A DNA stretch of 64,000 nt, taken from sequence record LC778249.1; one strand, given 5' to 3'. The notes below the pieces were generated by a model. That model was not told the DNA's origin, ran no database searches, and saw only the letters and a program-made list of their open reading frames with translations. The position numbers were made by a program, and so were the translations under genes. Positions 1-64,000 of this stretch are shown here, piece after piece. Numbering within the stretch: position 1 is the first letter of the stretch; each line of letters begins with the position of its first letter.

Positions 1-95
1 CTTCGATAAATAAGTTTTTAGATAAACCGTAAGATCATGCGAGCATATATCGGTGGCGTTATTGCTCGATTGGACGGAACCGACACCCACCTAAA

Positions 96-290
96 GCCGG
101 TTGACAGTAGACACTAAATAAGTTTAGTGGCAGTGGAACCCCGAAATCGTGCTAACACTGCGATGCGGACTGTCTTTATCGGCATATCCTGTAAGCCTAA
201 AACGGAGTGAAAGCCTAGTACCTCTTCGGAGGAAAGAGTGAGTATCAGAAGTGATGCTAGTATATGCCGATAAGGATAGTTTACTATGAT
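96..290 (+). ncRNA. Candidate structured non-coding RNA
   Basis: 19-bp helix 169-187/262-280 (with G-U pairs) enclosing CCTC-TTCG-GAGG and GTATCA-GAAG-TGATGC hairpins; extra hairpin at 112-129; no convincing + strand ORF. Confidence 0.45.
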
Positions 291-390
291 AAACAAACGT
301 GCTATCATTATCTAAGTCGTCGGAGTACGACATAAATAAAGTTAGAAACGATGTTTACAACACATGGATGATGTGTTAAGATGATTTTAA

Positions 391-442
391 GGCTGCGTTC
401 AGCAATCAAAACTTTCTTGCGGATAGAAACCAAAAGTCAGCC
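391..442 (+). ncRNA. Minimal motif RNA (helix + TTCAGCAA + anticodon-like hairpin)
   Basis: GGCTG/CAGCC terminal helix, TTCAGCAA 398-405, TTTCT-7nt-AGAAA hairpin 413-429. Confidence 0.5.
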
Positions 443-593
443 TGTTTAAAAATTAAGAAGTCTTTGTTTACACTCACTAAATAGTAGTGTATAGTAAACA
501 AAGATTGGAATGAGTTCAGCAAACAACTTAAAAAGCAAATTATTGGAAATATGCCTTAAAAGTTCATTCCGTTTCTTATTCAGTTGTTATTGG

Positions 594-678
594 GGAAGTG
601 TGGCTCAAAGGTTGAGCGGCAGACTGTTAATCTGCGGGTAATAACCCTATGCTGGTTCGAGTCCAGCCTCTTCCGCCA
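594..678 (+). tRNA. tRNA-Asn(GTT), long variable arm
   Basis: GCAGA-CTGTTAA-TCTGC anticodon arm, T arm GCTGG-TTCGAGT-CCAGC, G73 + CCA. Confidence 0.9.
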
Positions 679-702
679 ATAACAATTTTAAAGATTTACC
701 AC

Positions 703-807
703 GGATCATTACAGCAAACCAACTAACTTTTCTCTTCTAAGAAAACGATAGGGTTCGACTCCCTAGCTCTGGTAAAAGAGTCCTTGGACGGTAGTAAAAA
801 GTGATCC
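703..807 (+). ncRNA. Circularly permuted tRNA-like RNA with TACAGCAA motif (Arg TCT-like loop)
   Basis: GGATCAT/GTGATCC terminal helix, TACAGCAA, CTTCTAA loop, T arm TAGGG-TTCGACT-CCCTA, loop-closed GCTCT/AGAGT helix. Confidence 0.65.
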
Positions 808-813
808 AGTTTT

Positions 814-888
814 AGCCGTGTAGCTCATTGGTAGAGCACTCCCCTGATAAGGGAGGGGTAGACAGTTCAACTCTGTCCACGGCTACCA
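814..888 (+). tRNA. tRNA-Ile(GAT)
   Basis: AGCCGTG/CACGGCT acceptor, CTCCC-CTGATAA-GGGAG, CCA. Confidence 0.95.
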
Positions 889-908
889 AATTTAATGTTT
901 TGATTTAC

Positions 909-983
909 GCCGACTTAGTTAAATCAGAATAACTCGGGATTTGTAACCCTGAATCGTCGGAGCATAACCGGCAGTCGGCACCA
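909..983 (+). tRNA. tRNA-Thr(TGT), atypical T loop
   Basis: GCCGACT/AGTCGGC acceptor, TTTGTAA loop, T loop AGCATAA, CCA. Confidence 0.75.
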
Positions 984-1064
984 AGTTTATACACCATGAT
1001 TAAATCGGCAGATGCCTTGCTCAATGAGTTCGTTTGGTGAGTATTTTTCGAATAGAGGAATACA

Positions 1065-1559
1065 ATGAAGGATGTAGTTGGTTATGAGGGTTTATTCTCA
1101 ATAACCGAAGATGGAAAGTTATGGTCGAAACGTAGTAAACGATTTTTGACTATAATGGTAAATAAACAAGGGTACTATCAACATTGTACTAAAATCGGTG
1201 GTAGAAATGGGACTGCTAAACTGTTCAAGATTCATCGAGTTGTTGCAGAAGCATACTTGCCGAATCCCGATAATCTACCATTGGTAAATCACAAAGACGG
1301 AAACAAGTTAAATAATCATGTTTCTAATCTTGAGTGGTGTACGCACCAACATAATGTAAGACATGCTATTGATACGGGTCTTCTTGTTCAGCCAAAGGGT
1401 GAAAAATCAAAGGCGTCCACACTGACACAAGAGCAAGCCAATGAGATACGAAAATCTTACATTCCAAGGGTTATAACCTTATCTATGTTGGCCGATAAAT
1501 ATTCGGTATCTCGTAGAACAATCATCCGAGTTCTGCATAACATCAGATACAATGATTGA
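1065..1559 (+). CDS. HNH homing endonuclease (NUMOD4-like N-terminus, HNH_3, C-terminal HTH)
   Basis: KDVVGYEGLFSITEDG start; VNHKDGNKLNNHVSNLEWCT HNH motif; GAGGA RBS. Confidence 0.9.
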   Translation: MKDVVGYEGLFSITEDGKLWSKRSKRFLTIMVNKQGYYQHCTKIGGRNGTAKLFKIHRVVAEAYLPNPDNLPLVNHKDGNKLNNHVSNLEWCTHQHNVRHAIDTGLLVQPKGEKSKASTLTQEQANEIRKSYIPRVITLSMLADKYSVSRRTIIRVLHNIRYND

Positions 1560-1569
1560 TATACTAACA

Positions 1570-1738
1570 GAATTTCAGCGTGAAATCGACCGATGCCTAA
1601 AGGGCAGCGACAGATAGCCGATCCGATGCGTAGTTGGAAGAAGGGTTGCTGAAAATCGATGTGGGATCCAGACGCCCCAATCGCAGCGTCTGGTATGTAA
1701 CTCGTTACATGAATGATTTCTTTCGAGTGATTATTCAT
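1570..1738 (+). ncRNA. Candidate structured non-coding RNA
   Basis: TTTCAGCG/TGCTGAAA, CCAGACGC/GCGTCTGG, ATGTAA/TTACAT and ATGAATGAT/ATTATTCAT helices in an intergenic region. Confidence 0.45.
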
Positions 1739-1814
1739 GTGACGGTAGTTCAGTCGGTAGAACTCCAGGTTGTGATCCTGGTAGTCACGGGTTCGAAGCC
1801 CGTCCGTCACCCCA
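1739..1814 (+). tRNA. tRNA-His(GTG)
   Basis: GTGACGG/CCGTCAC, CCAGG-TTGTGAT-CCTGG, C73 + CCA. Confidence 0.95.
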
Positions 1815-1819
1815 AATAT

Positions 1820-1895
1820 GGACCTGTAGCTCAGATGGTAGAGCACCGGATTGAAAATCCGGGTGTCGTCAGTTCGATCCTGACCGGGTCCACCA
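1820..1895 (+). tRNA. tRNA-Phe(GAA)
   Basis: GGACCTG/CGGGTCC, CCGGA-TTGAAAA-TCCGG, CCA. Confidence 0.95.
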
Positions 1896-2106
1896 ATTAG
1901 TCGAGTCTTGTTGTTGGTCATGACTAACAACGTGGCGACAGGCTATAAAAAGCGATAGATTGAAGAAGGGGCGAATAACTTAAACGTTACTATTGACTTC
2001 TTCGCGCTTCTTATTACTTGGGCTCATGAGCAGAGTGATAGTTAAATCTCCTTACAACACCATGTGTTGATTATTGCCTCGGTATCTGATATTCTGGATA
2101 CCGTCT

Positions 2107-2181
2107 GGTGCATTAGCTCAGAGGTAGAGCCGCGGTTTCATACGCCGCTTGTCGGTAGTTCGAATCTACCATGCACCACCA
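2107..2181 (+). tRNA. tRNA with CAT anticodon (elongator Met likely)
   Basis: GGTGCAT/ATGCACC, GCGGT-TTCATAC-GCCGC, CCA; Met vs Ile2 not decidable by eye. Confidence 0.85.
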
Positions 2182-2226
2182 GATAATCGCGCTTAAACCG
2201 CTGATTAACACGTTTAAGCCTTCTCG

Positions 2227-2300
2227 GGGGACGTAGATAACTACACAATCGCAGGTCATTGGGACCTGAGATACGGGTGGAAATCCCGTCGTCTCCACCA
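2227..2300 (+). ncRNA. tmRNA-TLD-like mini RNA (alanine acceptor, no D stem)
   Basis: GGGGACG/CGTCTCC-A-CCA with G3:U70; unpaired 18-nt D region; capped CAGGTC/GACCTG helix; T arm ACGGG-TGGAAAT-CCCGT. Confidence 0.6.
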
Positions 2301-2435
2301 AATTTAAGTGCATTGCCCTATACACCATGAGGCGAGATAAGCCCTCGCACGAAGCAAACGAGCCGCAAGCTTGTAGCAATCAAAGGCTAGTCAGTGGGTA
2401 CTACCTGACGGGATCGCGACAGTGCATTTAAATTT
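2300..2435 (+). ncRNA. Candidate multibranched structured RNA
   Basis: 16-bp closing helix 2300-2315/2420-2435 with internal GCGAG/CTCGC and GTCAG/CTGAC hairpins. Confidence 0.45.
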
Positions 2436-2470
2436 GGTACTAAATAGACTTGCTAGTAAAGGAGTTTATA

Positions 2471-2719
2471 ATGAGTAATGATCTTGACGCTCGCGCCAAT
2501 CGTGGCTCGGGTAATCAATGCAGTAAAGCTTGGTACGACGCCCCATTGTGGAAAAATGTTGGCCCATTAGCTAGAAAGAAAGCAGCCGAAGCCGCTGCTA
2601 AAGCCGAAAAAGAAAAAGAAGTTGTTTACAACGCTACTGAAACATGTAATAATGATTCTGTTGTCGTTGAAGACGATTTAAAAGCGAAGCAACGAAAATT
2701 GTTTGCCTTTGCATACTGA
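2471..2719 (+). CDS. Hypothetical protein
   Basis: GGAG RBS, downstream of ACTAAATA at 2439-2446. Confidence 0.7.
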   Translation: MSNDLDARANRGSGNQCSKAWYDAPLWKNVGPLARKKAAEAAAKAEKEKEVVYNATETCNNDSVVVEDDLKAKQRKLFAFAY

Positions 2720-2794
2720 TCTCCGTTCATCTAACGGCTAGGATATCGCCCTTTCACGGCGAGTACACGGGTTCGAATCCCGTACGGAGAACCA
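2720..2794 (+). tRNA. tRNA-Glu(TTC)
   Basis: TCTCCGT/ACGGAGA, TCGCC-CTTTCAC-GGCGA, CCA. Confidence 0.95.
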
Positions 2795-2814
2795 ATTTTG
2801 TTAGTGCGCTATGA

Positions 2815-2890
2815 AGCGGGATGGAGAAGTCTGGAATCTCGTTAGCCTCATAAGCTAAAGGTCGGTGGTTCAAATCCACCTCCCGCTTCA
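2815..2890 (+). tRNA. Initiator-like tRNA-Met(CAT), no encoded CCA
   Basis: fMet-like D arm TGGAGAAGTCTGGAATCTCG, CTCATAA loop, T arm GGTGG-TTCAAAT-CCACC; acceptor extended by 12 bp (2803-2814/2888-2899). Confidence 0.8.
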
Positions 2891-2912
2891 TAGCGTACTA
2901 AATAAAGAATAC

Positions 2913-3004
2913 GGAGACGCTGCAATGACGGTGGTATTGCACCAGACTGTAAATCTGGCCCCACAGGGTGAACATTGTAGGTTCGAATCCTACCGGCTCC
3001 ACCA
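2913..3004 (+). tRNA. tRNA-Tyr(GTA)
   Basis: CCAGA-CTGTAAA-TCTGG, long variable arm, CCA. Confidence 0.9.
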
Positions 3005-3033
3005 AATTTAATAAGTCAATAACGAGGTATACA

Positions 3034-3120
3034 ATGATTCCGATAGTGTTCCTATGTGATAATGATCACAGTGGTTGTCACCCAAACGGATGTTATTATT
3101 GTCCACATTATTACTTGTAG
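3034..3120 (+). CDS. 28-aa Cys/His-rich micropeptide (not in ORF track)
   Basis: GAGGT RBS then MIPIVFLCDNDHSGCHPNGCYYCPHYYL*. Confidence 0.55.
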   Translation: MIPIVFLCDNDHSGCHPNGCYYCPHYYL

Positions 3121-3127
3121 TTTAAAC

Positions 3128-3202
3128 GGTGCATTAGTATAATGGCTATTATTCGTGACTGTCTATCACAGGATACGGGTTCGATTCCCGTATGTACCGC
3201 CA
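3128..3202 (+). tRNA. tRNA-Asp(GTC)
   Basis: GGTGCAT/ATGTACC, CTGTCTA loop, G73 + CCA. Confidence 0.92.
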
Positions 3203-3268
3203 GTTTCTGCCTAGCAGGAAAGAGAACTTACCCGACAAAGTTTAGTTCTTAGCTCTTTGATTATCGCT

Positions 3269-3416
3269 GGATTCACTACAGCAAAACCTAAAATACAAAA
3301 CAAACTCTACTATTAAATGGATAGCACTCCTTTACTTCGGTAGTTGGATGTGCGGCTGAGAGGGAACAGCATATAAAAGTAACGGCGGGTTAGTCACCGC
3401 TCCCATATGTGAATCC
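3269..3416 (+). ncRNA. Large motif RNA (helix + TACAGCAA)
   Basis: GGATTCAC/GTGAATCC terminal helix, TACAGCAA 3277-3284, several internal hairpins. Confidence 0.55.
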
Positions 3417-3486
3417 GAAGACTTGCGATAACCACTTGCAAATAGTGGTTATTCTAATGTATAATCACGATTGTATATTAGAATTT

Positions 3487-3562
3487 GGGGATATAGCTCA
3501 GTTGGGAGAGCACTAGCCTTGCAAGCTGGGGGTCGTGGGTTCGAGTCCCATTGTCTCCACCA
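3487..3562 (+). tRNA. tRNA-Ala(TGC)
   Basis: GGGGATA/TGTCTCC with G3:U70, CTTGCAA loop, CCA. Confidence 0.95.
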
Positions 3563-3572
3563 AATTTAAATC

Positions 3573-3648
3573 GCGTGATTAACTCAGTTGGTAGAGTGTC
3601 AGCCTTCCAAGCTGTTCGTCGCCCGTTCGAGTCGGGTATCACGCTCCA
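3573..3648 (+). tRNA. tRNA-Gly(TCC)
   Basis: GCGTGAT/ATCACGC, CTTCCAA loop, U73 + CCA. Confidence 0.93.
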
Positions 3649-3655
3649 AATTAAC

Positions 3656-3730
3656 GCGCAGGTAGCCAAGCGGTAAGGCAAGTGATTGCAAATCACTTTA
3701 TCGTCTGTTCGATCCAGATCCTGTGCTCCA
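3656..3730 (+). tRNA. tRNA-Cys(GCA)
   Basis: GCGCAGG/CCTGTGC, TTGCAAA loop, U73 + CCA. Confidence 0.93.
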
Positions 3731-3746
3731 CATTGAGAAATAATTT

Positions 3747-4172
3747 ATGAGCGCACCTAGTTATGCGCTGTTCATGAAGAACGGCGATTGTGTCGGGAAC
3801 TGCTTTATCAACTGCGGTTGGTGGCATGATGAACCAAGAACACTGAGACAGATTATCCGGTATACCGAAACCGATGAATGTCCTATCGACTATGATAGTG
3901 TAATCGCGTATGGTGTTACCTATAGCAATGACTTGGAATTCGAGCTTCTGAAAGCAGAAGAAACGGAAGCTAAGTTGAGAGAAATTGCTGAAAATAAGCG
4001 TAAGCAAAGTTGGGAAGATTTACATCAGAAGATGATCGAACGGACGAAACCGATTGATCGAATGCTTCCTGAATTGATCGCTGCTGAGATATGCGGAGTT
4101 CAGCCAATGACTGGTCATGTTCCTAACGTTTTTTCGTTGAAGGTAGTTTACGGCGATGATATTTCTTGCTAA
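3747..4172 (+). CDS. Protein with C-terminal T4 gp23 Gol-peptide-like segment
   Basis: DRMLPELIAAEICGVQPMTGHVPNVFSLKVVYG resembles T4 gp23 RRAIPNLIAFDICGVQPMNSPTGQVFALRAVYG. Confidence 0.75.
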   Translation: MSAPSYALFMKNGDCVGNCFINCGWWHDEPRTLRQIIRYTETDECPIDYDSVIAYGVTYSNDLEFELLKAEETEAKLREIAENKRKQSWEDLHQKMIERTKPIDRMLPELIAAEICGVQPMTGHVPNVFSLKVVYGDDISC

Positions 4173-4548
4173 GATACGTTATATGAAAAGCGAATACATG
4201 GGTTCATCTAAATCATTCGATACCATTAAACTGGTAGAAGCAGAAGATGCAGACGAGGCCGATAGCAAAGTTCGCGAATATTACAACGACAAAAGTTCAG
4301 ATTATGGCACATATTATTCCGTTCTGGACGTTTCGATAGAAGAACCGATTAGGTGATTTATGAGTAAAGAATCCGAATTGAGATTCACGCTGAAAGAACT
4401 GAAACGAATGGTTCAATTGGCGGAAGAGAATAACACAACACTGGTTGATGTCAAATATACCTCAGGGTGTATCGGCTCAATCGTCATGGCAAAACCGGTG
4501 TGTAAAGACGGCGAATTCGAATCTGTAACTGATGTCGATAGCTGGTAA
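4156..4548 (+). other. Two small hypothetical CDS (4156-4356, 4360-4548)
   Basis: Tandem, closely packed + strand ORFs. Confidence 0.65.
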
Positions 4549-4557
4549 AAAGATTAT

Positions 4558-4631
4558 AGGGGCGTAGCAAATCGGTTATGCGGCGGATTCCAAATCCGTT
4601 GAGGTGGGTTCGACTCCTACCGCCCCTGCCA
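4558..4631 (+). tRNA. tRNA-Trp(CCA)
   Basis: AGGGGCG/CGCCCCT, TTCCAAA loop, CCA. Confidence 0.93.
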
Positions 4632-4637
4632 AACAAC

Positions 4638-4713
4638 GCGCCGTTAGCTTAGTTGGTAGAGCATCGGACTTTTAATCCGAGGGTCGATGGTTCGAGTCCA
4701 TCACGGCGCACCA
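4638..4713 (+). tRNA. tRNA-Lys(TTT)
   Basis: GCGCCGT/ACGGCGC, CTTTTAA loop, CCA. Confidence 0.95.
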
Positions 4714-4737
4714 AACAATCGCTTTGAAAGGTGAAAT

Positions 4738-4842
4738 CGCTAATGCTTTTAAGTGCAATGGGATAGCTTCTCGAAAGTCGGGATATAGATTGCCCCGTCG
4801 GTATTGATTTCATGATAGGTTCGATTCCTATCCTTAGCGTCT
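4738..4842 (+). ncRNA. tRNA-like RNA with a T arm but no D or anticodon arm (T4 species 1/2 genre)
   Basis: GATAGG-TTCGATT-CCTATC followed by CTTAGCG, pairing with CGCTAA at the 5' end. Confidence 0.5.
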
Positions 4843-4848
4843 AATTAT

Positions 4849-4923
4849 CTCGGGTTAGGCAAGTGGTATGTCGCCTGGTTTGGGACCAGGTCGTCGAGTG
4901 TTCGATTCACTCACCCGAGACCA
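4849..4923 (+). tRNA. tRNA-Pro(TGG)
   Basis: CTCGGGT/ACCCGAG, CCTGG-TTTGGGA-CCAGG, CCA. Confidence 0.93.
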
Positions 4924-4929
4924 AATAGA

Positions 4930-5176
4930 GAATGCCAACTATGTCCTAGGAAACTTAGTTGGAAGTCCAGCTGAAGGTCCCTCTCTCGCGAATAGCGATG
5001 ATGCACCAGGAAGGGGCGAATGATTCACTTGTGGGTCATTTCAAAGAGTTCTGATAGAGTTCTTTGAATTGATTCATGCGTTGCATCGCATTGAATGAAG
5101 TGGGGTTACACAAAGTAGGATTAAGTTACCGAAACGATACGACGATGACCCACGTTAAACGTTAATATTCGTCCCA
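4930..5176 (+). ncRNA. Candidate large structured RNA
   Basis: Nested helices 5013-5021/5167-5175, 5031-5039/5145-5153, 5040-5047/5061-5068, 4935-4941/4956-4962; no ORF. Confidence 0.5.
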
Positions 5177-5182
5177 GTTTAT

Positions 5183-5258
5183 AGGGGTATCGCCAAGTTG
5201 GAAAGGCAACGGATTTTGATTCCGTCATTCGCTGGTTCGAGTCCAGCTACCCCCGCCA
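5183..5258 (+). tRNA. tRNA-Gln(TTG)
   Basis: ACGGA-TTTTGAT-TCCGT, T arm GCTGG-TTCGAGT-CCAGC, G73 + CCA. Confidence 0.92.
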
Positions 5259-5280
5259 ATTTCAACTAAGAGAATTTATC

Positions 5281-5445
5281 ATGATTGAATCTGTTATTGT
5301 GAAAATGCGTAAAGAAGCTGAGAGCTTGCGTAATGATACCCTCGTTAGTATGCGTGAAGGCGTTACTAATGACATCGTTGCTAAGTATCTTGACAAATAC
5401 GCCGACGAGTTGGAAAGAGCTGTTATGAATCCCATTGCTCTTTAA
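5281..5445 (+). CDS. 54-aa hypothetical protein (below ORF-track cutoff)
   Basis: MIESVIVKMRKEAESL... open frame between tRNAs. Confidence 0.55.
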   Translation: MIESVIVKMRKEAESLRNDTLVSMREGVTNDIVAKYLDKYADELERAVMNPIAL

Positions 5446-5532
5446 ATTATCAAACGGGATGCCGATGCGCGTGTGTAGCCAGATCGTAATGATCAAGATT
5501 CACGATGTCATAGAGGCATGACAAAGAATTAA

Positions 5533-5626
5533 GGAAGGTCAACCCGATAGCCGGCGACGGGAGCGGTCTTGAAAACCGTCGAGGGTTAACAGCCCCTTGT
5601 GAGTTCGACCCTCACACCTTCCGCCA
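5533..5626 (+). tRNA. tRNA-Ser(TGA)
   Basis: GGAAGGT/ACCTTCC, CTTGAAA loop, long variable arm, CCA. Confidence 0.92.
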
Positions 5627-5672
5627 ATTTAAACTAACCCATACGCGGTAGCGTAAAGGAGAACATCGGTAG

Positions 5673-6107
5673 ATGGAAATGTTAGACATGTGTCGCTGTT
5701 ATGTAGAGGTTGCTAGATACGCAATCAACATGCAACGATCAAAAAAGATTGATCACTGGTCATTTGATCCAGTTGAATATCTGAAACAGCACAGAACGAT
5801 TCACCTTGACTTTGGTCGCGGTACGATGAAGACTAGAGCCGCGTTTGATATCGCACAGGATCACAACGGTGTTCTTGTTACGATTAATCAAGCTCATGCT
5901 AGATGGATTCAGCGTGAAGTTTTCGGTAATACAAAAGGTAAAACCCGAATAACTTTTTCAAAGGGTGCTGTTGCGGAAATCCGAGAAAACAGTTATGATG
6001 TTGTTGTTATCGATGAACCAGCTTTACATAAACCGCATCTGCTAGAAGCGATTTATGATGCTTGTATTGACAAGAAGATTCAAAACATCATACTGATTGG
6101 ACGATGA
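5673..6107 (+). CDS. Hypothetical protein, degenerate P-loop NTPase-like
   Basis: GRGTMKT (imperfect Walker A) and VVVIDEP (Walker B-like). Confidence 0.45.
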   Translation: MEMLDMCRCYVEVARYAINMQRSKKIDHWSFDPVEYLKQHRTIHLDFGRGTMKTRAAFDIAQDHNGVLVTINQAHARWIQREVFGNTKGKTRITFSKGAVAEIRENSYDVVVIDEPALHKPHLLEAIYDACIDKKIQNIILIGR

Positions 6108-6330
6108 TATGAAAATTACCAAAGTAGATATCGAACTGCAATCCCGATTCGTTGACAAAGGCGATTCATACGGATTCGGTACAACTCAATCCGCTGCCAA
6201 GTGTTCTACTGCTCAAATTGAACGACTTCTGAAACTTGGCTTGATTAAGATGTGTCGCGATGTCAAATGCGTTGCACAAAAGGATTTTCGTGGCTTCGTT
6301 AGCAGTGGTACGCACTATTGCAAAGCTTAA
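6097..6330 (+). CDS. Hypothetical protein
   Basis: + strand ORF overlapping the stop of the previous gene. Confidence 0.6.
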   Translation: MDDDMKITKVDIELQSRFVDKGDSYGFGTTQSAAKCSTAQIERLLKLGLIKMCRDVKCVAQKDFRGFVSSGTHYCKA

Positions 6331-6434
6331 AGAAAGAAATCGAGGAAAACGTCAGAGCGTCGTTTGAACTATCTGGACAAAGAGTTACTGATACTCAATG
6401 GGAACAGATTAAACGAGCTGCTGAATATATTAAC

Positions 6435-6522
6435 GGAGAAATGACAGAGAGGCCGAACGTAGCGGATTGCTAATTCGTAGGCCCGCAAGGGTCCGTGGGT
6501 TCGAATCCCACTTTCTCCTCCA
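6435..6522 (+). tRNA. tRNA-Ser(GCT)
   Basis: GGAGAAA/TTTCTCC, TTGCTAA loop, long variable arm, CCA. Confidence 0.92.
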
Positions 6523-6528
6523 AACAAC

Positions 6529-6612
6529 GCGGATGTGGCGAAATTGGCAGACGCACTAGATTTAGGTTCTAGCGCCATAGGCGTGTCGGTTCGAGTCCGA
6601 CCATCCGCACCA
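6529..6612 (+). tRNA. tRNA-Leu(TAG)
   Basis: GCGGATG/CATCCGC, CTAGA-TTTAGGT-TCTAG, CCA. Confidence 0.95.
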
Positions 6613-6620
6613 GATAAATA

Positions 6621-6645
6621 AAAGGGAGCTTCGGCTCCCTTTTTT
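6621..6645 (+). terminator. Rho-independent terminator
   Basis: GGGAGC-TTCG-GCTCCC followed by T run. Confidence 0.9.
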
Positions 6646-6660
6646 CATAGGAGAATATCA

Positions 6661-7053
6661 ATGCCATCATTTACTGAGTTCAAAGGTAAAGAACAAACTA
6701 AAGCTGTTGGAGAACTCATTTCCAAGCTTCTGAAAAGCGTGGCCTACGTTCATCATCAACACCTAACTACTACCATTTATAGCCGTCACAAAGCTCTTGG
6801 AGAGTATTACGAGGGGCTTCCATCGCTTATCGATAGTTTCGCAGAAAGTTCTATTGCTCGGGGATACGATCAAAGCTTTACTGCCACTCACGCGGAGGTA
6901 GAAGTTGAATTAATGATTGACAACTTCCTACAAGATTGTACTATGGTGCATGAGTACCTAGAGACAAAACGGCATTTCGATCTAGTCAATGCTCTAGAAG
7001 ATATCATGACCTTTATGACTTCAATTAGATATAAATTGAATCTTAAAGGTTGA
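6661..7053 (+). CDS. Ferritin-like four-helix protein (DUF5856-like)
   Basis: HHQHLTT...HKALGEYYEGL..LIDSFAE pattern typical of T4-like phage ferritin-like proteins. Confidence 0.6.
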   Translation: MPSFTEFKGKEQTKAVGELISKLLKSVAYVHHQHLTTTIYSRHKALGEYYEGLPSLIDSFAESSIARGYDQSFTATHAEVEVELMIDNFLQDCTMVHEYLETKRHFDLVNALEDIMTFMTSIRYKLNLKG

Positions 7054-7086
7054 CAATAGCTAAGAGCTGTGTTATCATGGCTCTTA
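7050..7086 (+). promoter_or_regulatory. Early stem-loop promoter
   Basis: TTGACA-N17-TATCAT with TAAGAGC/GCTCTTA inverted repeat around the -10. Confidence 0.75.
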
Positions 7087-7095
7087 TAAATCAAA

Positions 7096-7170
7096 GGCCC
7101 CGTAACATAAGGGTAAATGTGCTCGCCTCATAAGCGAAGAAAAGCGGTTCGAGTCCGCTCGGGGCCACCA
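7096..7170 (+). tRNA. tRNA(CAT), Ile2 (lysidine)-like
   Basis: GGCCCCG/CGGGGCC acceptor resembling bacterial Ile2, CTCATAA loop, CCA. Confidence 0.85.
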
Positions 7171-7189
7171 AATTCGTGAGGAAATTATC

Positions 7190-7969
7190 ATGTTTTATGT
7201 TGTAATTCGTAGTTTCTTTGATGTGGAATACGGCGGCGAATATAAAGAGTTTTATGCCGTTCGCACCAACAAAAAGATCGCTGAATCTGTGGCTGCTCGC
7301 GCCAATGCCGAGTATACAGAAAAAGGATTTAGTGAATCTTACAGTTTTTCGGTTGAAGAACATACCGAAGAAAGTTTTTGCGAACTCGAAGGTGGTGCGA
7401 ACTAATGCATTATATCGATGTCGATAAAGACAGAAAGGTAAAATTGTCTCAATTTCAGAGGCGGTATCTGAAATATCGATTCCACAATGGAGAACAATTG
7501 TGTCGGTATATCAATGAAATGTGGCAACAAGGCAAAGTCGTTTATGTTGCTGGATCACCGTTTAATGCGGTAGAAGATAAAAAGATGTTGATCGGTAGTG
7601 CCAGCGAGTTCGCATTCAACCGCGAATTGGCTCGCCAGAAAGACGATTTCAACTTTCAGATGCATAAAGCTTTGCACGAAGCAAACTGGGAATACGAACA
7701 TGAAACTGATGATTGAAGGCTATAAGACAAAAACAGTTCACTATCGTTGGGAGATAATTGCATTTCTTGCGAGAAAGAATATCGTTGACGAGGATTACAT
7801 TGAAGACGACGCGGACGAGATTCGCGACATCATGAAATCCGGCGCTGATGTTTGTTATGGGCAGTTGTGTCCGTATCACAGTGAGATCAACGAATCTCGC
7901 CGTCTTATCGTTAGCGATAACAAAGACCGTTTGCATGAAATGGTATGTGACGCTGCGGAAGAGATCTAA
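7190..7969 (+). other. Three hypothetical CDS (7190-7405, 7405-7716, 7700-7969)
   Basis: Overlapping stop/start junctions, RBS on first gene. Confidence 0.65.
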
Positions 7970-7980
7970 ATAATAGGTAT

Positions 7981-8065
7981 AGGTGTTATCGGTAAGTCTC
8001 AATTGGAAGAGCTGAACGGCAGAAACCGTTCGGGTTGTGGGTTCGAGTCCCACCCGACTACACCT
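7981..8065 (+). pseudogene. Degenerate tRNA-like element
   Basis: D arm and T arm GTGGG-TTCGAGT-CCCAC intact; 6-nt loop CAGAAA in GAACGG/CCGTTC; broken acceptor; no CCA. Confidence 0.6.
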
Positions 8066-8084
8066 AAATTATTTGGAGATTTGT

Positions 8085-8249
8085 ATGAATTTCAAAGACT
8101 TTACCACGTTGTTTGAATACATCGAGAAACGCGGTGATGAATGGGTGGTCTTGAATCATGCTAAGACTAAAGTTCTTGGTACACACAAGACTAGGAAAGA
8201 AGCGGTAGATCAACTACAGGCTATTGAGATTGCAAAACATAAAGGCTAA
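8085..8249 (+). CDS. Small hypothetical protein, possible head-packaged protein
   Basis: GGAG RBS; MNFKDFTTLFE N-terminus resembles T4 capsid-targeting sequences. Confidence 0.55.
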   Translation: MNFKDFTTLFEYIEKRGDEWVVLNHAKTKVLGTHKTRKEAVDQLQAIEIAKHKG

Positions 8250-8303
8250 GATTAGTCATAAGGGCAGGTTCTTCCGTTGTTTTAACTAACACGGAGAATC
8301 AAA

Positions 8304-8684
8304 ATGTCAAGAACTGTAAGAGTAAAGAATAAAACCGAACGCAAATACCTGATCGGTAACGATTTCTGGAAAGACAATAATAACGTGTTTTATCGGATCG
8401 GAAAGTATGATTATTGGCGTAAGCATTTACGCGAAGAACGTCTAAAGATGGATGTTCGGCAAGAATTCGAGCGCGAAGATAGTCAGATCTCCCGTGGGTA
8501 TAATTGCGAGGTCACAAAAGAAGGGAACTATTCAAATCGTTCTGCTTTGGAGTATGCGAATCTTGGCCGTGCGAAAGTACGCGATCAACTAAAGGCGATA
8601 TGTCTTGAGTCGGCGGAAGATGCTGACATCATGTGCGATAGAAAGTACCGTACGTGTGCATATCGATGGTTCGTATTGTGGTAA
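8304..8684 (+). CDS. Basic hypothetical protein
   Basis: GGAG RBS; followed by terminator 8689-8711. Confidence 0.7.
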   Translation: MSRTVRVKNKTERKYLIGNDFWKDNNNVFYRIGKYDYWRKHLREERLKMDVRQEFEREDSQISRGYNCEVTKEGNYSNRSALEYANLGRAKVRDQLKAICLESAEDADIMCDRKYRTCAYRWFVLW

Positions 8685-8768
8685 AATGATCCCGCTTCGG
8701 CGGGATTTTTTATTTCCAAAAGTGGTTGATCTTTATTTTGATCCTGTTATGATGGCTACATCAACCAA

Positions 8769-9963
8769 GTGAGGTTAATTATGAGACTTAATTTTGCTGT
8801 GAACTCTATCGACGAACTAGAGGACTTTAGCATTGACGAATTGAAAAAATTCGAGTATGTTACTGTTAGCTTCGGGGAAGAAAGCACAGTTTATATCCGT
8901 GACCGCGGTTATGAGCTGCATTATAAAATCACCAAGTATTCCAACTCTGTTGCTTTTAGCTCTGAGTTTGAAACAGTCGTCCGAGTTGGCGACAAACTAA
9001 TCAAAGAGGTTTAATATGTATACAATTCAAGTAGATCACCTGGACAAAACTATTGGCGAGAAGATGGACAATGTAACTTCTATTGTCGCTGGTCAAACTC
9101 GATATGACCGCAATATCGACGCTGAACAATTGTTCCAAAACGTGTTTGGTGTTCGTCCCGCTGTGTTTACCAATAACATGTATCATGACTGTGGCGACAT
9201 CGTGTCCGAGCATGGTACCATGCTGGTATACGTTGGTACACGAATGATCAAGATGAACGGCGGCGACAATATTTTCATGGACGTACAAGGTCAATGATGG
9301 ACCGAAATGAGCTGCATATGATCAATCGTATGCTGGAAGAAAATGAGTTCGACGGTACGGTAGCTTGTCCTGATTGTCGTGGCATGGGTTTTGATGATCA
9401 ATACTGCTGTACCACATGTTGGTCACAAGGCGGCGAGGGTTATCGACATACTCACGATATCGTAGAAGCTCTGGTAAAAGAAATCGAACGTCTTAAACAA
9501 AAATGTGGTGAAAAATGAAAAAAGTTCTTGCATTTGTTGCGCTGATGATGTTTAATAGCAGCGTGTTTGCCAGAGACGGTGTTATCACATGCTGGTATCA
9601 GAACGGTGTTAACTACGTCAAGACACCAAGTGGTGTCACTGTAAACAATCTTCGCGTTCAAGATATTGAGCGGTATAATACTGGCTGGTATTTTGTCCTG
9701 AACGGTGTAAAGCATTATGTTACCGGTGCGGTTTGTTCTATTGCGATAGGTAACTAACAATGACTCAACATGTTATTTCGATCTTTTATCAAGATCAACG
9801 TTCCGATATCTATTATCGGATTCCGGATGAAAATGGTCATACGACATCAGCTAAAAATCTGGTAGTTGATGATCTATCTATAACCCGCGATTTTGTCTCA
9901 TTCAAATACAATGGCAAATCGTGTTATGTTGTTGGTTGTAATCTTATTGCTAAGGAAATTTAA
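8769..9963 (+). other. Array of small early genes (8769/8781-9014, 9016-9297, 9294-9518 with CxxCxGxG zinc motif, 9515-9757 with signal peptide, 9760-9963)
   Basis: Tight packing downstream of promoter ~8726-8765. Confidence 0.65.
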
Positions 9964-9964
9964 G

Positions 9965-10390
9965 ATGAAAAAGTTTATTCAAGGTCTGATGTTCGTATGT
10001 GCTATGCTGACTATCGGTGCAGTTAAAGCCGACACTCTGTATGAAGTCGAGACTTCTGGTCTGGTATTCAAAGATACCCTGAGTGTGGAAGTGTTCACTG
10101 ACCCGGATTATCCGAATGTTACCTGTTATGTGAATCTGCCGTCTCGCTCTCTGAGTTTCGAAGATCAGACAGATGTCGCTATGCAATGCGTGTCTGCACC
10201 ATTCGAATCCGGCGTTGAACTGACTTCCCGTAAGAACATCTTTTCTCAGAAAAAGGGTCTGTTCTTCAAATCTATGGTGATCGACCGCGTATACGACAAA
10301 GAGCACATGAATATGGTCTATGTCAGCTATACCAAGAAAATGGACGGCGATAACGCCAGCTCTGCGATCACTGTTGTTCCGGTGCTGTAA
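9965..10390 (+). CDS. creA: CreA family protein
   Basis: Signal peptide; VEVFTDPDYPNVTCYV, LFFKSMVIDRVYD and SAITVVPV match CreA motifs. Confidence 0.85.
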   Translation: MKKFIQGLMFVCAMLTIGAVKADTLYEVETSGLVFKDTLSVEVFTDPDYPNVTCYVNLPSRSLSFEDQTDVAMQCVSAPFESGVELTSRKNIFSQKKGLFFKSMVIDRVYDKEHMNMVYVSYTKKMDGDNASSAITVVPVL

Positions 10391-10734
10391 TGAAACGGAT
10401 CTCGGTAGTATTAATCTCGCTTCTGTTAATCGGTTGTGATGACGGACCGCCGCTCGCAGTTCGCAAAGTGACTACCGATTCCGTTCGATACGTACCAGAA
10501 GAAAATCGAATCCGGTATCATAGAAATGCTCATGTTTCATTCTTGTATCAAGGCGAAACTCTGTATAGCATAGACGTCGGTAGCTGTAAATTGATTGGTG
10601 ATTACAGCAAAGAAACTGTGACACTAGAGAAGTTGGTTTATAGCAACGGCGTGAAATATCGGCTACCTAAAAATCACTCTAAGTACGTGATGCCTAGCCC
10701 TAAGGCTGAGTTCTTAGCGAAATATTGTTACTGA
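10390..10734 (+). CDS. Putative lipoprotein
   Basis: Hydrophobic N-terminus with lipobox LIGC. Confidence 0.6.
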   Translation: MKRISVVLISLLLIGCDDGPPLAVRKVTTDSVRYVPEENRIRYHRNAHVSFLYQGETLYSIDVGSCKLIGDYSKETVTLEKLVYSNGVKYRLPKNHSKYVMPSPKAEFLAKYCY

Positions 10735-10784
10735 TGTTTACTTGCCACGGAAGGCGAGTTAAAGTAACGAAAAACGAGGGATTA

Positions 10785-11384
10785 ATGGCTAAACTTTTCT
10801 TTACATACGCTTCAATGAATGTTGGCAAGAGTACCCAATTGCTTCAAGTTGCGTATAACTACAACGAACGTGGTCAAAATGTCTTGCTTTATAAGCCAGC
10901 GTTTGATACAAGAACAAAAGACACAATCGGTTCCAGAATTGGGATTCAAAGAGAATGTCGGTGTGTTCACGTTCACGAAAATATGTTTACTTTGGTAGAA
11001 ACTGAGAGTAAACTACAGAAAATTGATTGTGTGCTTGTCGATGAAGTTCAATTTCTGACTGAAAAACAGATCTGGGAATTGTCTGATATCGTTGATAAGC
11101 TCGGAATCCCAGTCATGTGTTATGGTCTCAGAACGGATTTTCTAGGAAATCTATTCCCTGGCTCAAGAGCGTTGTTGGCAATAGCCGATGAAACTCGCCA
11201 GCTCCCTGGCATATGTGACTGCGGACGTAAGACCTGCATGGTCGCTAGAACTGATGATAATGGAAACGTTATTCGTCGTGGTGAACAAATTTGCATTGGC
11301 GCTGAACAACGTTATGTTTCGTTCTGTCGCAAGTGCTGGAAAGAAAAACTGTCCTATAACTGGGATCAATTCAAACAAACCTGA
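10785..11384 (+). CDS. tk: Thymidine kinase
   Basis: YASMNVGKST P-loop, VLVDEVQF, YGLRTDF, Zn-binding CDCG...CRKC. Confidence 0.97.
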   Translation: MAKLFFTYASMNVGKSTQLLQVAYNYNERGQNVLLYKPAFDTRTKDTIGSRIGIQRECRCVHVHENMFTLVETESKLQKIDCVLVDEVQFLTEKQIWELSDIVDKLGIPVMCYGLRTDFLGNLFPGSRALLAIADETRQLPGICDCGRKTCMVARTDDNGNVIRRGEQICIGAEQRYVSFCRKCWKEKLSYNWDQFKQT

Positions 11385-11400
11385 AAGAGGTAATTTCTGA

Positions 11401-12834
11401 ATGTCTGCTTTTATGAACGCAATGGTGCAAGCTCAAGCCCGCACTGCTAACGGTGCTGTTACTAACTACACCACCGGTGATAAGTGTCTGAATCTGTTTT
11501 CTCAGATTGGTTCCTCTCGCGGGAAAGATCTGACTAGCATGTTCCAGGAAGCTTATACCGAATCTCCGGATTGGGCTGTGCGCATTCTGCAATGGGCTCG
11601 CGATATTCGCGGTGGCGCTGGTGAGCGTGAGCAATTCATCCGTCTGCTGAAATTCCTGGCTAATCGCCACGAAGTTGACGCGACCGTTGTTTTGATGAAC
11701 ACTCCGGAAATCGGTCGCTTCAAAGACGTGGTAGCAATGATTGACTCTCCGATTGGCGAGGCTGCTGTTGCGATCATGGTTGACGCTATCGCGATCAAAG
11801 GTAATGGTCTTGCTGCAAAGTGGGCACCTCGTAAGGGCAAAGAAGCTGGTATTCTGGCTAAGGCAATGAGCCTGACTGCCAAAGAGTATCGTCAACTGGT
11901 CGTTGGTCTGTCGAATACCGTTGAACAAAAGATGTGTGCTCGTCAATGGGATGGCATCGACTTCGGTAAGCTGCCGTCTGTTGCTTCTGCTCGTTATCAG
12001 AAAGCATTCCTGAAAAACGCTAACTCTCGTTATGTCGCTTATCTGGAATCTCTGAAAAAGGGTGATGCCAAGATCAACGCTAGTGCGGTATATCCGTACG
12101 ACATGATCAAGTCTCTGCGTAATGGTTCTTCTGTTGCTGCTGACGCACAATGGAAAGCACAACGCGACTGGATGGCTGGTTCTACTGAGAACGTGATCGC
12201 AATGGTCGACGTTTCTGGCTCCATGAGCTGTCCGACCGCTGTTGCTGGTCTGTCTGCTATGGATATCGCGATCTCTCTGGGTCTGTATATCGGCGAACGT
12301 TCCCGTGGTGTGTTCCAGAATGAGATTATTACATTCGATGATAATCCGTGCTTCTACAACATCAAGCAGAAAGGTGACAATCTGAAAGCGATGGTCGAGC
12401 ATCTGAGTCGTGCTCCGTGGGGTGGTTCTACCAACTTCACTGGTGCATTCGATATCATTCTGGATCGCGCTGTTCGCAACCGTGTTCCCCAGTCTGATAT
12501 GCCGACTATGATGGTTGTTCTGTCTGACATGGAATTTAACATGGCTGATGGTGGTTACAGCCGTCGTCGTTACGGTGTTGGTGAACAAACCAACTTCGAA
12601 TCGATCAAAGCGAAGTACCGCAAAGCTGGTTACGAAATGCCCAAGCTGGTGTTCTGGAACCTGTGTCCGCGCCCGACTAATAATCCGGTGACTAAGGATG
12701 ACAACGGTACCGCGCTTGTGTCCGGTTTCAGCCCTTCTATCATGGAGACAATCCTGAGTGCGAAGGACTTCAACCCGCTGCAAATCATGCTCGACAAGAT
12801 CATGAGTGACCGATACGTCGGTATCGACTACTAA
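11401..12834 (+). CDS. DUF2828 + vWA protein (Ro60/TROVE-like architecture)
   Basis: WARDIRGGAGER, LAAKWAPR, helical N-terminal region; MIDAS motif VDVSGSM, GGSTNF, VLSDMEF. Confidence 0.8.
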   Translation: MSAFMNAMVQAQARTANGAVTNYTTGDKCLNLFSQIGSSRGKDLTSMFQEAYTESPDWAVRILQWARDIRGGAGEREQFIRLLKFLANRHEVDATVVLMNTPEIGRFKDVVAMIDSPIGEAAVAIMVDAIAIKGNGLAAKWAPRKGKEAGILAKAMSLTAKEYRQLVVGLSNTVEQKMCARQWDGIDFGKLPSVASARYQKAFLKNANSRYVAYLESLKKGDAKINASAVYPYDMIKSLRNGSSVAADAQWKAQRDWMAGSTENVIAMVDVSGSMSCPTAVAGLSAMDIAISLGLYIGERSRGVFQNEIITFDDNPCFYNIKQKGDNLKAMVEHLSRAPWGGSTNFTGAFDIILDRAVRNRVPQSDMPTMMVVLSDMEFNMADGGYSRRRYGVGEQTNFESIKAKYRKAGYEMPKLVFWNLCPRPTNNPVTKDDNGTALVSGFSPSIMETILSAKDFNPLQIMLDKIMSDRYVGIDY

Positions 12835-12835
12835 G

Positions 12836-12861
12836 AAAAGGCACCTTCGGGTGCCTTTTTT
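12836..12861 (+). terminator. Rho-independent terminator, identical copy 1 of 4
   Basis: AAGGCACC-TTCG-GGTGCCTTTTT also at 16058, 26061 and 32718; each followed within a few nt by TTGACA. Confidence 0.92.
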
Positions 12862-12918
12862 GTTTGACAACTGGTATGAGTCATGTAATAATGCCAATAT
12901 CTAAACAAGGAGAACATT

Positions 12919-14311
12919 ATGTTCATCAAAAAAGAAGACTCCCAACTTATCCTGAATACCGTTGAAGGTCTGAAAAACAACTGGAACGGTATCGTTGACA
13001 AGTTCGAGAATAAAAGCAACAAACGCGCTTTGACTGTCAAGTGGACTTTTGTTAAAGTGGATATCGAAGACATGACCATGGAAGTCAAGTTCGAAACTGG
13101 TTGGAATGATGACTTCGCGGTTTGTTGCATCGACGTTAATATCGATGGTGTTGAAGTAAGCGATATCATCAAAGACATCGAAACCGAGATCGCCAAGCAT
13201 TTGGAACACCACGTAAAACGCGATGCGGAATACGTTGAGCGAATGAATCGCGCCAAAGAAATCGAGAAGAAACAACGGTTTGAGCAATACAAGCAACTGA
13301 AAGCTGAATTCGGAGAATGAAATGAGTTCCATCATTGAATTTATTTTCGCAAATGTGAAAATGTACGGCGAAGCGATGGAGAAAATCCATGGCATTCGAT
13401 TCATCAAAGATGATATCGGATTCGATATGACCAAGAATAACTTCTTGATTCGATTCGAACATGATGGTAAAGATCTGGTGCATCGTATGCATATCGATCT
13501 GTTTCGTAGTCAACAATCAATCGCGTCTCATATCGAGCGCGTAAAAGAAATGGTAGAAGCAAATGCCAACTAATATCAACTTACTCATATACAACATCAA
13601 CGAATTCAAGAAGGCGTTGGTAAACTATGCCGATTCAATCAAGCTGAACGACGATCAAAATTGGGAAGCTGATGATGTAACTATGTCGGACAATGGCGAT
13701 CTGGAATTCAAGCTGCATTCTCGCGCGGGCGAAGGAGATTTCTTCTATACCACGCTGAATATGAAGCTGTTTTCTGATGATCGCGTGATTGAAAATCATC
13801 TTGCGAACTGTCGCGCTCGTATGCAAGGAAAGAACAGTGGCCTTTGATTATTCACTTGAAATTACCAAGTTCAGTCGCGCAATCGATTTGATTGGATTCA
13901 AACTGGTAACTACAGACAAAGACAACTGCCACCAATATGACTATCTAAGTCCAAACGATCATGGTCATATGTTGGAGTTGGGATATGAATTTCATCCTCG
14001 GCAACAAACACAAAATGGTCATTACGTTTACTTAATCGTTAAGGGCAAAGATGCTGACTTGTAAAGAAATGAGGGAAATGTGTGAAGCGGCGTCTAAGCT
14101 GCTTCATCATTGGCAAGACAAACACCCAACGGAAACGTTCGCTGGTTTTGAACTGTGGACAGATCTGGAACAAGGTGATTATCGTTTCGAAATCATCTCG
14201 GATGCTTTCACAATGAAAGCGGCATTTAGCATCACAATCGGTGCTGATGTTCTGAAAGAACCGGAAGACTTGTATCGGGTCGTTGTGGGAGAAATGGACA
14301 AAATTGTTTGA
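12919..14311 (+). other. Array of hypothetical early CDS (12919-13320, 13322-13573, 13563-13847, ~13840-14064, 14051-14311)
   Basis: Packed ORFs after TTGACA promoter at 12864. Confidence 0.65.
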
Positions 14312-14649
14312 GATCTTATATCTGCTGGTGATTGGCCACTTTGTTGCCGATTACACGTTACAACCGGATAGCGTCGCAAGGGGGGAAGCATCCAGTCAAC
14401 TCTCCACTCTATGGAGTGCATTGGATTTACTGGCTCACTGCCCACGCATCTACTCATGCAGTCGTGGTATATGTCGTAACCCAGAGCGTCTGGCTAAGTT
14501 TGGCAGAGCTTATTAGCCACTGGATTATAGATCTGATGAAGTGCAAGAACAAGATCAACTTGTTCGCGGATCAAATGCTGCACATTGTCTGTAAAGTTTT
14601 TATCGTTATCGCGTATTTCTACTTGACAGGTACTCCGATGTCGCTATAA
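14304..14649 (+). pseudogene. DUF3307-like membrane protein split by frameshift in a G6 run
   Basis: GHFVADYTLQ in one frame; GKHP...AHASTHA...HWIIDLMKC...DQMLH in another; junction at G6 14380-14385. Confidence 0.75.
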
Positions 14650-14659
14650 TGGCGACATC
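14623..14659 (+). promoter_or_regulatory. Early stem-loop promoter (PeSL-like)
   Basis: TTGACA-N16-TATAAT with GATGTCGC/GCGACATC inverted repeat flanking the -10. Confidence 0.85.
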
Positions 14660-14678
14660 TAAACGAGAGGAAGTTATC

Positions 14679-15137
14679 ATGAAATCTTTAATCAAGTTTC
14701 TGTTTCCGCAAAGCTATGCTGATATTGTGGAAGAGGGTAAACTGACTGGCGTCAGTGCCGAGTCGAAACGTCGCGACGATCTCGCAAAGAAAGATTCCGA
14801 GTGTCGCCGCAATTACGAACGTCCGCTTGGTGTTCCGATGATCTCAATCGACGGCAATGGCATCGTTCGTGTTGTTGTTAACACTGATTATGTTCATGGT
14901 GTGACACTATCGGTAGACCTCATTTCCGGTAAAGAAATGATAGACTTTACCATGCAACTTCGATATAGTGATGAAATGATCAAAACGATCATGCAGAACG
15001 ATATCAAAGACGTTTATACTCTGATTACCAGAGGTAACGGCAAGATTCTGAAAGACAGTGGCGAAATACAGTCAACTATTTGTAGCCTCATGCTTGCTGT
15101 GAAAAAGTTTAAAGAAAAAGGTTTACAAACTAAGTAA
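14679..15137 (+). CDS. Hypothetical protein
   Basis: GAGG RBS after promoter. Confidence 0.7.
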   Translation: MKSLIKFLFPQSYADIVEEGKLTGVSAESKRRDDLAKKDSECRRNYERPLGVPMISIDGNGIVRVVVNTDYVHGVTLSVDLISGKEMIDFTMQLRYSDEMIKTIMQNDIKDVYTLITRGNGKILKDSGEIQSTICSLMLAVKKFKEKGLQTK

Positions 15138-15154
15138 ACTATGAGAAGATTGTT

Positions 15155-15283
15155 TTGTTGACGCGATTAGCTCAGTGGGAGAGCGCCTCTGATCGCAGAG
15201 AAGTATCGGGACCGGTTCGAATCCGGTATAGTGTGGGCACACCGAGAAACGTCGCTGGTTCGAATCCAGCATCGCGTCAACAA
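15155..15283 (+). ncRNA. Expanded tRNA-like RNA with two T arms
   Basis: 13-bp acceptor-like helix, D arm GCTCAGTGGGAGAGC, T arms ACCGG-TTCGAAT-CCGGT and GCTGG-TTCGAAT-CCAGC; no CCA. Confidence 0.7.
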
Positions 15284-15420
15284 ACAGCATTATGCTGGCG
15301 GTTCGTCTAGTGGTAGGACACTGTAAAATTCATTCTGATAAGAATGTATTCCGCAACAAATACTCGCCTGTTAAGCCTGTAACCTGGGTTCGAATCCCAG
15401 ACCGCCAGCATAGTGTTGTT
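15283..15420 (+). ncRNA. Expanded tRNA-like RNA with inserted TTCCGCAA motif module
   Basis: 20-bp acceptor-like helix, D arm, CATTCT-GATA-AGAATG hairpin then TTCCGCAA, CTGTTAA loop, T arm CTGGG-TTCGAAT-CCCAG. Confidence 0.7.
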
Positions 15421-15428
15421 AAAAATTT

Positions 15429-15549
15429 GGGGAAGTAGCCGAATTGGTATAGGCAATAGTCGAAAAATCGGATTCTGTCAAGAATCTTTACGGCAACTAA
15501 ATCGAAATCAAACTGTCGTATGTGGGTTCGAGTCCCACCTTCCCCTCCA
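15429..15549 (+). ncRNA. Expanded tRNA-like RNA with inserted TACGGCAA motif module, CCA end
   Basis: GGGGAAG/CTTCCCC-T-CCA, D arm, GGATTCT-GTCA-AGAATCT then TACGGCAA, T arm GTGGG-TTCGAGT-CCCAC. Confidence 0.72.
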
Positions 15550-15605
15550 ATCTTGTTAAGTCAAGCTATCGAGAGATAGAGTTAAACCACCTGTAGGAAA
15601 TAAAG

Positions 15606-15884
15606 ATGGAAATTCTTAGCGAAAAGAAACTGCGTAATCTCACTACCGAGCGTCTGAATGCACTGCGTAAAGTAGTTCTGAAATCTCGGGCTGCTGCTGA
15701 ATATCACGCTGAACATGATTCTAGCTCCCAAGCTGACATGGAACGCGCTGCTACTCTGGCTGAGTATTACGATCTGATCAAATCTGTCATGGAAGAACGG
15801 GAACACATCGAGCGCCCGGCGAAAGACAAATCTCGTCCTCGTCGTGATGGTCGAAATGCAAAACGATCATGGGAAGATGATTGA
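15606..15884 (+). CDS. Hypothetical protein
   Basis: AGGA RBS, basic C-terminus. Confidence 0.65.
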   Translation: MEILSEKKLRNLTTERLNALRKVVLKSRAAAEYHAEHDSSSQADMERAATLAEYYDLIKSVMEEREHIERPAKDKSRPRRDGRNAKRSWEDD

Positions 15885-16059
15885 TCAGTTAAAATACTTT
15901 CGTTATCAACACCTACCGGAACATCTGCAACCATTCTCTAAGCCGTTTCATGACTTAGCCGAGAAGATGATTGCGGAATTACCGGACAACGAACAACGTA
16001 AGATCGGCTTACAAAAGCTAATCGAAGCGAAGGATTGTTTTGTTCGAGCTAAACTATAA
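15877..16059 (+). CDS. Small helical-hairpin protein, Acb2/Tad1-hairpin-like
   Basis: YFRYQHLP...LPDNEQRKIGLQKLIEAKDCFVRA pattern. Confidence 0.45.
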   Translation: MIDQLKYFRYQHLPEHLQPFSKPFHDLAEKMIAELPDNEQRKIGLQKLIEAKDCFVRAKL

Positions 16060-16138
16060 GGCACCTTCGGGTGCCTTTTTTATTGACATCGATTTTCAGC
16101 CTGCTATAGTGGTCACATAGAAACGAGAGGACTTAATC

Positions 16139-16393
16139 ATGTGCTATATTCAAGAAGTAATCGAAACTCGCGAGGCTGATGCGGAATTCAAATACATACT
16201 GCTGAGTCGTATGAAATCGGATTGTGAATACTTCCTTGGATTCGGCAATCGCTCCACTCGCGCTCTATGGGCGGGTAACGTAGTTGAACAGATCGAAGGC
16301 ATGAAAGCACTGTGGAACAGTTTTGATACTAAGCCAGAGTGGCTGACTATGGAACAAATCGAAGAGTACGAAACTAAAATGAAGGGTGAATAA
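16139..16393 (+). CDS. LPD11-like (large polyvalent protein domain 11) protein
   Basis: LLSRMKSDCEYFLG.G...LWAG...KPEWLTMEQIEEYE. Confidence 0.6.
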   Translation: MCYIQEVIETREADAEFKYILLSRMKSDCEYFLGFGNRSTRALWAGNVVEQIEGMKALWNSFDTKPEWLTMEQIEEYETKMKGE

Positions 16394-18318
16394 TGGACGC
16401 AAGAAAGAAAAAGCTTGTCAAGCAAATGGATGCGGAATACACCAAAGCGGTTGGCCTTAAACGGATAACCTACTGGTCGCAAATCATGAATCGTCGTATG
16501 CCACGAGCTTTCGAGATTGATCGACTCATGATGATCCTGAAAGGCTACTATGCCGATTTCAGTGAAACCGACGAAAGCTTTGTTCCAGTTGACATGCTTG
16601 AGTTTCTGAAAACAAACAAGCGTCCGTTTGGCAGTAAAGCAAAGTGGCAGTCCATCGCTTACAATCTGGGTTGGGACTACGGTCGTTGTCTGTGCTTCGA
16701 CATGCTAGATCTACCAGATTTTGTTGAAGCCGAAGCGATCTCACTGTATAATGCACTTATTGAAAAACTGGAGAATAAACGATGATTACAAAAGCGACTA
16801 ACTATCTCGTTGAGCTGCTAACCGAGAAAGGTTATGTGTTCCGAGTTGATGACATTATGCGCGGTGTCGGTGAACCGAAAAACATCTATCTAATCCATCG
16901 CAAAGATGAAGATTCCGATCTATGTGATGTTCGTTATTACGATCTGAGTGGAATCCACAATGGGAATTATCTGGGTAGGGTTCCGCTTCGATTCATGAAA
17001 GTTCTTGAAAGTGAAAATACAATCCTCGTTGATTATGCGGAACTTGATACCAAAGTTTATCCGTATGTTCATATTCGCGCAATCGCGTCAAGCTCTGGTG
17101 TAAAAGTCGAAACTACCAAAGTTGAAAATCGTCGAACGCTCGATATTACCATTTCTCATAGTTTGGTTGTTACCGTTGCTGCTGTAACTGTAGAAGCTGG
17201 TGAAGAATCAAAACACATACAAAAAGTGGTTGACATGGCAGCCAATGCATATTATGATCGCGTTTGTAAAGAGCTGGAACAAGAAACAAAAGATCGTCTC
17301 GCTGTTCTGAAAATTAAACTCAAAATGGACTAAGAAAATGTTTCTGAATGAACTACTTCCGGACAACGCTCGTAACGGTCTGCGCATTCAAGGTAAACCG
17401 AAAGCAATGAGCGACGCTGAATTCAAAAATGCTCGCCGTGTTATGATGAATCTGGTAAAACACCACGATGTTATCATGCGACTGATCGAGGATGCAGCGT
17501 TTGACTGTAAAGACGACAACGAAATGGCCGCACTCGGTCAGATTCATAAGGATCTGTCTCTGTAATGGAAGTTTTCGGATGGATTATTACCGTTCTGGTC
17601 TCGTTGTATCTGTCATTTGTTGTCGTAATGGGCTCATATGTCGAACACGGGTTTACCGGTAAAGTTGGCGGCGAAATGCTAATTCCATTAGCGGCCGCAA
17701 TCGCAGCATGGTATTTTGTTTTTACATCATGCCCGTTTGAATTGATAGTGAAATAAGGAAATGAAATGATTGATACTCGAATGAAAGTAGATGGCAAGTG
17801 GAATTTCAAAATGGACAACGTTTGGTTCCTGTTGCTGATGATCGTACTCGGTAGTTGGTGTGTTGCCGAAATCTCGGTAGCATATGACTACTATAAACAA
17901 TCCAATACCTGGGTAATCACCCCGCTGTTCCTGTTCACGGTAGCTTACATCATGATTGTGATTCAGCGTCGCGTGATTGATGTTGTTCATGCCAAATACA
18001 TCGAGCTTGAAAAGCGTGTTAAAGCTCTTGAGGGCGGGGAGTAATCCCCGTTTTTCTATGAACTGGAAATTTTGGCAAAAGAAACCAAAAACATACGACA
18101 TAAAGGTTGACATATCCAGATTTGATCAACTACAATGTCCCATACACGTTGAGACGATCAATATGCCTGTAAAAGCACATGACGTTTCGGAGCTTGACGC
18201 TGGTGTGATCAAAAATCATGCTATCGTTTCCAACTCAATGCAGAAAGAAGCAAATCGAATCAACAACGGTAAACAAACGTTTAGAATCGATGTAGAAATC
18301 TTAGGAGAAAGAAAGTGA
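16393..18318 (+). other. Array of hypothetical CDS (16393-16785, 16782-17333, 17338-17565, 17565-17756 and 17766-18044 membrane, ~18050-18318)
   Basis: Packed + strand ORFs with overlapping junctions. Confidence 0.6.
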
Positions 18319-18929
18319 TTCATTGCATTAAAGGATCTGCCGCATCCGGTAAGACTACCAAAGCTATCGAAATTGCGGTAGAACGAGCCAGAGAAGGCAA
18401 AAACGTTCTTTTCATCAACAACGAAGAAACCCAAGAAACTCTGGTAGCCAAAATCTTGGAGACAATCGGTGATGTTCCACTCGATGGTGGTGATATTACC
18501 GTTGTTGAGAGTGATAATTTCCGATTGACTGATATCCAATCCGAGATTCACAATTATCTCGGCCGTGAAATGTTTAACGTCATGGTTCTGGACGTTGTAG
18601 GAGTCGCTTGCCTCGATAAAGGCGTCGAGCCACTACAATCCTATCTGAAAAAGATGGAACACGTCCATTCGCTGGATATTGCGTTTACCATCGATGTTAT
18701 GCGCAAAGACGGCCAGGAAGCGATCAACGTAGTCGTCGATGAAGTGTGGAAAGATATTCCATTGGGTAATACTCAACAATCTCCGCTGCCGTTTGAAGGA
18801 CTGATGTCAATCGACGTTACTAACGCCAGCAAGTTCACTGACGATACCCCGCGCCATTTGTATCAGTCTTTGACTGGTGATTATGTCGGTAAGCTGTTGG
18901 GATTTGAGTTCTACGGATACGAAAAGTGA
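18315..18929 (+). CDS. P-loop NTPase-like protein
   Basis: GSAASGKTT Walker A, VLFINNEE, MVLDVV Walker B-like. Confidence 0.6.
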   Translation: MIHCIKGSAASGKTTKAIEIAVERAREGKNVLFINNEETQETLVAKILETIGDVPLDGGDITVVESDNFRLTDIQSEIHNYLGREMFNVMVLDVVGVACLDKGVEPLQSYLKKMEHVHSLDIAFTIDVMRKDGQEAINVVVDEVWKDIPLGNTQQSPLPFEGLMSIDVTNASKFTDDTPRHLYQSLTGDYVGKLLGFEFYGYEK

Positions 18930-21401
18930 TTCATAAAGGTTTATCGGATCCTATGATGAATCTGATAAATTACATGAGTTCCCCGTTAAAAGGCTATGTA
19001 TTTCTGGGATTTGTCCCATTAGGAAAAGACGAATATTGGGGAATCAAGAGCGGTGATCGAAAGTTCGCCGCTTGTCATTTATCGGATGAACAATCCAACT
19101 TTCCACGTTCTGACGATGAACAAAAAGAAAGAAAACTGATTGACAGTGGGAATCATGTTGTTTTATACTTAAAGGGTAATGACAACATCAGCTATTTGAA
19201 GCGTTTCCGCAGTAAGGATGCGGCAATCAAATGGTTCTACAAAACAGAGGAGTTTACCCCTGATAATTTTGCTTGTTGGGTAAACAGTTGAGGCGCAAAT
19301 GATAGTTGAAAATTTTCGACCAGTAGATTATCTTTGTAAAGTTGGTGAAGTAACTCGCGACTATGCAGAGGTAACGAAAGAAGTCTATGAAAAAGTAAAG
19401 GCGATGGCGAAAGATCACGACATTACTTGTCTGTGTTCGCCTCCCATTGAGTATCTTTACAGTCACGATATGAAAGATCCTGATTGTGAGATTCTTGGTA
19501 AAGCGTTTCTGTATCAATCAGAACGACGCCCGCCAATGGAAAACGAGCCGAATAAGTATCTGATTATGCAAGATCAACCGAAACCTTACAAACTCGTTAC
19601 CGTTATGAATAAAGGACTCACACGCGAACAACGCGCCGAGTATAAAGAACGTGTAAATTCTGGTTATTACAAATTGGAGAATCTGAAAAATGTTTTATCG
19701 TGAAGGCAATATTAAGGACATACCGGTTGAACTAATCGAGATCAACAACTTCGATAAACCTTACGAACTGCCGGATCAAGATCTGACGTTCAAAAACTTC
19801 CGTCGTTATGCTCCGATTGGTGGGTCTGGTTACGCGCCGCTGTATATCGCTGAAAGCAATTGCGGTAAAGTGAAACTGACCATGAAACTGCGCGGTATGT
19901 CTGACGTTGAAGCTACCATGATTTATGATGATGGTCGTTATAGTATCCACACCAACAATGTCAAGCGTCTCGGTTTCACTACCAAGCACAACTCTAACGG
20001 TCTGTTTGTTGAGAAAAACGCATATCGTATCGGTGTTGGTGCTCCTCTGCAAGTCGGAGATCAAGTGAATAACCGAAACGGTGTTTGTGAAGTTCTGTTG
20101 ATCACCGATGATAGCGTGATTCTGAAAGACGACAAGAACAAAACCATTCTTGTTCGTAAGAACGACAAGGGTGCAATGAACGCGCACAGCTTCGACTGGC
20201 TGGAAGAATAACAAGAGGGCTTCGGCCCTCTTTGGAGCAACTATGCATTTTGAAACTAAGCACTATCTAAAACATCCAGTTTTGGTAAATCGATTCGCTT
20301 ACATTCTGCGGGTGTTGAACGACTTCTACGGAAAGAACAAGTCTGCCAAAATTCGCGAAACCGAAGGGTTCAAGCAGTTCAAGCGAGATACTTATTGGCT
20401 ATTCACTAAGCTATGTCCAGAACTCACGCAAACACAAGAGTCCGGTATGGTAGAAGAGTTCAGTTATGAAGGGTCCCAACTTTCAATGAAAATTTTCGTG
20501 AAAATAATTCCGAAAAACGAGTTGACATCAAAAACTGACCTGTTAGTATAGCCTCATCAAACGAACTGAGGAACAAATCATGAAAACTACTGCCGAACTG
20601 AAAGCAATGCGAGCTAAACGTGGATTCAAAGACGAAAAAGACGTTTTGATCGAGTCTCACGCTTTCGCACAACGCGCACTGGCACAAGCAGTAATCATGG
20701 AACATGCTGAAAACATGGATTTGTTCCGCAGCAAGATCAAAGTATACGAAGACCGTATTCAACAAATCACTCTGTAAGGATAAATTATGTACTACAATGT
20801 AAGTCAAATCAAACTGCCTCGTGTTAGCGAAGAATATCAACGTCTGGTCGACATGCGCCCTGGTGATACACTGCCGATCGGCGATAAGTCTTATGTTCTG
20901 CTGAATATCGAGCGCAACGGTACCGCAGTTGAGCCCGTTTACAATCTGGAAACCAGCGATCTTCGCGCTTCCATGCGAATCGTAAATGGTCGCGTACTGA
21001 TCACGACTGTAAATAAAGTTACTTTCGAGATCAAAAACGATAGCATCGAAGCTGGTCAACTGGGCTGGGTCAAGCGTGGTGGTTTCTATTCCTATCGTCG
21101 TCGCGTTGTGCTGGAAGAAGGTTACATTCGTGGTCGTCCGCTGCTGGATGGTGATATCTTCGAGATCCACAAAAACAGCGGTCGATTTGGTAACGTTGTC
21201 GCCACTAGCGGCGATCCTGACGAAACCAAGCGTGAATTCATCCTGGTCAGCTTCAACAGCCCGCGTGATGGAAAGCCGTTCGTTGAGACTATGTTCCACA
21301 GTGTAAAAACTGAACAGAACAACTATCAACTCCAGAAAGTTTGTGGTGATATCGTGTATGTGAACAACTACATGGAACAAAATCTGAAACATATCGCTTG
21401 A
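18926..21401 (+). other. Hypothetical CDS (18926-19291, 19299-19703, 19690-20211, 20243-20551, 20580-20777, 20787-21401)
   Basis: + strand ORFs with RBS; terminator 20213-20233. Confidence 0.6.
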
Positions 21402-21462
21402 CATAAAAGTGATATATAGTAAACTAAAGCCACTCAATGAGTGGCTTTTTTATTGGAGAAAT

Positions 21463-22362
21463 ATGAACTTTATCTTAAATCTTATGATGATTCAATCATC
21501 TAGTGCAGCAATCATAGGTGATTGTGTTGGTAGCTTCAACGAGTTCAATACCGGCAAGAAGATTCGCCGAATTAACATCGAGACGCTGAAAGCAGAGAAA
21601 AACAGCTTTGATCACGATTACGGTTACTTTACCGATGATACGACTTGCGCACTAATCACGATGAACAATTATCAGGATGGCAAATTCGACATCGCTGGAA
21701 TTAAGCGTGATATCCGTCGCTGGGTCAATCGTGGTGCGTTTTCGTCAACTGGTGAATGCTTCGATATTGGTACTAGCACATACAACGCTATAATGCGGGA
21801 CAAGCCAATCACAGACGCGAGCAAAGGTTGCGGTAATGGTGCACTTATGCGATTCTATCCTGTTGCGTTTGCGACGTATGGGAAAAGCAAAGAAGAGATC
21901 GAAAGTGTTGTGCGAGAACTGACCGAGATTACGCATCCTATCGAGTTCGTCGTGGAGTATTCTCTGCTGTATGTTCGTATCATGCATCGAATCATCGACG
22001 GAGCGAGCAAGGAACAGCTCCAGAATGAGTTTGGCTTGTTCTTTGATAATGCAGACTGCAAGCCTACGGGGTATGTCAAGGATTCGCTCACCATCGCTTG
22101 GAGAACGTTTATGCTCTTTGATAAGAAGCAGAACGGGATCTTTTACATAGCGAATCTCGGCTATGATAGCGATACCGTTGCGAGTATCTATGGCTCAATG
22201 ATTGGTGCTTATTCAGTGTTACACCATAGCGGCGATTTTGATCCTTGGCTTCATGAGAACATCAAGCGACCAGATCTGATCAATAGCATATCGGATAAGT
22301 TCATGGAACAGGTACTCGGTATAAATAATGAACAATCTAGCGAATCGAAGATAGCGCCGTAG
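21463..22362 (+). CDS. ADP-ribosylglycohydrolase (ARH/DraG family)
   Basis: GDCVGS.NEF, YFTDDT, GNGALMR, GYDSDTVASIYGSMIGA. Confidence 0.92.
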   Translation: MNFILNLMMIQSSSAAIIGDCVGSFNEFNTGKKIRRINIETLKAEKNSFDHDYGYFTDDTTCALITMNNYQDGKFDIAGIKRDIRRWVNRGAFSSTGECFDIGTSTYNAIMRDKPITDASKGCGNGALMRFYPVAFATYGKSKEEIESVVRELTEITHPIEFVVEYSLLYVRIMHRIIDGASKEQLQNEFGLFFDNADCKPTGYVKDSLTIAWRTFMLFDKKQNGIFYIANLGYDSDTVASIYGSMIGAYSVLHHSGDFDPWLHENIKRPDLINSISDKFMEQVLGINNEQSSESKIAP

Positions 22363-22461
22363 GCGCTAACTCATTGATATCTAACGAAAAGACAAAGTAG
22401 ATTCTCATTAAAGTATTATAAGAGATTTTATTTTGTCTTTCTAGCTCGCTTCGCTCGCGGT
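22343..22461 (+). repeat. ~120-bp dispersed repeat, copy 1
   Basis: Near-identical to 62002-62121; GAAAAGACAAA/TTTGTCTTTC inverted repeat and GCTCGCTTCGCTCGC. Confidence 0.9.
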
Positions 22462-22466
22462 GTTCC

Positions 22467-22474
22467 ACTAAATA
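22467..22474 (+). promoter_or_regulatory. T4-like late promoter variant ACTAAATA
   Basis: Same octamer intergenic at 113, 476, 2439, 2897 and 51972; resembles T4 TATAAATA. Confidence 0.6.
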
Positions 22475-22505
22475 ATCGTATATCAGTTCACTAATGAGGA
22501 ACAAA

Positions 22506-25500
22506 ATGTTAACAACTAAACAATTATTCGAAAGTCAAAACGATCATGCGTATAATCGTTTTCTGACTGAAAATACTTTATACGACAAAGATACCAAAGT
22601 TACATTCGTTAATGATGAAACTTCTATCATTAATGCATTTGCATTTAACTTCCTTGGTATCCTGGGTAGCTTCAATGCTGCTAGACAGATCAACGATCAG
22701 ACCACTATCAAATTCATCCAGCGTTATTTCAAGACTGATGCCCAGTTGAGAATCAGTAACATCGATGACCGAAATCACAATATTTCACTGATCGTTAAGC
22801 TGATGCATGATAAAGATATGTTTATCAACTCTGCCAAGGTAAACGAAATGACCCGTTTCCTTGTTCTGTGTAAATCAGGCGTGGTTAATACAGTTGATGA
22901 CGATATTGTCCGTGCCTGGGTTGCGAACATCAAAAACAGCGCAATCATGAAAGCAGATCCAAAACTGCGTGACGTTCTACTAAAATTCAAAAACAGTGCA
23001 ATTTCCATGATTGATGCGTCAAAGGAAATGCGCCGTCAACGCAACAAACATACCGAGATCTCTACAGATTATTGGGATGTCAGTCGCCGCATTCGATTCA
23101 AGAATATGGACACTGTTACTACCGGTACTGGTGCTGGTGACTCACAGGATAACGATACCGCGATTCCACAAACTACAACTGGTGATGATACCAACGCTGT
23201 TACCGACGTTGTTGGTGATGCTCCTGTTGCGCCAGAGTCCGTTGCTGAGCCTGTCAAGCCCGGTTATCTGACTTATGATCACGAAGGTGGTTTTGCTGAT
23301 GCTGTATTGTCTATCGTTGGTCAGCATATTGCGGAGAATAAATCCGGTATTTCTGGAATGAATACGCTTGACCCGAACACATATACTTCCGGGTCCGACT
23401 TCTGGCCAACCGGATTCGAATTCGAATTGGTAGACCCAGCACAGGAAGAAATGTTTATCCGGTATCGCGAACGCTTCACCGACGTTATCACAAAACTAGC
23501 TGGATACGGTCGTCAATTTAAGTTGCATTCAAGCTCAATTGACAATATCAGTTTCGACGTAACCAATTACAAGATGAACGAGGACACATTCTTCATTAAG
23601 AATCGTTCCGATTTCATTAATCTGTATAAGCGTTATGGCGTATACGGAGAGAATAATCCGTTTACTGGCGCAATTGAACTATATACCGTCCTATATGCTA
23701 TCGCTGGTAGCAAAGTAGATAACAAATCCTGGTTGTTTGGCTTTAGTGCCGATGATATCATGTATGAGTTGTTCGGATCGGCACTTGGTAGCAAAATGGA
23801 AGCGTTGTCTTTTGGCATGACAACTGACATGGTTATCACACTAGCGATTAGACTGGACAACGCACCAGACGAGCGCCGAATTGCAATGGTAGACGGATTG
23901 GAAGTTACTTTTATTTCCGCCACAACTTCTCTGATGTCTCAGCAAGGTGTGGATATGAAGTTAAATCCTCTGTTTGGCTCCGAATCGGACGTGTTTATTG
24001 GAACAAAAGCCATTACTACTATGGTGAATATCTTCAATAAAGAATGTGCGAGCATTTATCCGACGATCCCTAGTCTACCGACATGGGGAGCTGGAACAAA
24101 GCCGGTTCATCAATATATGAATATGATCCGTTATATGGCACGTGATTATATCACCAACGCCAATTTCAGTTTCATCGAAGAATATTGGACCAAGAAGAAT
24201 TATCTTGAGGATAAAGAATTCGTTTACGAAGTTAAACAAGTTATGAATTCTAGTCCGGCGCAGATGGTTTATACTCCATTGCGTATTCTGCCTTCTATTG
24301 CGATTGCTACCCTTGCTAAAGCAATGATTCGCTATGCTAAGTTGGTTGGTGATAATTTGCCGATTGAAGCTCTGAAACGTTCAATGGAAAAGTTCCCGGA
24401 AGTTGCAAATGAAGTTCGAGACATGATTATTCAGAAGATCGATAATCCTGCCGAAGTTTATCAGGCAATGCAGCTTATGCCAGCTTATCTTGAATCCGCA
24501 ACCGGAAATGAATTGAAGAATCGCATTTCTTATTTGCTGACTAACATCAAGACTAAAGACGGACTGAGACGATTTGTTAGTCGTTCTGGACAATGCGATC
24601 CACACGTTAGAGTTCCGCTGTTGCTGATGTCTTATGCTAAGTTGGGCAATGATATGGAATCCAGTTATATTGGTGATTTCGCTTATGATTTCGTCAACAA
24701 GATTGATTTTGACGATGAATCCGCGGCTGAGTTTATGCGTCTTGAAGTTGCACACGGCTTTAAGTTCATGAACAAAGAAAATCTGATGGGCATTCGTCGT
24801 CGTGATGATAAAGCGAAAGCACAGCAAACATTGGTTGATATCATGTTTAACGGTATGAAAGCTAATCCAGCGGTTGCCAATGCTTTCTATGAAAACATGG
24901 ACGACTATTACAAGGGTAAAGTTCGGACTACTTTGACTGGTATTAACTTCATTTACAAGCAAGTTCACGGCGGTCCAATCAACATGTTTGATACGCCAAA
25001 TATGGCTCGCGTTAAAAAGATGTTTGAGTTTAACGAGATTGATCCAGATGAACTGGTTAAATCGGCAAAAATACGCGCCAAGAAAGGCGAAACGTTCAGT
25101 GATTATATCGCTCGCGTTGAAGCCGCTGCGGATACAACCGTTGTTGTTCCTCCTCCTGCTGTTGTCGATGATAACATCACTGATGAACAGAAATATTTGA
25201 TTGGCAAGCATCTGGTTGATAATTATTACGCTGGTAAACACGGTAACACTTATCCGTTGATTCATAAATCATTTACTGTTAATATGACTTATCCAGAGTA
25301 TAACGAGTTCTTGAAGCAACAAGAAGCGGAAGGAAAACTGGAGCAAATTGTGCCATGTTTCCACGGAACAGGCGGTATTGCTGCTAACATGGTTCTTCGC
25401 TATGGATTCAAGATTATTCCAAGTAAGGATAAATCTGTTGTTGGTCGTATGCTTGGTGATGGATTGTATTTCAGTAACAAGATTGACAAGATCCTACAAT

Positions 25501-26057
25501 ACGTGAGTAACGAAGGTTATGGCCGTCATTCTGGCACACGTGGCTATGTATTCGAAATGGAATCTATTCTTGGCGAGCGTCGTAAGGACTATCGTTCTGC
25601 TGGTGTTCCGAACCCAACTGATCATCACGGCGTTAGATCTCCGGAATGGGCGGTGTTCGATCCTAAGAAACAAATCAAGGTGCTGAAATGCTATGAGGTT
25701 GAGCTTAACACGTTCAGCAAGTACAAAGAGCATCAATCAAAAATGAAAGGTAGTCTGGTTGAAAGTAACCGGATGAAGTTTGGAGAAATGCTGACAGAAG
25801 CAAAACGCGCAAGCGTCAAAGACTACGCGATTTATACTTTCTATGACGGTATGATCCCGATGCGTAAAAACGGTGTGATTGAGTATGTTGATCCAAAAGA
25901 GTTCAATCCAGCAACTGGCGTTGAGCTTGAATACGGCGACGATTCACACGTTACCGTTTACGTGCCGGCTACTCGTACCGAGTACAATCGGTATTCTATG
26001 TGTAAGAAAATCAAGGGTAAGGACTTGGAGAAATTCTTGTCCATCGCTTGTAAGTAA
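22506..26057 (+). CDS. Large, probably virion-packaged ADP-ribosyltransferase with PARP-type (H-Y-E) domain
   Basis: FHGT...GRMLGDGLYF...LQY...SPEW at ~25350-25650; late promoter upstream; L-x-E sites (QLFES, SLVES, MLTEA); upstream in-frame ATG at 22494. Confidence 0.8.
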   Translation: MLTTKQLFESQNDHAYNRFLTENTLYDKDTKVTFVNDETSIINAFAFNFLGILGSFNAARQINDQTTIKFIQRYFKTDAQLRISNIDDRNHNISLIVKLMHDKDMFINSAKVNEMTRFLVLCKSGVVNTVDDDIVRAWVANIKNSAIMKADPKLRDVLLKFKNSAISMIDASKEMRRQRNKHTEISTDYWDVSRRIRFKNMDTVTTGTGAGDSQDNDTAIPQTTTGDDTNAVTDVVGDAPVAPESVAEPVKPGYLTYDHEGGFADAVLSIVGQHIAENKSGISGMNTLDPNTYTSGSDFWPTGFEFELVDPAQEEMFIRYRERFTDVITKLAGYGRQFKLHSSSIDNISFDVTNYKMNEDTFFIKNRSDFINLYKRYGVYGENNPFTGAIELYTVLYAIAGSKVDNKSWLFGFSADDIMYELFGSALGSKMEALSFGMTTDMVITLAIRLDNAPDERRIAMVDGLEVTFISATTSLMSQQGVDMKLNPLFGSESDVFIGTKAITTMVNIFNKECASIYPTIPSLPTWGAGTKPVHQYMNMIRYMARDYITNANFSFIEEYWTKKNYLEDKEFVYEVKQVMNSSPAQMVYTPLRILPSIAIATLAKAMIRYAKLVGDNLPIEALKRSMEKFPEVANEVRDMIIQKIDNPAEVYQAMQLMPAYLESATGNELKNRISYLLTNIKTKDGLRRFVSRSGQCDPHVRVPLLLMSYAKLGNDMESSYIGDFAYDFVNKIDFDDESAAEFMRLEVAHGFKFMNKENLMGIRRRDDKAKAQQTLVDIMFNGMKANPAVANAFYENMDDYYKGKVRTTLTGINFIYKQVHGGPINMFDTPNMARVKKMFEFNEIDPDELVKSAKIRAKKGETFSDYIARVEAAADTTVVVPPPAVVDDNITDEQKYLIGKHLVDNYYAGKHGNTYPLIHKSFTVNMTYPEYNEFLKQQEAEGKLEQIVPCFHGTGGIAANMVLRYGFKIIPSKDKSVVGRMLGDGLYFSNKIDKILQYVSNEGYGRHSGTRGYVFEMESILGERRKDYRSAGVPNPTDHHGVRSPEWAVFDPKKQIKVLKCYEVELNTFSKYKEHQSKMKGSLVESNRMKFGEMLTEAKRASVKDYAIYTFYDGMIPMRKNGVIEYVDPKEFNPATGVELEYGDDSHVTVYVPATRTEYNRYSMCKKIKGKDLEKFLSIACK

Positions 26058-26145
26058 TAAAAGGCACCTTCGGGTGCCTTTTTTGTTGACAACGCATTTC
26101 AACCTGATAATATGTCCACATCGAAACAAACAAGAGAACTACATC

Positions 26146-26436
26146 ATGAACATGGAAATCCAAGCTAAGTTTGACGAACTCGCAAAACAATTCAACGTAA
26201 ACGCCGAAGCTGTCAAGCGTATGACTGACGGTGTTCTGAGTCGCATTGAATACTTCGGCAAAGAGCGTTTCGTTGCCCTGAGTTCAGAAGAACAGCGTGC
26301 CGTTTTGCATGAAGCCGTGATTCACTGGTTCAACGCTCAACAAAAGTTGACCAATGACTATCTGATGAATCGCAATGGTTGTCGTGATCGTCTGCAAAAA
26401 GAAGTTTGGAACGAAATCAAAAAATCTCAAAAATAA
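26146..26436 (+). CDS. Hypothetical early protein
   Basis: After terminator 26061 and promoter TTGACA 26086. Confidence 0.7.
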   Translation: MNMEIQAKFDELAKQFNVNAEAVKRMTDGVLSRIEYFGKERFVALSSEEQRAVLHEAVIHWFNAQQKLTNDYLMNRNGCRDRLQKEVWNEIKKSQK

Positions 26437-26439
26437 TGC

Positions 26440-26474
26440 TTGACTCAAGGTGTGGACATGATAATATGTCCACA
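26440..26474 (+). promoter_or_regulatory. Early stem-loop promoter (PeSL-like)
   Basis: TTGACT-N16-TAATAT with extended TG; TGTGGACAT/ATGTCCACA inverted repeat. Confidence 0.85.
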
Positions 26475-26514
26475 TCGAAACAAAACAACTTCTAACGAAA
26501 CTGAGGAATACATC

Positions 26515-26742
26515 ATGAACAACGTCGAAATCAAAGCCTACTTCGCTGTAACTGCTGCAAAAAAGACCAAAGCCCAAGTCGCCCGTGAACTGAACGTTTC
26601 TCCGCGTACTATCGGTCGCTGGATTGACAAGACTGTTGACATGGTGCGTGAGCAAGTTTCCGCGAAGCTGGAAGCACAGTTCGCTGGCAAAGTTCAGCGT
26701 CGTAAAGTCTACGTTTACAACAACCCGAAGAAAGCTGCCTGA
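26515..26742 (+). CDS. Small HTH DNA-binding protein
   Basis: TKAQVARELNVSPRTIGRW helix-turn-helix. Confidence 0.75.
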   Translation: MNNVEIKAYFAVTAAKKTKAQVARELNVSPRTIGRWIDKTVDMVREQVSAKLEAQFAGKVQRRKVYVYNNPKKAA

Positions 26743-26752
26743 GGAGTTGAAC

Positions 26753-28801
26753 ATGACTAATCAAGAAAAGATGCAAGCTCTGGTAGAATACATCAAGCCT
26801 CGTATCGACTCTCGGATTGCAGAATATGTCCGTGTTCGCAGTCTGAAATCTGTCGGTGAATATACCGTAGAGATCATCATGGTCGGTGCAAAGCAAGGTT
26901 GTTCTGATGTTGAATACTTCAACGCTCGTTGGGCGCATTTCATGCTTCACGACGGTGACGACAAATTTACCGCGCTATGTGGTGACTGCAAGTGGAAATC
27001 CGGTGTGAAATTCCCAGTTCTTCGCAATCAGAAATCTCTGGAACTGGCATGTGATAAAGTGATTGCCTTTGTTAACGCTAACGTCGAGATTTTCAAGGAA
27101 TGTTATGGGATCTAACTTAAATGTTTTTGATGTAATCGCCATCTCTGCCTGTGGGATATTGATGGCGATGATCGCAATCATGATAATCGAAGAACTGCCA
27201 AAGTTTATTCGCGTAAGCCGAGATATGCATTCGATTAACATGGTAATCACTAGAACTGGTATACAACTTGAACGGGTAAATGTCGTTCAGTTTGTTTTCA
27301 AGTCTAGCACTCGAACGAGTCGCCCGTTGCTTGCTTCCGAAGTTTATAGCTTTTGGAAAGCGTGTGATAAAGGCGTCAACTTCGAACAACACTCAACACC
27401 AATAGAGGAATAAAATGGCACTGTTCATTATCTCCCTTAGTATCTTGTCTTGTATCGCGGTAGTGGTTGGTTTGTTTATCGGCATCGATCAATACCGTAC
27501 CAAGAAGCGTAAACGTCGAGTTAACTGGGTATTGGAGCACTATCGCGAAGTTCGCGAAGTTCTGCAAGAGAAAGGCATTCGGCTCGAAATGTATAACAAT
27601 GGAATTATTACCGATTTCGCGGGTGCCGCGTCTTGGTTCCGATTCATTGATAACGTTGAGGGTGCGCAAACTCGCAATCTTACCATTCATGAATTCTATG
27701 ATCTCATGATGCAAGTTCAGGGAACAAATAACATTCGCAAATATCTATTTGCGCAACGTTACATCTACAGGCGTTTTAATGTCAAATAACTATCAGGACA
27801 TTAGCGGACCTTCGAAAGAAATAGTCCTGCAAAATTTCCAGAAGTTGATAGACGGACAACGCTTTGATGAAAAATATATTCCGGTATATGTGACAAATGT
27901 CACAAAAATAATGGACAAACCACTTGTAGTTCCTAGACCAGTTGTGATAAAATCTCTCTCAGATTCAAATGATATGAGGAGTGATGACAAATGGTGGAGA
28001 AAGGACTAAACGCAATCTGGTGTTTGCTCATTATTCTGAACATCGTAATATGGGCCATGATCGGGAGCAACGACTTCATGATCATGGTCTTAAAGGCGAT
28101 TTACCCAATTTTAGTGTGGATGCAAATATGAAAAAGTTTGGAATTCTAGCAATTGCTCTGTTGCTGACTGGCTGTGATACTATCACACAAGAAACAACCA
28201 ATGGTTATCAGATGGTGCCTGGCCTTGATGGCTGTAAGGTGTTTCATCTTCGATCTAAAACCGAACAAAATCTGTATGTGACTCGTTGTCCGACCACTAC
28301 CTCAACTCACTGGGACATATCAAACGGTAAGAGTACCAGCCATTACGACTCGACTGCCGATAACTATGATCCTAATGCCGAAACATTGGAACAAGCAATC
28401 GAACGTCTGAACACCAATCTGGCTGAACTCTACAAGCAAAAGGCTATGCAATGATTATCACAGTTGATCCGTTTGAGTTATCGGTTGGTATAATGGTCGT
28501 CGCTGGCACGATTGCGTTGATCTGCAATGTTGCTAAACATGCGTTGGCGCGTGACTCAATGGCAAAAAGTCTGGTTTATATCAATGCTAATTTGGCAGAA
28601 TTTGGCCTGTCTATCAAGATCGACAAACGAAAGTATGTGATTACCGATGGAAACCGAATCACCCGTCCTATGAATGCATATGATACTGAATATTTTCTGA
28701 AACAGCTAGGCGAAGAAAGAACACAGGTAATGGATTGCTTTAGGATTCACTCTGGCGTTATTCCAAGTCCTGTTAACTTCATGAGAAAAGGTGATAAATG
28801 A
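26753..28801 (+). other. Hypothetical CDS incl. membrane proteins and lipoprotein (26753-27115, 27415-27789, 27780-28009, 28128-28454 lipobox LTGC, 28451-28801)
   Basis: + strand ORFs, hydrophobic N-termini. Confidence 0.6.
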
Positions 28802-29751
28802 AAACTATGATGAAAACCGTATTCGGCTCGCATCTGTACGGGCTGAGTACACCAACTTCGGATCGCGATTACAAAGGGATCTTTATTCCCACTAAGCGGG
28901 AGATCATTCTGGGTGGTCGAGAAGTCTACAACGAAAGCACTGGTGGTAAAGGTAAAAACGGCGCCGATGATATCGATACCGAAATGATGTCTTTGCGTCA
29001 GTTCATCAAGCTGGCGAGCAAAGGCGAAACTATGTGTATCGATATGTTGCACAGTAACCAGCTCTTGGAAACTTCTCCTTATTGGGAAGTAATTCAGCAA
29101 AATCGGTCTATGTTTTACACGACTCGTATGGATGCATTCTTAGGCTACTGCCGAAAACAAGCTACCAAGTACGGTGTTAAGGGTACTCGACTAGCTGCAC
29201 TCGAACGAGTGATGACCGTTATCTCTAACATTCCTCAGTCGGACATGAACTATCGTCTCCGTTATTTTGTTGATCGTCTGCCAACTGATGAATTCACATT
29301 CTCTGGTACCGAAGTATCCCGTACCGGTGAAACTGTCGAGTTCTATGAGGTGCTGGGTCGCAAGTATCTGTATGGAATCAAGATCACCGAGTTTATCCAG
29401 CAAGTCCAGAAGATTTGGGAAGAGTATGGTGATCGTGCTAAACGTGCGAAAGAGGAAGTCGGTGTAGACTGGAAAGCGTTGAGTCATGCTATCCGAGGCG
29501 GTGAACAACTGCTTGAGATCTATCGGACTGGAGATCTGAAATTCCCGCTGAAACATCGTGAATTTATTCTTGACGTTAAGCTAGGAAAGCGTAGTCTGGT
29601 AGACGAAGTTAATCCCTATCTCGAACAGCTTATGAACGATGTTGAGAAAGAGGTTGTGATCGCTCGCAAAAACGGTATGCGCGAAACTGTGAATCGTGAA
29701 TACTGGGACGATTTTGTCTATGAGGTCTATCTCGCGGAGCTGCTGTCATGA
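28798..29751 (+). CDS. DNA pol beta-fold nucleotidyltransferase (RlaP/Nuc-transf-like)
   Basis: GSHLYGLSTPTSDRDYKGIF (GS..YG......D.D) and DWKALSHAIR. Confidence 0.85.
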   Translation: MKTMMKTVFGSHLYGLSTPTSDRDYKGIFIPTKREIILGGREVYNESTGGKGKNGADDIDTEMMSLRQFIKLASKGETMCIDMLHSNQLLETSPYWEVIQQNRSMFYTTRMDAFLGYCRKQATKYGVKGTRLAALERVMTVISNIPQSDMNYRLRYFVDRLPTDEFTFSGTEVSRTGETVEFYEVLGRKYLYGIKITEFIQQVQKIWEEYGDRAKRAKEEVGVDWKALSHAIRGGEQLLEIYRTGDLKFPLKHREFILDVKLGKRSLVDEVNPYLEQLMNDVEKEVVIARKNGMRETVNREYWDDFVYEVYLAELLS

Positions 29752-30473
29752 GTCGAAGCGCATCGGAAATGAATCCGTTAAAAGATTGGGCGTATGATTC
29801 AAGTAACTTTATTTCTGGTCATATCCGAATCCCGAAAACATATAAAATCACAAAAGAAAGCTTGACGTTGGAAGACGTATCGCTTATTATCCGTGCATTG
29901 GATATTGGGATTGCTGATACACACCCTCTATTCGATCAAGCTGTTAAACAAGGACTTATAAATGTACCCGTTTAAAAATGGGGAACGAGTCAAGGTAGAA
30001 CTCGTTTCTGGTCAAGTCGGCAACGTGCGAGAATTCACTGGCACTGTTGTCGGTGTGGCTACCAATCATTCGATTCAATTTCTAGGATATGGCTTCATTG
30101 TCTTGGTTGATGCTAATCAAGGTTGGGAAGATCTGACTGGATTTGGCTCCGATTACACTATCGCATATAGTCGATATATGGAGCGTCTGTAAGGACGATT
30201 GGTTTGATTTTTTACACCGACCGTCAACGATTGTAATCATATGGATTTTTACGATATTGTTTGCAATCTTCTGGGGCTGATGTATAATCAACATCAGTTT
30301 CTAGCACTAACGTTTCTGGTAATACCGTTGGCAATAATGAAAAAGTTGTTGACACTCGCAATAGAGAATCGTATACTGGAAACGTTAAACAAACTTGGCG
30401 ATAACAAAAGCCTACTCATATTACTTGTGCTGGTTATCGCTTTACTCTCAACAAACTAAGAGGTATCATTTTG

Positions 30474-31145
30474 ATGTCTAAGAATTTCATTCACTCTGTA
30501 ATCGTCGGTCTGGCTATCGCTGCTTCTGCTTTTGGTTGTCAACAAGCTAAAGCATCCGATCTGACCGAAACCGTGGCTCAAGTACAACTGGAAAAGATTT
30601 ACATTGAGCGCAACACCAATACCGACGTTACCGAGTATGGCATGGGCGTAGCTCTTCCGGCTAACTACTTCATGGAAGTGAAGCACGAAACCAACAAACA
30701 CACTGCTGGTGTGCTGGGTAAGAGTCTGCAAGTTAGCGACGACTTCACCTTTGTTCCGAGCGTAGAATACGGCATCTTCGAAGGCGACGATACTGATCAC
30801 GAAACCTACGTGCAAGGTATCGTCGAATACATGCCGGTCGCTAAGTTCCTGGCTTATGCTGGTGCCGGTTACAGCTTCATGAACGAGGGTCAAGATTACA
30901 GCAAGATCAAAGCCGGCGTTAGCTATGAGCTGCATCCTGAAATGACCGTTGCTTATAACTACACTCGCAAGGGCTTCCACGAGCGTACCGATTTTGATCT
31001 GGGTCTGGCCACCGAGAATGAACATGAAATCGCTCTGACCTTTACCGATCACATGATTCAGCCGTATGTCAAGATGCGTCACACTGTTACCACCGGTGTT
31101 GGCTATGATAACTCTGCCGTACTGGGTGCCGCTCTGGTATTCTAA
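30474..31145 (+). CDS. Outer-membrane beta-barrel protein
   Basis: Signal peptide, alternating amphipathic strands (YAGAGYS, KAGVSYE, VAYNYT), C-terminal Phe. Confidence 0.7.
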   Translation: MSKNFIHSVIVGLAIAASAFGCQQAKASDLTETVAQVQLEKIYIERNTNTDVTEYGMGVALPANYFMEVKHETNKHTAGVLGKSLQVSDDFTFVPSVEYGIFEGDDTDHETYVQGIVEYMPVAKFLAYAGAGYSFMNEGQDYSKIKAGVSYELHPEMTVAYNYTRKGFHERTDFDLGLATENEHEIALTFTDHMIQPYVKMRHTVTTGVGYDNSAVLGAALVF

Positions 31146-31268
31146 TAACGTGAAGGGGTAGAAATACCCCTCATAAAAAGCTTGTCTTGTGTTGAAAAGT
31201 ATGAGACAATCTTTTTGTGAGAAAGACTCACTAAACCAAAATATCAATCATGAAGGGAGCCTTCAAAA

Positions 31269-32711
31269 ATGAACGTATTTAAAACCAACCTGGCAGTAAC
31301 TACCGACTCTTACAAAATCAGCCATCCGTATCAGTTCCCAGCTGGGACCGATGCAATCAGTCTTTACGCTGAGCCGCGTGTGGACGATGATGTAATGATC
31401 TCCGGTTTGCATTTTGTTGCGCGTACTCTGGAGCAGGGTGTGACCGTCGCTGACGTCAACCGCGCTAACATGTTGTTCAAATCCCACTTCGGTCGCGACA
31501 TGTTCGCATATGAAATGTGGATGAATATTGCAACCAACGGCGGCAAACTTCCGGTTAACCTGTATGGTGCGAAAGAAGGTCAAGTAATCCCTGGTCGTAA
31601 CGCGACTATGGTAGTTGAAATCTTCGGACCGAACTACAGTCTCGGTGGTCACCTTGAAACTTTCCTGTTGCGTGGTCACTGGTATCCCAGTACCGTTGCT
31701 TCTATCAGCTTCAAGATCAAGAAACTCGTTAAAAAGTATCTGAAAGAAACCTCCGATCTGACTGGTGCCGATTTCGATTTCGTACTGAAAACCCGTCTGC
31801 ATGACTTCGGTGCTCGCGGTGCGACTTGTGAACAAGCGGCAAAGCTGGGTGGTCTGGCACATCTGATCAACTTCATCGGTACCGATACCGTCGAAGCTCT
31901 GATTATGGCACAAGACCTGTATGATCTGGCACATGATATCGCTGTTGGTATCAGTATTCCGGCTCGCGAACACACCACTACCATTTGCTACGGTGATGAA
32001 GGTTTGCTGACTCCTGAACAGGAAGATGAAGCATTCTGGAACAGCATTCGTAACTGGGGTGATGGTGTTTACGCGATTGTGGCTGACTCCATCGACTACA
32101 AATCAGCGGTAGATCGTCTGACCACTGGTGAGTTCAAGCGCGAAATTCTGGCTCGCGGCGGTACTTGCGTGATTCGTCCTGACTCTGGTGACATGTTTGA
32201 TAATATCGGATATGCTCTGGAAACTATCGCGAAGAACGTCGGTTTCACTGTGAACAGCAAGGGTTACAAAGTCCTGCATGGTAGCTACCGTGTTATTCAG
32301 GGCGACGGCCTGAGTTCCGACAAAGATGTTGAAGCCTGTCTCGAGTTCATCAAAGTTCTGGGTTACAGTATCGAAAACGTCGCTTTCGGCATGGGTGGTG
32401 GTCTGTTGCAGAAATGCGACCGTGACACTCAGAAATGGGCTTACAAATGCTCTGCGATTCGCGTTAACGGTGTCTGGCGTCGTGTGCGTAAGAACCCGAA
32501 AGATGCAGCGTGGAAAGCTTCCAAAGCCGGTCGTCTGCGTCTGGTGAAAATTGACGGTGAATACAAGACTGTTGATATTCTTGATCCGCAGTTCGCACAG
32601 TACGAACACAACAACGAATATGTCCAGTATCTGCGTGAAGGCACTTGCACCCATGTTTATAACATGAGTGTGTTTGAAGAAGCCCGACTCCGCAGCGACG
32701 AACAAGCTTAA
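31269..32711 (+). CDS. nadV: Nicotinamide phosphoribosyltransferase (NAMPT)
   Basis: TDSYKISH, RLHDFGARG, SIPAREH, VIRPDSGD, VIQGDG, FGMGGGLLQK, RDTQKWAYKCS. Confidence 0.95.
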   Translation: MNVFKTNLAVTTDSYKISHPYQFPAGTDAISLYAEPRVDDDVMISGLHFVARTLEQGVTVADVNRANMLFKSHFGRDMFAYEMWMNIATNGGKLPVNLYGAKEGQVIPGRNATMVVEIFGPNYSLGGHLETFLLRGHWYPSTVASISFKIKKLVKKYLKETSDLTGADFDFVLKTRLHDFGARGATCEQAAKLGGLAHLINFIGTDTVEALIMAQDLYDLAHDIAVGISIPAREHTTTICYGDEGLLTPEQEDEAFWNSIRNWGDGVYAIVADSIDYKSAVDRLTTGEFKREILARGGTCVIRPDSGDMFDNIGYALETIAKNVGFTVNSKGYKVLHGSYRVIQGDGLSSDKDVEACLEFIKVLGYSIENVAFGMGGGLLQKCDRDTQKWAYKCSAIRVNGVWRRVRKNPKDAAWKASKAGRLRLVKIDGEYKTVDILDPQFAQYEHNNEYVQYLREGTCTHVYNMSVFEEARLRSDEQA

Positions 32712-32800
32712 AAATAAAAGGCACCTTCGGGTGCCTTTTTTGTTGACATCGTTTTTGGACCTGATATTCTACACATATCAAACGAACTGAGGAAAACATC

Positions 32801-35067
32801 ATGATCAACATCAACGAAACTATCAAGACAAACGACGGCATGACTATCAAGCTGTGGGATCTTCGTGTTGAGCGTGGCGACATTGTTGCATGTATGACAC
32901 CAGAAGGCCCGAGCGACGATTTCGAGTGTAGCATCATGTTGTTCAGTGGTTTCATGGCTGACGAATTCAGACTGAATCATCGTTTCGTTGGTAAGATTGT
33001 TCATGCCGAAGATGATAGCTATTACATGAACGCGCATTCAGTTGCAACTGTTTTCATGGAAAAGATTCTTGCGAAAGGCGAAATCGATATCAACCACTGG
33101 ACTTGTGTTAAACGCTAATAATGCTTGAATCGCGAAATCAAACCTGCTAAGATAGCTTTATCAAATCAAGAGGAAGTAATCATGAAATTCTATCCGTTCG
33201 TATCTGCTGCTGGTGTTTCTCGCGTTGACTACACCGTTTCTTATGCTACTGCCGAAGAAGCAACTAACGCCGGTCGTAACATCATGATTGGCAATATGCG
33301 TAAGTGGAAGAACTACGGATATTATTCCTCTGGTAAGACTGTTGTTATGGGAGAGCGTTTGATCTAATGTATGATTTCAAACCCGTAAAGACGGAGACTA
33401 AGGTAACGAGAATCAAAAATCGTTACCACATCCGTTTGTTCGTTGATGGAAAACTATACGACGAAATGGCTTGTCAATGTCGAATCGATATCGGACTATG
33501 CTGCCGCAAAATGCTGCGCTGGGTAGATAAGATGGGACATAACAGTCCTCATGCATCTGCGGTACGTCGCCGCATGTGGAATAGTGAAAAATACCAACAA
33601 ACGAGCGTTGGTAAAATCTGGTATATAGGACTTAGAAATGATCAATGATGAAATGATCGCTTACATGGCAGCAAGTGCCGTTAGCAAAGAGCAACTTAGA
33701 CAGATTCGAGAGCTGGAAGAACTGTATTCTGCCGAACGTGTTGGCTCGAAGTTGTCACGCGAAGGCGTTAAACTGTTGAGTAGAATCAACGCGATGTATG
33801 AACATCGTATGACTCAGATTGTTCCAGAAGTCGTTCGAGCCGAACGAGCATTCACGGAGTCGGCGCATCGCCATTACGCTAACTCTCTTATTAAAGGAAA
33901 CGAGATTTTATGACAAATGATTTTAATCTAGAGTTTATGAAACTCACTGAACGACTAGCTGAATCTCTGTATCTTATGAACCGAGCTCGGCTTGATGTTG
34001 CTTCATATGCTGAGTTTTCCGAGTATTACGATCAAGCGTTTACTGATTTCGATGGAATCGCGAAGCTTCTACGGACAATTAGCGGCATTGAACTCGAAAC
34101 TTCTACTATGAAGGCATATCTTCGTGGTTTGAGTTGTCAGCTCCAGCATATTGTCGAACGTAAACAGATCGCGGATCTTGGACGTCAGTTTGTCTATCCT
34201 ATTGATCCATATGAGGAAAGTTTCAAACTGTATCGTGAATTAGTATTGAGTGGTGGTCGAACCGTTCTAGTGAAATTTTTTTCAAAAAGTAGTTGACGCT
34301 AGGTGTGGCCGTGTTATTATGGCCACATCAAGACGAGAGACGTCTTATCAACAAACTGAGGAAAACATCATGAAACACTTCAACATCACCAAACTCGAAA
34401 TCATCGAATCTGTTAGCTCTGATGCTTATAAAGCAGCTAAAGAAGCTGGCGACATCGTTGTTTCTCGCTGGGACTGGAAATCTCTGGAGCAAGCCGAACA
34501 AGTTGTTGAGCTGTTTTCCGAGAAAGAATCTCTGTTGGCTGTTGACCGTGGTGAGTGGGTTTCTCCTCGTTTTGATGTTGTTCGTATGCCGCAAGTTGGT
34601 GACGAAGTGAGCCGTTCCTTTAACGGTGATTACTATCCAGAGGGGACTATCGTTAAGATTTCCAAATCTCTGCAAATCACTACCTCGACTGGAAAGACTT
34701 TCTACCGTCGCAAAAAGACCGGCACTTGGCTGTACTCCAAAATGTGGGGTCTGGTACAAGGCCATCACAACAAATGGAATCCGGAGTTCTAATGTACGGT
34801 TTTAGTTTGAGTCCAATGATTGCTTTGTTCCAACATCGAATCAAAGCATACGAAAACATCTATGCGGAGTGCAAGGCACTCCGTGTTAAAAACAAAGATC
34901 GAAATCTTCCCACTGAGGAAAGAGTTGTCGCAAGAGCACAAGCACAAATTCTTGTGCAATCCACGTTGACATCATTGGTAAATCGGTATACCATGTCAGG
35001 GTTAACTGGTAGTCAGAAAGAACAGTTGAAGAAATTGATCTCTGATTTCGAAAATCTTAAAGTGTGA
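32801..35067 (+). other. Hypothetical early CDS (32801-33118, 33182-33367, 33367-33648, 33638-33913, 33910-34296, 34370-34792, ~34792-35067)
   Basis: Packed ORFs after promoters at 32743 and 34293. Confidence 0.6.
34293..34327 (+). promoter_or_regulatory. Early stem-loop promoter (PeSL-like)
   Basis: TTGACG-N16-TATTAT; TGTGGCC/GGCCACA. Confidence 0.85.
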
Positions 35068-35074
35068 GGAATAT

Positions 35075-35998
35075 ATGATTGGTTTTGCGTGTCAAATGGG
35101 TGAAGTTGTTAACGGTGAATTCAAGCAGTATAACGATACCAAGTTCGGCACTGTTCGCGTGTGCGATATGGAAAAGCTTAACGAGAAAGCTGGTATCGCC
35201 AAGCTGTGTGATAAAGTCATGGCTAATCTTACCGCACTCAGTAACATGGTAAATCGAGTGTCTAAACTTCACGAAAGCCAGCGTTTGCTGCGCATTACCT
35301 CCGATTTGCTGCCGCTTTACGCGCATCCGAAATATGCTTCCTATTATGATAGTTTCCGTGAACGTGTCATTCTTGTCCTTAACATGATTGGCAATAAGGC
35401 ATATCAGTCTAATATCAGACTGTCCATGCATCCTTCACAGTATACCATTCTCAATAGTGATCGTCCAGAAGTCGTCGATAACGCTTTGCTGGACTTGGAA
35501 ATGCATACATTTATCCTCAGAAATCTACTTGTTCCCAAGTATGAGGGTATCATTAATATTCACCTCAATGGTAAGACTGACGTTCTTCCTGTTGATCGTA
35601 TGAGCGAACACCTCAAATCATATATCACATTTGAGAATGACGAAAAGACTGGTACTTTGACCCGCACACTGGAGATCTGTGAGCGTTACGGATTCCCTGT
35701 GCTGCTAGACATTCACCATCATTTCTGCAATCGTACTGATGGTGGCGTGTTGTTGACTGCTGATGATCCTTTGGTACAACGTGTTCACGCGACTTGGAAA
35801 TCTCGTATGCGTCGTCCAAAGATTCACGTTTCGCAATCTCGTGGTACTGATAATTTCCGTGATATTTGCGCACATAGCGATATCATCGACGACAAAAAAG
35901 TTATCGATGCGGCGTTGACATTCCATCGTCATTTCGATATTATGGTCGAAGCAAAACACAAGAACGTGGCAAGTCGTATTCTTGCCAGTCACTTATAA
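35075..35998 (+). CDS. uvsE: UV damage endonuclease (UvdE/UvsE family)
   Basis: RITSDLLP, RLSMHPSQYTILNS, INIH, FENDEK, LLDIHHH, AHSD, MVEAKHK. Confidence 0.92.
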   Translation: MIGFACQMGEVVNGEFKQYNDTKFGTVRVCDMEKLNEKAGIAKLCDKVMANLTALSNMVNRVSKLHESQRLLRITSDLLPLYAHPKYASYYDSFRERVILVLNMIGNKAYQSNIRLSMHPSQYTILNSDRPEVVDNALLDLEMHTFILRNLLVPKYEGIINIHLNGKTDVLPVDRMSEHLKSYITFENDEKTGTLTRTLEICERYGFPVLLDIHHHFCNRTDGGVLLTADDPLVQRVHATWKSRMRRPKIHVSQSRGTDNFRDICAHSDIIDDKKVIDAALTFHRHFDIMVEAKHKNVASRILASHL

Positions 35999-36265
35999 TG
36001 CGTGGAATGAACATCATTCATGAACACGGCAGATATTCGATGGTATCTGCCGGTGAACATCAAAACGTGATTACTTGGTATTTTTGTATTGACGGACATC
36101 GTAAATTCGGTTATGGTACTAAGGAATGTCCTACTTTAGAAACCGCTATCCATGATTATCGGAAAGGTTTAGAAAGCGACATCAAACATTCAAAGGAAAG
36201 AGTTGCATATCATTCCGAACGTGATAAGATGTTAACTCAAGAACTCAAAGAGCTGGAGAAAGATT

Positions 36266-36718
36266 ATGAAAATGTCTAAACTGTATGCACTGGTAGCAAC
36301 TTGCTTCGCCGACACCAACGACAAAGGCGGTCGTCCCTACTTCGAACATTGTCTGGCAGTTCTGAAAGGACTTCCTCAATGTGCCGATGAAGCAACTCGC
36401 CAAGCAGCACTGGCTCACGATGTAATCGAAGACATCGAAGGCGGTCGCGATATGCTTCTGGCTGCGGGTATGAGTATCGATGCCGTTCAACTCGTTGACA
36501 ACGTGAGCAAACGTCCTGGCGAGCCTATGTCCGAATATAAGGCACGGGTAAAATCTGACATTCGATCCGTTTACATCAAAATGAGCGATCTCCGTCATAA
36601 CAGTGATATTCGTCGGCTCAAGGGTGTTGGTCCTAAGGACATCATCCGTACCATCGAGTACCAAGAGTTCTATCGCGAACTTGAGGATTACGTCGCTAAG
36701 TATTTTTCAATGCCTTAA
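36266..36718 (+). CDS. Stand-alone HD-domain hydrolase (SpoT/Mesh1-like)
   Basis: GRPYFEH, ALAHDVIED, IKMSDLRHN. Confidence 0.75.
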   Translation: MKMSKLYALVATCFADTNDKGGRPYFEHCLAVLKGLPQCADEATRQAALAHDVIEDIEGGRDMLLAAGMSIDAVQLVDNVSKRPGEPMSEYKARVKSDIRSVYIKMSDLRHNSDIRRLKGVGPKDIIRTIEYQEFYRELEDYVAKYFSMP

Positions 36719-36737
36719 AAATAATCCAAAAAAGTTA

Positions 36738-36774
36738 TTGACTCTCGATGTGGACATGATAGGATGTCCACATC
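36738..36774 (+). promoter_or_regulatory. Early stem-loop promoter (PeSL-like)
   Basis: TTGACT-N16-TAGGAT; 11-bp GATGTGGACAT/ATGTCCACATC. Confidence 0.85.
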
Positions 36775-36799
36775 AACACAAACAACTGAGGAATAAATT

Positions 36800-39700
36800 A
36801 TGAATCTGCAAATCGTCAATGACCAAGTTATGATGACTCTTCCCAACGGTCAGATTTCCGTAACAACTGCTTCCGTTGAGCAAGTAATGGAAATGGCTGA
36901 TTACAAGCCTGTCAAGTGGTATCAATTCTGGCGCAAACGTCAAACTGTGATCGTTGTTCATAATTCCGAAATCATCAAGTTCAAAGCGTGAGGTCTATCA
37001 TGGAAAAGCTGTATGCAGTAACAACCGAAGGTGATTGCGAAGGTCGCTCCGTTCGACTTCTCGGATATTACAAGGGTGAGATTCCTAAGATCGTAACTCA
37101 TATGTTGTCCGAGGGGAAAAATCCGTATTACGGATATGACTTCAAAGAGATTACTCCTGTTGAAGTTGGAAAGTTCTACGCTGACGCGGGCGGACTCGAA
37201 ATCAAACACAATAGCTATTCGACTCGCGTCACTATCAACAAAGAGAAGGATCAGCAAGCTAAAGATCTGCGAATCGCACAATCCGCAGTCCGTAATCTGA
37301 ATGCTGCACAACTGAAAGCGTTGAAGGAACATTTGAATGCTTGATTTCTTCATGAGTATCAACTGGACTACCGTTGCATTTACGTTGCTCGGTATAGCGG
37401 TTGTGATAATCGGACTGTTGTTTTCTATTATTACGACTTTTGCGGACATCACATTATCCGTATTCAAAAACCTAAAGGGGTAAACAATGAGTAAACATCC
37501 TGACATTCCAGACAACATCCGTCTCCGCGTTAAAGAATACGCGAAATCTAGCATCCGCGCATTACTCGGTGCAAAGGACATAACTCCAACTATCGTTGGA
37601 GATCACATGTTGGGCAACAAGAATTTTATAGAACTTGTTGACCGATATCGAGATTATCTGGGAGTTCCGACTGGTGGTTTAGATTCTCGACCTCGCTGGA
37701 GGAGTATTGTTCGTGATCTGATGAAAACATCGGATACCCGAGCGGTTGCACTCATGACGAAACTGGGATACAAAGTTGTATCGGGTAAGCGTGGAACTTG
37801 GACTGAAATTGCACGGGAACCGGTACAAAATCTGGACGTTCTTGAACAAAAACCGGCGAAGAAATTGAATAGCATTATGCGCATTGACATTCCGTCCGAT
37901 ATCAAGGATAATGTTGTTCATATCATCGTTCCTAAACATATTAAGCTTCTGGTAGAGCAAAAATGAGCATTCGCAACGCGGTAATAGAACATGCAATCCC
38001 GGGAATTCAGGCTTGTCCTGGTGCTCGATTCACAACTAACGACATCGTGGACATGCTTCGGGAGAATCATCAGTTCAACAAATTCCTCTCGATGTATAAT
38101 CGCAAGGATGATAAGAACAACGTGCTAAGTAAGAATCGTTGGATCGAGACTTGGGAGCGTGGTGTTCGTCTTGTCTTCAAGCAGAGTGCCGAAAACATCG
38201 AGCACATGATGGAGAAACATGGTATCGGATTCCAGCGATACAAGCATGGAACAAAAACCTGCCGTTATTGGGTTTTCGAAGTAAAATAAAGCTTGACGAT
38301 GTGGCTCTTCCATGTAGAATGAGCCACATCAAGACAACGAACTGAGGAAATAATCATGTTTAACCCGCATAATATCCGTAACAATCTGTTTGTTTCTACT
38401 AACGAAGGCGCTCTGGCCGCTGTGATCGACTGGACCGGTTGCGGTCGTACTCACGCAAGCAGCGAAGCGATCATGTTCCTTGAACAACAAGGTTATACCA
38501 TTGAACAATGTGATCGCCATTTGGGTTATATTACCGTTCGCAAAGACGGAGTTATGTCTTTCTTTGATATCGAAGCTAATCCGAAAGATCGCGAAATCGT
38601 TCTGTTGCAGGATATCTAAGATGATCAAATATTTCATCTTGCTTGGTTGGTCAATCATCGTTATCTGCCGAATTTTGTGGCAGATGACAGATAAAAAGTC
38701 CGGTGTCCATGACATGTTCAAAACAGGATTTTATGGTGTGTTGGGACTTTTGATTATTTTCATGTTAGGTGTGTGGGATATCACTCATGCGAGCTAAAAC
38801 CGAAATCACTCCTGAAATGTATCTGAAATTCGTTGGCCGAGCTGACGAACAAGACGATCTGGAGCGTTGCAACTGCCAGAATGCTGGTTTGTTTGGTCAC
38901 AATCACTGTGGTTGGAATCACAAAGAAAACTTGCCGATGTTCATGAGTTCTAAGGAAAACTTGTTCATCGATCTGCAAGCTTATTGCGGAGCAAGAATTG
39001 TTAAGGACAAGTGGGTATATCGATTCCGTACCATGTTCCCAATGTTCGCCGTTCGCGAGTCTCTGGAAGAGATCATCCAATACTGTTCAGTAAAGAGTCA
39101 CCTTTCGTTTGATAACTATGCGTATCAAGTGACCAAAGCTTTCGCCATCGGCGAGATCTGCTTGGAACGTGCCGAGTTTACTATTGTTGCTAATGACGAT
39201 TGGGCAGCAAAAGAAAAGTTTGATAAAATCGTTGACATCCTGGTGAAAGCTGATAAGCTAGACCCGTACTCAAAACACTGCATCGAACTCGACACAATCG
39301 CTCGGGTAGATGAAAAGACTTTCAATTTCAAAGGGTAATAAAAATGGTTAAAGAATCTTATCGTGGTTATGTCCGTGTTACTACCGAACGCTCCAAGCAT
39401 TTCGGTCGTGTTGTTAAGATGACCAGTTGGGACTGGCGCGACGGTATTCGCAGTGCTCGACTTGATATTGATGGTAAAACTACCTATCTATCTCTGAATA
39501 GCCTCGAAGCTGTTAGCGATGAAGTCGCGAAAAAGGAAGCTGGTAGCATGAAAACCAAGATCGATACAATCGTCCAGATCGTGACTACCGATGGCAAAGA
39601 AAATTTCATGAGCCCAGCTACCAATGCTGCCGCTATGGAAGCAGCTCGCAAGCACAAGATCGAAAACCCGACTGATCGAGTTTCCATCTGGCGTCTGAGT

Positions 39701-41915
39701 GGTCATATCTCTAACCCGCGTGTGATCACCGATTTTATCTCTGCCTGATTTGCTAATGGGCTCTAGAAATAGTGCCCATTGTCGAAAAAAGTAGTTGACA
39801 ATAAAACGCTACCTGTTAGAATGTCCACATCGAAACGACGAACGAAAGTTCAAACTTAAACTGTAATGAGAGAATATAAAATGCAAAACGTAAATCACAA
39901 GCACAAAGTTGGCACTCTGGTAATGGTAACTTCTGGTAAGTACAAGGGTGTGTTCGGCAAAATCAAATCTCATGGCAAATCGGTAGGCTATACCGTTGGT
40001 ACCAAGGGCAAAGTATATCCGACTTATGCAATCGACGCAATGTGGTATATGGATGACACCGGTAACTTCCGTCGTCTGACTATCAAGCGTGCCAACAACA
40101 CAGTCGCGTGTGGTTACGCAATCGCAAACTCACTGAACAATCTGGGAGAAACCCAAATTACCGAAGTGCTGGACATGAATATCATCACCATGCGCGGTTT
40201 CGTTCCTGATATCAATGTGTTTACCGGTGGCGCTGTTCAGTTTGTAACATCTTTCCCGTACATGGGTTATGAATTCCCGGTCAAGAACATGAAAATGGGT
40301 CCGGTTGTTGAAGTTAAACCGGAGCCGGTCAAGATTGAAACCAAGATCGCACAAGCTTCTGGTTTCGATGCTTCCGAGTTCTACATCGAGAGTGATGGCA
40401 AGATGGTGAAAGCTACCGAAGACACCATCCGTGAGATCATGAAGACTCACAAAGTTACCGAAGTTCCGGTATATGCAATGAAAAAGGTTAGCGTGTTCGA
40501 CCTGCTGTGATTTGCTAATGTGCGCTTTCGAGCGCACATTGTCGATATCATAAGAGGAAATTATTATGTTGATTACACTGAAATCACAAATCAAGTACGA
40601 TAAACCCGTTTATCTCGTTAAATGCGAAACTCGTGGTAGTGATATTACTTGTGTCATTCGAGAATGCACTCCTATTGCTGTTGGTAAATTCAATTTCACT
40701 GTGAAAGCCGCAGTTGAACATCATAATTTCAATGTTAGTTATTGCGAATTTAATATCGGTGATGAATCGGAAGTTAAACAATCGGAAGTCACTGCTCTTA
40801 ACTTTGTTTTCACTACCAGAGAAGAAGCTCAACAATATGCCAATCGTATTCAATCGCGTTTGCTGCATGATTTCGAATCTCGGGTGTTGAAAGTAGCAAA
40901 CAAAATCCATTATGCTGTCCGTTATCGTGGTATGTTCCGAGAACTTCCCCGAGCTTGTGAACTGATCGAAACTGAACAGCGCCGCGAAACTCGCGTGATT
41001 GAAGGCAAGAAATGGTACTGCGAAGAAGTGGATACGATCCATCACATTCGTTACATTGACGAATCTGCCAAAACCAGCATCAACTCGAATCTGGTTAAAG
41101 TTTTCGAAGATCTGAAAGAAGCAATGGATTTCTGTGTAGGGAAGTTCTGATATGAATGGGCGTAGAGTTAGAAGAGTACGCCCGTCAAAAGTTCTGAAAA
41201 TGAATCAACAACTCCAGTTGATCAATGACAGCATTGCCGAAGCAAACCGCATATTGAATGCTGTTGAAAGAACTGTTTTGCCGGGTGATTGGATGAACGG
41301 TCGAATTCACGACAATTTCTGTTATAACACATGGCGAACCGTAGGATGTCTGAATCTGTCTGACCACTTCTTGGTTCGATATATGGAGCGAGTTCGGAAT
41401 TATAAGTTCAACGAAGAACAAATAAAGCTAGAATATGGCTTGTATCCAGTAACTGATTCTGATATGATGAAGATCAGATGGGCAAATCGCCATGGCTTGT
41501 TCACCGAGAAACTACAGAACGAAATCAGGGAATACGTGAAGAATCCCCCTGCTGATGTTCGCATCATTAGACAGGAAGATCGAGTAATCACGCTTCTTAC
41601 ATTTGAGGATCAGTCATGAAGTGTTATAATAACAGGAGCTGGTATGAGGTAAAAGATAGCACATTTCACGGTTTAGTTCCAAAAGGCGCGTATGCGGTTG
41701 CGTATGGTACTCGAACTTATCGAACTGGTAGTTTTATTCGGGATGAAATTCGAGAACCGTGCTGGATGGTGTTAATGAGTGTTTATTCTCATGAAACACA
41801 CGATTGCGACGACATTTTTAAATGGGAAGTCGTTAATCATTTCCATACCATGGAAGAAGCTATTAAATTCAAAAACCAGTTGACTTCTATCAAAGAACAT
41901 TTTACCATACGTTAA
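36800..41915 (+). other. Hypothetical early CDS (36800-36991, 36988-37344, 37487-37966, 37963-38289, 38356-38619, 38787-39338, 39344-39748, 39881-40510, 40566-41150, 41152-41619, 41616-41915)
   Basis: Packed + strand ORFs with RBS; promoters at 38293 and 39795. Confidence 0.6.
38293..38330 (+). promoter_or_regulatory. Early stem-loop promoter (PeSL-like)
   Basis: TTGACG-N16-TAGAAT; GATGTGGCTC/GAGCCACATC. Confidence 0.85.
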
Positions 41916-41940
41916 AAGTTAGACAAACTAAGGAATTATC

Positions 41941-44688
41941 ATGAAACTGAAATCTATTATCATCGCACTTGGTCTGATTGCTGGCACTGCTAATGCCGCG
42001 GTCGTTGAAAACTTCACTCAGCACACCATGGATGAAGTTCAAGCCAAGATCGCCGCAAAGAACTCCGGTGAAGTTTGTAACATCGAATTCAGTGGTGAAG
42101 TTGGTCCAGAGCAACTGAGTATCGGCATCAACAAGAACAGTAATACCGTTGCGATCTTCGGTTACATGCTGGAAGGCAACCAAGCACTTTCTCCGATCAT
42201 GTATACACTTAACAAAAGTCAAGCTGTTGAGCTGGCTAACATGATTCCGGATATCGCCAAATCGGATGCTTCTGGCGTCGATGATGAATCTTCTATTCAA
42301 GCTAACGTAACGAAGGGTACCAAAACTCTCGTTATCGAAAAATACAATACCAACGAAGTTATGTTCGGTGTTGGTGACGAAGATTCTCTGGTAGGTGGCT
42401 ACTATGTAGACATCAAGGGCAATGAACAAATGATTGCGGATTGTGTTAGCACCGCAGCCAGCTATCTGTAATTGAGGCGAGGCCCACCAACGATAGCTCT
42501 TTTCTTACACTAACTTTTAACTTATTAAACGTTTGTGCTAGGTGAATGGGGGCATTCTTAGAGCTATCCTTAGTGGGCCGCGAATTAAAATGAAACTGAA
42601 ATTTATTCCTGTTGTTCTGCTTGCGTTGTCTTCCCAAGCTAATGCATTTGTAAATACCTGTCACGTTGTTAGCAAAATCGACAAAGAAAATCGAATGATG
42701 ATTTCTTATGCCAAGACTAGCAATGATGAGGGAATCATGGTAACATCTTACAGCGTATCGCCTTTTGGTGATCATTCTCAACCGACTAGCTTCTTCAAAA
42801 TGAGCAAGCAGGAGATCGAGAGTAAAACTGGTGATGTTCAGATCGAAAACAAATTCATGCGCGTTGAAATTGATTCTCTGGATTATATCCGCTTCGTTGG
42901 TTGTGTTAAGGAACTGAAATGAAACGTTTGATTATGTGTGCAATCGCTCTCCAGCTCTCTGGCTGCACATCCACTGCATTGTTTGATGGATATGACAAGC
43001 AAGCGATGCAAACTCAGTATTACGAAGTCCAGAAGATGGAAGAGGCGGATCGACAACTCGCGGCAAACGATGCGGAACGCGAAGTTCGAGAAGCCTACGA
43101 ATCAAAGATCAACGCTGAAATGGAACAGCGAGATCGAGAACTGCAAGAGAAAATCGCGAAACAAGAAGCCGCTAGTTTCTCCCATGACCTCGGAAATGGT
43201 CTCGGTCTTCTGAGCAAGTGTGCCGATACCCGGTATAGCAATCACGTTGTTTACAACTGGTTCAAAGCACAAGCAATCGCTGGTGGCAAAGAAAATCCTA
43301 ACTATAACGCGGCTAAAGTTCAAGCTGGATTCGAATCCGGTGTCCAACTCGGTGTAATCATGATGCATAGTCAGCCATTCGCATTCATTCAGCGTTGTAA
43401 TCAAATGAATGCTGCTTATAACATGGCTCATAGTGCTGGACATTCAAAAGTTTCAGATTTTCAATAAAAAGTGATTGACGTTGATCACTGACCATGACAT
43501 AATGACTCCACTTTCACAGAAGGAGCGAGTCATGAAATATGTTTTCACTGTAAGCGTACCGTCTAAGCGTTTCATCGAAATTACTGCCGATTTCAAAATC
43601 AAGATTGGCAACGAAATCATGGATGTTGTAGCGATTCGCTCTCCAGTTGGACATGTTATCGGTTACAATGCTACATTGACAATCGATGGTGATTTCAAGA
43701 AAGCTTGTCGTGTTGAGGATAAAATCAGATTGATGGGTTATCAATACGCAATTCGGAAAGTATAACAAGCTGGGGCTTCGGCCCCACTTTCTTAGACTTC
43801 TAACAAAAGAGGATTAAGAAAGTGGAGTCAATGGTTGACATCATAATTATGGCATTGTGCCTATTATCAATGGGGTTCAAATGAAAAAGTTTGCTTTTGC
43901 TGGTCTGATTCTGATCGCTGGTATGAGTGCTGCACAAGCTGCGGTAGTAATGGCTCGTCCTGTCACAATTTCTCGGCCTATCACCGTATCGCGTCCAGTG
44001 ACTGTCTCACATCCGAGCGTCACTCCGAATCACGCGATGAATGCAGCAACTACCATGATCATCATGAATAGCATGATGAACAGTAGCAACGCTGGTTCTA
44101 ACGACAGCAATCACGAAGAAGGTACCTATGAGGATGAGGTATTGTGCGATGAATCCGTTACTCCAGAAGAGTGCGAAGAAGCCGAAAACGTGGATAATCG
44201 CTAGTCTTCTATCGTTTTCCGTTAACGCGGAAGTAATAGATGCAAGTCAAATCTATAATCAATTAGAACAAAGCGGTGACAAGGAAGTTATCGCTTGTGG
44301 TGGGGTTGGTGTTGATAAATTTTACAACATCGGCATATATCGTCGAGGAACTGAATACTCTACCGTCATTGAAGTGTTGGATGGATATGAGAAAGTTTTG
44401 TTTCAGATTCACGGACGAGACGAACACGAAAGATTCATTAATTTCATGAATCGTTCTACATCTATAATTGATCATAGCGTTTTTCGTTCTAAACAGATAT
44501 ACGTCGGTAGACTCAACAGGATAACGTATAACATCGGCATAAGAACGTTTGATGGTAACGTTGTCTTTGACATGAATAGCGATGGTGCATTCGCCACGTT
44601 TGTTGTGCCACATAGCCAAATGAATGATATCACTTACTGTCTAAAACAAATTGACGGTGCGATGAAAAAAGTTTGGATAGACTATTGA
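41941..44688 (+). other. Cluster of predicted exported proteins (41941-42471, 42590-42922, 42919-43467 lipoprotein, 43881-44204, ~44149-44688) plus 43511-43765
   Basis: Sec signal peptides ending ANA/AQA; lipobox LSGC. Confidence 0.6.
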
Positions 44689-44740
44689 CACTAGGAGCCA
44701 GTTTGCTATACTGGCTTCACTTTCTAATGAGGAACAAATC

Positions 44741-46559
44741 ATGCTGACAATCATCGAACAAATCGAACACATTATTTCGTTCAAAAACGGTAATGAGGAT
44801 CACATGGTAGTTGTGACAAAAAGCAATAACTATCATGAAATCTCTCACTATCATAATCAAGAGTTCGGTGCAACTTGCTGGACTGTTTGTGATGAAATCG
44901 GCGTCGGCATCGAAAGTTTCGACAAATCCGATATCGTGAAATACATCAAAGGGATGGAATAATCATGAAAAGTGCAAAACGCGAACAAGTAAAAAAGGTA
45001 AAGTTTGATAATCTGGTAATTCGTATGAATCGCCATCTGTTCTGTCATGAAGTCGGCGCGAGTCGCTATATGGTTCTCCAAGATCCGTTCCATAACATCG
45101 GTTACAAGTTCACCTCGATGTTTGATTATGCACTTGGCGTTTTCAAAGGCATTACCAATATCGGATATCAATGCACCGACAAACTGCCGTCATGGCCGAA
45201 AATTTCAAATCGTCGAGGTCTGGATTATTCGGTTGTCAATATTGACGCTACCTGCGTGAGCATTTATTTCAAAGATACTTGCCCGGCACACATAGTTTGT
45301 AGTCGTCTTGGACGTCATTTTCACATCGAAAATCGGAATGCTAACATCGGTAGCTGGCCGAATCGTATGTCGGAATACAATAGTCGTGCTATTGTTGAGT
45401 TGCCTGGTAATCTGGTACCGAATTCTCCGTATGACGAGACTACCCAGAAAAGCGTTAGTTTCAATCCTAATCATTTGCTGATGTCCAAACGTGATCTGGA
45501 CATGAAGGCAATCGACGATCTAAGCAAACCCGAGCCGAAACAAGCGCGTCGTCTTATTGTTATGGAAGACATGGACAATCTGATCCCTGGCTTCATTGAT
45601 TATAACGCGAAGATGACAAAGTTCCGGGAACTGCAAAGAACTGTTGAATATTATCGTAAACAACTTGCGGATGCCAGTCGGGAATGCGATAATTACTGGG
45701 CTTCCATCGAACAAGAATGCGGTGGTGTAACCGAACAAATCAATAGCTTGAAATCATTGCTCAAGCTGACTGAGGTATAAAAATGGGTGTACGTGCAGAG
45801 AAGACGATCATCAAGCACTATTACCGCACACTAGCGGCATGTAACACGGTGATCAATCAGTTGTGCTTTGTCAACTGCCAAACCGAATCCGGTACAGCTC
45901 GGGTAAAATGCCAAGAGTGGTATATTGTCGAACAAAGCATGAAACGAATGTTTCGGCAGGCCAGTTTTGAACGACATCTGAAAACGGCAATGTTTGGAAC
46001 TGTAATGGACTTTCTTCCGAGTTTCAAGTCTGCTAGTGTCGTTTCTGTTAAAGATAAATTCTTTATCACGTTCAAATCAAACGACAATTATGTCCCGGAA
46101 TTGTTCAATCGTCTGAAAGACTCTCCGATTGTTAAGCTGGGATTCGTTGTACTCGATGCGGAGCAACGGACTATCGAGTTGCGTAGTCCTGCTATGCCGC
46201 ATTATGCCAAGCGTCCGATGCGCGGTGTTAAGGGTTGGCCTACTGAATGCAAAGCTATCATTCAGGAGAATTTCAACAACGAAAAAACTGGCAAACCTAA
46301 GGTAATAGCTACTCCGGTTGTGCCAGTTCTGGATCGAGTTCGCGAGTTGATCGAACAGGAAGTAGTTCGTCTTGGTGTTCCGTATCAAGAAAAGATTCGC
46401 GAAGTTATGAAAGCTCGCCGTAATGTTCAGAGTCAGATTGATGAAATAGAAAATCAGTTGAAGCCGCTGAAAGAAGAATATGCCAAGATGACTCGCGAGG
46501 TTGAGGAGTTGCAGATCAAGAAAGCTAATCTCCGCGATGTCGTGATTCGTCAGATCTAA
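44741..46559 (+). other. Hypothetical CDS (44741-44962, 44965-45780, 45783-46559; coiled-coil C-termini)
   Basis: After stem-loop promoter 44685-44718 (TTGACA-N16-TATACT). Confidence 0.6.
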
Positions 46560-46621
46560 GTTTACAACAAGTCAAAACGGTGATATCCTATGTGACATCA
46601 CCGTTTCTATTTGGGACAAAT

Positions 46622-47821
46622 ATGCACAAGAACGCAGAAAAAACAATTGACTTAGACGGCAATCTCATTTATCGTAATGAGAGATACGCGAACGAAGATA
46701 ACCCATGGGATCACTGGCAACAAATGCCTCATTACGTCCCGAAAGATATCATCGACGCTTATGCCGAAATAGAATTCGAATTCGATAACAACGAAGATGT
46801 GGAAGCTTTTTCAAAGCTCGCCGACTTGCCGTTAAGCGACAAGACAAAGAGTATCTGGTGGCCGAAGAAGGGACCAGACGATTACTCTGTGATTCGTTAT
46901 GTTTCGGATTATACAGACTCGAATCAACCGAAGTATCCGATCTATATCGTTTCCAAATCTCGATTCGAAAAACGTTTGACTTCCGATAGTCTTGTTCGGA
47001 TGAAAGTCAAGCATTACATTGTGGTAGAAGCTTCGCAGTTTGAAGACTATAACAGCCGAGTTGATCACGAATATGTAACTGTTCTAATTCTGGATCAAAA
47101 ATATCTGGACGAATACGATACATTCGACGATCTCGGTGCAACTCGAAGCAAAGGTCCAGGTGCGGCTCGTAACTTCGCTTGGGAACACTCGATGAAAAAC
47201 GGATTCAAGCGTCACTGGGTTATGGACGATAACCAACAGCACTTCTTCCGTCTTGACGGTAATAAGCGGGTTATCGTGAACAGCGGTGCAATCTTCCGTG
47301 CTATGGAAGATCACGTTGATCGTTATGAAAACGTGTATATCGCTGGTCCGCATTATCGTTTCTTCGCTGTGCCGAAAGAGAGTCTGCCACCGTTCGTACA
47401 GAACACCCGGATTTATAGCACTTTGTTGATTCTCAATGACATCCCATATCGTTGGAGAGGTCGTTACAACGAAGATACCGATTTGAGCTTGCGGGTTCTG
47501 AAAGATGGTCATTGCACCATTCAGTTCAACGCATATCTAACCGGTAAGCTTGTGACTCAAGCAATGGCAGGTGGTAACACAGAAGCTTTCTATGGTCACG
47601 AAGGCACTTTGCCGAAGTCACAGATGATCGTGGACATGCATCCAGACGTTGCCAGATTGCAGTGGATGAACGGCAGATGGCATCACTGGGTAGACTACTC
47701 TCCGTATCGCGGAAATCGTCTAAAACTGATTAAGCCTATTCCTGATGGTTGCAATGAATACGGGATGGTGCTAACATCTATGAAAGCATCCGAACAAGAT
47801 GCGGAAGACGAGGATCAATAA
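46622..47821 (+). CDS. TAGT/GREB1-like glycosyltransferase
   Basis: YPIYIVSKSR, GPGAARNFAWEHS, HWVMDDN, WRGRYNEDTDLSLRVLKDG, GGNT. Confidence 0.75.
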   Translation: MHKNAEKTIDLDGNLIYRNERYANEDNPWDHWQQMPHYVPKDIIDAYAEIEFEFDNNEDVEAFSKLADLPLSDKTKSIWWPKKGPDDYSVIRYVSDYTDSNQPKYPIYIVSKSRFEKRLTSDSLVRMKVKHYIVVEASQFEDYNSRVDHEYVTVLILDQKYLDEYDTFDDLGATRSKGPGAARNFAWEHSMKNGFKRHWVMDDNQQHFFRLDGNKRVIVNSGAIFRAMEDHVDRYENVYIAGPHYRFFAVPKESLPPFVQNTRIYSTLLILNDIPYRWRGRYNEDTDLSLRVLKDGHCTIQFNAYLTGKLVTQAMAGGNTEAFYGHEGTLPKSQMIVDMHPDVARLQWMNGRWHHWVDYSPYRGNRLKLIKPIPDGCNEYGMVLTSMKASEQDAEDEDQ

Positions 47822-48021
47822 TGGCGTATGTAAACCCAGATGCAGCTCCAGAGCATATAATCGAGAAAATGAAATCTAGCAAGCGGACGATCAAAGTCCG
47901 CTTTGCATCAAAAGAAAAGTTCGACGCTTTTGTGGCACAAACCGGCCTTGCTATCGACAAGAATACGAAGCATGTTAAATTCCCACAACATCCCGGACTT
48001 GCGTCTATATTCGAAATCTGA
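47821..48021 (+). CDS. Small protein resembling the N-terminal domain of the preceding gene
   Basis: IKVRFASKEKFDAF...DKNTKHVKFP vs IEFEFDNNEDVEAF...SDKTKSIWWP. Confidence 0.55.
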   Translation: MAYVNPDAAPEHIIEKMKSSKRTIKVRFASKEKFDAFVAQTGLAIDKNTKHVKFPQHPGLASIFEI

Positions 48022-48047
48022 GGGCTTCGGCCCTCTTTGGAGATAAT

Positions 48048-48752
48048 GTGAGTGAAAAAAGAAAACGTGTAGCGCATAATCAATGGGCTAAGTTCCTGAA
48101 TCGCTGCACGGCCACCTATATCGATAAACCGAAAACTACGATCATGCCGTCTAATATTCGCAATGCAATGCGTCGCGAACTGAAAGCAATGGTAGAAGCT
48201 CGCGGTAGAAAACAGGTTTATCTTATGGGTCAAGTATTCGGCGCGTATGTGTTCGATGATAAATGGCCTCGCCTCGTTGGATATGAGGTGAATTATTCAA
48301 TTCATAGCGATTCAACTACCGTTGTTTTGCAGTTCGCGAAACTTGGTCAACTTAGACTGGTTGAGGAGTTCGCTAAGAATATGATTCTCTATTCTGGTAT
48401 GGCAATTTCGCATACCGATACCGAGATTCATATTAACATGAAATTGCCTGATCGGTATATCCCCATGTGGCCGAAACCAGCGAAGCCTCAAGCTCCGGTG
48501 AAAGCAGAACCAGATCGTCGCGTGTTACAAATTGATGTCGGTAATATGACCACGGAAGAGCTTCGTTTGCATGTTCAGAGCATTCAATCCGAGATCAATC
48601 GACGCAATACCGAGACTGCCGAAGCTATGGTAAGGGCATATATTGCAGATCGCGCAAGACTGCTGGAACAGCGGAACGTACTCCGCACGGCTATCGAACA
48701 GTTCGGTATGTCTGAGAAATACGCGGGACAGTTCAATGTCCACGCTGTTTGA
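48048..48752 (+). CDS. Hypothetical protein
   Basis: GGAG RBS, GTG start. Confidence 0.65.
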   Translation: MSEKRKRVAHNQWAKFLNRCTATYIDKPKTTIMPSNIRNAMRRELKAMVEARGRKQVYLMGQVFGAYVFDDKWPRLVGYEVNYSIHSDSTTVVLQFAKLGQLRLVEEFAKNMILYSGMAISHTDTEIHINMKLPDRYIPMWPKPAKPQAPVKAEPDRRVLQIDVGNMTTEELRLHVQSIQSEINRRNTETAEAMVRAYIADRARLLEQRNVLRTAIEQFGMSEKYAGQFNVHAV

Positions 48753-49992
48753 TTACATGATCGCAAACCCGCCATATAGTGCGGGTTTACACATTGACTT
48801 TCTAAATTTGGGAGTCGATAAATGCAAGAAAATTGTGGCGATTCATCCAAGCGGTCCGTTTGTAAACAGAAAACCAACTAGACAAACAAAGCGTGTTCAA
48901 AAGTTTCTGGACAGCATGAAGCAATTCAAGACGTCGGTAGAGTTGATTGACGGAAACGCTTTATTTCGTGCTGGGTTTCTTACCCCGTTAAGTATTACAA
49001 CAATCGACACAACCGTGCCATTACATGACGCGATAAAAGTTAGTGGGTTTTATTCCAAGAACAATCTTCGGCTGAATGAACTCAACATGATTGGCGAGTG
49101 GGTTATCCCGCTTTACACCAAAATGCCAATCGATAACTTGACGCATCATATTTTCAAATATCCAGTTGCGGAAGCCAAATACTACGTGACTATTGCGTCA
49201 GTTCGCGGACATCCGCCCGAGCCAGGCAAACGTTTTAATAGTGATTTCTTTACTATGCTGCCTGATTCTTATGAGCCAACTGAGACGATGCCAGACAGAG
49301 GACAGAATTTCGCATTCAAGACGAAAGAGGAAGCTGATAATTTTGTTAGCTACTTGAAAACGGACTTCGCTCGCCTGCGACTTGCGCTGTATAAGATGAA
49401 CGTTCATCTTGATAGTGGCGAGTTGGCAGCTATCCCGTGGCTTGACTTCACGCGCACATGGAACGATGATGAACTGTTTGATATGTTCGACATGAACGAT
49501 ATCCGACACCTAGTTCCAACTGTGATCGAAGATTATTATGGCGGTGTTCGTCATAAGACGGTAACGACAAAAGAGACCAGAGAGTTTACTGATAAGATTG
49601 AGCGAGACAGACAAAAGCAAACTGCCGAGTTTTTCACGCCGATTGAGGTAGTAAACAAGATGTTGGATCATACTGATATCGATACGTCTAAGACATCGAC
49701 TTTCTTTGAGCCATCATGTGGCGACGGAAATATACTGCAAGTGATTGTCGAACGTATGCAGGCCATGGGATTGGATAGCGATACCATCGTTTCCAGAATC
49801 TATGCTTGCGAGTATATGCGAGATAACAGGGAAGCTGCCATAGAGCGTTTGGTGTGTCTTCTGGGGGAGGAACAACGAGATAAGCTAAACGAGAGAATAG
49901 CTTATTGCAACACTCTAGATCCAGATGACACTAGCGACGGTAGATTTTATCCGTACTGGCTTAAAACTAACACACTAGAGGCGTTTTTCTAA
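48736..49992 (+). CDS. Amino-DNA methyltransferase (N6A/N4C) with permuted motif order
   Basis: N-terminal IANPPY (motif IV); C-terminal EFFTP and FFEPSCGDGN (motifs X/I). Confidence 0.8.
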   Translation: MSTLFDYMIANPPYSAGLHIDFLNLGVDKCKKIVAIHPSGPFVNRKPTRQTKRVQKFLDSMKQFKTSVELIDGNALFRAGFLTPLSITTIDTTVPLHDAIKVSGFYSKNNLRLNELNMIGEWVIPLYTKMPIDNLTHHIFKYPVAEAKYYVTIASVRGHPPEPGKRFNSDFFTMLPDSYEPTETMPDRGQNFAFKTKEEADNFVSYLKTDFARLRLALYKMNVHLDSGELAAIPWLDFTRTWNDDELFDMFDMNDIRHLVPTVIEDYYGGVRHKTVTTKETREFTDKIERDRQKQTAEFFTPIEVVNKMLDHTDIDTSKTSTFFEPSCGDGNILQVIVERMQAMGLDSDTIVSRIYACEYMRDNREAAIERLVCLLGEEQRDKLNERIAYCNTLDPDDTSDGRFYPYWLKTNTLEAFF

Positions 49993-50474
49993 TGCGTGTA
50001 TTATTTCTCGATGTTGATGGCGTGTTCCACTGTGACAGTAGTTATCTGAAATATGGTCAGATGGTAGATATAGGGGCTGTTAAGCTCCTATCAAAACTAA
50101 TCATTGACTACGGATTGAAGATCGTTTACAGTAGCACTTGGAGATTGGGATGCGACATGCAGATGGTTAAGGATCATCTTGCTATGGCTGGCTTTCCTCC
50201 TGATTGTGTTCATGAGGATTTCAAGACAAGAGATCTTGTTGGTGAACATCGTGGTGAATTAATTCAGGAATGGCTTGACAAACATCCCGAGACCAAGCAA
50301 TATGTGATTATCGACGATGACGACGACATGTTGGAATCGCAAAAACAAAACTTTATCCACGTTGATAGTATGAACGGATTTAGCGTTAGGGATTACTATC
50401 GTGCAAAATCTGTATTCGATGGGTATTCTACCAATCAATGCAAAGAGCACGAAAATCGTGGAAAAATCTGTTGA
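49992..50474 (+). CDS. HAD phosphatase, Swiss-army-knife RNA-repair type (HAD_SAK_2-like)
   Basis: LFLDVDGV, IVYSSTWR, YVIIDD. Confidence 0.8.
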   Translation: MRVLFLDVDGVFHCDSSYLKYGQMVDIGAVKLLSKLIIDYGLKIVYSSTWRLGCDMQMVKDHLAMAGFPPDCVHEDFKTRDLVGEHRGELIQEWLDKHPETKQYVIIDDDDDMLESQKQNFIHVDSMNGFSVRDYYRAKSVFDGYSTNQCKEHENRGKIC

Positions 50475-50495
50475 CAACTGCTGTGAGGTCATGTA

Positions 50496-51975
50496 ATGTG
50501 TGATGAAAAGAAAGAGCGGAAATGTCGCTGCGAAGGTAACTGGTTGGAAGAACAGATCGAAAACTATCTGGCAGAAAACCTGAGTATCAACCTGAATCGT
50601 CGCAATGGATATTACAACGATGTAACGCTTGAGATCGAAATCAAGCTGGGCGACAAAGTTATCGCAAATGCTACCGAGTATCTGTGATGACATCAGGAGA
50701 ACTCAAAGCGGCGTTGAAATCTTATCTGAAAGAAAATCTGGATATCAGCGTCTCTACCAATAAAGGTCAGATTGTTGTTGAAATCACAATCGAAGACGAA
50801 ATTATCGCAAGCAGTAGCGAATACATTTGCGATATAATCAATGAGAAGGATAATTGGTAATGATTGATATGAAACGAGAACAAGCTTATCCCGTACACGT
50901 TGACATCAGCGAGCGTGAATCTAAAGTCTTTGCTTATGTAACAATCCCGTCTGTAGGTACCGAGATCTCTAAGGGTAAAGGTTGGTGGGGCGGTAATGGT
51001 CACGTTAGCAGTCAACCAGTTGATGTTCTGACTTTTGACGTTGACGGCGAGAAACTGAGTTTTCTCCTGAAAGACCGAATCAACGTGATCACCAGCAAAG
51101 ATCAGTTCCAAAGCATCGAGCAAGAAAAGCTCAAAAAGCAAGCGTTGGCAAAACTGTCTACCGCAGAAAGAAAAGCGTTGGGTTTAGCTTGACATTAATG
51201 CCCGTTCATGTAGAATGGGCATTATCAACTGAGGAGAATATCATGTTTTATGCATTGCGTCACAAAACAGATCATAGCAAGTGGGTTGGTATCTCTACTC
51301 AAGCGCACGATGGTGAAGAGTTTTGTAACTCCGTAACTGCTGAGTTTGAGTTCAACGAAGATATTCCGTTCATAACGACTAGCGTCGAACTGCTGTGGAA
51401 CGTGATCAATCATATCAAAGTGGTTGACTCAAGCGAACGAAACCCAGAACTGACTGATTACGCAATTCGTAATCGTCACGCCAATGATTACGAAATTGTG
51501 GAGTTGAAAGTATGAATCATCAAGAGATCTTGGAATTTACAATCGGTGCTTTAATCGGGTCAAGTATTCTATTTGGTAATGGATTCATGCGAGGATTTGG
51601 TCTTGGTGTCCTGTTCATGGGATGTCTGATTAACTATGGAGTAATCCGACTCGTATGATTTTGAATATCGCGTATTATTTCGCAACTGCGATATGTCTCG
51701 TATACGGTAATACATTCCTAAGAGCATTCGCAATTATAGTTCTTGTTCTGGTTTACGGGTTAGAACACAACTGGTTTATGTGAGGACATGATGACCTTAT
51801 TTTTCACTATCTGCAATTTGATGTTTGTTTCCGGTATTCTATGCATGGCGTATGATGTTGCGTTTGGCAAAAATATACAATCGAGAAAGATTTCGTTTTT
51901 TATTTTGTGCGCGGCTATTCTGTTTCTGGTGATTACCAGAGTCGGTGGAAACTCATTAATCTTTATGCCTAACTA
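50496..51975 (+). other. Small hypothetical and membrane CDS (50496-50687, 50860-51192, 51242-51515, 51788-51976 and others)
   Basis: + strand ORFs; stem-loop promoter 51189-51224. Confidence 0.55.
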
Positions 51976-51996
51976 AATATAGTTTTAGGAGGTTAT

Positions 51997-52257
51997 ATGA
52001 GCGAAGACGAAGAAATCAAAAAGGCATTGGAAGGATTCAATAAAAGTTTCTTCCAGAAAATGCTTGCATTGTTGTGGCAACTATTGCTAGGCACACTGGC
52101 GTATAGTGCGCTTCATGCATGGATCACGGATACATTGGTTGAATCGGATGGTCCCTTTGCTATGTACTTCGCGGCAGTGATTGCTGTTATCGCTGTTGGT
52201 GATTTGATTTTGCGAATTCAGATCAAGAGGGAGAGCAAGCATGAAAACGCTGGCTGA
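51997..52257 (+). CDS. Two-TM membrane protein under late promoter
   Basis: ACTAAATA at 51972, GGAGG RBS, two hydrophobic segments. Confidence 0.65.
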   Translation: MSEDEEIKKALEGFNKSFFQKMLALLWQLLLGTLAYSALHAWITDTLVESDGPFAMYFAAVIAVIAVGDLILRIQIKRESKHENAG

Positions 52258-52807
52258 GTTTCTAGCAGAAAGTCATATGCCGGGCGATGAACAACTGGAG
52301 AAAGACCAGAAAAAGCCGGTATACGCAAAGAGTAAAAACCAAGTCGTCGAACTGACGAAAGAACAGGAATTCGAGTTATCAAAACGTTCTAAGCTTTCTA
52401 CCAAGATGAAGGTTGGCGTTTATGATTTCATGAGTTCTATTCACGCGCAAGCGCGAGCTGCCCAGCGTCGCAATGATGTAACGCCGGAAGAGTGGAAAGC
52501 ATTCTACCGCAAAATTGCCCATTATGTTGAAGACGCAAAGATCAGAACTGGTCAATTTATGTTCCACTCGAACAGCATGGACATTAGTGTCGCTGGTCGC
52601 GTTAAGAATCGTCAGATCGAGATCGCTACTGTTTACCCTAAGGGAACTAAAGGTTTTCAGTCTAAGAAGCGGGAGACGATGGGACAGAAACAAGCTATTT
52701 TCGAAAGCAAAGATCAATTCTATGATATGCCAGAATCATCTGATTGGATTGAAGAAGCAGAATTGACGTTAGGCGAAAGCTTGACTGATATCGTATTAAT
52801 GAGATAA
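52241..52807 (+). CDS. Probable internal head protein
   Basis: MKTLAEFLAE closely matches the T4 capsid-targeting sequence MKTYQEFIAE. Confidence 0.65.
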   Translation: MKTLAEFLAESHMPGDEQLEKDQKKPVYAKSKNQVVELTKEQEFELSKRSKLSTKMKVGVYDFMSSIHAQARAAQRRNDVTPEEWKAFYRKIAHYVEDAKIRTGQFMFHSNSMDISVAGRVKNRQIEIATVYPKGTKGFQSKKRETMGQKQAIFESKDQFYDMPESSDWIEEAELTLGESLTDIVLMR

Positions 52808-52965
52808 GCCCGCTACGGCGGGCTTTTTATTTGGAGAAAACTATGGAAATTGTATACAAAGACCCAGAAACTATGTGCGAAGAAGAACGCAAAATTTTTG
52901 AAAAAGAGGTTGACGTAGTATCCGATTCTGATACTATGATGCCATAACGAAACGAGGAAGTAATC

Positions 52966-54409
52966 ATGACTAATCAAGAAGTAATCGCACTGGGACTGAC
53001 GCTTGTTAATGTAATTTACGGCATTGGTGTTGTTTCCTTCTTGGAAATCTGGGACGAGCAAGATACGATTAAACGTGCAATCGTTGGTCTCACTGCAATG
53101 ATTCCTTTCTTTGCTCTGTCCTACTTTCTGCTTAACTACTGTGAGGTAATCTAATGAGTCATTGGCAAGACACGAAAGATCATGTAAACGCGATTCTGTT
53201 GGCAACCGTTTTCAAAAATCGTCCGTTGGTAGATCCTGTTTCTGCTATCTACAACAACAATTTGCCTGGTGCGATGGACAAGGTTTTGCGCCAAGCTATG
53301 GTATATGGCGTCCCAGAATGTGTTGCTCCGAGTCTGGAATATATTCGAGACGCTGCAAAGCTGTTGGACAAACAAGGGTGGGCTGAAATGAGTCTGATTG
53401 AAAACGTTGTAAAGAAGCTGCAAGTCGGTACCACATTCGTTGAGTGTGGTTATGGTCAGGAGATTGTTTGCATCTGCGAAACAATTCCGACTCGTAGCGA
53501 AACAGGTCAATGGACCTGGTCTGCAAAGACGTTAGATGGTCGTCATATTGACTATCTGATTACCGAAGGATTCGAACACTACGGTCCAAAAATTTATTTG
53601 GATTAAGTAAAAAGTGGTTGACGCTTGGTGTAGACCTGATAATATGTCCACATCGAAACAAAAGCGAATTATCGCGAAACAAAACAACTGAGGAAATCAT
53701 CATGCATAGCATCGCAATCAAAGCACTGGCAGAAAAGATCATGGTTATCAACGGCAAAATTGAAGCATCTTATGTCGGTGAGTGGACACCGGAAGGTGCA
53801 GATCAACGCGCAGTGTGGGAAACTGAGATCGAAAGTCTGCAAGCTACCATCGAAGTTTTGGAGACTATGTAATGAAACTCCAACTGTTGGAAGCGGTAGT
53901 CGATAATCTTACCCGTCGCAAACTTTCGTTTCTTTGTTCAGAAGTTCGAGAGATTGCCGGTGGTCGTGTTGTTGTTTCCGTTCGAGTTCAAGATAAAGCG
54001 GTAGCACAAGAAATCGCTGGATTCTTCCACTATCTTGCCGATAACAACATCGTGAGCACTTCCAGTTATAAGCGAAATCATTGCACTAAGGTTTCGTTTA
54101 TCGCTCGCTCGCATCTTCAAATCATGGACATCATGGACGAATTAAATGCGCTCACTGTTTGAAATTCGCGATGGAATAATCAAGCGTCGCCGCGATGAAC
54201 TCGCTAAAGAGTTGAAATCCGCTGGTTACACGTTTGAAAAATATCGAGATTGTATTGTGCTTGAAATTGGACATCTGATTTATTGGATATTTCCTAAGCC
54301 CACTTATTACAGCATCGAAATGAAATTTACGGTAGAATTCACTTGCAGGCGGAAGTCTAGTGTGCTAAAGTATCTGCGGATGTTGTCTGATATTGATAAG
54401 GATCTATGA
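52966..54409 (+). other. Hypothetical CDS (52966-53154, 53154-53606, 53702-53872, 53872-54162, 54146-54409)
   Basis: Packed + strand ORFs. Confidence 0.6.
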
Positions 54410-54573
54410 TGGAAATCAATAAGCTTGTTGTCTCGAAGTTCTTCATGATACTGATTGCTATTGTTGCTTGTGGTGCTATGTTCTTCGCTGAACCGCAATA
54501 CTACCGTAATTGTTTCGCGCTTATTTGCGCACTAACTGGCATTCATAACGTAGCAATTCGATAAGGAGATATC

Positions 54574-55515
54574 ATGGAATATTGGAAGATTAACGATCAA
54601 GGTCGACTGGAAGCACTGGTAGATTTTCCAGCGATGTGTAGATTTCAAATAATCGATGTTAAAGCCGGTGATGTTGGTGCAGTCATTCCGCCGTCCTGTA
54701 AGTTACCAGAGACCACTGAGGTCTTTTGGGTGCATCATGACGCTGTTATTGGTGGAAGTGTACTATTCGGCGAAGATGTATATATCGGAAAAGAATCCGT
54801 TATCGGTGGCTGTGTGACTATTCGCAGAGGCACCAAGATTGATAGCAGGGTAAATATTCAAGATGATGTTGAAATCGGCGAATGTGTTACAATCCACAAC
54901 AATACCAAAATCTACTATGCTTCCAGAATTCGCAGATATGTTATTATTGGTCCATCTGTGATAATCCGTCGCGGTGTTCGAATTGATGAAAGAACGATCA
55001 TAAATCAACGTTCGTATATCGGTATGGATTCTCGTATTTCTAGCCAATGCATCATTTCCAATGACTGTATCATTGGTGACAAAGTTTCGATACACGAATT
55101 TAGTACGATTCGGTCTTATAGCAAAATCGAAAACTGTGTATTGATTGGGAACAATAGCACGATTGGTGAACGGTGTGTTATTGGTGAGCGGGTGAATCTC
55201 GCAAACAAAACAATCATACACGAGTGTAATAATATCGTAATCGGTAGCTATCATCAGCTCGTTGGCATGGGTGGTAAATCTCGCACCATGACGATGTATA
55301 TCAGAGATCGAAAGGTGGTAATCAACGTTGGTTGCCAAAGACAAATCGAACTTGGTGAATTCAAAGCCCGTGTCCGAGACGCAACCGGCACAGGTACCGA
55401 TAGCACTGATGTTTACAAGAAACAAATGCCGATGATTGAAGCCGCTTATGGTGTTCTTGAGGCGCAGTTGAAAATAGGCATCAAAGAAAAAATTAAAAAT
55501 TTCTTCAAAAAGTGA
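54574..55515 (+). CDS. Left-handed beta-helix (hexapeptide repeat) protein
   Basis: Long run of [IV]-G/x-x-x-x-x repeats (IGKESVIGGCVTI...IGNNSTIGERCVIGERV). Confidence 0.85.
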   Translation: MEYWKINDQGRLEALVDFPAMCRFQIIDVKAGDVGAVIPPSCKLPETTEVFWVHHDAVIGGSVLFGEDVYIGKESVIGGCVTIRRGTKIDSRVNIQDDVEIGECVTIHNNTKIYYASRIRRYVIIGPSVIIRRGVRIDERTIINQRSYIGMDSRISSQCIISNDCIIGDKVSIHEFSTIRSYSKIENCVLIGNNSTIGERCVIGERVNLANKTIIHECNNIVIGSYHQLVGMGGKSRTMTMYIRDRKVVINVGCQRQIELGEFKARVRDATGTGTDSTDVYKKQMPMIEAAYGVLEAQLKIGIKEKIKNFFKK

Positions 55516-55550
55516 TTGACGCTAGGTGTGGTCATGTTATTATGACCACA
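55516..55550 (+). promoter_or_regulatory. Early stem-loop promoter (PeSL-like)
   Basis: TTGACG-N16-TATTAT; TGTGGTCAT/ATGACCACA. Confidence 0.85.
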
Positions 55551-55573
55551 TCAAGACAAATGAGGAAAGTATC

Positions 55574-57010
55574 ATGACCAAAGAAATCAAAACAGAAGTT
55601 ATCATTTATGCATATGAAGCGGTAGTGGATACCAACGAAGACGACGAGGATGTCGTTGAAGAACACTACGGCGTAAAAGCTACTGGTGAAGCGGAAGATG
55701 TTTTTGGTCAAGAGATTTTCGAAGATTTCGAGGATAGCATTGTTGATGCTCACGATCTCGCAAAACAAATTGCGGATGATTGTGGAATCGAAATCACTTG
55801 GGAATGCTACAAGCCTGGTTGGGCTCGTTAATAACTAAACTGAGGTATAAACCATGATCGCTTTTCAAATTTGGGTTTCCACTATTATCTTCGGTCTGCT
55901 TGGCATGATTTGGGGCCGTGATACTTGGTACGATGCGCTGGTTAAATTTGCGCTGCTGGGTCTGACTATTGTCGGCATCCTGATTCTGTATCGCGAAAAT
56001 GGATTCTCTGGTATTCCGATGAAATAATCGAAAAATTAAAAAAGTTCTTGACGTGGTCCTAGTACCTGTTATTATGACCACATCAAGACGAGATACGTCA
56101 AACAAAACAACTGTTTTCTCCACTGTTCAAATAACTGAGGAATAAATCATGAAAAAAATGAATGCAAAGAATATCAAAGCCGGTAAAACTGTTTACTATG
56201 TTCACGCTCTTGGCGAAAACTCTTTTGTTACCAAGTATATCGTGCGCAATCGTCCGCAAGTTCATATCTGGAAACATATCCCGAAGCCGTTGGACGAAAG
56301 TATTTCTCTGTTTGTTCCCGCTGGTTATGTGTTCAGTGATGGTAAAATCGGCAAACACAATAGCGAATTCAGTCTGACCGATTGTAACGTCGGTGTGAAG
56401 AACAGTTACAACAAACACCGTCTGTTCTTCAAGAAGAAAGCCGCCGAACGTTATTGTGAACTGTGCAAGCAATGCGGTATCGACATTGCTAAACGTGAAC
56501 ATAATTTCGAATCTCTGAATTGGGATTATCCGCTGGAAATGGATGATTACTATGAAGATGAAATGGTTCTGGACGATGACCGTTAATAAACAAAATCAAA
56601 AAGTTTGTTGACTAACGCCCGGAGCCATGCGATAATGGCTCTATCAAATAACGAATGAGGAAAACATCATGCACTTCGTAACAATGAATCTGAAAATTCG
56701 TGCTGGCGCAATCTACAACGCAACTAGCGCAAATCAAGTAAGTTCTCCTAATGTGCAAAATCTTATTGCGCTGCTGGATGGTAAAACTGTTGAATCCCGA
56801 GTGTATGGTGTAACGAATATGTGTTTCTCTGTAAGCGAGAAAATGATCCGCGATGCATGGGAAACATATGAAAAAGATAACTTCCGTCTTAACGACAAGG
56901 TTATCGATCAACTGGTCGAGTATTTCGTTCGGCCTAACTTTAGCTGTTGCCTCCCGGCATTCCACGTTGAAAACTTTGATGCCGTATTGGAGGAATTCAA
57001 AAAGGAATGA
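55574..57010 (+). other. Hypothetical early CDS (55574-55831 acidic, 56149-56586, 56669-57010)
   Basis: Each behind a promoter-RBS cassette. Confidence 0.65.
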
Positions 57011-57013
57011 TAA

Positions 57014-57961
57014 GTGAAAGATTTGATTAAACTGGGTGGTGTGGTAGTTGGTGTTCTGTTCGCCATGATCTTGGGCTTCAACTGCTACACAATCGTGGAT
57101 GCTGGTACTACCAAAGTCGGTACCATCATGGGTGAAGTTCAAGACAAACCGTTGGAAGAAGGCCTGCACTTCGTAAACCCGATGATGGGCTTTGATGTGT
57201 TCGACACCAGAAACAACAAGTTTGTTAAAGAAAACTTGCTTCTGCCGACAAAAGACCGTTTCAATAGCACCGCTAACGTTACTGTCCTGTATCGTGTAGA
57301 TAACGCAAAAACTCCGTACATCAAAAAGAACTACGGTACTATGGAAATGTTCGTTGATAAAGCGATGTCTCAGTTCCTGACTAGCATTATCAAAGACGAA
57401 GGTCGTAAAATTTCCGACTCTCGCGGCTTGGCTGACAGTTTCAATGTAACCGCAATGCAAGAGAATACCAAGCGTCGTCTGCAAGAAGCATTGACTGGTA
57501 CCGGTATCACTCTGCAAGATGTGTTGATTCAGGACGTAACTTTCGATCCGCGTATCCAGAACCAAATTCTGCAAACTCAAGATCGAATCCAGAAAGAAGA
57601 AGCGGAAAAATCCCAGTTGCGAATTGCTGAAACTACAGCTAAACGTACCGAGGCAACCGCTAAAGGTCAAGCTGCTGCGGATAAAGCCAAGTATGAAGCT
57701 AACGCTTACAAAACTTTCGTTGAAGCCAAAGCTTATGCTGACGGTGTAAAACAGAAAGCTGATGCAGAACGTTACATGGCTGAACAAACCGCAATCGGTA
57801 ACAACAAGCTGGCATCGTCTCTGACTCCGCAAATCGTTGAACTGAAACGAATTGAGGTTCAAATGAAGCAAGCTGGCGAAGGTTGGAACGGTCAAGTTCC
57901 GAGCAACTTCACTCTGATGGGTCAAGGTCAAGCTCCGCTGTTTCTGAAACAAATGCAGTAA
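57014..57961 (+). CDS. SPFH/Band 7 (prohibitin-like) membrane protein
   Basis: N-terminal TM, IVDAG..VG..MG.V, GLHFVNP, coiled-coil AEA-rich C-terminus. Confidence 0.9.
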   Translation: MKDLIKLGGVVVGVLFAMILGFNCYTIVDAGTTKVGTIMGEVQDKPLEEGLHFVNPMMGFDVFDTRNNKFVKENLLLPTKDRFNSTANVTVLYRVDNAKTPYIKKNYGTMEMFVDKAMSQFLTSIIKDEGRKISDSRGLADSFNVTAMQENTKRRLQEALTGTGITLQDVLIQDVTFDPRIQNQILQTQDRIQKEEAEKSQLRIAETTAKRTEATAKGQAAADKAKYEANAYKTFVEAKAYADGVKQKADAERYMAEQTAIGNNKLASSLTPQIVELKRIEVQMKQAGEGWNGQVPSNFTLMGQGQAPLFLKQMQ

Positions 57962-57985
57962 TCATTAAGGGGGCTTTTGCCCCCT

Positions 57986-58297
57986 TTCTTTATAAGGGGA
58001 TATATGAAAAAACACAGTGATAAGTTGATAGCAATTCTGTTTCTTATCAAGTATGGATTCGCGGTGATGATGGAAAAGGTGGATTTCCGCCTTGAGCGTC
58101 TTGAATCATATCTGGTTAGAAAGATCACAGAACGCCGCATTAAACGATTCCGTGGTTTCGATAGCGTGGATGATGTCTTTGAATCCTATATGAAAAATCG
58201 TGAATCACACAATCCCGAAGAAATCGCCGAAGAATTGAAATCCCATATTGAGAGCGCAAAACTTCGTCAACTGTTGATGATGGCAACTAAAAAATAA
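57986..58297 (+). CDS. Hypothetical protein
   Basis: Followed by terminator 58300-58327. Confidence 0.6.
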   Translation, partial: FFIRGYMKKHSDKLIAILFLIKYGFAVMMEKVDFRLERLESYLVRKITERRIKRFRGFDSVDDVFESYMKNRESHNPEEIAEELKSHIESAKLRQLLMMATKK

Positions 58298-58410
58298 GTA
58301 ATCCCGCTTCGGCGGGATTTTTTTTTTAATTTTTTCGAAAAATTGCTTGCACTGATGTTGGAATATGGTAATATAGCCACATCGAAACGAAACAACCTGA
58401 GGAAAACATC

Positions 58411-59328
58411 ATGCTGACTACCATCGAAATGAAACAACACGCCATCGCCGCTCTGAATGCTCGCATCGCTCACGATCTGGCTCTGGCGAAAGAATGTTTC
58501 AACGTTGACCTCGTGATTGGCAAAAATCTGAAAGTTGAATTCAACATGAAAGGTCGCGCTGCTGGTCAAGCTAAGATGGTAGGTTCCAAGTTCGGTGGCA
58601 ACGATTACCGCAAGTACACTATCCGCTTCAACGTAAACATGATGATCATGAGCGAAAAAGCTTGGTGGCATCTGCTGGACGAAACTGTTAGCCACGAAAT
58701 CGCGCACATTGTTGATTATGTTCAGCGTAACAAATCTGGCCACGACTCTCGTTGGAAGTTCATCCACGCAATGCTGAACGGCTCTTCCGAGACTTATCAC
58801 CAGCTGGAAGTTGCTTGTGCTGAATACGAATACAACGTAAACGGTAAAGTTGTTAAGCTGGGTCCAGTACGTCACAACAAAATCCAAGAAGGCAAGAGCT
58901 ATCGCGTAGAAGTAAACGGCATTATGCGTCCGCTGACCAAAGCTAACTTTGTTGGTGTTGTTGAAAAAACTGCAATGACTTCCGTTCCGACTCGCGCCAA
59001 CGAAGTTGCTCCTTACACTGTAAAAACCGGCGTTGTTGCTACTCAGAAAAAAGTTGCAATCGCTAAGGCTGTTAAACCTGTTGCCGTTGTTAAGCCGGTT
59101 GCTAAAGCTACTGTTATGCCGATTGCTGCTAACACTACCAGCACTGCCAAGCGTCACACTGCACCGAGTGGTCTGATTGTACGCCACAAGCCGTCTAAGC
59201 TGGCAGATCAAATCTGGGCTGATGGGATTCAGATGAAAGCTGACTTCATCGCCGAATACGAAGCTCGCGGCGGTAAGAGTGCAAGCTCCGCTTTCCACAG
59301 TGTTTATGCTTGGTATATCGGTAAGTAA
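58411..59328 (+). CDS. SprT-like zinc metallopeptidase domain protein
   Basis: GRAAG, ETVSHEIAH (HExxH), GHDSRWK. Confidence 0.85.
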   Translation: MLTTIEMKQHAIAALNARIAHDLALAKECFNVDLVIGKNLKVEFNMKGRAAGQAKMVGSKFGGNDYRKYTIRFNVNMMIMSEKAWWHLLDETVSHEIAHIVDYVQRNKSGHDSRWKFIHAMLNGSSETYHQLEVACAEYEYNVNGKVVKLGPVRHNKIQEGKSYRVEVNGIMRPLTKANFVGVVEKTAMTSVPTRANEVAPYTVKTGVVATQKKVAIAKAVKPVAVVKPVAKATVMPIAANTTSTAKRHTAPSGLIVRHKPSKLADQIWADGIQMKADFIAEYEARGGKSASSAFHSVYAWYIGK

Positions 59329-59363
59329 TTGACAACGAACGGAGGGCATGTAAGAATGCCCTC
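59329..59363 (+). promoter_or_regulatory. Early stem-loop promoter (PeSL-like)
   Basis: TTGACA; GAGGGCAT/ATGCCCTC around TG-TAAGAAT. Confidence 0.75.
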
Positions 59364-59379
59364 AACTTAAGGAGAAATC

Positions 59380-62003
59380 ATGAAAAATCAAAGTCGTGTT
59401 TTTCGTTGGAAACAGAATCATATAGACTTGACGGAGTTGCGTGACGGTATTCACTGGCATCTGAAAATGCAATCCAGCATCGGCCTTCGTGAAGAGGATC
59501 ACTTCCTTGAGTCGGTATATAGGCATATAGTCGCCGGTGGCGAAGATGTCATGGAGTACGCCAGAGAGCGTGGCCACGAAGATTGGTTAAAAGATTTTAT
59601 GGAGTGTATGAAATGAAAAGACTTATTACCGATGCCGAACTTTGGCACATTACCCGTACTCATGCCGATGTAATAAAAGGATTAGGTGCGCTCGAAGCGA
59701 AAGACCGACCTCATGTTGCGGATCTTTTGAAAAAGATGAAAGATGAATGGATTCTTTCACTCAAGCAAAGTCGCACCACTGTAAACATGAAAGTCGCTAC
59801 GGATCGCGGTCTGAATGAAGACTCAATTCATGCAATCGGCAAACTGCATACCATGCGGAAACGTGCGATGGAGAATCTCGATTACTACGCAAAGAAAGAT
59901 TATTCAAAGCACGATGCGGATACCGCTGCGAAACTGCGAGATATCAACAACGAAACGATTGCGGAAATTCTTGCAGATCTGAAAGATATTGAATTCCGAT
60001 TGCAAGCTCTATGGGGTTTCGATCTCGATGCATCTTTCCATGAATACAATGTACCAGGATGCACCTGTCCGAAGCACACGAAAGGCGATCCGTTTTACCA
60101 CGTTGACCGGACTTGTCCGATTCATAACGCGGACATGAAAGAAGCGGTAAAAGCTAAATTCGACGAAATCGAAAAAAGTTATCAAATTTGATAAAAGTGC
60201 TTGCGCGATGATTCGAGTCTGATACTATAGCCACATCGAAAAGAAACGCTCTGAGGAAAACATAATGAAAGCAGCTATCGAGCAAATGGTTAAAGAAATG
60301 AACGAGTTCAGCGAGCATCAATATTGGGACATCGTTGTTCCGAAAATGCGCAAAGAACACGACGAAGAACACGTTAAAACGTTTCTTGAACACAACCTGA
60401 ACCGTAATAAGTACAGCGTTGAATATGGCAAAAAGAATGCTCGAATCGTTATGTCGAATTGGAGCGGTAGTGCTGCGAGTGTTGTCTGGTTTGTCGATAT
60501 GACTACTGGCGACATTCTGAAAGCCGCTAGTTGGAAAGCTGCTTCTAAGTATGTTCGCGGTCACGTTAGCAACTGGAAAGCTGCAATGAATCCAGCATCT
60601 GCAAACGGTTATTACGGTTTCATTGCAATTCGGAGTGGTCGTTAATGAAAGCACGGATCAAACAGTTTGCGGGTAACAATGTCGAGCAATTCATTTGTTC
60701 AGATGAAAGCGACGATCTTTACACCGCTGTTGGTATTCACGGCATTCATGCGATGCACTATCACAGCCGAGATCGCACCGTTTTTGATGTAGAAGAAACT
60801 GAAACAGGGTATGTGCTCGAAATTCGCGGTACTCTGTTTGAAGACATCCCAGGCAAATATTTGGAATTTATCTAAGGAAATATTATGTTTATCAAGAAAG
60901 AAGACATGAAAGCGTCCATGGCTGTTTACATGAACATGATCAAAGACGGTCATATTGAGGGTGTTAATGTCAAAGAGATTTACACTATTCCCGCGATGGT
61001 AACTAAAGCAATCTCCGAACACGTTTGGAGTTATGGCTGCGTTGTCGAGCACATCCATTTTATCAAAGTTCCTAATGTGAATTTTGAACGTGTGCTGACT
61101 GGTTACGATGTCAAGGTGATTGCCAAATCACCGAAACATGAGTTCAAGATCAACGCGGACGCTAAAATCCGGTTTTTTCGAGATCAAAAATCAGATCTGT
61201 ATGGTAAGTTTTTCGAAAAGCACTTGCACTAATATCTGGTTATGATATTATGTCCTCACTGAAACAAAACAACTGAGGAAAATATCATGAAAGCAATCAT
61301 CAAAAATCTGCAAATCGTTGATGCATCTGAGTGGGAATTCGCTATTGGCAAAGAAGATTTTGCCAAGCTGATGCAAGCACAGATCTACGGTGAACAAGTC
61401 GAAATCTTGCAGGAAGCTTGTGATCGCTACTATGATATCAAGCTGCAAGACGGCACAATCATCGATGCAATTAGCGATTTACATCTTGAGATTGTACGCT
61501 AATCCCAAGGCCCTTCGGGGCCTTTTTCGTATGGAGAAAAAATGAAAGTTAAAATTGTTAATATGTCTATGTTCAGGGCTGATAAGAATCGTCCTGTCAT
61601 GACTGCAAATCAAGTAATCGAGCTATATCACGCCTACGTGTGTGGAACGAAGCTGGACGCGATGCTCAACATAGACAATGGAGACATATCGGTCTATCTC
61701 GGAGACGACTTGGTAATCGTTCCACCGCGTTATGTGCAAATGCCGTTTAATGTATCGCAGGATAAATTTGACGCCGATTTTATATCTAGCGGCTGCATTA
61801 CCAATTTGGGTAAATCCGTTATGATCGTAATGAGTTCAGATAGAACACCACAAGGCATCAAGAACACACTACAGTGGGCTAGTCCGAACTGTGATGTTAC
61901 CCGAGATAGCCATATCAAAACTGAGCGTGGTAACTGGTATCGTATTGAGTTGAATTTTGAAAATGGTACAATCGAACTGACACCTACCACACTTCGTTAC
62001 TAA
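59380..62003 (+). other. Hypothetical CDS (59380-59616, 59613-60191, 60265-60645, 60645-60875, 60885-61232, 61287-61502, 61542-62003)
   Basis: + strand ORFs; terminator 61507-61527. Confidence 0.6.
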
Positions 62004-62121
62004 TCGAAGATTGCGGCGTTAGCCGCTAACTCGTTGAATCATAACGAAAAGACAAAGTAAATTCTCATATAAGATATATAAGACATTTTATTTTGTCTTT
62101 CTAGCTCGCTTCGCTCGCGGT
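62002..62121 (+). repeat. ~120-bp dispersed repeat, copy 2
   Basis: Matches 22343-22461. Confidence 0.9.
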
Positions 62122-62185
62122 CTTCGACTTTTTACTTGACATCAATTGGCAGATAGCTATACTGGAGACATTAAAGGAGAACACT

Positions 62186-64000
62186 ATGAACATTTTTAAA
62201 CGTCTACTGAATCGCATGAAGTACAAACCGATGATCAAGATCAATGCGTATGCTATGCAGATTCATACCGCGTCTGGTGCTTCTGTGTGTACTCCTGACG
62301 GTATTGCTGTTAAGCAGCGTATCGAACGGCTCAAACGTGAAATGAAAATCAATAGAGGTTAATTATGATTGTTAAGGTAAATGATGTAAAACGTCTGAAT
62401 GTCGGCGATAAATTCTTGTTTTGCAAGGATCGCGTTGTTCAGATTCAAAGCATCGAAGGCAAGAAAGTCGTTGTTATCGATATCGAAGACGGCACAGTTA
62501 TCAACATGGAATTCTTCCAAGATCATGGCAAATCGTATCGGTATCGCTATGATATGGGTATGGGATTCTGTCGTGGTAGCGGTATGAACTCTCGTTATGG
62601 TAGCAGTTTCGGTAACATGTATGACTTCGGTGTAAGAGAGCCGATTCGAGCCGGTGAGCAAATCAAATTCCGTGTTGAAGGCAAAGATCACCAAGGTGTT
62701 GTTGCTGCTGTTGGCTCTTATGACATCAAGAAAGGCGAGATCACTTTCAACAACAAAGCCGCGAAAAATGCAATCGTGGTTATTGCAAACGGGGTTGAAC
62801 GTGTTATCATTGGTTGCAATCAAACACTCTATTTTGTAGAGCCGGACGCAAATCAGCGTATGTGGATCAACAATACCCACATTTGCACAATCGAAGGATA
62901 CAGAGCATGATTAAACGTATCGATGCCGAAAAATCAACACCGCTGTCTATAAACGAAGAAATCGATTTTTGTAGAAATCACGACACTTACGGAAAGGGTG
63001 TTGTTGTTAAAGTTGGTGATTACAAAGTTGAAAATGATCAGATTCATTTCGTATCGTCCCGCGCTCGAAATGCCGCAATCGTTATGGTAGACGACACGAA
63101 ATATATATTTTTCGCATGTTCGCCTATCGTGTTTTGTTGTCCAGAAAAGAATGATAAGTTTACGTTCTTGGACTCCGAACACTGTGTTATCAATCGATAC
63201 TGGAGTAAATAATGTTTCGTTACGACTGTGAAAAACGAGAGGTTGAAATCGGTAGCACTGTGAAAGTCAAGGGAATGACTGGCACACTGACGGAAGTTTT
63301 GGCAGATCGGATCGTGATAACTGTTTCCAGTATTGCACGAATCGAACTGGTATGTACTGAGTGTGGTCGGTGGTATAGCCCTATGGACAAGTGCCAATCG
63401 CCAAGAATGTATCTGGGTTCGATGTCCGATTATAGCATGGATAATGGCAAGCTGTATTACACAAATACTAGCTCCATTTTGCCTGGCAGCGAAGTTCAGA
63501 TTTCAGTTGATGGTAAACAGATATGGGTACGTGCTATCGCGCAAACTGCTATCACCATGCACTGGAAAAACAACGAAATCGATGTTGATCATGTAACATT
63601 CAGCTCAACGCAAGATGATCCGTGTATGGTTTTGCTTGACGACTTGGGCAGATCTTATTATGCTGTTTACGTTGAGGACGGCGACTATCAAGCAACTCAA
63701 CTTTACACAAACCGAAATGGTGAATTTATTCGCCTCGACCAAGACCTGAATTGGAGATTTGATTAATGTTCGTAATTGAAGCAGACGAAAAGCCGGCTAA
63801 GGTAAAGTTCGAAATCGGCACACAAGCAAGCATCAGCGGTCAAGTTATGACTTTAGTTAGCTTCGACCCTGAACGTGGTATTATGCGTCTGAAATTCCGT
63901 TATAAGGACATGACGGTAGAATGTTTAATGCATCATGTTGTGGGTGATAAGTGGTTCACCGACGATTATACATTCGGCACTGGTATCACTATCGAAAATG
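62186..64000 (+). other. Run of hypothetical CDS (62186-62362, 62365-62910, 62908-63212, 63212-63766, 63766-window end)
   Basis: Stop/start overlaps (TAATG); beta-rich small proteins; last gene truncated by window. Confidence 0.6.

Follow-up and report, generated by a model that had tools for sequence, protein, structure and literature searches.

Many tRNA genes are found in large phages, and what they are for is debated; those that depart from the standard form are silently dropped by annotation pipelines. Alanyl-tRNA synthetase (AlaRS) reads G3:U70, A73 and the adjacent acceptor pairs and ignores the anticodon, and RNAs that are chargeable and carry altered D and T loops but take little part in decoding include the Bacillus cereus 'tRNA-Other' pseudo-tRNA. 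The non-proteogenic tRNA-Gly of Staphylococcus aureus work in cell-wall synthesis and are poor binders of EF-Tu and the ribosome (PMC7826273). Phage tRNAs are known counter-measures against tRNA-targeting defences (PMC10264068). Phage T4 has two small non-coding RNAs encoded beside its tRNA genes, RNA C (species 1) and RNA D (species 2), whose function is not known (PMC3014915, PMC9697503). Additionally, three tRNAs labelled 'pseudo' by tRNAscan were reported in phage Aeh1 by Nolan et al. 2006 (PMC1524935).

The window, which is the whole 64,000-nt stretch of DNA analysed here, comes from the T4-like Aeromonas phage phiWae14. Within the phiWae14 tRNA cluster, among 20-plus tRNA genes, a non-canonical tRNA-like gene of 74 nt including an encoded CCA was found at positions 2227–2300 (+ strand), supported by Rfam RF00005, ARAGORN -ps80 and conservation. 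This element has an alanine-type acceptor together with a YUG triplet, and no record of nine phage genomes annotates it. Like canonical tRNA-Ala, it has a 7-bp acceptor stem with G1:C72, G2:C71, G3:U70, G4:C69, A73 and CCA, a 5-bp T stem with a 7-nt loop, and an ordinary overall length, and the tRNA invariant positions U8, A14, U54, A58 and G53:C61 are kept. Unlike canonical tRNA-Ala, it has no NGC anticodon, carries A33 and a pairable C32/G38, has at best a 3-bp D stem plus an A.A mismatch, lacks G18G19 and has G55 G56. The staphylococcal tRNA-Gly are similar in their altered D and T loops and in G55 (PMC7826273), and are chargeable with little ribosomal decoding; they differ from the element in their usable anticodon loop, their partner FmhB/FemAB, and in amino acid, host and lineage.

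Gene calls, acceptor identity and the anticodon-type arm

A local Rfam search of 301 nt matched the element to RF00005 (tRNA) across model positions 1–71 of 71 at 38.2 bits, above the gathering score of 29 (E 8.6e-7), and ARAGORN at the relaxed -ps80 threshold drew it as a cloverleaf and called it tRNA-Gln(ttg). At default settings it was called by neither ARAGORN nor the Rfam tRNA search, the latter losing it to the fast filters in searches of 64 kb and 8 kb. The folding z-score of the element was -3.35. Its location and 3' trailer are those of genuine cluster tRNAs: the upstream neighbour is tRNA-Met(CAU) (2107–2181, +), the trailer is A/U-rich as in the surrounding tRNAs, and its motif ACCAAATTTAA also follows tRNA-Ile, tRNA-Tyr and tRNA-Ala. 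No terminator was found on the + strand in a scan of positions 500–4000, and no promoter-like site was convincingly placed for the element or for the small downstream ORF82; the best + strand promoter match (2445–2472) overlaps the ORF82 start codon.

The 5' acceptor strand GGGGACG (2227–2233, +) pairs with CGUCUCC (CGTCTCC at 2290–2296 in the DNA), the 3' strand continuing through the discriminator A73 (A2297) to the CCA encoded at 2298–2300, so that the 3' acceptor feature spans 2290–2300 (+). The pair G2229:T2294 is G3:U70. These features, together with the T loop TGGAAAT and the AGAT before the T stem, had been described in an earlier note on this DNA and can all be read directly in the sequence, as can the separate tRNA-Ala that it placed at 3487, a canonical tRNA-Ala(UGC) at 3487–3562. 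All seven acceptor pairs are invariant among seven phages, and the AlaRS identity set (G3:U70, A73, G2:C71 and G4:C69) is complete in the element and invariant in all copies. G3:U70 is nowhere replaced by G:C. An extra G at 2226 occurs in phiWae14 alone. By the E. coli rules, glutaminyl-tRNA synthetase (GlnRS) identity requires G73, a weak 1:72 pair, G2:C71, G3:C70, U35, G36, A37 and U38. The element has only G2:C71, U35 and G36 of this set, with A73, G1:C72, G3:U70, G37 and G38 at the other positions, while the tRNA-Gln(UUG) at 5183 has a GlnRS-type acceptor (G73, A1.C72 and G3:C70). Since AlaRS reads G3:U70, A73 and the neighbouring pairs and not the anticodon, the element is probably alanylated by the host AlaRS.

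The anticodon-type arm CAGGU/ACCUG with loop CAUUGGG (2252–2268, +) was reported earlier as a short capped helix replacing an anticodon arm, a description that was not borne out, as the arm has the normal size of a tRNA anticodon arm. It consists of 5 bp and a 7-nt loop, or of 6 bp and 5 nt if C32:G38 pairs. The triplet is UUG in the window and CUG in relatives, with U35 and G36 invariant and only U or C at the wobble position. In comparison to a canonical anticodon loop, the length of 7 nt and G37 fit, but all copies have A33 instead of U33. U33 is near-universal and is needed for the U-turn. Judging from A33 and the possible C32:G38 closure, the element should be a poor or inactive decoder.

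Comparison with tmRNA, the two candidate folds and the elbow

The element had been proposed to be a mini-tmRNA, and the tRNA-like domain (TLD) of tmRNA (RF00023; E. coli ssrA) does resemble it in the G3:U70, A73 and CCA acceptor and in the presence of a T arm. In its lowest-energy fold the element also forms a three-way junction whose D region is unpaired, as in the TLD. It is important to note that the alanine acceptor is common to every tRNA-Ala and thus does not discriminate tmRNA. Unlike tmRNA, the element has an arm of anticodon size instead of the long P2 helix, and has no pseudoknots and no tag frame. The mini-tmRNA proposal was rejected by three comparisons. The one tmRNA hit in the Rfam search, tmRNA_permuted, scored 11.7 bits (E 2.2; gathering score 47) and covers only the T arm and CCA, as expected of any tRNA-Ala. 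ARAGORN -m called no tmRNA at the default, 80% or 60% threshold. A TLD-only RNA would score low on full-length tmRNA models, so that the model test alone is weak, and the third comparison was made with the Rfam consensus and E. coli ssrA: the TLD motifs GG..UUCGAC (D region), GGAC (before the T stem) and GGUUCGAnUCC (UUCGA-type T arm) are absent, and at their sites the element has UAGAUAACUACACAAUCG, GAGAU and GGGUGGAAAUCCC. The element matches the tRNA model end to end. By standard criteria it counts as a tRNA-like gene or pseudo-tRNA and not as a tmRNA fragment.

A hidden tag message downstream was likewise considered and rejected. In agreement with the earlier statement that the RNA has no message, the following 145 nt hold no conserved frame. 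Between clades the frame is shifted by indels of one base, and no tag ending is shared.

The D region (2236–2250, +) could form a 3-bp stem between GAU (2236–2238) and AUC (2248–2250) plus an A.A mismatch, closing a 7-nt loop ACUACAC without G18G19, and this stem is used by both the Rfam tRNA model and ARAGORN. Nearest-neighbour energies gave -28.4 kcal/mol for a D-stemless fold, a three-way junction in which the D region is unpaired and the variable region is absent, versus -21.6 kcal/mol for the cloverleaf. The gap between the cloverleaf and the minimum-energy fold of the element (8.7 kcal/mol) was the second largest among 22 cluster tRNAs. The energy model thus prefers the D-stemless fold by about 7 kcal/mol, which leaves the cloverleaf unproven. 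The same invariant AUC takes part in both folds, with 2236–2238 in the cloverleaf and with 2270–2272 in the D-stemless fold, so the relatives cannot choose between them; the variable D-region sites, A/T at 2243 and C/T at 2246, are both in the loop, and among the nine phages no covariation was seen, stem pairs being invariant or changed on one side only. The earlier claim of no D stem is not confirmed as it stands, a D stem of 3 bp being possible, but the energy model favours it. It had also been argued that homologues with a D stem and a TTG anticodon would speak for a degenerate tRNA-Gln, and this was borne out in part, as all homologues keep the possible D stem and a YUG triplet.

The T arm ACGGG/CCCGU with loop UGGAAAU (2273–2289, +; loop at 2278–2284) has G55 G56 in place of psi55 C56, while U54, A58 and G53:C61 are kept. 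The usual elbow nucleotides, G18 G19 and T54 psi55 C56, are thus not those of the element. Among copies, the D loop reads either ACUACAC or ACUUCAU, and the T loop either UGGAAAU or CGGAAAU. A metagenomic phage locus (L024; Ga0315284_10548962) carries a tRNA-Ala(UGC) whose anticodon loop is canonical and which has, like the element, a UGGAAAU T loop and A-C at positions 18–19 of the D loop. The L024 tRNA-Ala has an acceptor stem nearly identical to that of the element, its T loop and 3' acceptor strand having been prescribed by the search pattern, and differs in its regular 4-bp D stem, its U33/UGC/A37 loop and its 5-nt variable region. Compensatory changes separate the two at 6:67 (C:G in the phages, U:A in L024), 51:63 and 11:24. 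Since the same T loop and D-loop partner occur in a normal tRNA-Ala(UGC), the odd elbow can be interpreted as a tRNA variant rather than a tmRNA trait. These data suggest that the combination A/U18-C19 with G55-G56 is an elbow variant, which the element has in common with one apparently normal phage tRNA-Ala. Its recurrence in L024 suggests a swapped C19:G56 pair, and the elbow of the element probably still forms through C19 of the D loop with G56.

Conservation, loss and the adjoining RNA

Complete copies of the element were found in seven other phage genomes at 92–97% identity to the window, with the element represented in the genera Chrysonvirus, Angelvirus and Cinqassovirus. One metagenome contig carries it within the same identity range, and the AsFcp_4 copy, incomplete in its record, is 91% identical. 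Neighbouring ORF and long-spacer DNA had 74–86% identity. Feature by feature in four relatives, the element was 93–97% identical, and in the three distant relatives ORF82 was 79–82% and the long spacers 74–86% identical. The element had 4–5 differences in 74 nt versus 12–14 expected from adjacent ORF and spacer DNA (binomial P 0.002–0.007 in three of the four relatives). The short inter-tRNA spacers were 89–100% conserved, so part of this conservation may be regional. Both halves of the element are equally conserved, and no indels occur in eight complete copies, in comparison to several in the flanks. Of seven variable sites, four are in loops and three in stems; the stem changes comprise one G:C to G:U and two that break T-stem pairs, A49:U65 to A.C in AsFcp_2, AsFcp_1, Ah1 and L159, and G52 to A (G:C to A.C) in AsFcp_1 alone. 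A33 is invariant across phage copies, as is the acceptor stem. In one natural relative, contig L158, a clean deletion equivalent to 2182–2300 removes the element and brings tRNA-Met(CAU) right up to the downstream RNA, nothing else being visibly changed, which indicates that the element is accessory.

Searches for further homologues with blastn against phages, using 299-nt and 74-nt queries, returned only the same nine phages. The pattern GGNGGAAATCC(N4-5)(G)TCTCCACCA was used for distant homologues. In viral_contigs its matches were four genomes already known to carry the element and, at 15 bits, a degenerate 3' half in L157; in metagenome_contigs it gave 13 loci, 12 of them chance matches in coding DNA and one the real tRNA-Ala of L024; and in genome_contigs all 8 loci were chance matches. 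A second pattern, CCACCAANTTTNAGTGC, had at least 120 loci in viral_contigs, and, known phages aside, none among the matches listed lay at a tRNA-like 3' end. A search anchored on the ORF82 protein returned the same four genomes plus two ENA contigs.

The element adjoins other conserved features. A spacer hairpin, GCTTAAAC...GTTTAAGC, lies between tRNA-Met and the element (2191–2219, +) and is conserved, though absent in Aeh1 and contig L158. On the 3' side, a conserved structured RNA of about 140 nt (2297–2438, +) has a 19-bp closing helix, 2297–2315 with 2420–2438, in which the ACCA terminus of the element is paired. Three to four hairpins lie inside this helix. The structured RNA is followed by the small conserved ORF82 (82 aa, PHROG 5438; 2471–2719, +). 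The folding z-scores of this RNA were -3.64 and -4.85 and its consensus fold contains one compensatory pair, with no Rfam match and no conserved reading frame. The L024 tRNA-Ala is likewise followed immediately by an RNA of about 145 nt with a long closing helix and similar sequence (AATTTTGAGTGC vs AAATTTAAGTGC), and comparison of the two closing helices showed four compensatory pairs. Run both with and without filters, a model of the Aeromonas-phage downstream RNA did not detect the L024 RNA and gave no significant hit to T4 rnaC/rnaD. The link to L024 is therefore limited to a shared architecture, a similar trailer and the four compensatory pairs. T4 RNAs C and D are comparable in that they are small non-coding RNAs beside tRNA genes in a T4-type phage; they show no sequence or model similarity and fold differently, the genomic setting alone being alike. 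RNA C, whose fold includes a terminal stem and a T arm of tRNA type, differs from the element in its length of 139 nt, as against an ordinary tRNA length, its canonical UUCGAAU T loop and its lack of an alanine acceptor. The element is tied to a conserved, unclassified RNA on tRNA 3' ends, in a setting like that of the T4 RNAs.

Explanations for the element and its relation to cluster tRNAs

Our preferred explanation, with a probability of about 0.5, is that the element is a diverged tRNA-Ala-type RNA, accessory, chargeable with alanine and redundant for decoding, that is kept for a non-essential role of the whole molecule. It would descend from a phage tRNA-Ala, and its decoding redundancy would follow from the canonical tRNA-Ala(UGC) at 3487. 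From established tRNA biology, the element would be co-transcribed with the cluster, cut at its 5' end by RNase P and loaded with alanine by the host AlaRS, and its 3' end would have to be freed from the long helix with the downstream RNA. RNase III cuts duplexes such as this one of 19 bp, and a cleavage of that type may serve here. The non-essential role would then constrain the whole molecule. It is unlikely that the phage keeps the element as an alanine-charged, non-decoding RNA with a task outside ordinary translation. In that case it might donate alanine, or it might divert or soak up a host factor that recognises the acceptor/T-arm half, such as EF-Tu, AlaRS, SmpB or a tRNA-directed defence enzyme, perhaps jointly with the adjacent RNA whose closing helix sequesters the CCA end.

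Alternatively, the element may be a functionless relic, a decaying tRNA duplicate in a slowly evolving, recombining tRNA block or a mere transcript spacer, which we regard as unlikely but as having a real chance. Its anticodon loop is abnormal, its D stem is weak and two substitutions break T-stem pairs, as would suit a decaying gene; default gene finders miss it, its disappearance from L158 left nothing else visibly changed, nearby short spacers are as conserved, and tRNAscan has made 'pseudo' calls in Aeh1 (PMC1524935). The deficit of substitutions, the equal conservation of both halves, the absence of indels beside flanks that have several, and a G3:U70 wobble that never drifted to G:C argue against decay. 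If the element is only a tolerated relic, a G3:U70 acceptor and an odd T loop would be insufficient for calling a tmRNA-like domain. An improbable alternative is a chargeable decoy or donor that acts outside decoding and not through SmpB, titrating a host tRNA-directed defence nuclease or modifier, or feeding alanine to a non-ribosomal transferase. The retained AlaRS identity set with loss of decoding features would suit such a role, as would G55 in place of U55, seen in the S. aureus non-proteogenic tRNA-Gly (PMC7826273), and the action of phage tRNAs against tRNA-targeting defences (PMC10264068). However, no partner protein was identified, the same elbow is present in the apparently ordinary decoding tRNA-Ala of L024, any decoy would face competition from abundant host tRNAs, and L158 dispenses with the element.

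We consider it very improbable that the element is a decoding hybrid, charged with alanine through G3:U70 and reading the Gln codons CAA/CAG to give a low rate of Ala-for-Gln substitution. The 7-nt loop, a triplet varying only at the wobble position, a purine at 37 and the complete fit to the tRNA model are compatible with decoding, and a loop-closing 32:38 pair is also drawn for a real S. aureus tRNA-Gly (PMC7826273). Against this stand A33, the genuine tRNA-Gln at 5183 and the harm that proteome-wide Gln-to-Ala substitution would do to phage proteins too, and the literature searched offered no precedent for a phage tRNA that combines alanine identity with a Gln anticodon. The least probable of these readings is a stand-alone TLD of the tmRNA type, alanylated and bound by SmpB, which would blunt trans-translation or free stalled ribosomes untagged. 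It accords with the alanine acceptor and CCA, with the thermodynamically favoured three-way junction and with the lack of a message in or after the element, but no tmRNA model or ARAGORN tmRNA call supports it, the conserved TLD motifs are missing, the arm below the junction is exactly of tRNA anticodon-arm size, the T-loop/D-loop variant is shared with the L024 tRNA-Ala, and the literature held no report of a phage TLD-only RNA. With a perfect alanine signal, a loop predicted not to decode and an altered elbow, the element would be a test case for chargeable phage tRNA-like RNAs beyond codon reading.

A search within the cluster found no close paralogue of the element, and its best global alignments were to tRNA-His, an odd Thr-type gene and tRNA-Ala. 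A tRNA of Thr-UGU type in the same window (909–983) has a D loop without GG and a non-TTC T loop together with a normal anticodon loop. An 8-nt match, TTGGGACC, is shared by the element and the anticodon arm of tRNA-Pro(UGG) and may be due to chance.

An unannotated gene in the phiWae14 tRNA cluster

The window is 100% identical to Aeromonas phage phiWae14 (LC778249.1; subtracting 62000 from a record position gives the window position). phiWae14 is a T4-type phage with relatives in the Straboviridae genera Chrysonvirus, Angelvirus and Cinqassovirus according to record taxonomy, and a tRNA cluster lies in the opening 7 kb of the window. ARAGORN called 21 tRNAs in the window and Rfam gave 21 tRNA matches; neither default ARAGORN nor the Rfam gathering pass called 2227-2300 (+), located between tRNA-Met (2107-2181) and a small open reading frame, ORF82 (2471-2719). 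This stretch is a non-canonical phage tRNA or tRNA-like gene that is missing from all annotations, both in the phiWae14 record and in every related record inspected. It is plausibly one of the three tRNAscan 'pseudo' tRNAs that were counted in Aeh1, none of them described (Nolan et al. 2006; PMC1524935). The cluster also carries an open reading frame at 1065-1559 (+) matching HNH homing-endonuclease families (PHROG 59, E 2.7e-45, limited to the middle part of the profile), in a placement comparable to segB of the T4 tRNA cluster.

Direct reading of the sequence confirmed the acceptor stem described in the earlier note, with GGGGACG (2227-2233) paired to CGTCTCC (2290-2296), G3:U70 at 2229/2294, A73 at 2297 and an encoded CCA at 2298-2300, as well as the TGGAAAT loop on a T stem of ACGGG/CCCGT preceded by AGAT, and a separate canonical tRNA-Ala(UGC) at 3487. 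What had been taken for a short capped helix has the usual dimensions of an anticodon arm, a CAGGU/ACCUG stem topped by the 7-nt loop CAUUGGG. The Rfam tRNA family matched the gene over the whole model in a local search (38.2 bits, threshold 29, E 8.6e-7), and ARAGORN at an 80% threshold drew a cloverleaf named tRNA-Gln(ttg). The proposed absence of a D stem calls for a qualification, as a 3-bp D stem is possible (GAU 2236-2238 with AUC 2248-2250). The energy model favours the D-stem-free fold of the earlier note, where the same AUC pairs with GAU 2270-2272, a C32:G38 pair forms and the D region stays unpaired. Nearest-neighbour energies were -28.4 kcal/mol for that fold, -21.6 for the cloverleaf and -30.3 for the MFE structure, and the cloverleaf-MFE gap of 8.7 kcal/mol was the second largest among 22 cluster tRNAs (median ~2.6; tRNA-Trp 7.5, tRNA-Tyr 16.1). 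As energy models take no account of tertiary contacts, this preference does not decide the fold, and nor can the relatives, in which AUC and the two GAU triplets never vary.

The window additionally holds an extra fifth G at 2226, before the acceptor stem, that is found only in phiWae14 (CTCGGGGGACG; all relatives CTCGGGGACG) and could displace cleavage by RNase P or make it less precise. A spacer hairpin, GCTTAAAC...GTTTAAGC at 2191-2219 (+), lies between tRNA-Met and the gene; its stem is kept and its loop is variable.

Conservation and natural loss

A blastn search of 50,697 phage records located the gene in nine distinct genomes (phiWae14, phiAS5, avDM12-TAAL, AsFcp_1, AsFcp_2, AsFcp_4, PX29, Ah1 and Aeh1) and nowhere else among those records. 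Complete copies were 92-97% identical to the window across all 74 nt, and that of AsFcp_4, whose record leaves part of it unread, was 91% identical over 63 nt. Feature-by-feature comparison with phiAS5, Aeh1, PX29 and Ah1 gave 93-97% for the gene; values in the three distant relatives were 79-82% for ORF82, 74-86% for long spacers, 84-86% for the downstream RNA and 83-97% for canonical tRNAs. Taking the 16-20% divergence of adjoining non-tRNA DNA as the expectation, as few as 4-5 differences per 74 nt has P = 0.002-0.007, and short inter-tRNA spacers were conserved as strongly as the gene itself. Its seven variable sites were two D-loop positions, position 34 (U/C), position 40 (G:C to G:U), position 54 in the T loop (U/C), position 65 (several genomes have A.C for A:U) and, in AsFcp_1, a G to A change in the T stem. 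No copy showed any change in the acceptor stem, G3:U70, A73, A33 or G55 G56, and no pair showed a compensatory change within the nine-phage group.

Two ENA metagenome contigs, L158 and L159, were reached via ORF82 homologues. L159 carries an Ah1-type variant of the gene. L158 resembles the avDM12/phiAS5 type with the same gene order (His, Phe, Met, RNA, ORF, Glu, Met, Tyr, Asp), and its downstream RNA abuts tRNA-Met directly (ACTACCA/AATTTAAGTGCATTGCCC), the spacer hairpin (deleted in Aeh1 as well) and the gene having been cleanly lost between direct repeats ACCAAAT. At least one natural relative can therefore do without the gene, a dispensability shared by many phage tRNA genes, and the L158 deletion shows that its function is non-essential. 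Between tRNA-His and tRNA-Phe, L158 also has a ~80-nt stretch (166-245, +) with acceptor-like GGGAGC/GCTCCC, a T arm TCCG-TTCAAAT-CGGA and CCA, which ARAGORN did not call; the His-Phe gap of phiWae14 is merely 5 nt.

A structured RNA attached to tRNA 3' ends

Directly 3' of the gene, a conserved structured RNA of ~140 nt (2297-2438, +) was present in all relatives. Its 19-bp closing helix pairs ACCAAAUUUAAGUGCAUUG, beginning at the A73-CCA of the gene, with CAGUGCAUUUAAAUUUGGU and encloses three to four hairpins (folding z -3.6 and -4.9); the RNA matched no Rfam family and had no conserved ORF. Its attachment to tRNA-Met in L158 indicates that it needs a tRNA 3' end and not specifically this gene. 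The same arrangement occurs on contig L024 (Ga0315284_10548962), where a ~145-nt RNA follows a tRNA-Ala, with a 12-bp closing helix of similar sequence starting two bases past CCA; in a MAFFT alignment four closing-helix pairs were changed on both sides. A covariance model of the Aeromonas phage RNAs detected neither the L024 RNA nor T4 rnaC/rnaD, so the L024 likeness only suggests homology. In T4, too, a pair of stable RNAs with no assigned function is encoded next to tRNA-Arg (PMC3014915, PMC9697503), and one of the two folds with a tRNA-type T arm.

The 11-mer ACCAAATTTAA occurs on the + strand at four tRNA 3' ends or trailers (885 tRNA-Ile, 2297 the present gene, 3001 tRNA-Tyr and 3559 tRNA-Ala) and its complement at 2428-2438 (-) is the 3' strand of the closing helix, making five matches against 0.1 expected by chance. 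The downstream RNA might thus also form trans pairings with those pre-tRNA ends.

Identity, elbow and interpretation of the gene

The best-supported interpretation is a diverged, accessory tRNA gene of alanine type, and we give a probability of about 0.5 to a functional, chargeable but poorly decoding tRNA-like RNA with no assigned role. AlaRS reads G3:U70 with A73 and neighbouring acceptor pairs and ignores the anticodon; if made and trimmed to CCA, the RNA should be alanylated. With A73, G1:C72, G3:U70, G37 and G38 it does not fit GlnRS rules, whereas the genuine tRNA-Gln of the phage at 5183 has the expected acceptor features. U33 is near-universal in tRNAs; its replacement by A33 and the potential C32:G38 pair make efficient decoding doubtful. 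The staphylococcal non-proteogenic tRNA-Gly, which has a G55 T loop and is chargeable yet largely kept off the ribosome (PMC7826273), is a precedent for a role outside decoding.

Among the alternatives, a relic is unlikely, and a mere handle for RNase P is argued against, as conservation is even over both halves of the molecule. Less probable still is a defined decoy or donor acting other than via SmpB. A decoding Ala/Gln hybrid is slightly more doubtful again. The least probable is the SmpB-directed mini-tmRNA proposed in the earlier note. The alanine acceptor stem is in common with tmRNA but is a feature of every tRNA-Ala too. The sole tmRNA-type Rfam match was tmRNA_permuted at 11.7 bits (threshold 47, E 2.2), spanning only the T arm, acceptor 3' strand and CCA, and ARAGORN found no tmRNA with thresholds lowered as far as 60%. 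The Rfam tmRNA consensus, read on E. coli ssrA, strongly conserves GG..UUCGAC within the D region, GGAC just ahead of the T stem and GGGUUCGAnUCCC as the T arm, all absent from the gene, and the 145 nt 3' of it hold no reading frame kept between clades. These results leave the mini-tmRNA label unsupported. The alanine-type gene combines an alanine identity that is intact with an abnormal anticodon loop, an altered elbow and an attached structured RNA; no new mechanism is demonstrated by this analysis.

A metagenome scan with the T loop and acceptor 3' strand as pattern returned 13 loci, 12 being chance matches within coding DNA and one, L024, a genuine tRNA-Ala(UGC) belonging to a small, phage-like cluster of tRNAs. 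It shares the UGGAAAU T loop but differs in that its D stem is regular and its anticodon loop canonical. The pattern fixed the T loop and 3' strand, so independent likeness is limited to the D loop, 5' strand and flanks. The L024 D loop, AGUUACUA, has A-C at the usual G18 G19 site, as does phiWae14, with U-C in the relatives of the phage. The usual elbow pair is G19:C56, and we infer from these residues that C19 pairs with G56 as its swapped form; if so, the elbow of the phiWae14 gene would be a variant and not a broken one. Two-sided changes relative to L024 were seen at 6:67 (C:G to U:A), 51:63 (G:C to A:U) and, with the D stem as we read it, 11:24 (A:U to C:G). In L024:1-700 (-), GG is missing from the D loop of every tRNA (Ala, two Gln, Tyr), and each T loop that was read carries G55 (UGGAAAU in Ala; UGCAAGU and CGCAAAU in others). 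The window has an unannotated tRNA-Thr(UGU)-type gene at 909-983 (+; Rfam 43.1 bits, ARAGORN at relaxed threshold only) whose anticodon loop is normal but whose D loop lacks GG and whose T loop reads AGCAUAA. Departures from the standard elbow are therefore no rarity among these phages.

A 120-kb viral contig (L157:525-635, +) contains a degenerate tRNA-like remnant with the T arm of the L024 tRNA-Ala (15 bits). Elsewhere in the window, 15161-15546 (+) matched the Rfam tRNA family twice, each time over 118 nt (15161-15278, 15429-15546), and ARAGORN in intron mode reported three tRNAs there (Ala-cgc, Arg-tcg, Arg-acg) with anticodon-loop inserts of 26-43 nt, one containing a T-arm-like CCGGTTCGAATCCGG; the default ARAGORN Ala(cgc) call at 15161-15235 looks wrong.

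Follow-up and report, generated by a model that had tools for sequence, protein, structure and literature searches.

A family of small accessory proteins in T4-like phages carries a segment homologous to the Gol region of the capsid protein gp23

An open reading frame (ORF) inside a tRNA gene array of an Aeromonas phage encodes a 141-aa protein whose C-terminal module is, judged by sequence comparison, homologous to the Gol region of gp23, T4's major capsid protein. The ORF is a genuine accessory gene in T4-like phages, neither a capsid gene nor a relic. It belongs to a family that is widespread in phages and was previously undescribed. The family plan has three parts: a 60-aa N-terminal domain, a long helical stalk and, in over half of the members, a gp23-like flexible peptide.

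The DNA analyzed here, designated as the window, is a stretch of 64,000 nucleotides from the record LC778249.1. Across positions 3000-6000 the identity is 100% with Aeromonas phage phiWae14 (LC778249) and 99% with phiAS5 (Straboviridae, Chrysonvirus). The ORF (Table 1) is phiAS5_ORF0311, and its orthologue is Aeh1p187. ARAGORN recognized 21 tRNA genes in the window, 20 of them between 594 and 7170. The ORF lies inside this array of 20, between tRNA-Cys (3656-3730) and tRNA-Trp, and starts after a gap of 16 nt from tRNA-Cys. The order tRNA-Ala/Gly/Cys upstream of the ORF is common to Aeh1, PX29, Ah1, and avDM12. The start of the downstream 66-aa ORF shares the last 17 nt of the 141-aa ORF, and overlaps of this type recur in Aeh1, PX29, avDM12, and AsFcp_4. 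The overlap suggests that the two ORFs may be translationally coupled, and the conserved "DD[IV]SC" tail of the 141-aa protein is explained by the downstream start overlapping there. The ORF of Ah1 (L004/L024) ends 10 codons earlier (…LAAKR followed by the stop) than that of AsFcp_4 (L009; …LAAKKVVYNDDVSC); the tail overlapping the next gene is lost and the module core is retained. Another ORF in the tRNA array (5673-6107, plus strand, 144 aa) matches phrog_2586 (function unknown) with the E-value 5e-27 and, faintly, the ATPase part of the large terminase (phrog_2, E 0.003).

Table 1. Positions of the ORF, the parts of its product, and the neighboring features in the window.
Feature	Coordinates	Strand	Residues	Remarks
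Candidate sigma-70-type (early) promoter	3436..3465	+		TTGCAA-18-TATAAT, 10/12 matches; ahead of tRNA-Ala
tRNA-Ala(UGC), tRNA-Gly(UCC), tRNA-Cys(GCA)	3487..3730	+		directly upstream of the ORF
Whole ORF (P0001)	3747..4172	+	141 aa	ATG start, TAA stop
N-terminal domain	3747..3926	+	1-60	beta-hairpin, helix, beta-hairpin (predicted); AF2 pLDDT ~90
Stalk, predicted single helix	3933..4043	+	63-99	AF2 pLDDT ~91-94
gp23-like module	4035..4163	+	97-139	core residues 103-138 (4053-4160)
Downstream ORF	4156..4356	+	66 aa	phrog_11654, PHROG function unknown
Second small downstream ORF	4360..4548	+	62 aa	phrog_24902, PHROG function unknown; followed by tRNA-Trp (4558-4631)

The first-pass annotation of this DNA had described the ORF and a Gol-like C-terminus. 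The string of residues that it quoted is exact and corresponds to residues 104-136 at 4056-4154; the end at 4154 was placed correctly, while the start, given as about 4051, is actually at 4056. Its alignment with T4 gp23 was reproduced by phmmer against PDB chains, with 18 of its 33 positions identical. In the phmmer search against all PDB chains, residues 103-138 of the ORF aligned with T4 gp23 residues 99-134 (5vf3, 6uzc) with the E-value 6e-5. The Pfam family Gp23 (PF07068) matched residues 104-137 at profile positions 13-46 of 376 (E 2.1e-6), and the score of 27.8 bits passed the gathering threshold of 24.4. The family profile matched T4 gp23 with the E-value 7e-13. hhalign between the family alignment (A2) and an alignment of nine gp23 sequences (A4) yielded a probability of 98% and the E-value 1.7e-13 over 49 columns, corresponding to residues 95-143 of phiAS5 gp23 and approximately to 87-135 of T4 gp23. 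With both the Pfam and the hhalign matches significant, the kinship read from the letters alone is borne out at the level of profiles, and by these comparisons the similarity is well beyond chance. The T4 gp23 segment of about 87-135 is taken by us to be the Gol region, in part on the basis of a review (PMC3014915).

The similarity is confined to the module. The Pfam Gp23 match in any tested family member falls within profile positions 3-61, including members with stronger matches (P0041, E 1.8e-13; P0035, 6e-13), and the N-terminal domain and the stalk are not gp23-like. The description of the protein as a non-capsid protein keeping just the Gol-region segment is therefore supported. The possibility that the N-terminal domain and the stalk are a diverged gp23 N-terminus was rejected, since only the module aligns with hhalign. 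The module starts at around residue 97 in the small protein and at around residue 95 in phiAS5 gp23 (L018:1213-2814); this near-equal distance from the N-terminus may be a coincidence or a trace of an origin from a 5'-fragment of gene 23. A word-indexed search with the module alone revealed nothing beyond the near-identical avDM12 protein. The ESM Atlas returned only small Gp23-labelled clusters below the trust threshold, which are probably gene fragments.

Members of the family are annotated as capsid proteins in public databases. The name "major head protein" is given in RefSeq to phiAS5_ORF0311, Aeh1p187 ("similar to T4 gp23"), PX29 gp308, Ah1 gp328, Moon gp176, and Merlin gp284. It is given also to Cronobacter S13 gp266, though this protein consists of the N-terminal domain only, without the gp23-like part. 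The mislabelled ORFs, of 88-141 aa, are found in NC_014636, NC_005260, NC_023688, NC_055733, NC_027331, NC_028857, and NC_028773 (loci L001-L007 and L013). PHROG 12830, which the ORF matches over residues 1-130 with the E-value 2.4e-61 (profile positions 1-127 of 128), is likewise named "major head protein" and placed in the category "head and packaging". The label is wrong because only a piece of about 45 residues of gp23 is present in the ORF. A full member of PF07068 would be expected to match most of the 376 profile positions of the HK97-type domain in around 400-560 aa, whereas the ORF matches positions 13-46 in 141 aa. The misannotation arises because the Pfam gathering score is formally passed, though the match is fragment-sized. 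The small proteins share with the gp23/gp24 capsid family (PF07068, HK97 fold) about 45-50 residues with significant E-values, but they are without more than 85% of the domain (the A, P, and I domains and the spine helix), and therefore cannot form a capsid subunit. Complete gp23 (534 aa in phiAS5) and gp24 are encoded elsewhere in these phages. The gp23 similarity has been noticed by annotators before; a published discussion of it was not found in the literature searched.

A profile search of 1.84 billion representatives revealed 89 matches at E <= 1e-3, and the family is put at about 89 clusters at 50% identity. With tblastn, full-length relatives were found from about 25 phage records, which include Aeromonas phages of several genera, the Citrobacter phages Moon, Merlin, and Ci1, and Vibrio phage D479. 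The family is absent from T4 and most T4-like phages, and the search with the family profile gave no homologue of the N-terminal domain in T4. All members carry the signature M-S-[LA]-P-S-x-A-x-F ... F-[IV]-N-[CIV]-G-W ... Y-G. Members of at least 117 aa have a C-terminal module that is gp23-like or a degenerate version of it, and members of 105 aa or less are the N-terminal domain alone. About half of the family is without the module, and the N-terminal domain therefore has a function of its own. P0019 (AHP1_11 of Aeromonas phage Ahp1, 259 aa) and P0025 (292 aa) have 100-150 extra residues past the module, without a Pfam match there, which indicates that the module does not need a free C-terminus. 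The metagenomic protein P0024 (169 aa) contains two tandem gp23-like modules (…ILADHIIDVQPM… and …DIAKELTSVQPI…), and this arrangement suggests avidity for an abundant or oligomeric partner.

The anatomy of the protein was analyzed with an AlphaFold2 model built with the family alignment. The N-terminal domain is the family-defining part, with the signature M-S-x-P-S ... F-x-N-C-G-W ... Y-G and the nearly invariant residues M1, S2, P4, N22, G24, W25, and Y55. It is predicted to consist of strands at 4-11 and 14-22, a helix at 29-41, and strands at 51-54 and 57-60. The domain is acidic, with 11 D/E against 4 K/R in residues 1-66. No significant fold relative of the domain was found in the PDB (the best VIA Z-score was 4.4, which is not significant), and Foldseek with either the whole model or the N-terminal domain alone revealed nothing at E <= 0.001. 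The matches in a viral structure library were family members and N-domain-only relatives. The predicted helix that follows is a stalk or spacer in the model; it is charged, its length and sequence vary across the family, and its fold matches are coiled coils alone. The module has a pLDDT of 42-57 with a short helix at 107-115, and it is predicted to be flexible or disordered on the stalk.

Within the module, the family logo reads I-R-[RK]-x-x-P-x-L-I-A-x-[DE]-I-x-[GS]-V-Q-P-M, followed by the weaker x4-G-x-[IV]-[FY]-x-L-[KR]. About 13 positions are conserved within 18 residues of the core (R, R, P, L, I, A, D/E, I, G/S, V, Q, P, M). The residues on the opposite face of the helix, which are kept in gp23 (N105, F109, and C112 in T4), are hydrophilic or variable in the family. 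Such a pattern would be expected if a peptide that binds through one face had been released from the constraints of the capsid fold. No covariation of the module with the gp23 segment of the same phage was seen, because gp23 is nearly invariant in the segment.

Both the N-terminal domain and the module are under purifying selection. The pairwise dN/dS against orthologues is 0.13-0.35 for the whole gene, 0.10-0.34 for the N-terminal domain, and 0.09-0.52 for the module, with synonymous sites diverged or saturated in these pairs. In comparison with the capsid gene of the same phage, a check proposed in the first-pass annotation, the module and the corresponding gp23 segment share only about 50% identity, and the module is therefore old and not the product of a recent duplication. 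On the tree of the N-terminal domain the presence of the module is clustered, with 14 state changes against 29.7 in shuffles (0/500 as low), and the module is seen in both of the groups separated by the deepest split. This distribution fits an old fusion with repeated losses, with the reservation that the tree is short and its resolution poor. The same data bear on the possibility that the ORF is a functionless relic, left when part of gene 23 was duplicated into the tRNA region, for instance through homing-endonuclease-associated recombination, and happened to be joined to a small ORF. Homing endonucleases are found in the tRNA regions of T4-like phages, with an HNH gene upstream of the family member in ZPAH1, and RefSeq treats the ORF as a fragment of a "major head protein". 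A relic is nevertheless very improbable and is effectively refuted by the dN/dS of the module at saturated or high dS, by the two-part architecture maintained in about 50 divergent clusters with conservation at the protein level and not at the DNA level, and by the divergence of the module from gp23.

The gene is in or beside tRNA arrays in phiWae14, Aeh1, PX29, Ah1, avDM12, ZPAH1, Ahp1, Vibrio D479, Citrobacter Ci1, and Cronobacter S13, as well as in two metagenomic contigs (L030 and L052). It is away from tRNAs in Moon, Merlin, and three short contigs. The N-terminal domains of the tRNA-linked lineages are just 25-40% identical, and the linkage with tRNA genes therefore exceeds recent shared synteny. 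In T4-like phages, however, the tRNA regions are places where small ORFs accumulate in general. Other neighbors are accessory genes of early type (QueC, NUDIX, ribonucleotide reductase, methyltransferase, and DUF2828), and the gene is outside the head gene cluster. No neighbor gene conserved across the lineages was found, and thus there is no obvious partner or toxin-antitoxin pair. In the tRNA array of Aeromonas phage ZPAH1, the HNH nuclease gene (L011 640-999) immediately precedes the family member, and it is possibly a vehicle for moving such cassettes.

The candidate promoter ahead of tRNA-Ala would drive tRNA-Ala/Gly/Cys and the ORF as a single transcript. Sigma-70-type sites in the window are not enriched over shuffles. 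No T4 late-promoter box TATAAATA was found within 18 kb of the ORF, the sole one in the window being 18 kb away. These scans, which are weak evidence on timing for both late and sigma-70 promoters, are consistent with early expression of the ORF together with the tRNAs.

Gol covers 29 residues in the first quarter of gp23; within its 20-residue core, 13 residues matter most (PMC3014915). The free Gol peptide binds domains II/III of EF-Tu with a preference for the GDP form, and the binding creates the substrate of Lit; the free peptide is sufficient for Lit activation, and in the primary work EF-Tu binding was proposed for the gp23 of every T4-like phage (PMC3014915). Among the 30-residue windows in the alignment of nine gp23 sequences, the Gol region ranks third in conservation. 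The module is homologous to the T4 Gol peptide and conserves its core RR-x-x-P-x-LIA-x-D-I-x-G-VQPM, but here it belongs to a non-capsid protein, is C-terminal on a helical stalk with an unrelated domain, has F109 and C112 replaced, and is probably expressed early.

Our best reading, which is tentative and held at somewhat less than even confidence, is that the module acts like the free Gol peptide and tethers the N-terminal domain to EF-Tu early in infection. Outside the capsid fold the module presumably cannot fold as in gp23, and it would serve as a linear binding motif. The protein would be produced together with the phage tRNAs, ahead of gp23, and would dock on EF-Tu (GDP form, domains II/III) via the module, bringing the N-terminal domain along. 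The phage may benefit from a tuned or protected EF-Tu/aminoacyl-tRNA step; alternatively, the protein may occupy the EF-Tu surface used by motif- or EF-Tu-dependent defences. The first-pass annotation had offered three roles (a decoy, an EF-Tu modulator, and a head-assembly factor), which are ranked here on indirect evidence. The EF-Tu tether is ranked first because EF-Tu is the sole demonstrated partner of the free peptide and because the gene travels with tRNA genes; the placement in tRNA arrays and the peptide-on-stalk architecture favor engagement of EF-Tu. Against the tether, the gene of Moon-like phages is off the tRNAs, tRNA regions collect small ORFs, and half of the family is without the module. 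EF-Tu accounts for 6-10% of cell protein (preprint 10.64898/2026.01.04.697583), which makes stoichiometric effects implausible. In gp23 itself the segment also has a structural part in the HK97-type core (Fang 2022), so that its conservation there need not be owed to EF-Tu.

This structural role brings in a second explanation. In the unexpanded T4 head, residues 66-105 of gp23* are disordered and L106 is the first ordered residue, directed inward toward the scaffold; residues 132-160 are the flexible I-domain linker; after expansion the N-terminal region becomes the N-arm and N-fist, with Met98 touching the portal whiskers (Fang 2022, PMC9546572). The module therefore corresponds to the hinge and the first ordered element of the capsid core. 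It might accordingly engage a partner of the gp23 hinge, such as the scaffold core, the portal whiskers, a neighboring subunit, or gp31/GroEL, and the protein would in that case control how gp23 folds or assembles, or enter the prohead. Every known carrier has a gp23-type capsid protein, which agrees with such a role in head assembly. The association of gp23 with EF-Tu was itself reportedly proposed to serve head assembly by Bingham and colleagues in 2000. We consider a head-assembly protein unlikely, however, as the gene is outside the head cluster, without a late promoter, and in early-type accessory regions, and T4 and most T4-like phages build their heads without a family member. Moreover, gp23 residues 106-131 are integral to the capsid fold and are not a surface docking peptide.

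A comparison with the T4 internal proteins (IPI-III and Alt) points in the same direction. They are also small accessory phage proteins using a short peptide related to head assembly, but they carry their targeting sequence at the N-terminus, where gp21 cuts it off at L/I-x-E. In the small-protein family the conserved N-terminus is MS[LA]PS, the module is C-terminal or internal, and a conserved cleavage site is absent. The N-terminus MSAPSYALF of the ORF is part of the predicted folded beta-hairpin and not a T4-type capsid-targeting peptide ending in a gp21 site, and a gp21-like site of the I-P-E type before the module is present in 11 of 44 members.

A third explanation is counter-defence. 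The displayed motif could bind a sensor of the gp23 motif (Lit-type or other) or block the EF-Tu-Gol composite without activation, and thereby blunt later abortive infection. Lit and CapRel sense capsid proteins via short motifs, type IV Thoeris cleaves EF-Tu, and Avs7 incorporates EF-Tu-GDP (domains II-III) in a capsid-sensing complex (preprints 10.64898/2026.01.04.697583 and 10.1101/2024.10.24.620036). EF-Tu is a recurrent hub of defence in Lit, type IV Thoeris, and Avs7. A decoy or competitor would suit a small, acidic, early-looking accessory protein, whose patchy distribution and frequent loss and gain of the module are typical of an arms-race gene. The weak structural neighbors of the N-terminal domain include the anti-CRISPR protein AcrIF9, with a Z-score of 4.0 that is not significant. 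On the other side, selection on the module is purifying and not diversifying, and we know of no sensor of the Gol motif in Aeromonas. On balance a decoy is doubtful. An anti-Lit decoy is less likely: Lit is activated by free Gol, so that an early free copy should trigger suicide and not prevent it, and relatives of Lit are rare. The Lit family (Peptidase_U49, PF10463) was found in 2 of 401 sampled species genomes of Gammaproteobacteria, one of them being the E. coli centre itself, in a survey with one genome per species that undercounts prophage-borne genes.

The architecture resembles viral short-linear-motif mimicry and tethered-peptide adaptors, in which a disordered conserved peptide that copies a motif is attached through a spacer to a folded domain. 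Known viruses copy motifs of the host, whereas here the phage copies the motif of its own capsid, and a precedent for this was not found in the literature searched. A broader form of the EF-Tu reading is possible, though less likely than not: a dedicated family of early proteins in T4-like phages, displaying the Gol motif of the phages' own capsid on a stalk, would pre-occupy or re-purpose EF-Tu in step with the phage tRNAs, either shielding the interface of EF-Tu and the capsid motif from immune sensors or recruiting EF-Tu to the function of the N-terminal domain. If this is true, the phages would be the first ones seen to mimic the "pattern" of their own capsid.

Dozens of wrong "major head protein" entries in RefSeq and PHROG will mislead capsid-based phage classification and surveys with the g23 marker. 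Gol and the e14 protease Lit are the textbook case of a defence reading a short capsid motif through EF-Tu, and EF-Tu and capsid proteins have been recurrent hubs of bacterial immunity in recent work. The motif-bearing non-capsid family provides a handle on the old question of why this stretch of gp23 binds EF-Tu, and a phage strategy not seen before, directed at translation or immunity, could come to light through it.

What the first reader, a model, noticed from the sequence alone, without database searches (positions are those of the whole stretch)
15155..15549. Satellite cluster of three enlarged tRNA-like genes 7 kb from the main tRNA array
Three back-to-back elements have canonical D and T arms but anticodon regions enlarged to about 50-70 nt. 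Two lack CCA and have acceptor helices extended to 13 and 20 bp; the third keeps a 7-bp acceptor, U73 and CCA. They lie in an early transcription unit about 2.3 kb after the DUF2828 gene. Standard tRNA finders would probably miss them or call them pseudogenes.
Basis: seen in the sequence. Interest (0 to 1): 0.7.

Follow-up and report, generated by a model that had tools for sequence, protein, structure and literature searches.

The report
tRNA-shaped Y-RNA-like phage RNAs
Three conserved, tRNA-shaped but non-decoding RNAs of an Aeromonas T4-like phage; two carry the helix-plus-UWCNGCAA signature that marks small RNAs encoded beside Ro60-like genes in many phages, so they are probably RNA partners of the phage's own Ro60-like protein.

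Summary
Window 15150-15549 (an Aeromonas Chrysonvirus, identical to phiWae14) has three back-to-back tRNA-like elements with canonical D and T arms, in one early transcription unit.

They are not decaying. E1 and E2 are 85-94% identical across four sister lineages, where the flanking ORFs are 67-78%. Their helices show compensatory changes.

They are not decoding tRNAs: none has a 7-nt anticodon loop with U33, and E3's pseudo-anticodon differs between orthologues.

E2 and E3 carry a module in the anticodon position: a 6-bp helix with apex CU-GNNA-AG, then single-stranded U-W-C-N-G-C-A-A. The same module sits in tRNA-like RNAs of KVP40 and unrelated phage contigs. As an open stem joining the 5' and 3' ends, it marks ~65-nt RNAs next to phage DUF2828 genes: 11-fold enriched within 500 nt downstream, with 62 units on the gene strand and 0 opposite.

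The window's DUF2828 protein (11401-12834, 2.3 kb upstream, same strand) has the Ro60 fold. Two such units match Rfam YrlA at 39-42 bits, below threshold.

Best reading: E2 and E3 are tRNA-ordered, circularly permuted relatives of YrlA-type Y RNAs. E1's role is unclear. Binding is inferred, not shown. One stand-alone unit (L233) also weakly matches the Dictyostelium Class I RNA model.

The parts
11401..12834 (+). Gene for a Ro60-like protein (Pfam DUF2828 + DUF7788/vWA), the proposed protein partner
   Evidence: Pfam hits. AlphaFold model with pLDDT 85.5. The top 7 Foldseek PDB hits are all Ro60, TM 0.62/0.58. The top Swiss-Prot hits are mouse, human and worm Ro60. Mycobacteriophage homologues are annotated 'Ro-like RNA binding protein'.
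12840..12892 (+). Intrinsic terminator (hairpin 12840-12855 plus a T run) followed by a promoter-like site (12864-12892); these separate the Ro60-like gene from the next unit
   Evidence: Sequence read; promoter scan.
14623..14650 (+). Perfect sigma-70 consensus promoter (TTGACA-16-TATAAT), the likely start of the transcript that carries E1-E3
   Evidence: 12 of 12 matches.
15150..15287 (+). E1: tRNA-shaped RNA with a long terminal helix, a D arm, a 5-bp hairpin with a tetraloop, a branched variable domain holding a second T-arm-like hairpin, and a true T arm. No CCA and no module.
   Evidence: 95.8% of cells paired, 8 compensatory pairs. Rfam tRNA 40.4 bits. 85-92% identity across lineages. 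No homologue outside the Aeromonas group.
15283..15420 (+). E2: tRNA-shaped RNA with a 20-bp terminal helix, a D arm, the module, an anticodon-loop-like hairpin (loop CUGUUAA, 15368-15374) and a T arm. No CCA.
   Evidence: 92-94% identity across lineages, core 93-96%. Model R1 finds homologues in KVP40 at 58-68 bits and in L165 at 48.7 bits.
15331..15356 (+). E2 module: 6-bp helix capped by GAUA (15331-15346), then UAUUCCGCAA (15347-15356)
   Evidence: Alignment A6: 98% paired, the outer pair covaries. Model R2 scores it 46 bits.
15429..15549 (+). E3: tRNA-shaped RNA with a 7-bp acceptor, U73 and CCA, D and T arms, and a 5-bp stem (15456-15460 with 15512-15516) enclosing the module
   Evidence: Rfam tRNA 46.3 bits with a 50-nt insertion. 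Alignment. Compensatory changes in the T and D stems.
15471..15496 (+). E3 module: 6-bp helix capped by GUCA (15471-15486), then UUUACGGCAA (15487-15496)
   Evidence: A6. R2 scores it 46.5 bits.
16058..16077 (+). Intrinsic terminator ending the unit that holds E1-E3 and the small ORFs around them
390..444 (+). Stand-alone unit a: a terminal stem enclosing GUUCAGCAA, the open-stem form of the same module
   Evidence: Conserved in the same phage group.
506..571 (+). Stand-alone unit b: a terminal stem enclosing GUUCAGCAA and a second AAGCAA
703..807 (+). Stand-alone unit c: a terminal stem, UUACAGCAA, a hairpin and a T-arm-like hairpin, lying just after tRNA-Asn

Best explanation
E1-E3 are stable, non-decoding, tRNA-shaped RNAs cut out of an early polycistronic transcript.

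E2 and E3 are Y-RNA-type RNAs. Where a tRNA has its anticodon arm or loop, they carry a short helix (apex CU-GNNA-AG) followed by single-stranded U-W-C-N-G-C-A-A. I propose this module is the docking site for the phage's Ro60-like protein, encoded 2.3 kb upstream on the same strand.

The tRNA-like body would do two things:
- Let host tRNA enzymes (RNase P, 3' trimming, CCA addition for E3, modification) mature and stabilise the RNA.
- By analogy with Rsr-YrlA-PNPase and the Thermus phage phiLo Ro60-Yrl-PNPase complex, tether a host exoribonuclease or tRNA-handling enzyme to the Ro ring.

The resulting particle would act in surveillance, decay or repair of structured RNA (tRNA, rRNA) during infection.

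Topologically, E2 and E3 are circular permutations of the YrlA-like units found beside other phage Ro60-like genes. Here the tRNA ends are open and the Ro-type stem is capped. There the stem is open and the acceptor is capped.

E1 has no module. It is a lineage-specific third tRNA-shaped RNA of the same cluster, with no assigned role.

Shown: conservation, structure, the module family, its genomic linkage to Ro60-like genes, and the Ro60 fold of the protein. Inferred: binding, nuclease recruitment and biological role.
For: (1) Conservation and structure.
- E1 and E2 are 85-94% identical across four lineages, against 67-78% for the flanking ORFs.
- Compensatory pairs occur in all E1 helices but one and in the T arms.
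- The long terminal stem of the E2 type is kept in KVP40 K0 and K1 with different sequence.

(2) The module is a family.
- The pattern shared by E2 and E3 recurs inside tRNA-like RNAs in unrelated phage contigs and KVP40.
- It never occurs in a tRNA-like context in 596 Gb of cellular genomes.
- The helix covaries: the outer pair is GC, AU, CG or UA; 0 of 500 shuffles match.

(3) Linkage to Ro60-like genes.
- In 80 loci fetched by the protein alone, T[AT]CNGCAA reaches 2.4/kb in the 500 nt after the stop codon, against 0.21/kb elsewhere. 57 of 80 loci and 10 of 25 sequence clusters have it.
- Strict stem-plus-motif units: 62 on the gene strand and 0 on the other, with 36 within -2 to +2 kb of the gene.
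- Loci without any tRNA gene (L188, L228, L196) still have the units.
- L165, L135 and L159 have tRNA-shaped, module-bearing RNAs 0.5-2.8 kb from the gene on the same strand.

(4) The same helix and the same spacing, AAGAAU-N3-UWCNGCAA with AUUCUG opposite, occur in capped and open forms.

(5) Units with the order T arm, closed acceptor, D arm are hit by Rfam YrlA at 41.9 and 39.1 bits.

(6) The protein has the Ro60 fold.

(7) Precedent.
- A phage Ro60 binds two phage Y-like RNAs and host PNPase (PMC12135203).
Against: - No binding or expression data exist. The complex prediction was not run by the tool. Public runs gave only DNA-like contigs of relatives.
- In this phage a terminator and seven small ORFs separate the Ro60-like gene from the cluster. 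In KVP40 the distance is about 12 kb.
- Three more units sit 10 kb upstream, at the head of the tRNA array. The RNAs could therefore be tied to tRNA arrays as much as to the gene.
- About half of the Ro60-like lineages sampled show no unit within 500 nt.
- E1-E3 fail the Rfam YrlA threshold (17 bits) and lack the GNCGAA motif of canonical YrlA.
- E1 has no module at all.
Confidence: 0.55

Rival explanations
1. tRNA-array accessory RNAs unrelated to the Ro60-like protein. Examples: decoys or sponges for host anticodon nucleases or tRNA-modifying enzymes, or partners of another conserved factor. On this view the Ro60-like gene is merely a frequent neighbour because it also lives in tRNA regions.
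For: - All tRNA-shaped, module-bearing RNAs lie in tRNA arrays on the tRNA strand.
- Window units a-c and the KVP40 cluster are 10-12 kb from the Ro60-like gene.
- Many units and E2/K4 hold anticodon-loop mimics: CUGUUAA, CUUUUAA, CUGUAAA.
- The module apex CU-GNN-AA-G resembles an anticodon loop shortened by one nucleotide.
Against: - Units flank Ro60-like genes in loci with no tRNA at all.
- The enrichment peaks within 500 nt of the gene, and all 62 strict units are on its strand.
Confidence: 0.2
2. Processing or stability elements of the early mRNA. The long helices of E1 and E2 (RNase III-type) and the tRNA-like shapes (RNase P) would serve mainly to cut the polycistronic transcript and set the expression of the flanking small ORFs. 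The RNAs themselves would be by-products.
For: - The cluster sits between two ORFs of one promoter-terminator unit.
- The terminal helices are 11-20 bp.
- The outer E1 and E2 stems overlap by 5 nt, so they cannot both form.
Against: A cutting site does not need near-invariant internal sequence (E2 core 93-96%), nor a sequence motif shared with free-standing small RNAs of unrelated phages.
Confidence: 0.1
3. Intron-containing tRNA genes whose insert is removed, for example by a nuclease plus the phage RNA ligase, to give decoding tRNAs.
For: - tRNAscan-based annotations call E3 tRNA-Leu with an intron (PX29) or tRNA-Val (Aeh1).
- In KVP40 element K3, the loop begins AUGUUAA. Removing the next 47 nt would restore a perfect Asn anticodon arm.
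Against: - E3's would-be anticodon is AAA, CAA or CAC among orthologues, with G33.
- The insert sits at different positions: the anticodon loop in E3, between the D arm and an anticodon-like hairpin in E2, and the variable region in E1.
- It is too small for group I introns.
- The insert sequence is more conserved than the 'exons', and it occurs in RNAs with no tRNA body at all.
Confidence: 0.07
4. Decaying tRNA pseudogenes, or a miniature tmRNA-like tagging RNA.
For: - Some annotation pipelines flag them as pseudo or OTHER tRNA (PMC1524935 lists 3 pseudo-tRNAs in Aeh1).
- GCA of the motif is followed by short in-frame stop-terminated frames in several members. E2 gets a weak tmRNA hit of 13 bits.
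Against: - Conservation exceeds that of neighbouring genes, and there is covariation.
- The short frames are not conserved: E3 and K2 have no stop, and the changes are non-synonymous while third positions stay invariant.
- ARAGORN finds no tmRNA.
- G3:U70 is present in only some orthologues.
Confidence: 0.03

Closest known systems
YrlA-type bacterial and phage Y RNAs (Rfam RF02553; Chen et al. 2014, PMC4201824)
   Same: - Encoded near a Ro60-type gene on the same strand.
- 80-130 nt long.
- A tRNA-like D/T elbow, plus a helix with an adjacent short single-stranded motif that occupies the anticodon-stem position.
- Related phage units are hit by the YrlA model at 39-42 bits.
   Different: - E1-E3 keep the natural tRNA order: open acceptor ends and a capped Ro-type helix. 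YrlA has the permuted order T, closed acceptor, D.
- The motif is UWCNGCAA, not GNCGAAN0-1G.
- The protein is of the DUF2828 branch, not Pfam TROVE.
- E1-E3 score only 17 bits against a threshold of 69.
Thermus phage phiLo Ro60 with Yrl1/Yrl2 (PMC12135203)
   Same: A phage-encoded Ro60-fold protein with several phage-encoded small RNAs next to the gene. It was shown to bind them and host PNPase. This is the mechanistic template used here.
   Different: - Its RNAs are stem-bulge-stem with a CGAA motif. They lie upstream of the gene and are not tRNA-ordered.
- No sequence relation was tested here.
Dictyostelium Class I RNAs (Rfam RF01414; Kjellin et al. 2021, PMC7919456)
   Same: The stand-alone phage units share these features:
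- A short covarying stem joining the 5' and 3' ends.
- A conserved motif directly after the 5' strand. The Rfam consensus is CCUUACAGCAA; the phage form is YU(U/A)CAGCAA.
- A 3' end of ...CUG.
- About 60-65 nt and GC about 0.35.
   Different: - There is one hit of 25 bits against a threshold of 41.5.
- Class I RNAs are reported as unique to Dictyostelia and bind the RRM protein Rnp1A.
- E2 and E3 hold only the capped, permuted form of the module inside a tRNA body.
- Whether dictyostelids encode a DUF2828 protein was not tested.
T4 stable RNAs species 1 and 2 (rnaC, rnaD)
   Same: Small stable RNAs of unknown function in the tRNA region of a T4-type phage. rnaC has a T arm and a terminal stem.
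   Different: No module, no D arm, and no match to models R1-R3.

Membership tests
Decoding tRNA | Cloverleaf with D and T arms that reaches the Rfam tRNA threshold | tested here: met
   E1 scores 40.4 bits and E3 46.3 bits (threshold 29), but only with 56- and 50-nt insertions. E2 is not detected.
Decoding tRNA | 7-nt anticodon loop with U33, and an anticodon conserved among orthologues | tested here: not met
   E1 has a tetraloop hairpin. E2 has the capped module. E3 reads C-G-AAA, CAA or CAC in different phages.
Decoding tRNA | 7-bp acceptor, discriminator base and 3' CCA (encoded or added) | tested here: inconclusive
   E3 meets this (U73 or G73 plus CCA). E1 and E2 have 11-20-bp helices and no encoded CCA. 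Processing and CCA addition are not testable here.
YrlA / Y RNA | Encoded within about 4 kb of a Ro60 orthologue, on the same strand | tested here: met
   2.3 kb downstream on the same strand, in all five lineages. The protein has the Ro60 fold.
YrlA / Y RNA | tRNA-like D and T stem-loops able to form the elbow | tested here: met
   Canonical GG in the D loop and UUCGAAU/UUCGAGU T loops in E1-E3.
YrlA / Y RNA | Permuted order (T arm, closed acceptor-like stem-loop, D arm), with the 5'/3' stem in the anticodon-stem position | tested here: not met
   E1-E3 are in tRNA order with open acceptor ends. The permuted order is found in related units in L169, L233, L170, L174, L175 and L157.
YrlA / Y RNA | GNCGAAN0-1G motif near the 5' end | tested here: not met
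   Absent from E1-E3. UWCNGCAA occupies the equivalent position after the helix.
YrlA / Y RNA | Rfam RF02553 gathering score (69 bits) | tested here: not met
   17.2 bits across the E1/E2 junction. Related units score 41.9 and 39.1 bits.
YrlA / Y RNA | Bound by the Ro60-type protein | not testable with these tools
Dictyostelium Class I RNA | [quoted passage not shown] | tested here: not met
   E2 and E3 are 121-138 nt and hold the helix in capped form. Window units a and b and 58 phage units do fit this feature.
Dictyostelium Class I RNA | Rfam RF01414 gathering score (41.5 bits) | tested here: not met
   The only hit seen is 25 bits, on a stand-alone unit of L233.
tmRNA | tRNA-like domain with G3:U70, plus a conserved tag reading frame ending in a stop | tested here: not met
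   ARAGORN finds none. Rfam gives 13 bits. The frames are not conserved.
Group I intron in a tRNA gene | A self-splicing intron of about 200 nt or more in the anticodon loop | tested here: not met
   Inserts are 45-66 nt. There is no Rfam intron hit.

The most novel reading that the evidence does not exclude
The helix-plus-UWCNGCAA RNAs are one ancient family of partners for DUF2828-type Ro60 paralogues. The family would span phages, in open-stem, YrlA-like permuted and tRNA-ordered forms, and the Class I RNAs of Dictyostelium. Class I RNAs are so far thought unique to social amoebae and have no mechanism. On this reading they would be Y-type RNAs of a DUF2828 protein. The phage series would show step by step how a Y RNA arises from a tRNA by inserting a protein-binding helix and then permuting the ends.
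Probability: 0.25. Interest if true: 0.9.

Novelty: new variant of a known kind. Interest (0 to 1): 0.72.

Why it matters
DUF2828 proteins occur in at least 701 sequenced phage genomes (T4-like, FelixO1-like, Listeria, Staphylococcus, Campylobacter and Mycobacterium phages). They are mostly annotated 'hypothetical'.

Three things follow if they are Ro60-fold proteins with their own class of partner RNAs, recognisable by a simple signature:
- These proteins get a testable function.
- Several 'pseudo' or 'intron-containing' tRNA annotations in phage genomes are explained.
- The known diversity of Y RNAs widens, with a different motif and a non-permuted tRNA order.

Phage Ro-RNA particles may hijack host exoribonucleases. 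That bears on how large tRNA-rich phages manage RNA damage and host defence.

The resemblance to Dictyostelium Class I RNAs, if real, would give a mechanistic handle on an abundant eukaryotic RNA class of unknown mechanism.

Tried and rejected
- **tmRNA-like tagging.** GCA as a resume codon with short frames (AN*, AKI*, the E2 12-mer) was rejected. The frames are absent in E3 and K2, the changes are non-synonymous, and the DNA is invariant at third positions.
- **Short cloverleaf in E1.** ARAGORN's tRNA-Ala uses the first T arm. It is broken by 1-nt deletions in three lineages. The long form has a compensatory A-U to U-A change.
- **YrlA-like fold across the E1/E2 junction** (the Rfam 17-bit hit). 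Not favoured, because each element's own terminal helix is supported.
- **DNA-level motif.** It is not a promoter, MotA box or late promoter. All 62 strict units lie on one strand and the helix covaries, which point to RNA.
- **Homology to T4 rnaC/rnaD.** None found.
- **A host-genome target or homologue of the invariant E2 stretch.** The exact 21-mer is absent from metagenome contigs. 15-mer hits in viral contigs were only the known phages plus chance.
- **My first regex screen** found the module near only 1 of 80 Ro60-like genes. That was a false negative of a too-strict pattern, corrected with model R2 and the core motif.
- **Protein-RNA complex prediction.** Not executed by the tool, so it is no evidence either way.
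- **Public sequencing runs.** They gave no RNA evidence.
- **Dictyostelid DUF2828 gene.** AFDB and Atlas searches could not tell whether dictyostelids have one, because organisms were masked or only viral taxa were listed. The paper naming the four Class I-binding proteins is not held.
Full report
**Source and setting**

The window is an Aeromonas T4-like phage of the genus Chrysonvirus. Bases 15100-15620 are 100% identical to phiWae14 and 99.6% to phiAS5. They are 81-85% identical to avDM12-TAAL, Ah1, PX29 and Aeh1.

The three elements fill one 470-nt gap between an ORF ending at 15137 and an rI.1-like ORF starting at 15606. A perfect sigma-70 promoter lies at 14623-14650 and an intrinsic terminator at 16058-16077. 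The RNAs therefore look co-transcribed with small early genes.

Existing records label parts of the cluster inconsistently:
- phiWae14: tRNA-Ala
- PX29: tRNA-OTHER plus tRNA-Leu with an intron
- Aeh1: tRNA-Val
- phiAS5, Ah1, avDM12: nothing

**Checking the observation**

ARAGORN reports 20 ordinary tRNAs at 594-7170, plus a 75-nt tRNA-Ala(cgc) inside E1. The Rfam tRNA model hits E1 (15161-15278, 40.4 bits) and E3 (15429-15546, 46.3 bits) with 56- and 50-nt insertions. It misses E2.

Consensus folding of five lineages gives these structures:
- **E1**: a terminal helix of 11 bp, plus 6 bp beyond a bulged U. Then a D arm, a 5-bp hairpin with a tetraloop, a branched domain (stem UCGR/YCGA enclosing a second T-arm-like hairpin and a 3-bp hairpin) and the true T arm.
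- **E2**: a 20-bp terminal helix, a D arm, a 6-bp hairpin, a conserved single strand, a weak hairpin with loop CUGUUAA, and a T arm.
- **E3**: a 7-bp acceptor, U73, CCA, D and T arms, and a 5-bp stem enclosing about 50 nt.

Support for the folds:
- In E1, 95.8% of cells pair and 8 pairs show changes on both sides. 0 of 500 shuffles reach this, and slid controls give 0-3 such pairs.
- E2 is almost invariant, so within this group only its T arm covaries.
- ARAGORN's short E1 cloverleaf is broken by 1-nt deletions in three lineages. The long form keeps a compensatory A-U to U-A change.

**Not pseudogenes, not decoding tRNAs**

Identity of the window to avDM12, Ah1, PX29 and Aeh1:

| Segment | Identity |
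|---|---|
| E1 | 85-92% |
| E2 | 92-94% (core 93-96%) |
| E3 | 76-79% |
| upstream ORF | 67-69% |
| downstream ORF | 77-78% |

Single-base indels rule out coding. None of the three has a 7-nt loop with U33. The triplet that tRNAscan took for E3's anticodon is AAA, CAA or CAC in different phages, while the acceptor stem stays the same.

**The shared module**

The E2 and E3 inserts share AUUCUG-NN-AAGAAU-N3-UWCNGCAA. This is a 6-bp helix with apex CU-GNNA-AG, followed by a single-stranded motif.

I scanned public collections for this pattern. It turned up inside other tRNA-like RNAs of unrelated phage contigs (L053/L054/L135/L154, L068, L162) and of vibriophage KVP40 (L158). It also occurs in mini-elements consisting of a 6-bp stem ending in GCCA (L077, L157, L159, L162).

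All of them lie in tRNA arrays on the tRNA strand. The 59 hits in 596 Gb of bacterial and archaeal genomes are chance matches outside any tRNA-like context.

In an 18-sequence alignment the helix is 98% paired. Its outer pair is G-C, A-U, C-G or U-A, and 0 of 500 shuffles match.

Results from the covariance models:
- A model of the module (R2) finds further copies in L165, L162, L068 and KVP40.
- A model of E2 (R1) scores KVP40 elements K4, K1 and K0 at 67.6, 67.2 and 58.6 bits, and L165 at 48.7 bits. Ordinary tRNAs score about 20-30 bits.
- K0 and K1 keep long terminal helices of different sequence.
- E1 has no detectable relative outside the Aeromonas group.

**The neighbouring protein**

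Window 11401-12834 encodes a DUF2828 + DUF7788/vWA protein.
- It has no sequence match in the PDB.
- Its AlphaFold model (pLDDT 85.5) matches full-length Ro60 as the top seven PDB hits, with TM 0.62/0.58.
- It also matches mouse, human and worm Ro60 in Swiss-Prot.
- Homologues occur in 701 phage records. The mycobacteriophage ones are annotated 'Ro-like RNA binding protein'.

**Linkage of the motif to Ro60-like genes**

I fetched 80 phage loci by this protein alone, each with 10-kb flanks. A strict regex found the capped module only in Aeh1. Model R2 then showed many weak hits piled up just after the gene.

Counting the core motif T[AT]CNGCAA on the gene strand gives the following:
- 2.4 per kb in the first 500 nt after the stop codon, against 0.21 per kb elsewhere.
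- 57 of 80 loci have it, 32 of them with two or more copies.
- After clustering the downstream DNA, 10 of 25 clusters have it.

Next I required a closing stem of at least 6 bp that starts AG/GG and ends C(U/C)G:
- This gives 62 units on the gene strand and none on the other.
- 36 of them lie within -2 to +2 kb of the gene.

Loci with no tRNA gene at all (L188, L228, L196) still carry the units. The linkage is therefore to the gene, not merely to tRNA arrays.

The 58 distinct units have a median length of 65 nt and GC of 0.35. Their form is (U/A)AA-AG(R)AU...stem | U(A/U)CAGCAA | variable loop | stem...AUYCUG.

**Circular permutation and the YrlA connection**

The capped module of E2 and E3 is the same helix and motif as the open stem of these units. 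It has the same AAGAAU-N3-UWCNGCAA spacing, and the two ends are joined by two nucleotides.

Several units (L169, L233, L170, L174, L175, L168, L157) hold, inside the loop, a T arm, a closed acceptor-like hairpin and a D arm. That is the permuted tRNA-like domain that defines YrlA. Rfam YrlA hits two of them at 41.9 and 39.1 bits, below its threshold of 69.

E2, E3, the KVP40 elements, L165a/b, L135a/b, L068 and L162a have the same parts in tRNA order. They are circular permutations of the YrlA-like form.

The published criteria for YrlA are:
- encoded within 4 kb of Ro60, on the same strand;
- a tRNA-like domain;
- a short motif (GNCGAAN0-1G) after the 5' strand of the terminal stem (PMC4201824).

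E2 and E3 meet the first two. They have a different motif and a different order.

A phage Ro60 that binds two phage Y-like RNAs and host PNPase has been shown for Thermus phage phiLo (PMC12135203).

**Mechanism proposed**

The module docks the Ro60-like protein. The tRNA-like body gives maturation and stability through host tRNA enzymes, and probably recruits an exoribonuclease or tRNA-handling enzyme. The particle would act on structured RNA during infection. All of these steps are inference.

Caveats:
- The Ro60-like gene has its own terminator at 12840-12861.
- Three further units (390-444, 506-571, 703-807) lie at the head of the tRNA array.
- KVP40's cluster is about 12 kb from its gene.
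- About half of the sampled Ro60-like lineages lack a nearby unit.
- E1 lacks the module.

No expression or binding evidence could be obtained.

**An unexpected resemblance**

In a focused Rfam search, a stand-alone unit of L233 matched the Dictyostelium Class I RNA model at 25 bits (threshold 41.5). The model consensus is a stem, then CCUUACAGCAA, an A/U-rich loop, the returning stem strand, and UG.

Class I RNAs are described as follows (PMC7919456):
- 42-65 nt long;
- a short covarying stem joining the ends;
- an 11-nt motif next to the 5' strand;
- a conserved 5' G and 3' CUGU;
- GC 32-41%;
- unique to Dictyostelia.

The phage units fit every structural point.

Whether this is homology, and whether dictyostelids encode a DUF2828 protein, could not be tested here. 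From memory, Pfam describes DUF2828 as found in eukaryotes and viruses. The Aeh1 record notes similarity to an Arabidopsis protein.

**Verdict**

The pseudogene and intron readings are rejected. The best-supported reading is a new, tRNA-ordered variant of Y-RNA-like RNAs tied to a DUF2828-type Ro60 paralogue.

Noticed in passing
window 390-444, 506-571, 703-807 (+): Three stand-alone stem-plus-UWCAGCAA units lie at the head of the main tRNA array. Unit c also holds a T-arm-like hairpin. They are unannotated and conserved at 77-92% in the same phage group.
   Followed up: partly
window 909-980 (+): The Rfam tRNA model hits here at 43.1 bits, but ARAGORN does not call it. It may be an extra or atypical tRNA in the array.
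   Followed up: no
L158 (KVP40) 5459-5310, 5071-4921, 4814-4702, 4691-4571, 3033-2893 (-): KVP40 carries five enlarged tRNA-like RNAs with the module (K0-K4). In K3 the loop starts AUGUUAA, so removing 47 nt would restore an Asn anticodon arm.
   Followed up: partly
L162 3431-3393 (-), L077 8483-8521, L157 4904-4942, L159 13444-13406 (-): These are mini-elements: a 6-bp stem GGGACA/UGUCCC followed by GCCA, with the capped module inside and no D or T arm. Each lies directly after a tRNA.
   Followed up: no
L135 823-880, L242 9795-9860, L157 2650-2715, L162 ~3375-3320 (-), L068 2230-2290: Many stand-alone units enclose a perfect anticodon stem-loop mimic. Most have loop CUUUUAA (Lys); others have CUGUUAA (Asn) or CUGUAAA (Tyr). 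They could be decoys or remnants of the tRNA ancestor.
   Followed up: no
L243 12649-13122 (+): A phage-encoded tmRNA (Rfam 70.9 bits) lies 1.2 kb downstream of a Ro60-like gene and its two units.
   Followed up: no
L135 891-946 (+): A type I hammerhead ribozyme (38.1 bits, above threshold) lies inside a phage tRNA array.
   Followed up: no
L135 13600-14160 (+): About 560 nt of noncoding, apparently structured sequence lies between the Ro60-like gene and its tRNA-like RNAs. Nothing in Rfam matches it.
   Followed up: no
L040 (phi-pp2) 646-740 and 741-825 (+): Two ordinary tRNAs (Glu-UUC and Tyr-GUA by eye) are missing from the GenBank annotation.
   Followed up: no
window 15285-15297: A small hairpin, CAGCA-UUA-UGCUG, sits at the E1/E2 junction. 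The outer 5 nt of the E1 and E2 terminal helices overlap (15283-15287), so the two extensions are mutually exclusive in one transcript.
   Followed up: partly
80 Ro60-like loci, 5-8 kb downstream of the gene: A second cluster of 23 strict units lies 5-8 kb downstream in a subset of loci. I did not examine what lies there.
   Followed up: no

Follow-up and report, generated by a model that had tools for sequence, protein, structure and literature searches.

Why would a T4-like phage carry, side by side, a gene for an enzyme predicted to attach ADP-ribose and a gene for one predicted to remove it, and at what point in infection would each act? The question is posed by a window of 64,000 nucleotides (record LC778249.1) from the Aeromonas phage phiWae14, a member of the Straboviridae with 99.7% identity to phiAS5. 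Here, an active-looking ADP-ribosylglycohydrolase (ARH) is followed by a 134-kDa protein bearing a PARP-type domain, beside an ordinary Alt enzyme encoded elsewhere in the phage. The ARH and PARP-type genes lie next to each other on one strand, with an intrinsic terminator at either end of the pair, and form a single unit. The PARP-like domain of the orthologue in phage Aeh1 has been in the literature since 2005 (PMC1266365, PMC4245714, PMC10789625, PMC9503650), and a 2022 paper described an ART-ARG pair from "certain Aeromonas phages" (PMC9503650). Both the domain and the pairing were therefore known before; what is new are the signals of head packaging presented below, which are as yet unproven.

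The eraser and the PARP-type enzyme

The ARH gene (21463..22362, plus strand) is intact from its ATG at 21463 and encodes a protein of 299 amino acids (33.8 kDa) that matches Pfam PF03747 (1.3e-33) and phrog_6572 (1e-110). Its solved relatives include Lmo0067, the Thermus ARH, Tri1, DraG and ARH3, and the acidic metal-site motifs align with theirs. In NCBIfam it comes nearest to Tri1 and DraG, so that its closest named families appear by sequence to be arginine-specific hydrolases; because both matches fall far below the equivalog cut-offs, the substrate specificity is only putatively arginine.

The adjoining gene (22506..26057, plus strand, including the stop codon at 26055-26057) encodes 1183 amino acids and corresponds to CDS BES53129.1/phiAS5_ORF0265 and to phrog_18612, a family annotated as of unknown function. 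Its ATG at 22506, preceded by a GAGGA ribosome-binding site (22496-22500), is the GenBank start and is common to all orthologues; an alternative ATG at 22494 is rejected. A first-pass annotation of the window had placed an ARH gene directly before a protein of about 1180 residues, and the two open reading frames bear this out. The protein belongs to a family of 288 representative clusters (E<=1e-30), nearly all of 1000-1500 amino acids, and three conserved modules occur together in 131 of 154 representatives.

The modelled architecture, all encoded on the plus strand, begins with a disordered peptide of residues 1-22 (22506..22571; pLDDT ~46) that ends in F-L-T-E and is a putative propeptide. 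It is followed by a conserved all-helical domain (residues 23-200; 22572..23105; pLDDT 95-98) present in 136 of 154 representatives and giving no Pfam match. A disordered, acidic, Thr/Asp/Pro-rich linker (residues 201-247; 23106..23246; pLDDT 31-45) is variable across the family, its alignment being gap-rich and poorly conserved. The divergent body of residues 248-878 (23247..25139) is modelled as an all-helical, solenoid-like structure, for which Foldseek returned only generic HEAT/ARM proteins from the PDB (E>3e-3, TM ~0.2) and only family members from a viral library, leaving the N-terminal 878 residues with no recognisable structural relative. An earlier paper remarked that the non-catalytic part of the Aeh1 protein distantly resembles viral coat proteins (PMC1266365), a resemblance not reproduced in these searches of the PDB and viral library. 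At the other end lies a conserved β-rich domain (residues 1099-1183; 25800..26054; 9.8 kDa, pI 8.5), its strands and one helix modelled confidently, which is found in 149 of 154 representatives, has no Pfam match, and is putatively a C-terminal propeptide or targeting module.

The catalytic domain itself (residues 903-1083; 25212..25754; pLDDT 91) had been assigned in the first-pass annotation to the H-Y-E clade of PARPs rather than to the R-S-E clade, and the evidence agrees. All of the quoted motifs are present, namely FHGT (H953), GDGLYF (Y988), LQY (Y999) and SPEW (E1047), and across 82 aligned relatives Y988, K995, Y999 and E1047 are invariant while H953 is conserved in at least 90%. The Foldseek comparison that had been proposed as a check returned PARP1, PARP2 and PARP3 catalytic domains as all of its top PDB matches (E ~1e-8, probability 1.00), and a profile of the family matches PARP1 at 2.5e-4. 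Both the conservation of the signature and the fold match exceed chance. The domain further shares with PARP1/2/3 the spacing of 11 residues between the two Tyr and a conserved Lys placed four residues ahead of the second, but identity is only 15-19%, the Pfam PARP score (19.8 bits) lies below the gathering score of 26.7, and the surrounding architecture is wholly different, Pfam having found none of the WGR, zinc-finger, BRCT or helical regulatory domains. Sequence and model together thus support the prediction of a PARP-clade ADP-ribosyltransferase unrelated to Alt and Mod.

The nearest described counterpart is the orthologue from Aeh1 (Aeh1p141/ORF131c; the phage 'PART' family), with 45% identity over its full length, the same three modules, an upstream ARH, the intergenic repeat and the CTAAATA site; nothing essential differs. 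The literature describes it as an H-Y-E homologue of PARP, putatively active and with no function assigned (PMC1266365, PMC4245714, PMC10789625, PMC9503650).

Promoters and the timing of the two genes

Upstream of the ARH gene lies a sigma-70-like promoter candidate (21398..21425, plus strand; TTGACA, 16 nt, TAAACT) with 10 of 12 consensus matches, and the ARH gene of Aeh1 is preceded by an equivalent TTGATT-17-TACAAT. The candidate was initially taken for an early-type promoter. The sigma-70-like match stands, but the element has neither the A-tract, the extended -10 TG nor the CCACATC start region typical of the phage's early-promoter family, and falls outside the 13 copies of that strong family. 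Its predicted start site is overlapped by the intrinsic terminator hairpin that ends the upstream unit (21426..21448, plus strand; a 10-bp stem followed by a T-run; -14.0 kcal/mol, z -4.9), a promoter-then-hairpin arrangement matched in Aeh1.

Between the two genes is a structured repeat of two hairpins (22343..22470; -37.5 kcal/mol, z -4.0) with a second copy at 62002-62129; such repeats occur at seven places in the genome and at 8-9 in Aeh1-type phages, and no Rfam family was matched. At its edge is the heptamer CTAAATA (22468..22474, plus strand), contained in ACTAAATA at 22467-22474 and lying 31 nt before the start codon of the PARP-type gene. The late strand of the structural block of late genes has 17 copies of this motif and the other strand 2; the motif precedes the late genes that head operons, and the canonical TATAAATA is absent from the late-gene block of phiWae14. 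These counts support CTAAATA, not TATAAATA, as the late-gene motif of this phage. Over the whole window there is no enrichment, with 7 occurrences against 7.9 expected. The motif stands 23-40 nt before the orthologous gene in Aeh1, Ahp1, pf16 and the metagenomic P0006 contig, so that it recurs upstream of the PARP-type gene in five lineages; in P0006 a terminator immediately precedes it, and in Moby the form gATAAATA comes after a terminator. The contigs P0007 and P0008 show no late motif, the gene there following replication-type genes without an intergenic gap.

The unit is closed by an intrinsic terminator (26063..26084, plus strand; GGCACC-TTCG-GGTGCC and a T-run; -15.4 kcal/mol, z -4.7) that belongs to a three-copy terminator-promoter cassette, family D6. 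Immediately beyond it, the next transcription unit has a strong early-type promoter (26086..26113, plus strand; TTGACA, 16 nt, TAATAT, extended -10 TG) that is a member of the early-promoter family. The earlier claim of a late site before the large gene is therefore upheld by a motif that the phage uses and its relatives conserve. The accompanying claim of opposite timing is left unproven because no terminator separates the ARH and PARP-type genes, and early read-through into the latter is therefore possible.

Putative prohead-protease sites and the case for packaging

The protein contains 7 [LI]xE motifs where about 9 are expected, a number reached by 83% of shuffles, and the total is thus at the level of chance. 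Three of these motifs, L20-T-E22, L1084-V-E1086 and L1096-T-E1098, are conserved and placed in a non-random way. All three occupy disordered or low-confidence segments flanking the folded body. The N-terminal motif ending at E22 is kept as [LIVMF]xE in 73 of 76 aligned relatives, with Glu at P1 in 74 of 77, Leu, Ile or Val at P3 in 77 of 77 and a variable P2, and is preceded by 5 (Moby) to 22 residues across the family. The two C-terminal motifs lie in a linker of residues 1084-1098 (25755..25799, plus strand), a putative processing region where pLDDT drops to 50-70 and, at residues 1097-1102, to below 50. Among relatives, the first is kept as [LIVMF]xE in 75 of 81 and the second in 75 of 79, with Phe or Tyr at P4, Leu or Ile at P3 and Glu at P1, and the second closes the string MKFGEMLTE (25773-25799, residues 1090-1098). 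This pattern of fixed P3 and P1 residues around a free P2 agrees with the published cleavage motif of gp21, L/I-X-E (PMC9026906). The initial suggestion that L-x-E sites betray proteolytic processing accordingly draws nothing from their overall number and survives for the three that the family conserves, including that in MKFGEMLTE.

In T4, gp21 cuts Alt at ITE-6 and LTE-619, removing 63 C-terminal residues, and about 40 copies are packaged and then ejected (PMC5694885, PMC9026906). phiWae14 encodes both a prohead protease (Peptidase_S77 at 1.8e-71) and an Alt homologue (phrog_802 at 2e-125) with CTAAATA 32 nt upstream. Residues 579-604 of the latter align locally with the 1084-1098 region through the same tandem motifs, and strings of the form ..(M/L)(L/I/M)TE|A.. 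stand at the N-terminus and in the post-catalytic region of both proteins. Only five such strings, defined post hoc, occur in 64,000 amino acids of phage open reading frames, four of them within these two proteins, whose pairwise alignment is not significant alone (E = 3). The proposed likeness to T4 Alt consists of a late promoter and an NAD+-using enzyme set between a short N-terminal and a longer C-terminal hydrophobic-Thr-Glu flank (PMC5694885, PMC9026906). The differences are that Alt, a member of the R-S-E clade (Pfam PF03496), has no homology that could be detected with the PARP-type protein (E>0.5), that phiWae14 has a separate Alt homologue, and that packaging of the PARP-type protein is putative.

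The best explanation of these signals, and one to which we give about an even chance, is that the PARP-type protein is a second head-packaged, protease-trimmed and injected ADP-ribosyltransferase, the ARH being made from the incoming genome. Transcribed from its predicted gp55-type late promoter, CTAAATA, it would enter the prohead core late in infection as T4 Alt does, be cut by the gp21-type protease behind E22 and again behind E1086, E1098 or both to give a mature enzyme of ~121 kDa, and be retained in the head for injection alongside the DNA. Roughly 44% of phage ARTs are found in head-packaging contexts (PMC9503650). The protein resembles the MuF-fused and polyvalent virion effectors in its large size, its several domains, its C-terminal ART and its predicted delivery with the DNA (PMC9503650), but it has a single enzymatic domain, and no MuF, portal, or other head-anchoring or polyvalent-protein-associated domain was found in it. 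No virion proteome of a family member turned up in a literature search, nor do the papers on pf16, Ps15 and Ochrobactrum phage contain one. Genes for NadV, NatV or NMNAT-like proteins lie within ~3-5 kb of the PARP-type gene in phiWae14, Aeh1, Ahp1, Moby and the P0007/P0008 contigs, a supply of NAD+ that is counted in favour of a packaged enzyme. Counted against packaging are the early-strand surroundings of the gene, which in phiWae14 sits outside the head module, the copies in P0007/P0008 that lack the late motif, the shortness of L/I-x-E, and a 121-kDa cargo that would exceed every known T4 internal protein.

The same evidence may be read as that of a late cytoplasmic enzyme that works within the cell in which it is made, on proteins of the phage or the host or on the ends of nucleic acids, with the conserved Glu motifs being structural. 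A late promoter is silent on packaging, the protein is very big for a head cargo and has neither an anchoring domain nor a structural-module neighbourhood, and the PARP clade includes nucleic-acid modifiers (PMC8883491, PMC9503650). That both termini bear disordered T4 Alt-type cut motifs with P1 and P3 fixed and P2 free (PMC5694885), and that the same strings occupy equivalent places in the phage's own Alt homologue, argue against it, and this reading is considered unlikely.

The partnership of eraser and writer

The ARH is a non-obligate partner of the PARP-type protein, and most phages with the latter have no ARH. The PARP-type domain occurs in 39 phage records, 26 of which lack an ARH, and 16 of the 29 with an ARH lack the PARP-type protein, including Cronobacter, Citrobacter and jumbo phages. 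Neither an ARH nor another recognisable eraser was found near the PARP-type gene in pf16, Moby, other Stenotrophomonas phages, RSP15, the Xanthomonas phages, Ahp1 or the P0006-P0008 contigs. The reversible switch first envisaged for this locus fails as an obligate pairing on these counts. The adjacency is nevertheless kept in the phiAS5, PX29 and Aeh1 lineages at 45-74% protein identity.

Such persistence, in a terminator-bracketed pair of adjacent genes, would suit a toxin and its antidote: the PARP-type enzyme would harm the infected cell or phage proteins and the ARH would be dedicated to protection, for which the antidote-first order with its own promoter is apt. This is the published reading of the ART-ARG pair in certain Aeromonas phages (PMC9503650). 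The model is DraT-DraG, in which, as in Tre1-Tri1, an ART gene adjoins that of an ARH-fold hydrolase, and the ARH of phiWae14 is closest to Tri1 and DraG. The writers DraT and Tre1 are arginine-directed enzymes and not of the PARP clade, and PARP-clade enzymes do not usually produce ADP-ribosyl-arginine, on which the closest named families of the ARH act. With the partnership also confined to one Aeromonas clade rather than conserved across the writer's family, and each gene so often found alone, a dedicated antidote seems quite improbable.

A stand-alone arginine eraser that is simply a neighbour of the PARP-type gene, the early region here being plastic, is a more serious contender, if still a doubtful one. 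Such an ARH could remove the phage's own Alt/Mod marks as a temporal reset, or the marks of host or competitor toxins in counter-defence. The arginine specificity of Tri1 and DraG, the phage's own Alt homologue of the arginine-targeting R-S-E type and the wide distribution of each gene without the other are consistent with this, and orphan erasers of T4-like phages directed against ADP-ribosylating defences are documented, in another fold, NADAR (PMC11825919). Stable inheritance in three diverged lineages, the single terminator-bounded unit and the weakness of the Tri1/DraG matches speak against independent neighbours.

Under the preferred reading of a packaged and injected enzyme, the two activities would meet in the newly infected cell. 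The injected protein, using NAD+, would ADP-ribosylate a host or defence target at the outset of the next infection, and the ARH, transcribed from its own sigma-70-type promoter on the incoming genome, would then strip ADP-ribose marks, whether those of the PARP-type enzyme itself, of the co-resident Alt-type enzyme, or of host toxins.

The two genes and the PARP-type catalytic domain

Throughout, window positions equal positions in the LC778249.1 record minus 62000. Bases 21400-26100 of the window match Aeromonas phage phiWae14 (LC778249.1) at 100% identity and phiAS5, a T4-like member of the Straboviridae (genus Chrysonvirus), at 99.7%. All genes around the locus are encoded on the + strand, the strand of the early genes; those for structural late proteins occupy the opposite strand at record 10.9-49.8 kb. 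The first gene of the pair (21463-22362, + strand; 299 aa) is assigned by its sequence to the ADP-ribosylglycohydrolase (ARH)/DraG family, scoring 117 bits in Pfam PF03747, whose cut-off is 26.2 (E 1.3e-33), and matching phrog_6572 at 1e-110. Its acidic, metal-binding motifs (..TDDT.. and ..DSDT..) align with those of solved ARHs, and its solved relatives are Lmo0067, a Thermus ARH, Tri1, DraG and ARH3. The second gene, also on the + strand, runs from an ATG at 22506, preceded by a GAGGA ribosome-binding site, to a stop codon at 26055-26057 and encodes the PARP-type protein of 1183 aa and 134 kDa. An upstream ATG at 22494 was rejected as the start, as it is without a ribosome-binding site and the orthologues all start at the equivalent of 22506.

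The PARP-type protein scores 19.8 bits (E 6e-4) against Pfam PF00644, short of the gathering cut-off of 26.7. Precomputed PF00644 matches are on record for four of its relatives (P0003-P0006), and the phage protein is therefore better regarded as a divergent member of the family than as a non-member. Relatives are rare in the named databases, where a word-indexed search returned 8 matches; a profile built from these 8 retrieved 560 representative metagenomic clusters at E<=1e-3 and 288, clustered at 50% identity, at E<=1e-30, the members at the stricter threshold being almost all 1000-1500 aa long. Across 82 aligned relatives G954, Y988, K995, Y999, E1047 and Q1056 show no variation, H953 is kept in at least 90%, and the catalytic H, Y and E align to the motifs of PARP1/2/3. 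The family profile also finds PARP1 among solved structures (2.5e-4). An AlphaFold model of residues 879-1183 (mean pLDDT 91), compared with the PDB by Foldseek, has PARP1, PARP2 and PARP3 catalytic domains as all of its best 50 matches (E 1e-8 to 7e-8, probability 1.00), with TM scores of at most 0.53 on targets consisting of the ADP-ribosyltransferase (ART) domain only.

The first-pass annotation had placed this domain in the H-Y-E clade rather than with T4 Alt, ModA and ModB, and had proposed the Foldseek comparison; the motifs it quoted were each found at their given positions, and both the fold matches and the conservation of H, Y and E bear the placement out. Neither Pfam nor PHROGs gives an Alt/ModA/ModB-type (ADPrib_exo_Tox/Alt-like) match to the protein, and BLASTP against the phage's own Alt homologue yields nothing beyond short terminal strings (E>0.5). 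Given the PARP1/2/3 fold and the conserved triad, the domain is assigned, from sequence and model together, to the PARP/diphtheria-toxin-like H-Y-E clade. In PARP1-type enzymes the active-site Glu is needed for chain elongation, yet is not enough for it; the corresponding E1047 is present here, and the enzyme may or may not form chains. Accessory PARP domains (WGR, helical regulatory) were not found in the protein by Pfam.

The remainder of the protein is predicted to be wholly helical (model of residues 1-878, pLDDT 84). It opens with a disordered segment (residues 1-20), followed by a very confident domain (23-200), a disordered linker rich in Thr, Asp and Pro (202-247) and a solenoid-like body (248-878). 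A fold search of residues 1-878 in the PDB gave generic HEAT/ARM proteins alone (E>3e-3, TM ~0.2), family members were the only significant matches in a viral structure library, and Pfam gave no match to this region. Candidate identities as a coat, MuF, portal, tape-measure or internal virion protein were rejected, there being no significant match of these kinds in the PDB, the viral library or Pfam. MuF-fused and polyvalent virion effectors differ in carrying MuF, portal or polyvalent-protein-associated domains, which Pfam and PHROGs do not detect here, and the sole hit to a polyvalent/MuF-type protein in the viral fold search was non-significant (rank 22, E 0.06). The possibility that the N-terminal domain is fused elsewhere to other effectors was likewise set aside, since a word-indexed search with it gave close family members only. 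Local profile searches with the family show a single unvarying architecture, the N-domain, PARP domain and small C-terminal domain occurring together in 131 of 154 representatives.

Both genes and the catalytic signature hold up, and they have already been reported. The Aeh1 orthologue, to which the PARP-type protein is 45% identical, was named PARP-like in papers of 2005 (PMC1266365) and 2014 (PMC4245714); a survey of 2022 counts PARTs among the most frequent viral ARTs (PMC9503650), and a review of 2023 describes the Aeh1 protein as PARP-like and putatively functional, its function being unknown (PMC10789625). The pair itself has been noted in "certain Aeromonas phages". The core finding is therefore in print as a computational observation; no experimental work on the family, be it a virion proteome, a transcript map or biochemistry for any member, was found in the literature.

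Transcription signals at the locus

The strong early promoters of the window form a 13-copy family (8706, 16053, 20502, 26056-26125, 26420, 32713, 34273, 36718, 39775, 53598, 55496, 56028 and 58327), each comprising an A-tract, TTGAC, an extended -10 and a CCACATC start region. Three of the 13 are fused to an identical terminator, GGCACC-TTCG-GGTGCC, and these promoter/terminator copies presumably resemble the mobile promoter/stem-loop cassettes of other T4-type phages. The early-type TTGACA promoter claimed ahead of the ARH gene survives in part: the candidate at 21398-21425 (+ strand; TTGACA, a 16-nt spacer and TAAACT) matches the sigma-70 consensus at 10 of 12 positions, but it falls outside the phage's own early-promoter family. 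It adjoins a stable terminator hairpin at 21426-21448 (+ strand; -14 kcal/mol, z -4.9), and a transcript starting at the candidate would be without the 5' arm of this hairpin; the same promoter-then-hairpin arrangement precedes the ARH gene of Aeh1. A second, strong terminator lies at 26063-26084 (+ strand), 3' of the PARP-type gene. Since terminators flank the pair and the stretch separating the two genes showed no terminator-like site, they are predicted to be a single terminator-bounded unit, and early transcripts may read through from the ARH gene into the PARP-type gene.

A late site had also been proposed, the CTAAATA at 22468-22474, which stands 31 nt 5' of the PARP-type start codon. 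In the late-gene block this motif occurs 17 times on the late strand vs 2 on the other, and it sits 20-60 nt 5' of late genes that head intergenic gaps, as it does 32 nt 5' of the phage's Alt gene. It recurs 23-40 nt 5' of the orthologues carried by Aeh1, Ahp1, pf16 and the metagenomic contig of relative P0006; on the latter contig it is directly 3' of a terminator, and in Moby a gATAAATA is found 3' of a terminator. Neither a late motif nor an intergenic gap was found at the loci of the metagenomic relatives P0007 and P0008. The proposal gains indirect support from the strand bias of CTAAATA in the late block and from its conservation before the gene in five lineages, and because of this bias and recurrence the predicted late transcription of the PARP-type gene is supported by sequence. 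The canonical T4 late motif, TATAAATA, was considered and dismissed: it has a single copy in the window (22320-22327, within the 3'-terminal part of the ARH gene), a count within chance, and neither the late-gene block nor the Aeh1 upstream region contains it, so that the copy is probably meaningless.

Four of the window's seven CTAAATA motifs (114, 477, 2440 and 2898) lie within the tRNA region, where a cluster of 20 tRNA genes (594-7170) and an isolated tRNA-Ala (15161-15235) make 21 in all, on the + strand. The locus also carries one copy (22343-22470) of an intergenic structured repeat of ~100-130 nt, a short GC hairpin plus a long AT-rich hairpin (-37.5 kcal/mol, z -4.0). A second copy lies in the window at 62002-62129 and further copies at record ~23746-23843, 141018-141094, 166423-166531 and 211293-211390; the repeat is present at 7 places in phiWae14 and at 8-9 in the Aeh1, Ah1 and avDM12 genomes, and has no match among Rfam families. 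A role as a late-promoter cassette was rejected, as the repeat occurs in both orientations and precedes sigma-70-type and late-type sites alike.

Putative terminal processing motifs and the question of head packaging

The first-pass annotation had taken L-x-E sites in the PARP-type protein as a sign of processing by the prohead protease. By the gp21-type motif definition adopted from PMC9026906 and PMC5694885, an enrichment is not seen: 7 [LI]xE motifs are observed vs ~9 expected, a count that is thus without meaning. What stands is the conservation and placement of three of them, L20-T-E22, L1084-V-E1086 and L1096-T-E1098, at which [LIVMF]xE is kept in 73 of 76, 75 of 81 and 75 of 79 relatives, respectively; the remaining four are not conserved. 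In all three, Glu occupies P1, P2 is unconstrained and P3 takes L, I or V with rare exceptions; the sites ending in E22 and E1098 also mostly have F or Y as P4. The pattern equals the published L/I-X-E specificity of the T4 prohead protease (PMC9026906). All three fall in low-confidence segments of the model at both ends of the folded body, and the peptide ahead of the first site is between 5 and 22 residues long in the family. The processing idea gains real, if indirect, support and can be narrowed to two flanking peptides like those of T4 Alt, which mass spectrometry has shown to be cut at ITE-6 and LTE-619 with the loss of 63 C-terminal residues, and which is carried at ~40 copies per head and ejected (PMC5694885, PMC9026906).

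The phiWae14 genome encodes a prohead protease (Peptidase_S77, 1.8e-71), a scaffold protein and gp23/gp24 capsid proteins. Terminal L/I-X-E peptides and an encoded gp21-type protease, the marks of T4-type core cargo, are hence both present, the peptides as putative cleavage sites. Cuts of the gp21 type would leave a mature protein of residues 23-1086 or 23-1098 (~120-122 kDa) and would free a basic C-terminal domain of 9.8 kDa.

The phage's own Alt homologue offers a parallel. When the phage's ORFs were scanned for a short N-terminal peptide with hydrophobic-x-Glu at its end, a 647-aa late-strand protein outside the window (record 221984-223927, minus strand; 45984-47927 of locus L006) stood out that is a clear homologue of Alt (phrog_802 2e-125; Pfam ADPrib_exo_Tox, PF03496, 1e-15), and the phage therefore holds two unrelated ADP-ribosyltransferases. 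The N-terminal peptide of this homologue ends ..MLLTE|AS, and its residues 579-604, a stretch that directly follows the catalytic domain and stops 50 residues short of the C-terminus, have the sequence ..LVE..(11 residues)..IMTE|AKK.., which parallels the ..LVE..(9)..MLTE|AKR.. of the PARP-type protein. The pattern [LIMF][LIM]TE[ANS] occurs 5 times in 64,277 aa of phage ORFs vs 1.7 expected, 2 of these in each transferase. The likeness is suggestive only, because the pattern was defined post hoc and the pairwise alignment by itself lacks significance.

Taken from these motifs, the PARP-type protein may be packaged virion cargo. A fuller reading holds that T4-like phages of several proteobacterial hosts inject a second, PARP-clade ART of ~120 kDa beside Alt, loaded and released by means of an Alt-like pair of terminal peptides that the protease removes, that the Aeromonas clade adds a genome-encoded eraser that resets the mark, and that the enzyme, if chain-elongating or nucleic-acid-end-modifying, would be the first PARP-type writer delivered by virions in bacteria; we consider this reading in its entirety rather unlikely.

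Elsewhere in the window, a CTAAATA at 51973 heads a two-gene unit whose second gene (52241-52807; 188 aa, phrog_17629) begins with a 10-residue N-terminal peptide ending in hydrophobic-x-Glu, so that its product is a candidate for an internal head protein whose propeptide is of the capsid-targeting type.

The eraser, NAD+ salvage and the wider family

A reversible switch of writer and eraser, as first put forward for the pair, is weakened by the distribution of the two genes and by the affinities of the ARH. They remain neighbours in the phiAS5, PX29/AsFcp and Aeh1/Ah1/avDM12 lineages, and in that clade only. Of the 39 phage records in which the PARP-type domain occurs, 13 have an ARH and 26 do not, the latter being phages of Stenotrophomonas, Xanthomonas, Ochrobactrum and Lysinibacillus, Pseudomonas pf16, Ralstonia RSP15 and Aeromonas Ahp1. 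Conversely, an ARH is found in 29 phage records, 16 of them (Cronobacter, Citrobacter, Erwinia/Serratia jumbo phages and Bacillus phage G) without the PARP-type protein. An alternative eraser in the ARH-less relatives was considered and discarded, as the genes flanking it in pf16, Moby, Ahp1 and the P0006-P0008 contigs include no eraser of any recognisable fold. The conserved co-occurrence and adjacency that define DraT-DraG-type toxin-antitoxin ART-ARG pairs are thus not seen here, and on this distribution the PARP-type writer clearly would not need the ARH. Among named families the ARH comes closest to the arginine-specific Tri1 and DraG, though it is not a member of either, its scores against the NCBIfam equivalogs (76 bits vs 490 for Tri1; 57 vs 337 for DraG) falling far short of the cut-offs. 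It is at least as plausible that the ARH serves the phage's Alt-type enzyme or counters foreign transferases.

Genes for NAD+ salvage recur in the neighbourhood. NadV, NatV or an NMNAT-like cytidylyltransferase is encoded within ~3-5 kb of the PARP-type gene in phiWae14, Aeh1, Ahp1 and Moby, and salvage genes adjoin it or lie close by in the P0007 and P0008 contigs, a setting that fits an NAD+-consuming enzyme. Downstream of the pair, the window holds genes for an RlaP-like nucleotidyltransferase (28798-29751) and for NadV, a nicotinamide phosphoribosyltransferase (31269-32711), which together with a NatV-type NMN adenylyltransferase/Nudix gene (record 203905-204957) make up a predicted complete NAD+ salvage route. 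As a separate observation, on the metagenomic contig of the distant relative P0007 (loci L007, 14363-18989, and L008) several genes just downstream give weak Hint/intein-splicing Pfam matches, and next comes a gene for a SegE-type GIY-YIG endonuclease.

ADP-ribosylation is central to the conflict between phages and bacteria, as exemplified by Alt/ModA/ModB, DarT, CmdT and the depletion of NAD+ together with the reversal of that depletion, and the phage PARP-clade writers are a large family of 288 clusters, nearly all of which share one architecture of 1100-1500 aa. Were the PARP-type protein not packaged, the view in the literature would remain, that of a putative PARP-like protein beside an eraser in a small number of Aeromonas phages. 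Should it prove to be head cargo of the Alt kind, the repertoire of injected takeover enzymes would widen, the nearby NAD+ salvage genes of those phages would be explained, and there would be a testable handle on the function of a PARP of the bacterial world.
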